Shown one piece after another: positions 1-32,000 of a stretch of 32,000 bases of DNA. The notes beneath the pieces are model-generated. The model was not told the origin of the DNA. It searched no databases and saw only the letters and a program-made list of their open reading frames with translations. The translations under genes were made by a program, and so were the position numbers. The DNA is from Acaryochloris marina S15. GTDB taxonomy: Bacteria; Cyanobacteriota; Cyanobacteriia; Thermosynechococcales; Thermosynechococcaceae. Position 1 is the stretch's first letter, and the number at the start of each line of letters is the position of its first letter. The stretch is taken from the NCBI RefSeq assembly GCF_018336915.1, contig NZ_CP064923.1, positions 2,130,001 to 2,162,000 on the forward strand. Reading direction: 5' to 3'.

Positions 1-418
1 CGTTATGTCTGCTGGTTAGGCTCATCTTTACCCGTCTGATGATGCCAAGGCCAAAACCTAAGAAGAAGAGTGAAGGTAGCCACGCCCAAGGATGCCTTGG
101 GGAAGAGCGGAGTTTACGATTGGTCGGAGTCGAATATGGAGTGGTGTCAGCTCTGAGGTGAGACTTTAGGTCAGTCTTGGAGGTTGTTGTGAGAAAACCA
201 GTAACAGTGGGAGTGGATAGTGCCAAATAAGGATCTTGGCTGATTGCTCGCTGATGGAGTGTTGCTGATAGGGCAATCTTCTGATGAAGCCGGTGAGGCT
301 GGGGAATTTCCTCGATGGTGGCGGGATAGGTGGCAATACCTGAAGGGTAACCACCAGCTATCGCAATTCCAGTCCCAATGCCGATGACCTGGCAAGTTCT
401 AAACCTTATTGTTTTCAT
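1..418 (-). CDS. hypothetical small signal-peptide/TM protein; N-terminal 138 codons only, the ORF runs off the left edge
   Basis: The minus-strand frame is open from the ATG at 418-416 down to position 2 with no stop, so it is absent from the supplied ORF track. It translates MKTIRFRTCQVIGIGTGIAIAGGYP...NRKLRSSPRHPWAWLPSLFFLGFGLGIIRRV. The N-terminus and the later NR..RSS..W-hydrophobic-GF segment parallel the neighbouring 566-1120 protein. No family recognised. Confidence 0.35.
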   Translation of the reverse strand, partial: MKTIRFRTCQVIGIGTGIAIAGGYPSGIATYPATIEEIPQPHRLHQKIALSATLHQRAISQDPYLALSTPTVTGFLTTTSKTDLKSHLRADTTPYSTPTNRKLRSSPRHPWAWLPSLFFLGFGLGIIRRVKMSLTSRHN

Positions 419-565
419 TTGATAGTCTCGTGAAATCTATTAGGGACAAGGTCCCTGAAGTAGTGACAACGTGGTTTTTGAACTGGGAATAAAGTGTTAG
501 AAGGAAAGTGCTCAATTTTCTGTTGTGCTTCCCAATAGGAAAATTGAGCTGACTGGGAGAACGGC

Positions 566-1120
566 TTACCAATCTCCACCATCGCCGCCCCCATCACTGC
601 TTCCACCACCGAAATCGCTACTATCGTTATAGTTCCCATAATCGCTATGGCTGCTAGAATCGCTGCTACAGTCGAACCAGGTGTTGCTGCTGCTCCGATT
701 CCCACTGGACTGATTGGCTAGAATTCGCCAAAAAATAATGCTGCTAAAGCCTAGAATGCCGATCAGCACAATCCAGTCAGTAGAATCTTGATTCGAAGAA
801 CGGGGTTGGCGACGATTCGAGTTTGATGCCACAGCAATCGATTGATCGATATGGAAAGAGGAAAATGCCAGTGGTTGTTGGGAAACTTGTCTTGGAGACA
901 AACCCGTGGCTATGATTGTCGAAGGTGGAGTGAGGGCTGAATCGTAACCAATACCGATAGCAGGTTGATGATCCATTTTGGTTTCTATGACTGGATGCAA
1001 CTGAAGGGGAGCGACAGCTCCCTGGTGGACAGATGCTGCAGCGCAAAGGGGAACGGTTGCGATCGCAACAACAATACCAACACCCATAACTTTGTGGGGA
1101 GAATACTTTATAGATTTCAT
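566..1120 (-). CDS. hypothetical secreted/membrane-anchored protein with an acidic Ser/Asp/Gly-rich tail
   Basis: The ORF track gives 566..1147. I prefer the ATG at 1120, because MKSIKYSPHKVMGVGIVVAIATVPLCAAASVH looks like a signal peptide. A second hydrophobic helix (WIVLIGILGFSSIIFWRIL) is followed by SSDSSSHSDYGNYNDSSDFGGGSSDGGGDGGDW. No family recognised. Confidence 0.45.
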   Translation of the reverse strand: MKSIKYSPHKVMGVGIVVAIATVPLCAAASVHQGAVAPLQLHPVIETKMDHQPAIGIGYDSALTPPSTIIATGLSPRQVSQQPLAFSSFHIDQSIAVASNSNRRQPRSSNQDSTDWIVLIGILGFSSIIFWRILANQSSGNRSSSNTWFDCSSDSSSHSDYGNYNDSSDFGGGSSDGGGDGGDW

Positions 1121-1166
1121 TTGGAAATCCTCTGGCAATAAAATCAATAGGCGAACTAAATGAGTT

Positions 1167-2013
1167 CTACGACTGCTGTCGTTGAAATGTGTGCAGATTA
1201 TTTTGGCTAGACAGGACCTGACCGATAATTGGGTGATAGGTCTGCTCGTATTGGCTAACCCTATGTGTGGGATGAAATAAGGACTCTACATACTGGCGGC
1301 AGTCTGCCCGATTGAGTTGGAGGGCTGCTGGAATTTTGTGGACAAACTCACTAATGGTGGAGCAGATAAACCCAGATTTACCGTCTGCAATGATGTCTGG
1401 GACCGGGCCACAGTTCATGGCAATCACGGGGGTGCCGCAGGCCATCGATTCCAACATTGCTAGGCCAAAGGGCTCATCCCAGATAATGGGGAAGACGGCG
1501 ACGGCTGCCTTGGCGAGAAGATCTGCTTTTTGGGCATGGTTGACTTCTCCGAGATACTGAATGTGCTGGCCGTCAATGTGAGGTTTGATCTGTTGATCGA
1601 AAAAGTCTTGCTCGGAAGGGGCAATTTTGCCTGCCATTTTTAGGGGCAATCCGGCATGTTGGGCAATTGCGATCGCAAACTGCGGACCTATCTCTGGAGC
1701 CATTCGTCCGACAAAGGCAATGCAAGGCGGGGTCTGGCATTCAGCCGCAAAGGGATATCGAGATAAGTCAATGCTGTTGTGAATTGTATCAATGTAATTG
1801 AGGTGGGGCATCGTTGGTTTCTGGGCCTCACTAATGTTGATCATTGGAAGTTGAGGACAGTGTGCAAAGAGTGGGTGATTACTGACCTGATGTCCTCGTT
1901 GGACTAATCCTTCTGTTAGGACACTAATGACACTTTCTATACCGCCATGCGCTTTCCCAGAGTGGTGAAACCTGGGCGATATGCAGGGGGGCTGTTTGTA
2001 GGTGAGGGGGCAT
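1167..2013 (-). pseudogene. decayed GT4 (group 1) glycosyltransferase with an N-terminal frameshift and a probable ~100-aa internal deletion
   Basis: The 225-aa ORF (1167-1844) is a GT-B C-terminal domain (FVGRMAPEIG, PLKMAGK, EPFGLAMLESMACGTPVIA, GKSGF). Upstream, ATG 2013 follows AAGAGGAG and reads MPPHLQTAPLHIAQVSPLWES, then stops. The expected continuation HGGIESVISVLTEGLVQRGHQV lies in the frame of the 225-aa ORF, so there is a frameshift near 1945-1955. Only about 85 aa separate GGIES from the GRxxPExG motif, against roughly 170-200 in intact GT4 enzymes. Confidence 0.6.
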
Positions 2014-2078
2014 ACATTGCTCCTCTTGATGTGACAGGAAAGGGACTGTGAGCTATAAAACCCTATCTCAATCTCTTC

Positions 2079-2352
2079 CTCACATAAGATATCTCTTTTA
2101 TGTGAGATTTGTCAATGATTTTTCTCACATGAAGCTTTTGCAGCTGATCTTGGATAGAGTCTTCATCATGCCTGATGCCCATACTAGCTATAGCTTGAAT
2201 AGCTAGTATGAGCTTGGGTAACAGGGTTTTACTTGAACTACTCTATAGACCTAACAATAAAGAAGATACAGAGGTTCTCACTTAGTTGAGATCTGCCTCA
2301 CATAGAAAGTTGTGAAATGGGGATAGAATGAAAAGGATCTGATTTATGTGAG
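2079..2352 (+). promoter_or_regulatory. array of five CTCACAT(A)/(T)ATGTGAG motifs upstream of the STAND-kinase operon (candidate operator sites)
   Basis: CTCACATAA 2079-2087; exact reverse complement TTATGTGAG 2098-2106 (10-nt spacer); CTCACATGA 2124-2132; CTCACATAG 2297-2305; TTATGTGAG 2344-2352, ending 9 nt before the GTG start at 2362. A related TCTCA-N6-TGAGA lies at 2276-2291. A possible -10 TAGAAT is at 2324-2329. Confidence 0.35.
2180..2210. repeat. perfect 12-bp inverted repeat with a 7-nt spacer in the same intergenic region
   Basis: CATACTAGCTAT (2180-2191), AGCTTGA, ATAGCTAGTATG (2199-2210). The arms are exact reverse complements. Confidence 0.5.
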
Positions 2353-2361
2353 TTTGTTGGA

Positions 2362-3645
2362 GTGATTCCTCCAGAGTTCTTGAGTGATATAGCCACTCAA
2401 CAAGGTGTATCCAAATCTGAATTAGCTGCCCTCAAGCTTGGAATAGCAGGGTATTCCACTGCTGATATTGGTGAACAGCTGGGGATTAGTGGGGATGCAG
2501 CCCGCAAGCGCCTAAGTGAGGTCTATCAGAAATTTGGGATTGCTGGGCGAGGCCCTGTCAAACTCACAAAACTCCAACAACTCCTGGTTGCGCGTTACCA
2601 AGAAGCCCTTGAGAATGGAAAGGTGGCTGCAAATGCTGTGGAGCTAGAGCAGGTTGATTGGGGCAATGCACCCGATGTGTCCGTGTTTTATGGCCGCACT
2701 GCAGAGTTAGAAAAACTAGAGCGATGGATTATTCATGATCATTATCGTTTGTTGGCACTCTACGGAATTTCGGGGATTGGCAAAACCACCCTGTCCGTAA
2801 AGTTAACCCAACGACTGCAACCCCATTTCGAAAAGATTTTTTGGCGTTCGCTGTACTATGCGCCACTCCTGCAAGATTTACTGATCGAACTGACGACTTT
2901 TCTTCAGGGTTCGCCACTGGACCCGCCTCTCGCGACTGTTTCAGAACAAATGGATTGGGTGATGGATTATCTGCAACATCATCGATGCTTGCTCGTCTTG
3001 AACGGTTTAGAATCCTTTAGTCGTAAGGGAGATCTGGCGGGGAATTATCAACCGAATTACGAAAACTACAGTCAGTTTATTCATCTGTTGGGAACGGTGC
3101 CCCATCAAAGCTGTGTCGTCACTACGAGTCAAGAGAAGCTGAGTGAGGTCGCCTATCTGGAAGGCCAAACCTTGCCTGTGGGTTCTTTTAAATTGCGTGG
3201 ATTGGAATTGGAGGAGGCAAAAGCTATTCTCCTAAACAAGGGGCTGACAGGAGAAGATAAATGGAAGTATCTTGTAGACGGGTATCGGGGCAATCCGATG
3301 ATGCTTAAACTGGTCGCCGAAACCATCAAGGAAGTGTTTGGTGGCAATGTCAGTGACTTTCTAGACACTAGCTTATTCACCAGAGATATTCACAATTTTA
3401 TAGAGCGAATTTTTGACCGTGTTTCGGAGCTAGAACGGAGAATTTTGTATATCCTGTCTGATCAAAGTGATGGGTTAGGTTTTAAGCAATTGCAAAGTCA
3501 ACTCGCCACTATCAACGCTCAAGACTTAATGAGTGCTCTCTCGTCCCTTCGCCAGCGATCACTGATTGAACATGTGGATCAGGGATTTATTCTTCCGCCT
3601 GTGATCAAAGAGGTAACCCAACAAATTATGGTGTCTGAAGCCTAA
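2362..3645 (+). CDS. STAND-class P-loop NTPase with an N-terminal sigma70-r4/LuxR-like HTH and a C-terminal winged helix, but no sensor repeats
   Basis: Starts at GTG 2362; an in-frame stop lies at 2329-2331. The N-terminus reads GVSKSELAALKLGIAGYSTADIGEQLGISGDAARKRLSEVYQKFGI (HTH). Walker A is GISGIGKTT (2764-2790). The Walker B region is CLLVLNGLES, with Asn at 3001-3003 where I recall LDN in the related cyanobacterial WD40/TPR STAND proteins. HQSCVVTTSQEKL and GNPMMLKLV follow, then a WH-like ...LSSLRQRSLIEH, and the protein ends. Confidence 0.75.
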   Translation: MIPPEFLSDIATQQGVSKSELAALKLGIAGYSTADIGEQLGISGDAARKRLSEVYQKFGIAGRGPVKLTKLQQLLVARYQEALENGKVAANAVELEQVDWGNAPDVSVFYGRTAELEKLERWIIHDHYRLLALYGISGIGKTTLSVKLTQRLQPHFEKIFWRSLYYAPLLQDLLIELTTFLQGSPLDPPLATVSEQMDWVMDYLQHHRCLLVLNGLESFSRKGDLAGNYQPNYENYSQFIHLLGTVPHQSCVVTTSQEKLSEVAYLEGQTLPVGSFKLRGLELEEAKAILLNKGLTGEDKWKYLVDGYRGNPMMLKLVAETIKEVFGGNVSDFLDTSLFTRDIHNFIERIFDRVSELERRILYILSDQSDGLGFKQLQSQLATINAQDLMSALSSLRQRSLIEHVDQGFILPPVIKEVTQQIMVSEA

Positions 3646-3652
3646 TCGATCG

Positions 3653-4810
3653 ATGGTGTATTGTCCAAATTCTAAGTGCAAACAGCGGCAAAATCCTGCA
3701 ACTGCAGAGAGCTGCCAAAGTTGCAAAACACCATTAATTCTCAACCATAACTATCGTCTGATTCGGCCTTTAGTGAATCTTGAACGATCGGGCAACACTG
3801 AAGTGTTTGAAATTGAGGATCTGCGCTGTACTCATCAGCCGAATCCAAGGCTAAAAGTCCTGAAGCTCCTCAAGTACAATGGCGGCGATCTAGAACGGTT
3901 GTTCAAACAAGAGGCGATCTATCTTCAAAGCCTTGACCATCCTGCTATTCCCAAAATTGATCACCAAGACTATGGGGACAACGGTTATTTTTCAGCTGTG
4001 GAGCCAGCCACTCATCGAAAAATCCATTATTTTGTGATGGAAAAGGTAGAAGGCAAAAATCTACGAGACTGGATACAGGATCAACCGACGATTGGTAACG
4101 ACACTCTTTTGAAGTGGCTTCGGGAATTGCTGACTATTTTGGACTATCTGCATACCCAAAATATTTGGCATCGAGATATCAAACCCTCCAATATCATGCT
4201 GCAACCGGATGGACAGTTGGTATTGATTGACTTTGGCGCTGTGAAACAAATTCGGCCTCACCGTGAAGAAGCCGGTGATATTCCCCCTCGACCAGACATT
4301 ACGGTTACAGATACCTGTGTTTTTGCTGCGGGATACACCCCCCCAGAACAAATGGATGGGAGAACGGTGCAGCAGTCCGATTTTTTTGCTTTGGGGCGGA
4401 GCTGTGTGCATTTACTCACCCAAATTCCTCCCTACAATCTGAGGGTTGATGATGGTGGGCAATTAGTCTGGCGAGAGAAAGTGCCTGACATTTCTGTGGT
4501 GCTTGCCGATTGGATTGATCAATTGATGTCTCCTTTGGTCAGAGACCGTCCTCAATCTGCGGCTGAAGTCTTGAGTCATATCCAATCAGAGAATATTCTG
4601 CCACCGCCTCAGACCCAAGATTCATCTGAAGGCGAGGTTTCATCAGGCTCTTCCCCTTGGGGCTCGTTGCTGAACCTTATTCTGTTCTCCATCCTGTTGA
4701 TCAGTGGTCTGTTGTGGTGGCAGGCCCACGAAAATAGCCAACCTATTCAAGATACGAATCAACAAGTGCAGCACCCTCTTCCATCTCTACGACTAGGAAG
4801 GGGGATTTAG
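3653..4810 (+). CDS. Ser/Thr protein kinase with an N-terminal 4-Cys zinc ribbon and a C-terminal TM anchor
   Basis: Starts 7 nt after the STAND stop codon. CPNSKC...CQSC forms the zinc ribbon. The catalytic loop is HRDIKPSN (HRD at 4169-4177), DFG is at 4229-4237, and GYTPPE is the APE-like motif. The glycine-rich loop is degenerate (ERSGNTEVFE). A C-terminal hydrophobic helix reads LLNLILFSILLISGLLWW. Confidence 0.85.
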   Translation: MVYCPNSKCKQRQNPATAESCQSCKTPLILNHNYRLIRPLVNLERSGNTEVFEIEDLRCTHQPNPRLKVLKLLKYNGGDLERLFKQEAIYLQSLDHPAIPKIDHQDYGDNGYFSAVEPATHRKIHYFVMEKVEGKNLRDWIQDQPTIGNDTLLKWLRELLTILDYLHTQNIWHRDIKPSNIMLQPDGQLVLIDFGAVKQIRPHREEAGDIPPRPDITVTDTCVFAAGYTPPEQMDGRTVQQSDFFALGRSCVHLLTQIPPYNLRVDDGGQLVWREKVPDISVVLADWIDQLMSPLVRDRPQSAAEVLSHIQSENILPPPQTQDSSEGEVSSGSSPWGSLLNLILFSILLISGLLWWQAHENSQPIQDTNQQVQHPLPSLRLGRGI

Positions 4811-6025
4811 TAGTTGATAGGTTTCTGCTGTGGCTTTTCTCATGATTTTCTCGACAGCCTGATCGGTGGTGTCGGGATTGAGAGCTTGGCTGAGAGCAGC
4901 TTGCAAAATTTCAGAGGCTTGATCATATTCTGGAATGCGAGGTCGATCAATGGCTTTCGCAATTGCCTGTTGAACCTCAAGTGATTCTTGTTTGAGCACT
5001 GCTTTATGACTGGGGATAAACTGAGTTGCTTGGGTAAATTGGCGCTGAGCTTGCTCACTGGAAAAAAATTGAATGGCTCGCCAGGCTTGATCAGAGTGGT
5101 GTGTTTTTTTAGCAATGCCTAGGCCCCAACTCCCATTACAAGGTCCTCCTGGATGGTCCTGGGACTGTAATTGCATCGGCACGGATTTAACTGTTTTGTC
5201 GTTAGCCAGAAAAAACTTTGCCCTGGGCCAATGCCGCAGAAACATGCTTTTACCAGCCCTGAATTGAGTGAGAGATTCTGCTTCGCTATAGGTGAGGACA
5301 CTGGTGGGAGATACCTTGCTTTTTAAGGTGCTGCGAAGAAACTGAATGGCCTGAAGGGCCTCAGGTTGATCGAGTCCTACCTGACGGGTTTCATCATCAA
5401 TCCAGTAGCCCCCATGTCCTGCCAGTATTTCGACAAAGGTGGCAATCTTGCCTTCATACTGATCACCTTGCCATAGAAAGCCCCATTCCACGAGCTTCTT
5501 TTGTTTGAGGGTTTGGGAGATTTTCATTAAGTCAGTGAAGGTCTGGGGCGGTTTCTGGTAGCCTGCCTGAGAGAGCAAATCCGAGCGGTAATAGAGCATG
5601 CCCATATCGGAACGCAAAGGGACTCGATAGGACTTGCCATAATATTCTCCATCTTTGACGGATTGGGTGTTGAATTGCGATCGCATCTCCGTACCAAACC
5701 GCCCAGATAGATCTTGAAGACAGCCGCGAACCGCAAATTCAGGCACCCAAATCACATCGATATACACCAGATCAGGAGAACCTTGGGGCAAACAAGAGCC
5801 TTCTTTGAGCTGTTTGGATAAATACCCCCCAAGGTTTTTTGTGGTGGTTAGACGAATTTTAGTTTTGGGATGTTTGGCCTCAAAGGATTGAATTAAGGGT
5901 TGCCACGCTTGTGCTTCATCCTCCGGTACAAGCAAAGTCAGGACGACTGGGGGCCAAGTGAAATAGAGCAGCCCTAGCGCCAGCACTTGCAATGCTGCAA
6001 TACCTAACCAAAAACGCCTTGCCAT
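4793..6025 (-). CDS. ABC-transporter family-1 (sugar-type) extracellular solute-binding protein; no permease or ATPase genes nearby
   Basis: Has an N-terminal membrane anchor/signal sequence (RRFWLGIAALQVLALGLLYF). Its overall pattern fits SBP_bac_1 proteins (DLVYIDVIWVPEFA, YRVPLRSDMGMLYYRSDLL, WGFLWQGDQYEG, FLRHWP). The 3' end overlaps the convergent kinase gene by 18 nt. Confidence 0.7.
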   Translation of the reverse strand: MARRFWLGIAALQVLALGLLYFTWPPVVLTLLVPEDEAQAWQPLIQSFEAKHPKTKIRLTTTKNLGGYLSKQLKEGSCLPQGSPDLVYIDVIWVPEFAVRGCLQDLSGRFGTEMRSQFNTQSVKDGEYYGKSYRVPLRSDMGMLYYRSDLLSQAGYQKPPQTFTDLMKISQTLKQKKLVEWGFLWQGDQYEGKIATFVEILAGHGGYWIDDETRQVGLDQPEALQAIQFLRSTLKSKVSPTSVLTYSEAESLTQFRAGKSMFLRHWPRAKFFLANDKTVKSVPMQLQSQDHPGGPCNGSWGLGIAKKTHHSDQAWRAIQFFSSEQAQRQFTQATQFIPSHKAVLKQESLEVQQAIAKAIDRPRIPEYDQASEILQAALSQALNPDTTDQAVEKIMRKATAETYQLLNPPS

Positions 6026-6154
6026 GAACCTTACTGCTCAATGATGGAAAACAGGAGAAAAACACGATTTCTGCCTATAGCTAGGATCTCATGATTCAAA
6101 CCCTTCTCCTGGCCTGGGTTGACTCTAGGGTCTTATGCAAAATCTGCTGAATCG

Positions 6155-6493
6155 CTAGCGTAAGTTCCAGGCCCAATAAACGCTGGTCACTTTCAATCCT
6201 CGGGCTGTGTCTAAGGCGATAACTCTGAGGCCTCTCAGTTTGTCTACAAACCTTTGGTAGGGTGTGTTTCTGAGGGTTTTATCTAGGAGCGTATAGGTTT
6301 TGGCGTGGCTGTGATATTCTTGCTTGCCGTACAGAAGTGCCAGTTCGATCATATCGGTGGAAATGGCTCGTTGCTGCATGCGCCGTTTGGAATGGCTAGG
6401 GTCACTGATAGACCCAGACAGGAAAAAATCAGGCAATGAATCGATTCTAGAATCGTCTGTTAGTAGTTGATGCAGTTCATGAGCGAGTTTCAT
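6155..6493 (-). CDS. DUF4258-like small protein (toxin-like fold), no adjacent partner gene
   Basis: The 112-aa protein has a core HSKRRMQQRAISTDMIELALLYGKQ, which resembles the DUF4258 signature (H..R...R.I....I...L..G). This assignment is from memory of the family consensus only. Confidence 0.45.
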   Translation of the reverse strand: MKLAHELHQLLTDDSRIDSLPDFFLSGSISDPSHSKRRMQQRAISTDMIELALLYGKQEYHSHAKTYTLLDKTLRNTPYQRFVDKLRGLRVIALDTARGLKVTSVYWAWNLR

Positions 6494-6795
6494 AACCGTG
6501 ACCTAAGATCAGCTAAAGCTAGCTTAAATCTAGGCCCATCAGAGAAAAACGATTAAACTACGGAACTATTTGCACTGCCGTTCTATTCATTTACGTAGTA
6601 GTACTGATTGAGATCGGGTGAGGAATAACATAAATGCTGGGGGAACGGCAGGCCACTTGAGCCTGGATTTGTTCCTATGATGCCATGGTCAATGCTGGGC
6701 AGAGCAAGGTTGTTCATAGAACTCTATTTTTGGATGCGATTCCCACCAGTATGAAGCGTAAGGCCGGGGAAGTGTTGAGCCCAGTTGAGTCCATG

Positions 6796-6833
6796 AAAAA
6801 GACCCCATGTGAATAGACTGCTCTGAAGGGGGC
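6796..6833 (-). terminator. weak candidate intrinsic terminator after the CBS-PAS kinase gene
   Basis: The minus strand reads GCCCCC-20 nt-GGGGTC followed by TTTTTC, beginning 13 nt after the stop codon at 6846. The stem is short and imperfect. Confidence 0.25.
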
Positions 6834-6845
6834 AAGGCTAATTCC

Positions 6846-9800
6846 CTAGGCTGAAGTGCTTTTTGCAGGGATAGCAGCAGGTTGCGGGAAACAGATTTGG
6901 AAGGATGTCCCTGATTCTCGGTTGACGGTTAGGTTTCCTGAAATCTGTCGAGTCAAGGTTTTTACCATTCGCAATCCCAGGGTTTTGGAATGGGTGAAGG
7001 ATACCTGCTCGGGCATTCCGATCCCATTGTCGGTAACCGTTAGTGTGATCTCTGATTCGGGTTGTTCCAGGATATGGATGGTGATTATTCCACTACTTTG
7101 TTCTGGAAAGGCATGTTTGAGGGCATTGGAAACCAATTCGTTGATAATTAGGCCACAGGGGACTGCGGTATCAATGTCGAGATAGATATTGGCAATCCCA
7201 ATGTTGATCTGAGTGAGGCTGACTCTAGAGCGATAGGAACGCAAGAGGTTGTTCGTTAACTCTTTGACGTAAGTTTCTAGATTGATTTTGGAAAGATTTT
7301 TAGACTGGTAGAGATTCTCATGGACTAATGCCATGGATTTTACTCGATTTTGGCTCTCCTGCATCACTTCTGAAATATTAGTGTCAGGGTTTGCCTGAGT
7401 TTGAAGATTGAGCAAGCTACAAATGACCTGCAAGTTATTTTTGACTCGGTGATGAATCTCTTGTAGCATCACACTTTTTTCGGCCAGAGATTCAGATAGC
7501 TGCTGCTCAGAGACTTTGCGAGCACTGATATTTTGGATCTGAGTAATAAAGTGGAGGGGAAGGCCATTATCCTGGCAGACCAAGGAGGCACTGAGCAAAA
7601 TCCAAACGTCATGCCCTTGTTTGTGGATATATCTTTTTTCCGTATGGTAATTGTTAATTTCTCCTGTCAGCAGTTGCTCCGCTGATTTTAGGTCTAAAGC
7701 TAAATCATCTGGATGGGTAATGTCTTGGAACGTCATGGAGAGTAATTCAGCTTCTGAGTAGCCGACGATGTTGCAGAGGGACTCATTGGCCTTGAGCCAT
7801 TGACCGGCGGGTGAAATCAGGGCCATGCCAATCGCAGCTTGCTCAAAGGCGAGGCGAAAGCGTTCTTCACTTTCGCTGAGGGCGACTTCAATGCGATTTC
7901 GTTCTGTGACATCCACTGACACCGCCAGGGTACGAATAATGTTGCCGCTGGTATCTCGTTCTGCGATCGCAGACAACAATACATCAATCAACTCGCCATT
8001 TTTCTTCACCCACTGGTAAGGGATATCTCGGCAGGCACCCTTTTGAAAATATTGGGGTAGAACGAAATCACGGGCATAGTGTTGGGATGCTGATGTCAGA
8101 AAATCCGTCGAGGCTCGCCCCAACACTTCACTGCGGTCATAGCCCATTTGGGTCAGCCACGTATTACTGACACTGACCACTCTGCCGTCTTGGTCAATCG
8201 AGTGCAGCATGATTGGCGTGTTCTCATAGAGAGACCGATATCGAGCTTCACTAACAATGAGAGCCGTTTTTACCTGAGTCTGCTCACTAATATCTCGCTG
8301 AATCACCAGAATATGGGGGGATACACCGATTTCATCTGTAATCATCGAATAGGCACAATCGACAAACAGAGGCGATCCATCTCGACATCGGAATTCCAGG
8401 GTGTAGCGCCAATGTCCCTCCTTCAGCAAAATTTGCAATAATTGGGTATCAGTTAGGGGAGGAGCCGTAACCCAAAATTGATTTAAAGAACGATTCAAGA
8501 GTTCTGCTTCGGCATATCCCGACTTTTCCAGGACAGCAGTGTTAACTTGTTGAATCATGCCGTGCTTATTCAACACAAAAAGTAAATCTGGCGCAGACTC
8601 AAATAAAGATCGGTATCGATGCTCACTCGCTTGAAAAGCTGCCGTACTGAATTTGACCCGTTCTTCTAGTTCCTGATTGAGCTGTTGGAGCGCGAGTTCT
8701 GTTTGTTTGCGATCGCTAATATCCTCAACCACTGCAATAAAATAGTCAGGCTCTCCTGGAGCTGACGTGGCCAACGAGACCGTAACCTTTCCCCAGAAAA
8801 TAGAGAAGTCTTGGCAAAGGTAACGTTTCTCACGGGAAAAAGAAGACCTTTGGGACAAGATCAATTGTTGAACCAGCCGTTGGTCTTCTTCACGATCATC
8901 CACATGGGTAATATCCAGAAATGAAAGCTGCAACAATTCAGATTGAGAATATTTCAGCAACTCACAAAATCGCTGATTGACGGCGCGAAACCGGCCTTGA
9001 AGACTGACATGGGCAATCCCTACAGCAGCCTGTTCAAACGTTGATTCAAAGTGAGTTTGGCAAGATTGCAGCATCACCGCATCTGCTTCCACCTGATGCT
9101 CTAAAGTGGAATTGAGGGCTTGCAGAAGCTGAATTCTCTCATTTTGGAGCTGATCAACTTGGTCTTGCAAGATCTCTAAAGTCGTATACATATCAGAGCC
9201 ATTCAGCACGGATAGCATATTGCTTTGGGTGAGAACACCTGTTAACTGCCCAGCGGTATCTATCACCACCAGTCGTCTCACATGTAGCTTCTGCATGAAT
9301 TGCTGAGCGTGCCACAGGGTATCTTCAATGGTCAAACATTCTAAGGGACTGCTCATGACTGCCTGGGCCTGGAGAGATTTTAGGTCCAGTTCTAGAGTCT
9401 GATACTGAACAATATCCCTTTCAGTGATAATGCCAATCGGATAAAGAATGGAATCAGCATCTTGAACGTCTGTTTGGACAATCACCACACAGCTAATTTG
9501 ATGGGTGGCCATTATCTCTGCCACTTCCATCACAGAAGTTGAAGGAGAAGCCGTAATCGGTTGGGCATTCATTACTTCATGAACGGCCCGCATTTTCATT
9601 AATGTGCTGGGTTGGAGAGACTTCCGTAATCCCTCGGTTGTTATAACGCCAGTCACATGGGCTTGATCGTCGAGAATGGGGACATGACGAATATGATGTT
9701 GACGAAATAGACTGAGAACATTGAACGCATCCTTTAACTCAGAGGCTGGTAAGGTGATCAAATTCCGAGTCATCACATCAGCGATTTGGACAGCGTCAAA

Positions 9801-10100
9801 GTCTATCTCTTGAGCGCTTAACTTCACCACATCTCGTTCAGTAAAAATCCCTAATAATTGTTGCTGAACCATGATCAGCACATAGTTAACACGCTGGGGA
9901 GCTTTAGCCTCGAGAGGCTCAGATCCGGCCGCACAGGAGTCCGAACCCTGATTCATGCGGTTCAAAACGTCTCGTACAGAGGTATCGGGGGTACAAATAA
10001 GCGGATTTTTATCCACGGATTGTTGAAGAGCAACAATTCCAGATACTGGACAGGATAGGTTCCTCTCACCAATAGATATTGGATTTAACTGATTCGTCAT
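6846..10100 (-). CDS. multi-sensor histidine kinase: 4 CBS motifs (two Bateman modules), coiled coil, about 4 PAS domains, HisKA_2-type DHp and HATPase_c
   Basis: CBS-like repeats occupy the first ~300 aa (GIFTERDVVK, VTGVITTEGL, IGIITERDIV, LTGVLTQSNM). PAS repeats each end in DIS/T-ER-K/N linkers. The DHp is EIHHRVKNNLQVICSLLNLQ, and the ATPase shows NELVSNALKHAF, DNGIGMP and LGLRMV. Confidence 0.9.
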   Translation of the reverse strand: MTNQLNPISIGERNLSCPVSGIVALQQSVDKNPLICTPDTSVRDVLNRMNQGSDSCAAGSEPLEAKAPQRVNYVLIMVQQQLLGIFTERDVVKLSAQEIDFDAVQIADVMTRNLITLPASELKDAFNVLSLFRQHHIRHVPILDDQAHVTGVITTEGLRKSLQPSTLMKMRAVHEVMNAQPITASPSTSVMEVAEIMATHQISCVVIVQTDVQDADSILYPIGIITERDIVQYQTLELDLKSLQAQAVMSSPLECLTIEDTLWHAQQFMQKLHVRRLVVIDTAGQLTGVLTQSNMLSVLNGSDMYTTLEILQDQVDQLQNERIQLLQALNSTLEHQVEADAVMLQSCQTHFESTFEQAAVGIAHVSLQGRFRAVNQRFCELLKYSQSELLQLSFLDITHVDDREEDQRLVQQLILSQRSSFSREKRYLCQDFSIFWGKVTVSLATSAPGEPDYFIAVVEDISDRKQTELALQQLNQELEERVKFSTAAFQASEHRYRSLFESAPDLLFVLNKHGMIQQVNTAVLEKSGYAEAELLNRSLNQFWVTAPPLTDTQLLQILLKEGHWRYTLEFRCRDGSPLFVDCAYSMITDEIGVSPHILVIQRDISEQTQVKTALIVSEARYRSLYENTPIMLHSIDQDGRVVSVSNTWLTQMGYDRSEVLGRASTDFLTSASQHYARDFVLPQYFQKGACRDIPYQWVKKNGELIDVLLSAIAERDTSGNIIRTLAVSVDVTERNRIEVALSESEERFRLAFEQAAIGMALISPAGQWLKANESLCNIVGYSEAELLSMTFQDITHPDDLALDLKSAEQLLTGEINNYHTEKRYIHKQGHDVWILLSASLVCQDNGLPLHFITQIQNISARKVSEQQLSESLAEKSVMLQEIHHRVKNNLQVICSLLNLQTQANPDTNISEVMQESQNRVKSMALVHENLYQSKNLSKINLETYVKELTNNLLRSYRSRVSLTQINIGIANIYLDIDTAVPCGLIINELVSNALKHAFPEQSSGIITIHILEQPESEITLTVTDNGIGMPEQVSFTHSKTLGLRMVKTLTRQISGNLTVNRESGTSFQICFPQPAAIPAKSTSA

Positions 10101-10208
10101 CCGTAGATAGCTTTTCCCCCTGGTTAGTCATTTTTATTCGTTTTAAGATAAATATGACCTGATCCATCTTGAAAGCCTAAATTTATTGGCCCTAGATATA
10201 TCTTATGC

Positions 10209-12347
10209 CTATTCAGAACAAAATTTAAAAGCTTGTTCACGCACTAATTTATCGACTTGTTCGCTCGTTAACGGTCGATCAAAGTAATATCCTTGCCCAT
10301 ATTCACAGCCCAAACTTTGAACAGCAGCGAGCTGTTCCGCGGATTCGATGCCCTCTGCAATCACATCCATCTTTAACGTATGGGCAAGCACCACAATCGT
10401 GCGGACAATCTCTACCCGATCAGCATTGCGATCGATATACTGAATAAAAGAGCGATCCACTTTTAGGGTGTCAATGTCATATTTATGCAAATAGCTGAGG
10501 GAGGAATAGCCCGTCCCAAAGTCATCGATATGAATGCGAAGGCCCAATGTTTTTAACTCCGATAAAATTTGGGCCGCAGACTCAGGATTCTCAATTAAGG
10601 CACTTTCTGTAATTTCTAGCTTCAGGCTAGTCGCTGGGCACTTCGTTTCCGTCAGGATTGCGGCAATTTTTTGGACTAAATCGGGACGCGAAAAATGACG
10701 ACTGGAAAGATTGACGCTAACGTCTAACGTTCGCTCTGGGGGAAGTTGATCTTGCCACTTTCGTAACTGTTGGCAGGCTTCGCGGATAGCCCACAAATCT
10801 AAGGGCACAATCAGTCCGGTTTCTTCCGCCGTGGGGATAAACATTCCGGGTGGAATTAACCCCTTCTCTGGGTGTTCCCAGCGGGTTAGGGCTTCAAACC
10901 CAACAATCTCTTGATCCTGCAACGAGACGATGGGTTGGTAGTGCAACGTTAATTGCTGGTCCGTGATCACCCGCCGCAAGTCATTTTCTAGGGTTAATTG
11001 CCCTTTGACTTGGGTATGCATCACCGCATCAAAAACGGCATAACAGCCTTTGCCATTGGTCTTGGCCTGATACATGGCAATATCTGCATCCCGAATCAAT
11101 TCTTCGGCGAGAGCATATCGAATATTGCTTTGGACAATGCCAATACTGGCCGAATTAAATAGATCGTAGTTGCCTAGCTCGTAGGGCGCACCCAATTCAC
11201 GGTTGATCCGTTCTGCTAAGGTACAGACGCTATTAACATCTGCAATTTGCTCCAACAAAATTGCGAATTCATCCCCACCAAATCGAGCGACAGTATCGGT
11301 TGGGCGCAGGCATTTCTGCAACCGTTGAGCAGTGGCAATCAACAACTTATCGCCTACGGGATGTCCCAAACTATCATTGACCATTTTGAATCGATCTAAA
11401 TCGACAAACAGTACTGCAAACTCATGATTGACATATCGTTTGCTCATATTGATTAAGTGCTGAAGCCGATCCATAAATAATTCGCGATTGGGCAAATTTG
11501 TTAATGAATCATAGTAGGCATGGTGAAAGAGTTGTTGGTTGGCTTCTAGACGCTCGGTAATATCCCGAAAAACAATGACTGCTCCATGGGACTGGTTTTG
11601 GTCGTCAACAATAGGGACCGCACTATCATCAATGGGAATTTCTTCTTGGTTTTTGGTGATCAAGTAGGTGTTGTCGGGCAAAACCACCTCTTGATGTTCT
11701 CGCAAGACTTGCTTGAGCGGGTTTTCTAGAATATTTTTGGCAGTGCCCGTAATCAGCGGAATCACATCGCTAACATCTTTGCCTAGAGCCTCGGCTTGTT
11801 GCCATTGGGTAATCGACTCAGCCACACGATTCATATAGGTCACCGACCCCTGATTATCCGTTGCTACCACAGCATCTCCAATGCTGGCAAGAATAGTGTG
11901 TAGCCAGGTTTTTTGCTGTCTAACTTCTTGATCGAAGTGATGTTTGTGGAGGGCAATTTCAATGCTGGTCCGCAGATCCATGGGATCAAAGGGTTTAAGA
12001 ATATAGCCAAAGGGTGAGACCTGTTTAGCCTTGTTGAGGGTGTCTGCATCCGCAAACGCGGTTAAAAAAATAATGGGGATGTCGAGCTTGTCGGTAATCT
12101 TGGCCGCCGCTTGAATGCCATCAATGTTCCCTTTTAAGCGAATATCCATTAACACTAAATCGGGCTGTGCTTCCAGGGCCAAGAGAATCGCATCGGCACC
12201 GGTTTCGGCAATTCCAGGGACTTGATAGCCTAAATCGATTAAGTGACTTTCGATATCTAGGGCAATCAGTCCTTCGTCTTCAACCACCAAGATTTTGGCA
12301 GAGACCACGGGCGCAGGTCGTTTTTGTTGAGACAGAAGAGAAGACAT
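10209..12347 (-). CDS. response regulator REC-PAS-GGDEF-EAL (c-di-GMP synthase/phosphodiesterase, all catalytic motifs present)
   Basis: REC motifs: ILVVEDE, PDLVLMDIRL, ILKPF. The GGDEF site is intact, with an RxxD I-site five residues upstream (RPTDTVARFGGDEF). EAL motifs are all present: YQPIV, GFEALTRW, LEITES, DDFGTGYSSLSYL, KVDRSF, EGIES, GQGYYF. The start lies 9 nt downstream of the preceding kinase stop. Confidence 0.92.
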   Translation of the reverse strand: MSSLLSQQKRPAPVVSAKILVVEDEGLIALDIESHLIDLGYQVPGIAETGADAILLALEAQPDLVLMDIRLKGNIDGIQAAAKITDKLDIPIIFLTAFADADTLNKAKQVSPFGYILKPFDPMDLRTSIEIALHKHHFDQEVRQQKTWLHTILASIGDAVVATDNQGSVTYMNRVAESITQWQQAEALGKDVSDVIPLITGTAKNILENPLKQVLREHQEVVLPDNTYLITKNQEEIPIDDSAVPIVDDQNQSHGAVIVFRDITERLEANQQLFHHAYYDSLTNLPNRELFMDRLQHLINMSKRYVNHEFAVLFVDLDRFKMVNDSLGHPVGDKLLIATAQRLQKCLRPTDTVARFGGDEFAILLEQIADVNSVCTLAERINRELGAPYELGNYDLFNSASIGIVQSNIRYALAEELIRDADIAMYQAKTNGKGCYAVFDAVMHTQVKGQLTLENDLRRVITDQQLTLHYQPIVSLQDQEIVGFEALTRWEHPEKGLIPPGMFIPTAEETGLIVPLDLWAIREACQQLRKWQDQLPPERTLDVSVNLSSRHFSRPDLVQKIAAILTETKCPATSLKLEITESALIENPESAAQILSELKTLGLRIHIDDFGTGYSSLSYLHKYDIDTLKVDRSFIQYIDRNADRVEIVRTIVVLAHTLKMDVIAEGIESAEQLAAVQSLGCEYGQGYYFDRPLTSEQVDKLVREQAFKFCSE

Positions 12348-12356
12348 AAATTCTTG

Positions 12357-13808
12357 CTAATAAGAAGGTTGAGGGAAATGGATATTAAATGAGGTGCCAG
12401 TTCCTCGACTAACGGTTAAGGTGCCTGAAATCTGTCGAGTTAGGGTTTTGACCATCCGGAGTCCTAAGGTTTGGGTTTGTTCTACATTGATCTCATGGGG
12501 GAGTCCCATCCCGTTATCGGTAATGGTTAGGGTGATAGACTTTTCTGTGTTCTGAGTGACCTTGACCTTAATTTCTCCGCTCTCCTGGTCGGGAAACGCG
12601 TATTTGAGGGCATTGGAGACCAGTTCATTGATAATTAAGCCGCAAGGCACTGCTGTATCGATGTCGAGGTAGATACTGGCAATGGCAACGTGAATCTTGA
12701 TCTGGCTCATTTTAGAGCGATAGGACCGCAATAGATTGTTGGTTAATTCTCTAACGTAGGTTTCTAGACTGATTTTGGAGAGATTCTGAGATTGATACAG
12801 GTTTTCATGGACTAGGGCCATGGATTTCACTCGATTTTGGCTCTCCTTCATAATCTCAGTGATTTTTGGGTCGGGACTGCCTTGAGTTTGGAGATTAAGC
12901 AAACTACAAATGACCTGTAAGTTGTTTTTGACTCGATGGTGAATCTCTTGCAGCATCACGCTTTTTTCCGCTAGAGAATCTGCGAGCTGTTGTTCGGCAT
13001 ATTTGCGAGCACTAATATCTTTGTGAGTGCCCGACATCCGTTCGGGTGTGCCGTCGGCGTTTCGCTTCACGACTTGGCCGTAGGTCGCCATCCATTGCCA
13101 TTCTCCGGATTTTGTCAGGAATCGATAGTCGTAGGTGTAGGGTTCGCTGTTTTGTAAATGCCTGTCCAGTACCTTGGTAACGCCAGGCTTATCTTCTGGA
13201 TGGATCAAACTTTCCCAAGTACTCACATGGCCAGGAAGTTCCCCCACTTCATAACCCAGCATTTCTTCCCATCGAGGACTGTAGAAGACTTCACCCGTTA
13301 CGATATTCCAATCCCATAAACCATCCCCAGAACCCGAGAGGGCCATTTGCAGTCGTTCTTCGCTCAATTCCAGGGCTTGAGTTCTTTCTTTGACACGCTC
13401 TTCTAGCTGGGCCTTGGCGTGCTCAAGTTCTTCTCGGCTGGGTAAAAGAAGGGCTTGGGGAATAACAGGAATTAGGGCACCTGCTGTGGCTAGTGAAATG
13501 ATGGCTGTGGAGGCCTTAAGTACGCCGGATACCCAATAGATAGGATGCCAGAGTGTCCAGATCTCCATGATATGGGTGAGGCCACAGGTCACAATAAAGG
13601 CCCCAAAGAGCTGAAAAAGCCAGGGATAAGGTAAATCTTTGCGCTGGCGAACAAAGTGGATCAACGCCAGCGGAATTGAAAAATAGGCAATCGCAATTAA
13701 GGCATCCGAAGCAACGTGCAGCCCGACCAAACCAGGGTCCCACAGGTAACAATGCCCATGCGGTATAAGGGCAAAATGAATGAAATGGTCTTGGCTCCCC
13801 CCCGACAT
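12357..13808 (-). CDS. histidine kinase with an ETR1-like ethylene/copper-binding transmembrane domain, PAS, HisKA_2 and HATPase_c
   Basis: Residues 34-80 (SDALIAIAYFSIPLALIHFVRQRKDLPYPWLFQLFGAFIVTCGLTHI) align without gaps to Arabidopsis ETR1 24-70 as I recall it, with 29 of 47 identical. This includes the Cu/ethylene ligands: Cys75 (13586-13584) matches ETR1 Cys65 and His79 (13574-13572) matches His69. Three TM helices are followed by a coiled coil, a PAS domain (WDWNIVTGEVFYSPRWEEMLGY), EIHHRVKNNLQVI and the ATPase. Confidence 0.85.
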   Translation of the reverse strand: MSGGSQDHFIHFALIPHGHCYLWDPGLVGLHVASDALIAIAYFSIPLALIHFVRQRKDLPYPWLFQLFGAFIVTCGLTHIMEIWTLWHPIYWVSGVLKASTAIISLATAGALIPVIPQALLLPSREELEHAKAQLEERVKERTQALELSEERLQMALSGSGDGLWDWNIVTGEVFYSPRWEEMLGYEVGELPGHVSTWESLIHPEDKPGVTKVLDRHLQNSEPYTYDYRFLTKSGEWQWMATYGQVVKRNADGTPERMSGTHKDISARKYAEQQLADSLAEKSVMLQEIHHRVKNNLQVICSLLNLQTQGSPDPKITEIMKESQNRVKSMALVHENLYQSQNLSKISLETYVRELTNNLLRSYRSKMSQIKIHVAIASIYLDIDTAVPCGLIINELVSNALKYAFPDQESGEIKVKVTQNTEKSITLTITDNGMGLPHEINVEQTQTLGLRMVKTLTRQISGTLTVSRGTGTSFNIHFPQPSY

Positions 13809-14180
13809 TTCTATTCTCCTGACGAAAGATATCGCTAAAAACTCTGCAATATGATGCTTATAGTATACTTTGCTACCTTTAACCCCAAATATTCTGGAAT
13901 TCTAGAGATATATCCCATAGGATTACAGGTCGAAGTCTATAAGGCACCCGTATAAATACCTAATACACTAAGTATGTTGCCAGTTCATCAGTAGGACGAC
14001 CACTGTACATCTACTGAAATCATTTTCGTGAAACTTTTGTCAGCAGAGTGCTTCGGTCTCTCATCGGTGATGAGATCAGCAACCTAAGTAATATTACGGA
14101 TCTTGCTGCACTTGGCCCTTTTATCAAGGTATGGAGGAAACAACGATGAAAGAAAATGATGGTGTTTTTTCCTCTATTCC

Positions 14181-14220
14181 ATTAAAAACCGGGTTCCTCT
14201 TTGATCAGAAAAACCCGGTT
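14181..14220 (-). terminator. rho-independent terminator downstream of the VOC gene
   Basis: AACCGGGTT (14187-14195) and AACCCGGTT (14212-14220) are exact reverse complements around a 16-nt loop. On the minus strand the stem runs into a five-T tract, formed by its last two T plus TTT. It lies 18 nt after the stop at 14239. Confidence 0.6.
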
Positions 14221-14238
14221 GTGTTGAATGAAGGGTAC

Positions 14239-14607
14239 TTAGTGAGAATGACTGGTTGCAGGGACTTCTGCGGGTTGTAATAAGCTCAAAAGGTTGCCAT
14301 CTGGGGTTCGCATGGCAGCAACTTTGCCAAATGCTGGCTCTCTAACCCGACCTTCAAGTTGTGCACCTAACGATTCCAGAGTTGCGATCGCACCATGTAC
14401 ATCTTCCACATGAAAACTCAAAATAGGTGAATCACCACCCGCTGATTCACCAGCGGCATGTAGCGCAATGGTGGTTCCGTCGGCATCTAGCTCAGCCCAG
14501 CCGGGGGTTTGCATTTTCACTTTCAATCCCAGCCCTTCTGAGTAAAACTTCACGGTTGCTGGGATGTCTTTGACCATGAGCATGACATGTTTAAATTCAG
14601 CGGCCAT
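14239..14607 (-). CDS. VOC-family (glyoxalase/bleomycin-resistance/dioxygenase fold) protein
   Basis: The 122-aa protein begins FKHVMLMVKDIPATVKFYSEGLGLKV and shows the paired beta-alpha-beta-beta-beta pattern (LHAAGE...ILSFHVEDV...). Confidence 0.75.
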   Translation of the reverse strand: MAAEFKHVMLMVKDIPATVKFYSEGLGLKVKMQTPGWAELDADGTTIALHAAGESAGGDSPILSFHVEDVHGAIATLESLGAQLEGRVREPAFGKVAAMRTPDGNLLSLLQPAEVPATSHSH

Positions 14608-14773
14608 AATATTTGTTTCCTAAACGCCAATCACTGATCATGGTGACATTTTTTCAATCAATCGTGGCAATGCTATACCGAAGATTCTGCATCTCATTAG
14701 ATGCTTGAACGTTCTGAGTGATACATGTTCAGAAACTCAAAGTTCATGGGTTGCCAAAGGTCATACCCACTGC

Positions 14774-15328
14774 TCAACTATTGTCTCGAATAACGCTACA
14801 AGGATTCCCTACAGCCACCACGTTTGCAGGCATACTTTTGGAGACCAGACTACCCGCACCAATCACCGTATTTTCTCCAATATCAACCCCCGGCAAAATA
14901 ATTGAACCCCCTCCAATCCAGGCATTGGCACCGATGGTGATGGGCTTAGCGAACTCATACCCTTGCAATCGCTTAGCATTATTCAAAGAATGCCCCGCCG
15001 TATAGACCTGAACATTGGGGCCAAATTTCACGAAATCCCCGATGGTTACCACCCCACAATCTAGAATGACGCAGTTGAAGTTCAGATAGACATTCTGCCC
15101 GAGGACAAGGTTATAGCCATAATCCAAGAAAAAAGGCGGCTCAATATAGCAATCCGTTCCGCATGAGCCAAACATTTGAGCCAAACCCAGCAATTTTTCA
15201 GGGCTACACCCTGGTGTTGAATTGAACCCATGACATTTGGCATGAGCCAGCGTTCTTTCCGTTGCCAACTCAAAATCAGAAGCAATGTAATCCGCTCCTG
15301 CAAGCATTTTCTGTTTTTCACTTAGCAT
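14774..15328 (-). CDS. maa: maltose/galactoside O-acetyltransferase family (left-handed beta-helix, hexapeptide repeats)
   Basis: It is colinear with E. coli Maa as I recall it: EKQKMLAG, YIEPPFFLDYGYNLVLGQNVYLNFNCVILD, ITIGANAWIGGGSIILPGVDIGENTVIGAGSLV and VVAVGNPC. Confidence 0.82.
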   Translation of the reverse strand: MLSEKQKMLAGADYIASDFELATERTLAHAKCHGFNSTPGCSPEKLLGLAQMFGSCGTDCYIEPPFFLDYGYNLVLGQNVYLNFNCVILDCGVVTIGDFVKFGPNVQVYTAGHSLNNAKRLQGYEFAKPITIGANAWIGGGSIILPGVDIGENTVIGAGSLVSKSMPANVVAVGNPCSVIRDNS

Positions 15329-15384
15329 TTACAACGATTGGCTGAGGGCTAACAATTCGTAATTTATACAGCTAAGATCCAGAA

Positions 15385-16668
15385 TTACCGGTCAGAGGTG
15401 GTTCCGACTAAAGTTCGTTTAGCAGGTGAGGCGGATGAGGAGTGATTATTGCTGATCGCCTCTTCCCATAGCTGCACCAAGGTTTGAAATGCTCTATCCC
15501 AGCTGTAATTCTCAACACTGGATGGGGCATAGTCGCCCATCCCTCGCCGCAGCGTTGGGCTTTCGATTAGGGCTTGAAGCTTGCTAGCAAAGTCATGGAC
15601 CGATTGGGGTTCATATAGATAGCCGTTGCAACCATGCTCAATATTTTCAACGACCCCACCGGCTCTGGGAGCAACTACTGGAATCCCTGAAGCAAAGGCT
15701 TCCAAGATGGTTAGACCCCGTGCTTCTTTCTCTGATGTGGTGATGTGAATATCGCTATTAGCAAGCAAAATAGGGATTTGAGTTGGATCGACCCGACCCA
15801 ACAAATGCACATGGGGCGTTAAAGCTCCTAGCTCATCCGCAATTTCTTCCCGCATAGAGCCATCGCCAGCCACGATCAGCGCCACTTTATCTCGATCGAT
15901 GCGAGACAACAGTTCTCGCATCGCTTTGAACGTAAAGCCCCAGCCCTTATCAGGGGTAAGCCTGCCGACAAACACGAGTTTTACTTGCTGATCCACCTCC
16001 GGTAGATCGTAATTCTGGGCAAAGTAGTTGGACTGACGTAGGTTGGGACTAAAGTGATCGGTATCAAAGCCCACTAACCCTGCATAGCGGCTGTTCTTAA
16101 TGCCCATCTTGATGATTTTCTGTTGTGTAATCGGACTGGTTGTACAGGTCTGATCGTAGGCGTTATACACCCGTCGCAACAGCAGCTTAAATACATTCTG
16201 TAGGCCAGAAATGGCAGCGGGAGGCCAATCAAAATAGTCCTCCGCATATTCAATAAAATTCGTGCGATAAAAGCACACACAAGGGATGCCAGCCTGTTTG
16301 GCATACTTGATGCCTGGTGTTTGCAAAAGCCCTACAGATAATCGTTCCGGCTCATCCACATGCAGGATGTCTGGCTGAAACTCTTCTAAAGATTGCATCA
16401 GGTGAGGACGGGCCCGTCGACTGATATTCCGCTCAAAGTCCAACCCCATAAAAGCTTCACTGGGTAGGTTGACGACCTCAATGTTGGGAAGGATCTCCCC
16501 CGTATAGTCTTGCCAGTTTGGATAAACACTTGCCAATGCACTGTAGTCAGGACAAAAAACCCGAACTTGGTGTCCCCACTGACTCAACTTTTTCATCCGG
16601 TTATAATCGGCAACCGTTACTCCATCTATAACGGGCAGAAAACCAGAGGTAATAATTGCAATCTTCAT
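15385..16668 (-). CDS. GT4-family glycosyltransferase with a SqdX/MGS-like lipid-glycosyltransferase N-terminus
   Basis: N-terminus MKIAIITSGFLPVIDGVTV; GRLTPDKG; E-x7-E region EKEARGLTILEAFASGIPVVAPRAGG. The start ATG overlaps the MFS stop (ATGA at 16665-16668). Confidence 0.85.
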   Translation of the reverse strand: MKIAIITSGFLPVIDGVTVADYNRMKKLSQWGHQVRVFCPDYSALASVYPNWQDYTGEILPNIEVVNLPSEAFMGLDFERNISRRARPHLMQSLEEFQPDILHVDEPERLSVGLLQTPGIKYAKQAGIPCVCFYRTNFIEYAEDYFDWPPAAISGLQNVFKLLLRRVYNAYDQTCTTSPITQQKIIKMGIKNSRYAGLVGFDTDHFSPNLRQSNYFAQNYDLPEVDQQVKLVFVGRLTPDKGWGFTFKAMRELLSRIDRDKVALIVAGDGSMREEIADELGALTPHVHLLGRVDPTQIPILLANSDIHITTSEKEARGLTILEAFASGIPVVAPRAGGVVENIEHGCNGYLYEPQSVHDFASKLQALIESPTLRRGMGDYAPSSVENYSWDRAFQTLVQLWEEAISNNHSSSASPAKRTLVGTTSDR

Positions 16669-18017
16669 GGAGAGGTTACCTCTTCAAAACTATAAGCGTC
16701 ACGGATTTCTGATTTAGGGATAGATGAGTCTGGTCGTTTCACCGTTGGTATCTCTATGTCTAAGCGGCGTAAGCGACGGCTCCTAAAAGCCATGCCAGTT
16801 GCCACCAAGTTGCCAATTCCCATCATGAGCACCATCAGGGCAATCCCTCTCCCTGCACCAATTCCGCCAATGTAGGGACCCACTGTTTCTGCAAATGGAC
16901 CACCTGACATCAGAGGTTCTAAGAATTTTTCGACTAAAGGACCCACGACAATGTAAGCCAAAATCGCCAAAGACTTTTCAATCATTTGTTGGAGTGCAAA
17001 CACCCGTCCTTGGTAATGTTGGGGGACTTTGCTCTGCCAAATGGCCTGGTTGCAACTCACAATGATAGGTTGTGCAAATAAATAGACAAATAGCCCCATT
17101 GCCGCCAGAGGGATGGAGGTTTGGAGTGCCGCCATCAGCATAATTCCAGCCTGCAGGGGGATGAAGTAGAGCAGACCAAAGACCCGGCGTTTAGGGCCAC
17201 CCCAAGCCGTCATTACAATACTGCCCAGCAGCAAGCCACTGCCCCCAATGGAGAGCACATACCCTAACTCTTCCTGGGACCCAAAATCTAAAATTAGGGG
17301 CCAAAACACAACTTCTAAAATGCCCACGGAAAAGAAGTTAGTGGACATGAAGAGCAGCAGCCGAGATAAACCGGGGCGTTTGGTGATGTACCGCCAGGCA
17401 AACTGCATCTCTTGCAGTAGTCGCCGGATTTGGGGCGGTTTGGTGGGCCGGGTGCGTTTGATCTTGGGGAAGCGGGCAACTAACAGGGTCGACATCGCAA
17501 TCAGAAAGGTGCTGAAGTCGATAATTAAGATGCCGCCAATGCCCAGAATACCGATCAGGAAACCTGCGATCGCAGGTGAGATCACTCGAGCGATACCACG
17601 AGAAATCTGAACCATGCCATTCATGCGGCTATATTGGCTGGCGGGGGTCAACTGCGAAATTGCAGCCGTATAGGCTGGGACTTGAAACGCATTAAAAATC
17701 GAGTTAACGCCCACCGCCAGATAAATATGCCAAATCTCCAGCTGATTGGTCAGGACCAAGGCACCAATAATTAGCGTACCAATGCCCGCCGCCGCATCAC
17801 TGAGAATCATCGCCCAACGACGGTCCCAACGGTCTACGAGGGACCCAGCAATGGGTGAGATCAGTGTATTCGGCAAGTAGGTGAACAAAATCACCAGTGC
17901 CAGCTGGCTAATCGACTGATTTTGCTGGTAAACCCATATTCCAAGGGCAAACTCCGTCAGTTTTGTCCCTAACAGAGAAACAACTTGTCCTATCCAAATC
18001 AGCAGAAATGTTTGCAT
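16665..18017 (-). CDS. MFS transporter (EntS/DHA3-like, about 12 TM helices)
   Basis: N-terminal signature LIWIGQVVSLLGTKLTEFALGIWVY...LPNTLISPIAGSLVDRWDRRW. The protein is hydrophobic throughout. Confidence 0.85.
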   Translation of the reverse strand: MQTFLLIWIGQVVSLLGTKLTEFALGIWVYQQNQSISQLALVILFTYLPNTLISPIAGSLVDRWDRRWAMILSDAAAGIGTLIIGALVLTNQLEIWHIYLAVGVNSIFNAFQVPAYTAAISQLTPASQYSRMNGMVQISRGIARVISPAIAGFLIGILGIGGILIIDFSTFLIAMSTLLVARFPKIKRTRPTKPPQIRRLLQEMQFAWRYITKRPGLSRLLLFMSTNFFSVGILEVVFWPLILDFGSQEELGYVLSIGGSGLLLGSIVMTAWGGPKRRVFGLLYFIPLQAGIMLMAALQTSIPLAAMGLFVYLFAQPIIVSCNQAIWQSKVPQHYQGRVFALQQMIEKSLAILAYIVVGPLVEKFLEPLMSGGPFAETVGPYIGGIGAGRGIALMVLMMGIGNLVATGMAFRSRRLRRLDIEIPTVKRPDSSIPKSEIRDAYSFEEVTSP

Positions 18018-18026
18018 CTAGCTCCT

Positions 18027-18305
18027 TTACACCTTCGCGACAAAATCAGCAGGTTTGTTCGCTGGGGACAACGGCTTCAGTGAAACACTGAAGATAAACT
18101 TTTTGATGAGGCGGGGCAGAAGAAAATCATCGCCAATCAACAGTGTCAAGGATGGGTTCAGCGCCAACCCTAAAAAAGGTCTCCATTTGACTCGCAAATA
18201 AAGTGGAATCAACTTTTCAAACTGCTGATATAAAAAAGTCCCCATCCTAAAAATCAGAACGTTGAGTTTGGGTTTTCTTGATTTAAAATCCATAGGATTT
18301 TCCAT
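18027..18305 (-). CDS. hypothetical basic 92-aa protein, possibly the first gene of the MFS-GT4 operon
   Basis: Supported only by an ORF that ends 9 nt before the MFS start on the same strand. No motif recognised. Confidence 0.3.
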   Translation of the reverse strand: MENPMDFKSRKPKLNVLIFRMGTFLYQQFEKLIPLYLRVKWRPFLGLALNPSLTLLIGDDFLLPRLIKKFIFSVSLKPLSPANKPADFVAKV

Positions 18306-18836
18306 AAGCCATGGAGAGAAAGCATGAAGAAAACTTCTGCTTATTCAGATCTTGGATAACGACTGTTTGGGGTAATTTTTTGGATAAGTATTGCTACTAA
18401 AATGATTAGACTTAACCTAGAGCGGTATGAACCGTTCGATTCAGCCAGCGAGTTAAATAAGTCTGCGGTACATTCTTTACGCTAGCTGGTAGCAATTTAA
18501 TGACATGAAAAATCAGATTTTGTTTCCTTACTGGGGAATCATGATTGCCTTCAACTACTGACATTAGAACTGAATTGTCGATAGGTAAAAGGTGAGTTAA
18601 GTAGAGATTAAGGATTAAATCTGAAATGCCACCTAATTACACGATGCTATTGCGTGAAATTAAAGTCAAACCCTAGTGTTGAGATTTCTTAAGTGTCCAG
18701 TGTTATGCCTGTTTTTTCATTAGAAATCAGAAAAGCAAGATGTGAGGATTTACCCGCACTGAACCCATTAGCCTTTCAGGCAAAGGCATATTGGGGATAT
18801 TCTCCTGATTTTATGAAGGCGTGTCGGTCTGAATTA

Positions 18837-19997
18837 CTCCCTTCCCGGCATAAGATTAGGGCGCGAGTGAAAAGATATGATTAAGCGTTTTTTGGACTTG
18901 TGCTGCCGATAGAAACTGGTTTGAGGTAATGAACTGAAAGAGCTGTTGTCTGATTTGCGGAAGTGTCGTTCCAATGGGGAGATGATGCAGCAATCGCAAT
19001 CTCAGTAAGTGAATCACATATTCGACCAAGTTTAGCTTGGGAGAGTAGGACGGCAGATACAAAAACTCAACTTGAATCGATTGGGCCAGTCCCATTTGCT
19101 CTAGATGAACAGCCAGCTGGGACTGCATTTTGAGCTTATGAGTCGGATTGTTATCGAGAATAATGCACAGTTGAGTGTAGCCTGATTCAACGCATTCGGA
19201 GCATAGGTCTGCAAAGTACTCTGATACATCTTCTGTTTTGGAATATGGGCTTATTCCAAAATACTCCTCGCCACTATGGGCATCAACACAAAGGAAACCG
19301 TTGAGTTTCTTGCGAGCCCGCTCATTGCTCGGAACCTCTGGACGAGTATTGCGTTCTGCCCAGCCATAGAATAAATTGGGACGCTCAGAGACAGCAAACT
19401 CATCAAAAAATACGATGCGCTCACCTGGTTGTAGCGATTGCAGTTTTTTTTACTGCTGCTACCCATTCTTGCTGGGCTTGCGGATCAGCATTTGCATAGT
19501 CGCGGTGGGCTCGCTGGTAAGACAACCCCAACTCCGAGAGCAATTCATAAATACGAGAGTCTTTCAACTGCACCTCGAAGCGTTGCTCAATTACAACTGA
19601 CAAAATAGCCCCCGTCCACATATTGCGATCAATGCCATAGTCTGTCGGGTGTTGTGTTAGCACCATTTCTTTGAGTTGCTGTTGTTGTTCTGGAGGCAAC
19701 CGACTTGGTTTTCGATGCCGAATGGGTTGGACTAAACCTCTCAGTCCGCCGTCGAGAAATTTGTCTATCCAACACGTTAAAGTGTCATAGCGACACCCTA
19801 CTTGCTTACTCGCTTGGGCACGACTCTGTCCTTCATGCAGGAGTTTAATAGCGGTTAATCGCTGGCGAATGTATTGTTGTTGATTGCGATTGTAGAATTT
19901 CTGCCACTCATCTACATCAAAAGGCTTATCTCGAAAGGCTTGTGTTCGGTTCACTGCGTCTATTTACTTTCTTCTCGATTTTACAGCGGGAAGGGAG
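18837..19997 (-). mobile_element. IS630-family insertion sequence, 1161 bp, with a TA target-site duplication
   Basis: The terminal inverted repeats are CTCCCTTCCCG (18837-18847) and CGGGAAGGGAG (19987-19997), with partial further matching inward. They are flanked by TA at 18835-18836 and 19998-19999. The element encodes an HTH + DDE transposase. Confidence 0.88.
18856..19954 (-). CDS. IS630-family transposase in two frames, joined at an A8 run
   Basis: orfA (19954-19421) carries the HTH domains (MNRTQAF...QRLTAIKLLHEGQSRAQASKQVGC...). The DDE half is open in the +1 frame from about 19437 to 18856 (LQPGERIVFFDEFAV...LCIILDNNPTHK...PSYSPKLNLVEY), and I translated it with no stops. The frames meet at GCAGTAAAAAAAACTG, seen as a T8 run on the plus strand at 19444-19451. 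Confidence 0.8.
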
Positions 19998-20662
19998 TAA
20001 CCTACACTGCAGCACAGATTAATCAACCCCAATATCATTTCTTCCTAGGTGAAAGAGAACATAATCTAATCGGTTTTTATGGGCTAGAACAGCTTTCTGC
20101 CCAAGAAATGGAACTCATTGCCCTGTTTGTATCTCCCACTTCTATCGGGCAAGGCTATGGTAGGCATCTAATCAACCATGCAAAACGCCATGCTGTTTTT
20201 TGGGGGACTCAATCGATTCTGATTCAGAGCGATCCTAATGCGGAAGCCTTTTACCTCACTGTAGGGGCTTACCGAATTGGCCAAACGGAATCCGAGAGCA
20301 TTCCTGATCGTTTCTTACCGTTGTTAAAACTTGACTTGCTAAAGGATTGATGGGCTATTTTCTTAGTATTCCGTTGATAAAAGCGACAAGCTAGCCAAGA
20401 AAGTCATCAGATCAGAATTTCCAAGTTAAGAGTCAGCTGTCTCTGGGGGTACACTAGGGCTGGTGAGGGTTTGGCATCTTTCGGTCTTATCGTTTAGTAA
20501 TGATGAATATCACACGCCTTCAACTGTTCTGAATAAAGGGAGTTGTTCATTCTGATGTTGGCAGAATGCTGAAATGTTTAGCATTTCAAGGGCAGCTTTG
20601 AACCTCTTTCACTAGAGAGGTTGTAGAGGTAATTACATTAGGCGGTCGCAGAGTAAACGAGG

Positions 20663-23600
20663 TTGTCAGTAATTCAGCAGTTCTGGAATCAATTAACCAT
20701 CGTCCCAAGACAACTGTCGTTGGGGCTCAAAACCCTGCTTCATAATTTAGAATCACCAACGTTAGCCTTACCAGAAGTCGCTCAGTCTCTGGCTACAGGC
20801 AACCACTTCCTGCTGGCCTACCAGAAACTGGCTGATTTGGATTCACAACATCTGTCCTTATCAGAGCGGCTGCAAAAATCAGTGGAAATTCTCAGTGAGA
20901 CCCTGGGATTTGCCATCGTTGTGCTTGACTTTTATGATCCTAGCCAACAGACCCTTCACTTTCAGGCTGGGACCATTAGTCTGCTCAATGATGAGGATGA
21001 TGGTGCACAACGTCTTAATCAACAGGTTAGCCAGGTATTAGGGGCCTCAACTCCCGCTGTTCTGGTTGATGATCAAGGGGTGACCAAGCAGACCAGTTTG
21101 GCGTCATACTTACCCCCTTCGGCATTACTCAAAACAGTTGTGCAAATGCCTTTGGCAACTAATCATACTGTTTTGGGGATGTTGACATTAGGGAGTCCTG
21201 AGCGACTGCCCGATGCCGATATGTTCTGTTTGTGGGGTAAGAATGTAGTTAGCTATTTGGCTTGGTTAATCCAGGCTGAGCGGGTTAACGACTACTTCAA
21301 TACCGTCCAAGAACGATTTACATTAGTCGCTAGCAGCTTTAGGGGCTGTTTCTACGACTGGGATATTGCCTCCGCTTCTATCCTGCAGTTTACGAAAATC
21401 AATGAGGAACAGTCGGCAACCTCTAATATTCCCCTTGAATTCTCTTTGCAAGAATGGCTAGATCAAATTCATCCTGATGATCGACAGCTGTTGGAAACTC
21501 TGGTTGATCAGGACTTTCAGGGGGAGGATCAATTTGAGCTTGAGTATCGTTGGCAATCGGACGGGCAGCCAATGTGTGATCGGGGCGTTATCCAGCGGGA
21601 TGCCCAAGGCGCGCCGATCCGGATTGTAGGAACCCTGACTAATATTGCCGCCCTCAAGCAGATAGAAGTTAATGCCCAGCAGCAAATTGATCGTTATCAA
21701 ACGCTGCTGGCTGATATCTCCATCGTCATCTTTCAGACGGATCTAGCAGGACATTGGACCTATCTCAATCCTGCTTGGTCTAAGTTAACTGGGCTTCCCC
21801 TAGAAGAAAGTCTAGGGAAACCCATGTGGGACTTTGTGCATCCCGACGATCGTCCTGGCTTCCAGAAGGCATTTCATAATCTTGTTGAACAGACCTCCGA
21901 AAGTTATGACCATGAGCTGCGCTTTTTTAGTCAGCAGGGTGGGTGCTCCTGGATTGTCGTTCATAACCACGTCATTCGATCTGAGGACGGAACCTGTACG
22001 GGCACGGCAGGCACTTTGGTGGATGCCTCAGAACGGAAACAAACAGAACAGGCCCTCCTCCATGATGCGCTCCATGATGGGTTGACCCAGTTACCCAATC
22101 GAGTGTTGTTTATTGATCGATTGGAACAGGCTTGCCGTTCTTTTCAACGGCATCAAAATGAAATTTTTGCCGTTTTGTTCTTAGATCTCGATCGGTTCAA
22201 AATTATCAACGATACTCTCGGCCATATGGTCGGAGACCAACTGTTGGTGGCTGTTGCTCACCGGTTGCAAACCTGTCTCCGGCCCGAAGATACGGTGGCT
22301 CGTATCGGGGGGGATGAGTTTACCTTGCTGCTCCCCAATATTGATCAGACTGAAGATGCGATGCATATTAGCGATCGCATCTTGCAATCCCTGAGTGAGC
22401 CCTTTACCCTCGATAATACTGAAGTCTTTATTACTATGAGCATCGGCATTGCCATGAGTGGCAATCCTGAGCATAAACCAGACGATTTGCTGCGCCATGC
22501 GGATATTGCCCTCTATCGGGCTAAAGCCAGTGGGAAAGGCTGTTATGCCGTCTTTACTCCAGAGATGCCCCTCCAGCCTCTAGCCCAGGTACAAATTGAT
22601 ACGGAACTCCGACAGGCCCTTGATGAAGAGGAGTTCCGCTTGTACTGTCAGCCCGTCCACTCCTTGGAAAATAATGAAGTCTGGGGGTTCACTCTCCAGA
22701 TGTACTGGCAGCATCCCAGCAAAGGGGTGTTACCTCCATCCGAGTTTCTGTCTGCGGTGATGGATACTGGACTGCAGCGAGCCATGGGCTGGTGGATTTT
22801 GCGCAAGGCCTGCTCTCAGCTCCCTCAGTGGCAGCGAACGCCAACGGAACAACCCTTATCTATTTGGGTGTCAGTGTCTGAGTCGCAACTGACATCCTCT
22901 AACTTCCTATCTAAATTTGAACGGTTGTTAGAAAGAAATGACATCAATCCCCAGCATTTGGTTATCGAGTTACCCCCATCTCTTTGGCCACAACCCTCCC
23001 AGAAAGTCTTGGCCCATCTCCAAGACATCCACTCGCGAGGGGTACAACTCGCTCGGGTTCAGGATAATCAAGATTTCGACTGGTTGTCTTCAGATGAACG
23101 TTTACCCATCGATTGGATTAAACTATCATCGACTCTCCTGGGTAACCTAGATCAGCAAGGATATTTAGAATCGATCCATTCGATGTTTATCCTGGCAGCC
23201 AATGCTGAAATAAAGATGCTGGCTGATGGAATTCAAACTCCAAAACAGCGTCTGTTGATGAGTGCGTTGAAATGCGATTATGGACAAGGCCATAATTTTA
23301 GTGATCCTATCCCTGCCCATGCCGCCGATCCCTGGCTTGAACCGTCATACTCTCAACCCCTTGACAGCATGAACCCCTCATCATCCATGTCCCTATTGAT
23401 CATCTACAGTCCGATTGGTCAGTCGCAAGTTCCTCTTGTGGGTAAGCGATCCTGGACGATTGGCCGTAGTCCGGATAACTCGATTGTCCTTCCAGACCGA
23501 TGGGCATCTCGCAATCATGCTCAATTGCGAGCGACAGATGTAGGCGAATTTTTCCTGATTGATTTGGGGAGTGGCAATGGGTCTGTCGTCAATGGTGAAC

Positions 23601-24250
23601 GGGTGACCATGCCCGTTGCTCTTAAGGATGGGGACCTGATTACCATTGGTCATTCTCAACTGGAATTTCATCACCGTCCCCGGGAATCTGCCTTAAGTGC
23701 CATCGAAACGGCACCGAAAAATGTCCTAATGATGCAGTCTTCCCATCTACAGGGGCAAGTTTGGAAAGAAGCAATGAGTTCTCAGGGCATTTCCCTGACT
23801 TGGCTGAATGAAAATATAGATTTGGCTCAATATCTGACCCAATCCATTAAGTCAGGGCAAGGGTTTCCAGATTTGTTGCTGCTGGATATGACAATCCTGA
23901 AGCCCAATCCCTACAGCTTCTGTCGGTGGTGTCATAATTTGCATCCCGATCTCAAAATTATCTTGACGAGTGGTACGCGGACATTTGTCCCCGCTTCTGA
24001 ACGGAAATGGGCGACCCATCAGGGTGCTTCTGAGCTGATTGCGGCGTTTGATGAGGGCAGCATTTTCTCAAATTTGATTGATGTGATGGCCAAGGTGAGG
24101 GTGGTCTTGGCGACCCTTAACTGGCGCCCGATTGAGCAAGGTTCGTTATCCTCTGCACTCTTAGCCATTAAACCCAGTCTAACGACGGCCACCTTCAACA
24201 GCCGTCAAACCATTATTGGTGAGCTACCTGCCGATCTAGAGTCAAACTGA
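20663..24250 (+). CDS. multidomain signalling protein: GAF-PAS-PAS-GGDEF-(degenerate EAL)-FHA-(atypical REC)
   Basis: TTG 20663 is the first possible start, since an in-frame TAA lies at 20654-20656; the true start is uncertain. The GGDEF site is intact with an I-site (RPEDTVARIGGDEF, GGDEF about 22307-22321). The EAL-like region lacks the catalytic residues: TLQ replaces EAL at 22691-22699, VSVS replaces N, VQDNQDF replaces DDFGTG, and IKLS replaces KxD. The FHA domain spans 23389-23674 (WTIGRSPDNSIVLPDRWASRNHAQL...GSGNGSVVNG...GDLITIG). The C-terminal REC-like fold keeps PDLLLLDM but lacks the acidic pair and the KP. Confidence 0.85.
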   Translation: MSVIQQFWNQLTIVPRQLSLGLKTLLHNLESPTLALPEVAQSLATGNHFLLAYQKLADLDSQHLSLSERLQKSVEILSETLGFAIVVLDFYDPSQQTLHFQAGTISLLNDEDDGAQRLNQQVSQVLGASTPAVLVDDQGVTKQTSLASYLPPSALLKTVVQMPLATNHTVLGMLTLGSPERLPDADMFCLWGKNVVSYLAWLIQAERVNDYFNTVQERFTLVASSFRGCFYDWDIASASILQFTKINEEQSATSNIPLEFSLQEWLDQIHPDDRQLLETLVDQDFQGEDQFELEYRWQSDGQPMCDRGVIQRDAQGAPIRIVGTLTNIAALKQIEVNAQQQIDRYQTLLADISIVIFQTDLAGHWTYLNPAWSKLTGLPLEESLGKPMWDFVHPDDRPGFQKAFHNLVEQTSESYDHELRFFSQQGGCSWIVVHNHVIRSEDGTCTGTAGTLVDASERKQTEQALLHDALHDGLTQLPNRVLFIDRLEQACRSFQRHQNEIFAVLFLDLDRFKIINDTLGHMVGDQLLVAVAHRLQTCLRPEDTVARIGGDEFTLLLPNIDQTEDAMHISDRILQSLSEPFTLDNTEVFITMSIGIAMSGNPEHKPDDLLRHADIALYRAKASGKGCYAVFTPEMPLQPLAQVQIDTELRQALDEEEFRLYCQPVHSLENNEVWGFTLQMYWQHPSKGVLPPSEFLSAVMDTGLQRAMGWWILRKACSQLPQWQRTPTEQPLSIWVSVSESQLTSSNFLSKFERLLERNDINPQHLVIELPPSLWPQPSQKVLAHLQDIHSRGVQLARVQDNQDFDWLSSDERLPIDWIKLSSTLLGNLDQQGYLESIHSMFILAANAEIKMLADGIQTPKQRLLMSALKCDYGQGHNFSDPIPAHAADPWLEPSYSQPLDSMNPSSSMSLLIIYSPIGQSQVPLVGKRSWTIGRSPDNSIVLPDRWASRNHAQLRATDVGEFFLIDLGSGNGSVVNGERVTMPVALKDGDLITIGHSQLEFHHRPRESALSAIETAPKNVLMMQSSHLQGQVWKEAMSSQGISLTWLNENIDLAQYLTQSIKSGQGFPDLLLLDMTILKPNPYSFCRWCHNLHPDLKIILTSGTRTFVPASERKWATHQGASELIAAFDEGSIFSNLIDVMAKVRVVLATLNWRPIEQGSLSSALLAIKPSLTTATFNSRQTIIGELPADLESN

Positions 24251-25414
24251 GCTTTGTTCTAAAACATCGAGGATGGCCACCGCTGCCCGCTGGAGAACGC
24301 CTGGAGGACCAAGTTGCGATCGCAACTCCTGATACCCAGCCATCATCTTGTGCCTCGCCTCACCCTCTAGCAGTTCGCAAGCGAGTTGTGTAATTTTTCC
24401 CGGCGTCACTTCTTGTTGCAATAGTTCCGGCACAATCTCTCGACCCGCCACAAGATTAACCGGCGAAATAAACTCAACCTCAAAGTTGAGAAGATGCCGA
24501 TAGAGCCAGCCACTAATGGCTCCGACCCTGTAGAACACCACTTGAGGGACATTGAGCAGGGCGGCTTCCAGATTAGCAGTCCCCGATTTAGTAATCACCA
24601 CATCTGCAGCGGCGATGACCGTTTGAGAATCAGAAGAAATAGAAATGGGTAGCCCTGTCTGTTGAATGGCCTGCGTGACATCGGCACGATAGGCCGATAG
24701 GGCTAAAGGCATCCAAAACTGAATGTCTGGCACTTGATGGCAGATCTGTTGGGCAGCGTTGAGAATCACGGGCAGCAGATGATCCAGTTCTTGTTGGCGA
24801 GAGGCGGGCATCAGCGCCATCATGGGCTGGCTGGGATGAAGTCCCAACTGCTGACGCGCCTGTGCTCGTGGGGGAAATTGTTGCACATGATCCACCAGGG
24901 GATGACCCACCCAACTTATATCTGCCCCCATCCCTTGGTAATACGTGGCTTCCTGGGGGAAAATAGCCAGCATTTTGTCACTGAGAGCCACCACTTTCCG
25001 AGTTACCCCTAACCCTTGGGACCAGACCCATTCGGGGGGTGCAATATAGTAGACCACTGGTATTTGGAATTTTTGTTTGAGGCGTTTGCCTAAAGTCAGG
25101 TTGGGGCCAACGTAATCAATTAAAACCGTCAGATCGGGGGGGACCTGTTGGAACTGAGCCATTACCTGCTTTTGCAGCTTTAGGGTGGGCCAGACAAAGG
25201 GGATAGCATTGACCGGACCAATGGCTCCGATCTTGCTGGTGTCCCCTAGGAGTTGAGCGCCTGCTGCAGCCATCCTCGGACCCCCCAGAGCCAAGATTTC
25301 TAGGGAATATCCTCGGGACTGAGCTGCCATTACTAGAGCAGGAATCAGTAAACTGCCTTGCAGATCGCCAGAGACTTCTCCGGTACTAATAAAAATTCGG
25401 TAGGACCGTCCCAT
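24242..25414 (-). CDS. lpxB: lipid-A-disaccharide synthase
   Basis: Carries the N-terminal IFISTGEVSGDLQG motif, has the LpxB length (390 aa), and lies 6 nt downstream of lpxA. The 3' end overlaps the convergent 1195-aa gene by 9 nt. Confidence 0.9.
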   Translation of the reverse strand: MGRSYRIFISTGEVSGDLQGSLLIPALVMAAQSRGYSLEILALGGPRMAAAGAQLLGDTSKIGAIGPVNAIPFVWPTLKLQKQVMAQFQQVPPDLTVLIDYVGPNLTLGKRLKQKFQIPVVYYIAPPEWVWSQGLGVTRKVVALSDKMLAIFPQEATYYQGMGADISWVGHPLVDHVQQFPPRAQARQQLGLHPSQPMMALMPASRQQELDHLLPVILNAAQQICHQVPDIQFWMPLALSAYRADVTQAIQQTGLPISISSDSQTVIAAADVVITKSGTANLEAALLNVPQVVFYRVGAISGWLYRHLLNFEVEFISPVNLVAGREIVPELLQQEVTPGKITQLACELLEGEARHKMMAGYQELRSQLGPPGVLQRAAVAILDVLEQSSV

Positions 25415-25420
25415 CGTTAA

Positions 25421-26236
25421 TTAGGTAGAGGCCCAGTGTTGGCGACCAGGGGTCAAGCCACGTCTGTTCTGGGCTGCCCGCATAAACTGGCATAAATGTT
25501 GAACCAAAGGATGCTCAGATAAGTCCTCGACTTGAGCCAAGGCTTTGTCTAGGTGAAGATTAGACCGATACAGATACCGAAAGGCTTGCTTGAGGATGGG
25601 CCGCATCTCCCCTTGCAATAAGTCATAGACCCCATGACGCTGTAACCCCACTTGGTTTAAGGCCCGGACATGGGCCGGATTTCCCTCTACTAGCATCAAG
25701 GGGGGGACATCACGGATAATCCGACTCATGCCGCCAATCATCGCCAGCTGCCCGATATGAACAAACTGATGAATCCCTAGAACGCCACTAATGTTGGCTT
25801 GGGATTCCACCTGGACATGGCCACTCAGGGCGACAGAATTGGCAATTACCACCCGATCAGCAATGTGGCAGTTATGGCCGATATGGACATTTGCCATTAA
25901 TAAATTATCGCTGCCAATGGTGGTGAACTGCTGGTCTCCACTGGCTCGATGGATGGTGACATATTCCCGTATCTGGTTGCGATCGCAAATCTTGACACCG
26001 CTTTGTTCCCCTCGGAAATTGCGATCTTGAGGTTCCATGCCCATCACCACTCCCGGAAAAATATGATTATCGGCCCCAATTTCAGTCCAGCCTTCAATTA
26101 CAGCATGGTGCCCCACCTTTGTTCGGGGGCCGAGTTTTACCTGTTCACCAATGACTGCATAAGCACCAATTTGAACAGTTTTATGCAAAGCTGCATGGGG
26201 ATGAATCACAGCTGTGGGGTGAATCAAGTCGGCCAT
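25421..26236 (-). CDS. lpxA: acyl-ACP:UDP-N-acetylglucosamine O-acyltransferase
   Basis: IHPTAVIHPHAALHKTVQIGAYAVIGEQVKLG is followed by serial hexapeptide repeats and a helical C-terminal domain. Total length is 271 aa. Confidence 0.92.
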   Translation of the reverse strand: MADLIHPTAVIHPHAALHKTVQIGAYAVIGEQVKLGPRTKVGHHAVIEGWTEIGADNHIFPGVVMGMEPQDRNFRGEQSGVKICDRNQIREYVTIHRASGDQQFTTIGSDNLLMANVHIGHNCHIADRVVIANSVALSGHVQVESQANISGVLGIHQFVHIGQLAMIGGMSRIIRDVPPLMLVEGNPAHVRALNQVGLQRHGVYDLLQGEMRPILKQAFRYLYRSNLHLDKALAQVEDLSEHPLVQHLCQFMRAAQNRRGLTPGRQHWAST

Positions 26237-26319
26237 GAAGGGTCAGCGTTTTACAATGACTATCTGAGGGTAGCATTTTAGATAAACGGCCAAAACTCCT
26301 CGGCTTCCGATTGTATTGA

Positions 26320-27870
26320 GTGTGGAAATTAATGCGGAACAGTTTTTTTGACGATTCTTTAGACAAAGCCTCTATCAAACAACGCATCCGTGAACTCGAG
26401 AAAGCCACCGTTGGATTTTATAGTATTGGTCTTTATCCGGGCTCTCTGGCTTACAATGCCGTGATGCAAGCAGGGGGTACCCCTTTAATTTTGGCCCCTC
26501 GACCGGGGCGAGATCTGATGGGGGCCTTCTCCGAAGAAGCTAAAGGGGGAATGGACCCCGATCATGTCGTCAATTTGCACCGCATGGCTCGCCATAATGA
26601 GGGCCATGCTAGCGTTACCAACACCTTAGAGTACCTAATTGAGAACTGCGACTTGGTGGTTCTCAGTGCTAACAGTAATTACATCGAACAGGATTTAGAG
26701 GAAGCCTGCGCCCTGCGCCATAAATTGGGCCGTACCAATGTCGTTTTAGCTTGTTTGGCAGGTTCTTTTAGCCATGATAAGGCCAGCAATGCGGCCTATG
26801 TTCTCTGCGAAAAAAATCCTAATCTCGCCTTCTTCTCTGGATTTCACCGAGATGGAGCTTTAAGAGACCCTGTAGATAGCTTTACCGCTAATTTTTGCCA
26901 TCCTAATGCCCTAACAGCTTTGATCGGTGCCTTTATGCTGGATGGCATTTCCCTCAATATCCAAGTCTCCCCTGGCGTGCATAATGTCGAAGCTCAATAT
27001 ATTAAGGCGGCCAAAAACATGGCCTCGATCTTTGCTGGGTTTGGTTACGAGTTTCACTGGGAAAATACGGGTATTTTACCGACCCTGCTCACTCTCCTCT
27101 TAGATCAATGCTTAGATCAAGCGGCAACGGTCTCAATGTCTCGGCGTGATCGACAAAAACTGTACACTCACCAGCCCATTGATCTAACAGAACTGGGCTA
27201 CGGCGTGCCCATGATTGAAGCGACCCTCAATCAAGGGGGAGATAAGGAAAAGGTTCGCGATCATACCTTTTCCCAATTAACGGCCATGGTGGCAGATGTG
27301 CGGGGCAGCATGACCAGCCCCACCACAGGGAAACCGACCCGCAACTTCCGAGCTGGACAAGTTTTAGCAAAATCCATGAAAGAACATGGACGATGCCCAT
27401 TGAATATCGAAGAATTTGAACAGTGGTGTGAAGATGCAGGCCTCAATAAAGGGGGATTAGAGGGGGTAAAAGCTCTGCGCTATTGGCCCCAAATCACGAC
27501 TAAATATAAGATTCAAGTCCATGATGCTTCGATGATTAATCTCCTGCATATGGTCATTTGTGGGGATGGCAAAGAACAGGAATTTGCGTTCCAAGTCATG
27601 ACCAAAAGTCGAGAGCTGTCCAATTATTGCCAAGAATCGGTTCGGCCCCTCTATAGCCGTAAATATGCAGGTATTCTCAATCGTCTGGATAAACCTGAAT
27701 CCTTAGAGCAGCTTGCCAATGCCATCATTGCGGATAATGCCAGGAAAGCCCTGGAATTTGAAGAGCCTGATCTAGAAGAAATTACGACTCAAGCCGATGA
27801 TCCGGCCTATTTACAGGCCATGGATAGCATTGAACAAAACGTTGATACCGCTGAGGTTCAAGAGGATTAG
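26320..27870 (+). CDS. conserved-looking hypothetical protein, distantly GpsA-like (NAD-dependent glycerol-3-phosphate dehydrogenase fold) with a degenerate dinucleotide motif and an acidic C-terminal tail
   Basis: The start is either GTG 26320 or, more likely, ATG 26332. By eye it is colinear with recalled GpsA landmarks: IGLYPGSLA vs IGAGSYGTALA; [16 protein letters not shown] vs the VVP...VL segment; [18 protein letters not shown] vs VQLGGAVKNVIAIGAG; [12 protein letters not shown] vs SRNRRFGMMLGQ; GLEGV vs VEG. Its stop overlaps the fabZ stop (27867-27870). Confidence 0.55.
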
Positions 27871-28346
27871 TCCACCATCGCAAACATCAACTCTCCCGAA
27901 CAGGCCAGTTTGCCATCCACTTCGGCCTTGGTGGACATCATGGCAAACCGTTTGCGCTTCAAAGACAGAAATTCAGCCGTGATCACTAGCTGGTCTCCAG
28001 GAACCACAGAGCGGCGGATTCGGACTTTATCGATACCCGTGAACACAAATAATTTGCCAGAGGGAACATCGGGAAGTTGAGCGAGGACAATGCCGCCTAC
28101 CTGAGCCATAGCTTCCACAATCAATACCCCTGGCATCAGGGGGCGACCGGGGAAATGGCCTTGAAAGAACTCTTCATTCATTGTCACGTTTTTGATGCCC
28201 ACCGCCCGCTCAGACTCTTTGTAGTCGATAATGCGGTCCACTAGCAGAAAGGGATAGCGATGGGGCAGCAGCTCTTGAATCTCCTCAATCATGAAGGTGG
28301 TTTTGGGATCGGTAGAGCCATCAGAGGGATTTGACATAATAAGCAA
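27867..28346 (-). CDS. fabZ: 3-hydroxyacyl-ACP dehydratase
   Basis: [39 protein letters not shown], and the hot-dog fold length (159 aa; the start may be the internal Met at 28337). Confidence 0.93.
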
Positions 28347-28369
28347 TCACTATTCAACAAAAGATGCAG

Positions 28370-29260
28370 TTAGCCGAGTAAGGCTTGCTGAAGGCGTTTG
28401 GCAAAGCGAATGTGGAGCGAGTGACTGGCTTTATATGCAACGTAATGGGCGGGCGGTAAATACCCTAATAAACTTAAATCGCCCATTAAATCCAGCAGTT
28501 TGTGGCGAACCGGCTCGTTTGCAAATCGCAACGGCGGATTCAGCCATTCGTCCTGACGACAAACCAAAGCATTTTCTAGACTACCACCTTTGATGAACCC
28601 CATAGCTTGCAGGGATTCTACATCCTTTGCTCGGCCAAAGGTGCGGGCGGGGGCAATGTCAGAGATAAACTCTTTAGGGCTAAATCGGCACCACTGGCTG
28701 CCGATGGCGGGTTCAGGGAAATCGATGCCGTAGCTGAACGAAAGGTGGGGCTCTGGTAGAGCCATGACCAAGGCTTCTTCGCTTCCTTGTACCAAGACTG
28801 GATGGCGAAGTATGGGTATAGTGCGAGGCTCTGACTGCACCTGATATCCCACCTTCAGAACGGCATCAGTCCACATCTGGGCGGATCCATCTAGGATCGG
28901 CACTTCTGGCCCATCTAGTTCAATGCGGGCATTGTCAATACCCATCCCTGCTATGGCTGCCAGCAGATGTTCCACTGTTGAGATAGTGGTATCTGCCTGT
29001 CTTAAAAGGGTGCAGAACTGGGTTTGGTGAACGGATGAGAGATGGGCCGGAATGTCTGGCTTATCTTGGTGCCAAAAATATCGCCCTTGATCAGGAGGTG
29101 CTGGATGCACGGTGATGGTGGCAGCAACCCCCGTATGTAAGCCAATGCCTGTAAGGGTAAAGCTGTGGTTTAGGGTGTGCTGATGCGGAGATGCGATCGC
29201 ATCCTCAAAACACCTAAACCCTTCAGCCTTACTGACATTCACGCCCACACCCAGACCCAC
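28370..29260 (-). CDS. lpxC: UDP-3-O-acyl-N-acetylglucosamine deacetylase
   Basis: GIGLHTGVAATITVHPA, TVEHLLAAIAGMGIDNARIELDGPEVPILDGSA and HKLLDLMGDLSL. It begins 9 nt after the bamA stop. Confidence 0.9.
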   Translation of the reverse strand: MGLGVGVNVSKAEGFRCFEDAIASPHQHTLNHSFTLTGIGLHTGVAATITVHPAPPDQGRYFWHQDKPDIPAHLSSVHQTQFCTLLRQADTTISTVEHLLAAIAGMGIDNARIELDGPEVPILDGSAQMWTDAVLKVGYQVQSEPRTIPILRHPVLVQGSEEALVMALPEPHLSFSYGIDFPEPAIGSQWCRFSPKEFISDIAPARTFGRAKDVESLQAMGFIKGGSLENALVCRQDEWLNPPLRFANEPVRHKLLDLMGDLSLLGYLPPAHYVAYKASHSLHIRFAKRLQQALLG

Positions 29261-29269
29261 AAGGGAGCC

Positions 29270-31786
29270 TTAGAATCGCTGACCAAAACCAAAGTGGAAT
29301 TGATTGTCCCCATCATCGTTAATCCCGTAATCCAGACGCACTGGACCGATGGGAGTTTTGACGCGAACCCCAATCCCGTAGCCAAAGCCAACCCCTGGCT
29401 TACCGCGAACAATACCAGGGCGGCCAGGAACATTACTTTGAGTGCCCAGATTACTGCCCACATCAAAGAAGAGGACGGCTCCCACACCTCCCAAGAAATT
29501 AATCAAAGGAAAACGATATTCAGCCGTGGCCTGCATAAAGCTGCGACCACTGCCCAAATCTCCTTCACCGTAGCCCCGAACAGAGGAGCTGCCGCCTAAA
29601 GAGAACGCTTCATAGGGTGGTAGGTCGCCCAAAATGGTTCCCGCTTGGACATTAAAGGCCAAGGCTTGGGGACCTTCGGTAAAGTTCGTGAGTTTAAGGG
29701 GGACAAAATAGCTGAAACTACCTCGGAGTCGAGTCAACAGAATGCTGCCAGAGCCAATGGGAGCCGACTGTTCTAAACCAAATCGGAGGGCATATCCCTT
29801 GGTAGGGTCAGATGGATCATCCCGTAAATCACGGCCAATGCCGAGCTGTACCGTGAATAGATCGTCATTGCCTGTACCACTAAAACTTAAGGCATTACCC
29901 AATTCATCCACCGGAGAAATCGAGAAGTCACTGTCGCGAATTGAAATTCGCTGGTATCGAAAACCAACCGAGCCAGTCCAGGCTTGTCTGAGATTATCTA
30001 AATCGGTCGTGAAGGGTCGGTTGAATACACCACTAATTCCCAAGCGGTTCACCCTAGGGGTATCGCCATTGGGGAGATCTACTTCAATTGGACCTTCATC
30101 AAACACGAGGGGCAGGGTGAGTCGATTGAAAATGTTGATGCTGTAGGACGAATGGTGCTTATCTCCGGCAATCCAAGGATCCGTAAACCCGGCATCAAAT
30201 AAGAATTCCCGGGTGCCTGCCTGGGCCTGGACGCTTAGGGTTTGGTTATTGCCCCCTAAATTACTTTGAGTAAAGGAGCCGGTACCAAAGAAACCACTTC
30301 GAGAGCTAAAACCAGCACCAGCCGAGAAGCTGGCCGTGCTTCGTTCCTGTACATTTAGGTTCACCACTACTTTTCGTGGATCTTGACCCGGTTCAAGGGC
30401 CACTTTGACATCTTCAAAGAGTCCCAACCCAAATATTCGCTGCAGGTCGGTTTGTAGCTTGTTTCGATTCAAGGGCAAACCCGGTCCGGTGCGCATTTCT
30501 CGGGTAATGATAAATTTCCGAGTCTTGCCTTTTGTGGGTTCTCCATCTTCGTTGATGTAGCGAACGTCAATATCTTCAACGACTCCTTCAGCCACCTGGA
30601 GAGTGACGGTGCCATCGGGATCGACTTGGGGAACGCCAACGACTTGACCGAGGACGAAACCTTCATCTTGATAATATTTATTGACCCGGGTGACTCCTGC
30701 TTGGAGGTCCCGAAGGTTGAGGATTTTGCCGTATTGAGATTTGAAAATCTCATCCACTTTCTCTTGGGTGAGGACCTGATTGCCAGCCGCTTGCACCGAC
30801 TGCAGAGTGGGGTTGGGCTGGACAAAGAAGGTGACTCTGACTCCTAGAGGAGTATCACTGGGTTCCGCTTTGACGTTACTGAAAAAGCCGGTGCCAAAAA
30901 TGGCATTAATGTCGGATTGAATTTGCGATCGCGTCGTGGTTTGTCCCGGTCGCGTACTAATGGCTTCATAGGCATTAATCGCTAAATCACCATCTACCCC
31001 TTCAACCAAGACCTCTGAGACTAAAACCTCTGGTTCAGGGGCTGCTGGCGGTTCGGCGGTTTCGGTTGGGGGTTGAGGGGGGGTGCCTGGAGACTCTACA
31101 GAATTTTCTGGGGATTGAGTGGGAGCCTGGGTTTCACCAGGATTGCCACTGGGAATATCACCCCCAGGAACTGGAAGTCCAGGAGCTGGGGCTACTGGGG
31201 ATGACTCTGTAGGGGTGACATCATCAGCAGACGGTGTTTCTGTCGGCACATCTCCAGGTGCGCCTGTATCTGGGGCAGCTTCATCTGTTGCAGGCACATC
31301 TCCAGGTGCGCCTGTATCTGGAGCAGCTTCATCCGTTGCAGGCAACTCTCCGGGGACTGCAGGAGTGGCTTCTTCAGCTGCAGGGGCGTCTCCTGGTCCT
31401 ACAGGAGCGATGTCTTCGACTGTGGGGGGCTCTCCAGGGGCACCGGTATTTGGAGTAGCCTCATCTGGGGCAGACTCTACTTGTTCTTCCGGTGTAGAAG
31501 GTGCCTCAATCGCTGGGGTGGCAGGCTGATCCGGCAGGGTAAAAACCGGGGCAGTTTGGCTGGGAGTCGCATCTGTTGGCAGTTGCCCGATGGGTTGCGG
31601 TGGGGCAAAAGGTGAAGAGAGCCTGAGCTGTTCTTGGAGGCTATTGCTTTCGGAAGAGGACTGGTCTTTGGCTTGCGCTGGCGCAACCCCCAGTAGGACC
31701 GCCGTGATCACGGTTGCACCGAGAATCGGTGGAAGACTGAGAATCTTGATCGATGGAGATTGAGTCACTTCACACACCACATGCAA
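29270..31786 (-). CDS. bamA: Omp85/BamA outer-membrane protein assembly factor with an N-terminal Pro-rich domain
   Basis: Signal peptide (ILGATVITAVLLGVAPAQA-KD), a Pro/Ala/Thr/Glu-rich region of about 200 aa, POTRA-like repeats, and a C-terminal beta-barrel ending ...NQFHFGFGQRF with a terminal Phe. Confidence 0.9.
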   Translation of the reverse strand: MHVVCEVTQSPSIKILSLPPILGATVITAVLLGVAPAQAKDQSSSESNSLQEQLRLSSPFAPPQPIGQLPTDATPSQTAPVFTLPDQPATPAIEAPSTPEEQVESAPDEATPNTGAPGEPPTVEDIAPVGPGDAPAAEEATPAVPGELPATDEAAPDTGAPGDVPATDEAAPDTGAPGDVPTETPSADDVTPTESSPVAPAPGLPVPGGDIPSGNPGETQAPTQSPENSVESPGTPPQPPTETAEPPAAPEPEVLVSEVLVEGVDGDLAINAYEAISTRPGQTTTRSQIQSDINAIFGTGFFSNVKAEPSDTPLGVRVTFFVQPNPTLQSVQAAGNQVLTQEKVDEIFKSQYGKILNLRDLQAGVTRVNKYYQDEGFVLGQVVGVPQVDPDGTVTLQVAEGVVEDIDVRYINEDGEPTKGKTRKFIITREMRTGPGLPLNRNKLQTDLQRIFGLGLFEDVKVALEPGQDPRKVVVNLNVQERSTASFSAGAGFSSRSGFFGTGSFTQSNLGGNNQTLSVQAQAGTREFLFDAGFTDPWIAGDKHHSSYSINIFNRLTLPLVFDEGPIEVDLPNGDTPRVNRLGISGVFNRPFTTDLDNLRQAWTGSVGFRYQRISIRDSDFSISPVDELGNALSFSGTGNDDLFTVQLGIGRDLRDDPSDPTKGYALRFGLEQSAPIGSGSILLTRLRGSFSYFVPLKLTNFTEGPQALAFNVQAGTILGDLPPYEAFSLGGSSSVRGYGEGDLGSGRSFMQATAEYRFPLINFLGGVGAVLFFDVGSNLGTQSNVPGRPGIVRGKPGVGFGYGIGVRVKTPIGPVRLDYGINDDGDNQFHFGFGQRF
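31246..31389. repeat. 48-bp tandem repeat (2 near-identical units plus 1 degenerate unit) inside the bamA Pro-rich region
   Basis: Units 31246-31293 and 31294-31341 differ at 2 of 48 positions. A diverged third unit follows from 31342. The repeats encode ATDEAAPDTGAPGDVP twice. Confidence 0.85.
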
Positions 31787-31853
31787 CTGAACAACAATGA
31801 ACGCTGGGAATCCTTAAAAAAATCCAAAACAGGAAGTATTCTATCGCACCATG

Positions 31854-32000
31854 CTAGGGAACGTATATGTCCTGAGCTAGAACCCGCTCCATGACCCGAG
31901 CATAGGCTGTGTCCACTTCTCCTAAATCCCGTCGGAAGCGATCTTTATCCATGACCCGTCGATTGGGGTCCGACTCAGCATCGTCCCAGAGTCGACAGGT
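31854..32000 (-). CDS. purC: phosphoribosylaminoimidazole-succinocarboxamide (SAICAR) synthase, C-terminal 48 codons; the gene continues beyond the right edge
   Basis: The minus frame is open from 32000 to the stop at 31856-31854 and reads ...[50 protein letters not shown]...AY is the conserved PurC C-terminal motif. The ORF is partial, so it is not in the supplied track. Confidence 0.7.

Follow-up and report, generated by a model that had tools for sequence, protein, structure and literature searches.

The locus described here lies in a stretch of 32,000 nt from Acaryochloris marina S15, referred to as the window. Its central gene (ORF 12357..13808, minus strand) codes for a sensor histidine kinase of 483 aa, as assigned from the ORF call, Pfam matches, orthologues and an AF2 model. 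It is preceded by an AT-rich intergenic region of 430 nt (13809..14238), presumed to be the promoter region of an operon. On its other side, a spacer of 9 nt between the kinase stop codon and the next start codon (12348..12356) separates it from the gene of a REC-PAS-GGDEF-EAL response regulator of 712 aa (10209..12347, same strand), which is the putative cognate partner according to Pfam, its motifs and conserved adjacency. Further downstream, again on the minus strand, there is a gene for a second kinase of 1084 aa (6846..10100), which Pfam and the identity of the kinase core define as a protein with four CBS and four PAS domains followed by HisKA_2 and HATPase domains.

In the 483-aa kinase, an N-terminal ethylene-binding domain (EBD) is followed by a linker helix, a PAS domain, HisKA_2 and HATPase_c, as defined by Pfam and AF2. 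The AF2 model (mean pLDDT 80.5) shows three transmembrane helices, the linker helix, the PAS domain, a two-helix DHp domain and a CA domain. PAS_3 is the sole Pfam match between EBD and kinase, and there is no Pfam match to GAF or PHY in this protein. A preliminary description of the locus had stated that one PAS domain joins the EBD to a HisKA_2 kinase and that the gene of a c-di-GMP turnover regulator follows 9 nt downstream. Both statements are borne out, the former by the Pfam domain order and the latter by the sequence itself (TAG caagaattt ATG). Judged from its sequence, the gene product is a membrane sensor kinase with a genuine ethylene/copper-binding domain in its first 120 residues. 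As such it is an expected further member of a large bacterial family, which has been recognised before and is modelled by Pfam. Its main interest is the conserved pairing with an enzyme predicted to make and break c-di-GMP.

The putative ethylene/Cu(I)-binding domain comprises aa 27-120 (13449..13730, minus strand), a region matched by the Pfam profile ETR1_N (PF25487) with E=7.5e-42 and 142 bits, compared to a gathering score of 27. Positions 2-95 of the 97 profile positions map onto these residues with zero indels and, as a sequence match, this is far beyond chance. The three helices are predicted by AF2 at residues 25-55, 62-85 and 91-120, with moderate confidence in the transmembrane domain (pLDDT about 50-79), and the sequence itself shows the basic loop RQRKD between helices 1 and 2. 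Among PDB sequences, a search with the EBD gave no relative of solved structure.

When the EBD was aligned to ETR1 by MAFFT, 29 of 47 residues were found identical over ETR1 residues 24-70, exactly the value that had been given before, and 43 of 91 over residues 20-113. The ETR1 sequence used for these comparisons is 95-98% identical to Brassicaceae ETR1 clusters; with a database ETR1 from Noccaea, 28 of 47 positions are identical over residues 24-70. The equivalence of Cys75 and His79 to the Cu(I) ligands C65 and H69 of ETR1, and that of Asp35 and Tyr42 to Asp25 and Tyr32, had also been proposed, and all four residues do share alignment columns with their counterparts. In addition, I45, P46, I72 and K98 correspond to ETR1 I35, P36, I62 and K91. 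Residues D35, Y42, I45 and P46 are thus placed in helix 1, I72, C75 and H79 in helix 2, and K98 in helix 3. [quoted passage not shown] In 59 diverse sequences that represent the EBD family, these residues and the equivalent of K91 are each either invariant or conserved to 90% or more. Because the profile matches and the Cu(I) ligands are equivalent to C65 and H69, we take the N-terminus to be a true ETR1-type ethylene-binding domain, and we infer that it binds copper and ethylene.

The term "plant-type", which had been used for this domain, is correct as far as the ETR1 type is concerned; the form, however, is cyanobacterial. There is an N-terminal extension of about 30 aa, and the loop between helices 2 and 3 is three residues shorter than the plant loop. 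The extension carries the motif H17-G18-H19-C20, followed by W23 (motif at 13749..13760, minus strand), and the H, G, C and W of this HGHC..W motif are invariant in cyanobacterial-type EBDs among the 59 representatives. Within the sequence HGHCYLW, C20 is the only N-terminal cysteine, while plant receptors have two. A single N-terminal cysteine has been commented on in the literature as being also the state of other cyanobacterial receptors. C20 may form a dimer disulfide.

Transmembrane helix 3 continues into a long cytoplasmic linker helix in the AF2 secondary structure (aa 125-160; 13329..13436, minus strand) which leads to the single PAS domain (aa 163-264, with the Pfam PAS_3 match at 174-262; 13017..13322, minus strand). 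This PAS domain closely resembles structure 3MR0 (Foldseek, TM 0.91, 39% identity). The kinase core consists of a HisKA_2 DHp domain (PF07568, aa 288-363, 104 bits, E=3.5e-30; 12720..12947, minus strand) and a HATPase_c catalytic domain (aa 391-481, E=2.2e-14; 12366..12638, minus strand). The H-box EIHHRVKNN is found at 288-296, the N-box at 394 and the G1-box DNGMG at 431, and all three boxes are intact. Residues H291, R292, V293, K294, N295 and N296 are invariant in the kinase alignment, and H291 is the probable phospho-acceptor. The kinase had been described as "HWE/HisKA_2-type". Its HisKA_2 part stands, but the match of the same protein to HWE_HK, at 30 bits (cut-off 22.8), is much weaker, and Pfam finds no match to classical HisKA (PF00512) in the 483 aa. 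From these profile scores, the kinase is best called HisKA_2 type.

No terminator-like site was found in the 9-nt gap by a consensus scan, and the kinase and regulator genes are likely to be co-transcribed. Consensus scans for promoters and terminators in the region 6600-14700 gave match counts no different from those in shuffled sequence, and no Rfam family was found in the window. No regulatory element is thus assigned to the 430 nt upstream of the kinase gene.

The regulator has D68 in its REC domain, an I-site RPTD plus GGDEF at 348-361, EAL at 485 and DDFGTG at 608. All of its motifs are present, namely D68 (LMD), RPTDTVARFGGDEF, EALTR, NLS, EITE, DDFGTG, KVD, EGIE and GQG. The I-site, GGDEF and EAL are kept in all 11 orthologous regulators, and DDFGTG in all except L044, the most distant of them. 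With its catalytic motifs intact, the protein is predicted to be able both to make and to break c-di-GMP. Its nearest NCBIfam matches are phosphodiesterases, which score below the cut-off.

The second kinase is closely related to the first in its kinase core (74% identity) and especially in the DHp domain (87-89%). Identities of the DHp domain with unrelated HisKA_2 kinases are 52-60%, as opposed to 89% between the two kinases of the window. Recent gene conversion was considered as the origin of the near-identical cores and was rejected, since the third codon positions are just 54-57% identical; the likeness of the DHp domains is therefore attributed to selection. A gene for the CBS-PAS kinase is also found at the orthologous locus L007. 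Given the 89% DHp identity, this protein probably is a second input to the same REC-PAS-GGDEF-EAL regulator.

We consider it most likely, with a probability of about 65%, that the EBD kinase is a Cu(I)-dependent ethylene sensor which controls c-di-GMP turnover. With C75 and H79 as the ligands, the three N-terminal transmembrane helices would hold Cu(I), and they would bind ethylene. The change could then be relayed by the pair of D35 and K98, together with the extension of helix 3, through the long linker helix and the PAS domain to the HisKA_2 core, which would autophosphorylate at H291. By analogy to ETR1 and SynEtr1, ethylene would most likely lower kinase output. The sign of this effect is extrapolated from ETR1, and in the case of SynEtr1 it is indirect. 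The phosphoryl group would be passed on to D68 of the co-transcribed regulator, and its phosphorylation would shift the balance between c-di-GMP synthesis and hydrolysis, the favoured side not being readable from the sequence. Such a shift may affect motility, aggregation or biofilm behaviour. The CBS-PAS kinase, the second one of the operon, would probably feed energy or redox information to the same regulator.

The ETR1 fold and its copper site may have been kept while the physiological signal to the c-di-GMP regulator is not ethylene but copper, redox, another alkene or CO. EBDs occur in about 8,700 clusters at 50% identity (exhaustive representative search), across many bacteria which are not associated with plants, including a Verrucomicrobiota MAG. 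The invariant H-G-x-C-x-x-W motif of the N-terminus is absent from plants and hints at extra metal chemistry, and a 2025 preprint, which reports Ca2+ permeability as a second activity of plant ETR1/ERS1, leaves open what holds for bacterial homologues. However, all tested bacterial carriers of the seven residues (SynEtr1, Geitlerinema cells and AzoEtr1) bind ethylene at nL/L levels, and all seven are conserved in the EBD kinase. We thus regard a signal other than ethylene as unlikely.

When the EBD alone was used to look for homologues, only short or partial proteins were obtained, and domain architectures were therefore taken from full-length and exhaustive representative searches. These reveal that the EBD-PAS-kinase architecture is common in the sequence databases and not rare. 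There are about 19 orthologues of the same length with 64-98% identity (full-length search), and many Nostoc relatives have two PAS domains. HisKA_2 is present in 25 of the 150 EBD clusters nearest to the one described here. An ancient and stable clade of EBD-HisKA_2 fusions is not supported, as EBDs with HisKA_2 output are not clustered by EBD similarity (7 of 25, compared to 4.0 expected; 251 of 2000 shuffles reach 7).

In one orthologue, P0138, the residues C75, D35 and P46 have been lost while the whole module of PAS domain, kinase and partner is retained, so that the kinase can persist without the ethylene site. This speaks for a reading in which the EBD would be mainly a membrane anchor and dimerisation module and the PAS domain the real sensor, any ethylene binding being inconsequential. 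Conservation of the PAS domain is indeed high, W165, D166 and W167 being almost unchanged throughout the alignment of kinase relatives, and EBDs recombine freely with different outputs. However, little or no variation is seen in the binding residues among 18 of the 19 close orthologues and the 59 diverse representatives, which is unexpected for a mere anchor, and point mutations in the EBD abolish the function of AzoEtr1. A role restricted to anchoring is, in our opinion, quite improbable.

The pair of EBD kinase and REC-PAS-GGDEF-EAL regulator was found in at least 12 genomes, with identities of 46-98% (the lowest being 46-48%), and the adjacency persists while the flanking genes change completely. 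Among species-representative genomes, a REC gene follows 13 of 13 EBD-HisKA_2 kinases. The regulator's REC domain matches PhyR-family receivers (NCBIfam), and PhyK is the best match of both kinases of the window. It is very improbable, in the light of this conservation, of the 9-nt gap and of a PhyK-like kinase next to a PhyR-like receiver, that the adjacency is genomic only and that the true partner is encoded elsewhere, even if the targets of HisKA_2 kinases are often single-domain receivers from other loci and the neighbour in Nostoc-type relatives is a REC-PAS-HisKA kinase instead. The conserved pair of kinase and REC-GGDEF-EAL genes is the feature which is specific to the clade.

Returning to the ethylene sensor, a more far-reaching proposal can be made. 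Ethylene perception might be wired directly into c-di-GMP metabolism in one clade of thin filamentous and pleurocapsalean cyanobacteria, with one REC-PAS-GGDEF-EAL enzyme being phosphorylated by the EBD kinase and, in some genomes, also by a CBS-PAS "energy-state" kinase whose DHp domain is nearly identical. This we propose tentatively, and rate at somewhat less than an even chance.

Outside plants, only three organisms have, to our knowledge, had their ethylene receptors tested, and little is understood of the downstream outputs. The recurrent and conserved gene pair predicts a short pathway, from ethylene via a histidine kinase to a c-di-GMP enzyme, which is open to testing. If it exists, ethylene, a gas of the environment that plants produce, would be tied to the main switch between motile and sessile life in bacteria. 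With both kinases acting on the one enzyme, metabolic status and a gaseous signal would meet at a single bifunctional c-di-GMP node. Such a circuit would be the first molecular route known in any organism to lead from an ethylene receptor to a second messenger, and might provide a mechanism for the known effects of ethylene on motility and biofilm in cyanobacteria. With 483 aa, the HisKA_2-type receptor is a compact subject for the biochemistry and structure of the still unsolved EBD, for which the degenerate orthologue without the Cys ligand is a natural negative control.

Plants inherited the ethylene/copper-binding domain from cyanobacteria. The subfamily 1 receptors ETR1 and ERS1 from Arabidopsis have the same EBD fold as the kinase described here and all of its binding residues. 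They differ by a CxC disulfide pair in place of HGHC, by the helix 2-3 loop, which is three residues longer, by a GAF domain in place of PAS, by a HisKA kinase and, in ETR1, by a receiver. Their signalling proceeds mainly via CTR1 and not by a phosphorelay. Erythrobacter EL346 (4R3A), Brucella LOV-HK (6PH4) and PhyK have the same PAS-DHp(HisKA_2)-CA core; 4R3A and 6PH4 are the best PDB matches by sequence and fold, and in NCBIfam it is PhyK that matches best. In contrast to the EBD kinase, these proteins are soluble sensors of light or stress without a membrane EBD.

[quoted passage not shown] 2019, PMC6682694), retain all seven residues in their EBDs. [quoted passage not shown] Both are set apart by their description, GeiEtr1 as EBD-GAF-HK and GeiEtr2 as an EBD-PAS-PAC-GAF-HK-REC hybrid of 1025 aa, and neither is described as HisKA_2 type (PMC6682694). 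SynEtr1 (UirS, PixA; slr1212) from Synechocystis sp. PCC 6803, which binds ethylene, as do Geitlerinema cells, and affects phototaxis and biofilm, is described in the literature as having these seven residues in an EBD of the cyanobacterial form, with only one cysteine at the N-terminus. It also has a histidine kinase output with phosphotransfer to a neighbouring response regulator, as we infer for the partner here. However, SynEtr1 is a dual receptor for light and ethylene with a cyanobacteriochrome (PAS/GAF) module, which is missing here, and its regulator slr1213 does not act on c-di-GMP but switches on transcription of an sRNA, csiR1.

The wiring had been considered uncharacterised in the preliminary description. 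This holds narrowly, for the version with HisKA_2 and c-di-GMP, but an EBD-PAS-histidine kinase, AzoEtr1 from Azospirillum brasilense Sp7 (OH82_RS30505), was characterised in 2025; it binds 14C-ethylene and controls biofilm (Carlew et al., PLoS Genet 2025, PMC11819568). Residues 1-130 of AzoEtr1 bind 14C-ethylene, and the D35A and C75A variants fail to complement (PMC11819568). AzoEtr1 resembles the kinase described here in that its N-terminal EBD is followed by one PAS domain and then by a histidine kinase (525 aa compared to 483 aa), with D35, Y42, I45, P46, I72, C75, H79 and K98 numbered identically in the two proteins. Residues 1-125 of AzoEtr1 align without gaps to the EBD described here, at about 49% identity, whereas overall identity is 27%, and in both cases a REC gene is located immediately downstream in the same orientation. 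The DHp domain of AzoEtr1, however, is of the classical HisKA type (PF00512, 41 bits) and not HisKA_2. Its host is an alphaproteobacterium, its locus has no second kinase, and its partner is a stand-alone receiver of 135 aa without an output domain, compared to the REC-PAS-GGDEF-EAL protein of Acaryochloris.

The EBD kinase, a 483-aa sensor kinase encoded on the reverse strand (12357..13808), is a real feature and the preliminary description read it correctly. Pfam assigns residues 27-120 to the N-terminal ethylene/Cu(I)-binding domain (EBD) (ETR1_N, PF25487, 'Ethylene receptor 1-like, N-terminal domain'; E=7.5e-42, 142 bits against a cut-off of 27). This is followed by PAS_3 (aa 174-262), HisKA_2 (aa 288-363; 104 bits, HWE_HK reaching just 30 bits) and HATPase_c (aa 391-481), which bears out the proposed wiring of the EBD through one PAS domain to a HisKA_2-type kinase. 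The kinase retains an intact H-box (EIHHRVKNN, 288-296), N-box (394) and G1 box (DNGMG, 431). An AlphaFold2 model with 45 homologues as input (mean pLDDT 80.5) predicts three transmembrane helices (aa 25-55, 62-85, 91-120), a long linker helix (aa 125-160), a PAS fold (aa 163-264), a two-helix phospho-acceptor domain (DHp, aa 266-338) and a catalytic CA domain (aa 348-479). The nearest solved structures are of HisKA_2/HWE kinases that sense light, Brucella LOV-HK (6PH4) and Erythrobacter EL346 (4R3A); 3MR0 superposes on the PAS domain with a TM score of 0.91. A PDB sequence search with the EBD found no similar solved structure.

For the plant comparison, an ETR1 sequence was used as a protein-database query, matching Brassicaceae ETR1 clusters at 95-98% identity, and sequences from these clusters were aligned with the window protein by MAFFT. 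The 29 of 47 ungapped identities previously counted over ETR1 24-70 were reproduced exactly with this ETR1 query; the Noccaea sequence gives 28 of 47. Seven residues are reported to be needed by AtETR1 to bind ethylene, and D35, Y42, I45, P46, I72, C75 and H79 occupy the same columns, including the four for which equivalence had been claimed (D35, Y42, C75, H79). K98 aligns with ETR1 K91. A ligand other than ethylene is unlikely, as every tested protein with the seven residues binds ethylene.

The N-terminal extension carries P16-H17-G18-H19-C20-x-x-W23 (aa 16-23; window 13740-13763). In this P-H-G-(H)-C-x-x-W motif, which also occurs in AzoEtr1, the H, G, C and W do not vary among 59 diverse bacterial EBD representatives, whereas plant receptors have C-x-C at this site. 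The literature suggests only a disulfide role for the N-terminal Cys motif; it might be a candidate copper-acquisition site.

One 64%-identical orthologue, P0138 (L010:225-1679, MAG GCA_039814705.1), has a degenerate EBD, with HGHC changed to NGQA, D35E, P46L and C75G, the last removing a Cu ligand. From its sequence it looks like a natural variant without an ethylene site. It keeps the PAS domain, the kinase and the adjoining REC-PAS-GGDEF-EAL gene, as would be expected if the EBD were a mere anchor and the PAS domain the sensor. We consider this improbable, since the binding residues are near-invariant in the other proteins.

As had been noted, the kinase lies directly upstream of a c-di-GMP turnover regulator, the 712-aa REC-PAS-GGDEF-EAL protein at 10209..12347 (-); stop and start codons are exactly 9 nt apart (TAG caagaattt ATG). 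The regulator carries D68, an I-site RPTD five residues ahead of GGDEF, and the EAL-domain motifs EALTR, NLS, EITE, DDFGTG, KVD, EGIE and GQG. I-site with GGDEF, EAL and DDFGTG are kept in the 11 orthologous regulators checked, except for DDFGTG in the most distant one. PhyK is the best NCBIfam match of both window kinases, and the receiver matches PhyR-family receivers (104 bits), which fits a HisKA_2-type kinase-receiver pair.

An identical EBD-kinase protein occurs on a 20-kb Logan contig whose genes are ordered as in the window. The kinase is also directly followed by a REC-PAS-GGDEF-EAL gene at L007 (88% identity), L008 (70%), L002/L003 (68%), L004 (67%) and L010 (64%), loci whose flanking genes are completely different. 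All 13 EBD-HisKA_2 kinases from species-representative genomes directly precede a REC-containing gene, coding for REC-GGDEF-EAL in six cases (Halomicronema, Phormidesmis, Leptolyngbyaceae, Pseudanabaenaceae MAGs and Pleurocapsa/Pleurocapsales, the last at 46-48%), a REC-HisKA kinase in five (as in Nostoc) and another REC protein in two. That the kinase has a partner other than the adjoining regulator is likewise improbable, given that this close adjacency is conserved in at least 12 genomes. In Nostoc sphaeroides CP045226 (L009:6001-9504) and at L026, L032, L033 and L038, an EBD-PAS-PAS-HisKA_2 kinase precedes a REC-PAS-HisKA-HATPase protein, which suggests a kinase cascade as alternative output to the c-di-GMP enzyme. 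EBD-PAS-HisKA kinases mostly precede receivers of about 140 aa, like AzoEtr1. Outside cyanobacteria, a Verrucomicrobiota MAG (L035:6001-7866) has an EBD-HisKA_2 kinase (40% identity) followed by a REC gene.

The third gene of the presumed operon (6846..10100, -) codes for a second kinase (CBSx4-PASx4-HisKA_2-HATPase by Pfam). Its core is 74% and its DHp 87-89% identical to the EBD kinase; the two kinases share an identical helix bearing the phospho-acceptor His and have unrelated PAS regions. The DHp identity of this paralogue (89%) about equals that of the 88% orthologue (90%) and exceeds that of the 64-70% orthologues (75-83%); unrelated HisKA_2 kinases reach 52-60%. Third codon positions are just 54-57% identical, which rules out recent gene conversion and indicates an old duplication held by selection. 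It seems that selection has maintained, on both sides of one response regulator, two kinases that share a partner-specificity surface, and we infer that this regulator is probably the target of both. The second kinase is also present at L007; a CBS-GGDEF protein takes its position at L002 and L015.

Among other window genes, 20663-24250 (+), 7 kb from the operon, codes for a second c-di-GMP enzyme (1195 aa, PAS-GGDEF-EAL, C-terminal FHA), and a similar gene lies near L007. Adjoining genes for an NB-ARC/ATPase_2-like protein (427 aa, weak matches) and a Ser/Thr protein kinase (385 aa) at 2362-4810 (+) are kept beside the operon in L001 and L007. A 516-aa ORF (26320-27870, +) without Pfam or NCBIfam match lies on the opposite strand within the Omp85-lpxC-fabZ-lpxA-lpxB cluster, between lpxA (25421-26236) and probable fabZ (27867-28346, assigned from size and position alone). 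GC content is uniform (~0.46-0.53), and the window shows no sign of recent transfer.

Residues 1-126 were used for an exhaustive HMMER search of 1.84 billion cluster representatives, which retrieved 8,664 EBD clusters at E<=1e-3, of which 1,594 pass E<=1e-30; their proteins range from about 220 to 1,830 aa. Among the 150 nearest representatives, the output is HisKA in 68, HisKA_2 in 25 (17%) and directly GGDEF and/or EAL in 7; a Pfam scan of 59 of these is consistent with this, giving ETR1_N in 59, HisKA in 37, HisKA_2 in 7, GAF and REC in 11 each and GGDEF+EAL in 2. The HisKA_2-linked EBDs are not grouped together by EBD similarity, so the domain has recombined with output modules many times; the EBD-HisKA_2 architecture is recurrent, not singular. 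Full-length searches found about 19 orthologues (481-484 aa, identical Pfam set, 64-98% identity) and more than 80 proteins of ~650 aa with EBD, two PAS domains and HisKA_2 in Nostoc, Desmonostoc, Nodularia and Calothrix, all named just 'PAS domain S-box protein' or 'sensor histidine kinase' in public records. The best matches in species-representative genomes have just 69-76% identity (Phormidesmis priestleyi, Halomicronema, Leptolyngbyaceae, an 'Acaryochloris' MAG), from which the analysis placed the window in a thin filamentous cyanobacterium that this set does not closely represent.

We propose that C75 and H79 would hold Cu(I), which would bind ethylene, and that the D35-K98 pair with helix 3 and the linker helix would relay the change to PAS and DHp. 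Ethylene would then probably lower H291 autophosphorylation, an effect shown for AtETR1 and just indirectly for SynEtr1. With less phosphotransfer to D68, the regulator's balance between cyclase and phosphodiesterase activity would shift, and with it c-di-GMP-dependent behaviour; judged from sequence, the c-di-GMP level could move either way.

The preliminary description had considered this wiring uncharacterised, which holds only in part. What is already CHARACTERISED is the EBD-PAS-HK design, characterised in the 525-aa AzoEtr1 of Azospirillum brasilense Sp7, of which residues 1-130 bind 14C-ethylene; both binding and biofilm are lost in disruptants, D35A and C75A alleles do not complement, and the gene immediately downstream codes for a 135-aa receiver (PMC11819568). 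We recovered its gene on plasmid ABSP7_p1 (L005:2501-4078; ETR1_N 9.7e-39, PAS_4, HisKA (PF00512), HATPase_c). Its EBD aligns without gaps over residues 1-125 with identical residue numbers, at 27% overall identity, but the window protein differs in DHp class (HisKA_2 versus HisKA) and in partner. Literature searches found no paper that describes, for cyanobacteria, a mechanistic link to c-di-GMP from an EBD kinase of the HisKA_2 type or from an ethylene receptor; for GeiEtr2, a neighbouring diguanylate-cyclase gene has been mentioned (PMC6682694). SynEtr1 contains a cyanobacteriochrome module, and its signal goes to a transcription regulator and an sRNA; GeiEtr1 is EBD-GAF-HK and GeiEtr2 EBD-PAS-PAC-GAF-HK-REC. 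The EBD kinase is an uncharacterised member of the known bacterial ethylene-receptor histidine-kinase family, plausibly distinguished by its HisKA_2 core, conserved REC-PAS-GGDEF-EAL partner and second convergent kinase, traits that represent ordinary modular variation of two-component systems in an architecture widespread in databases.
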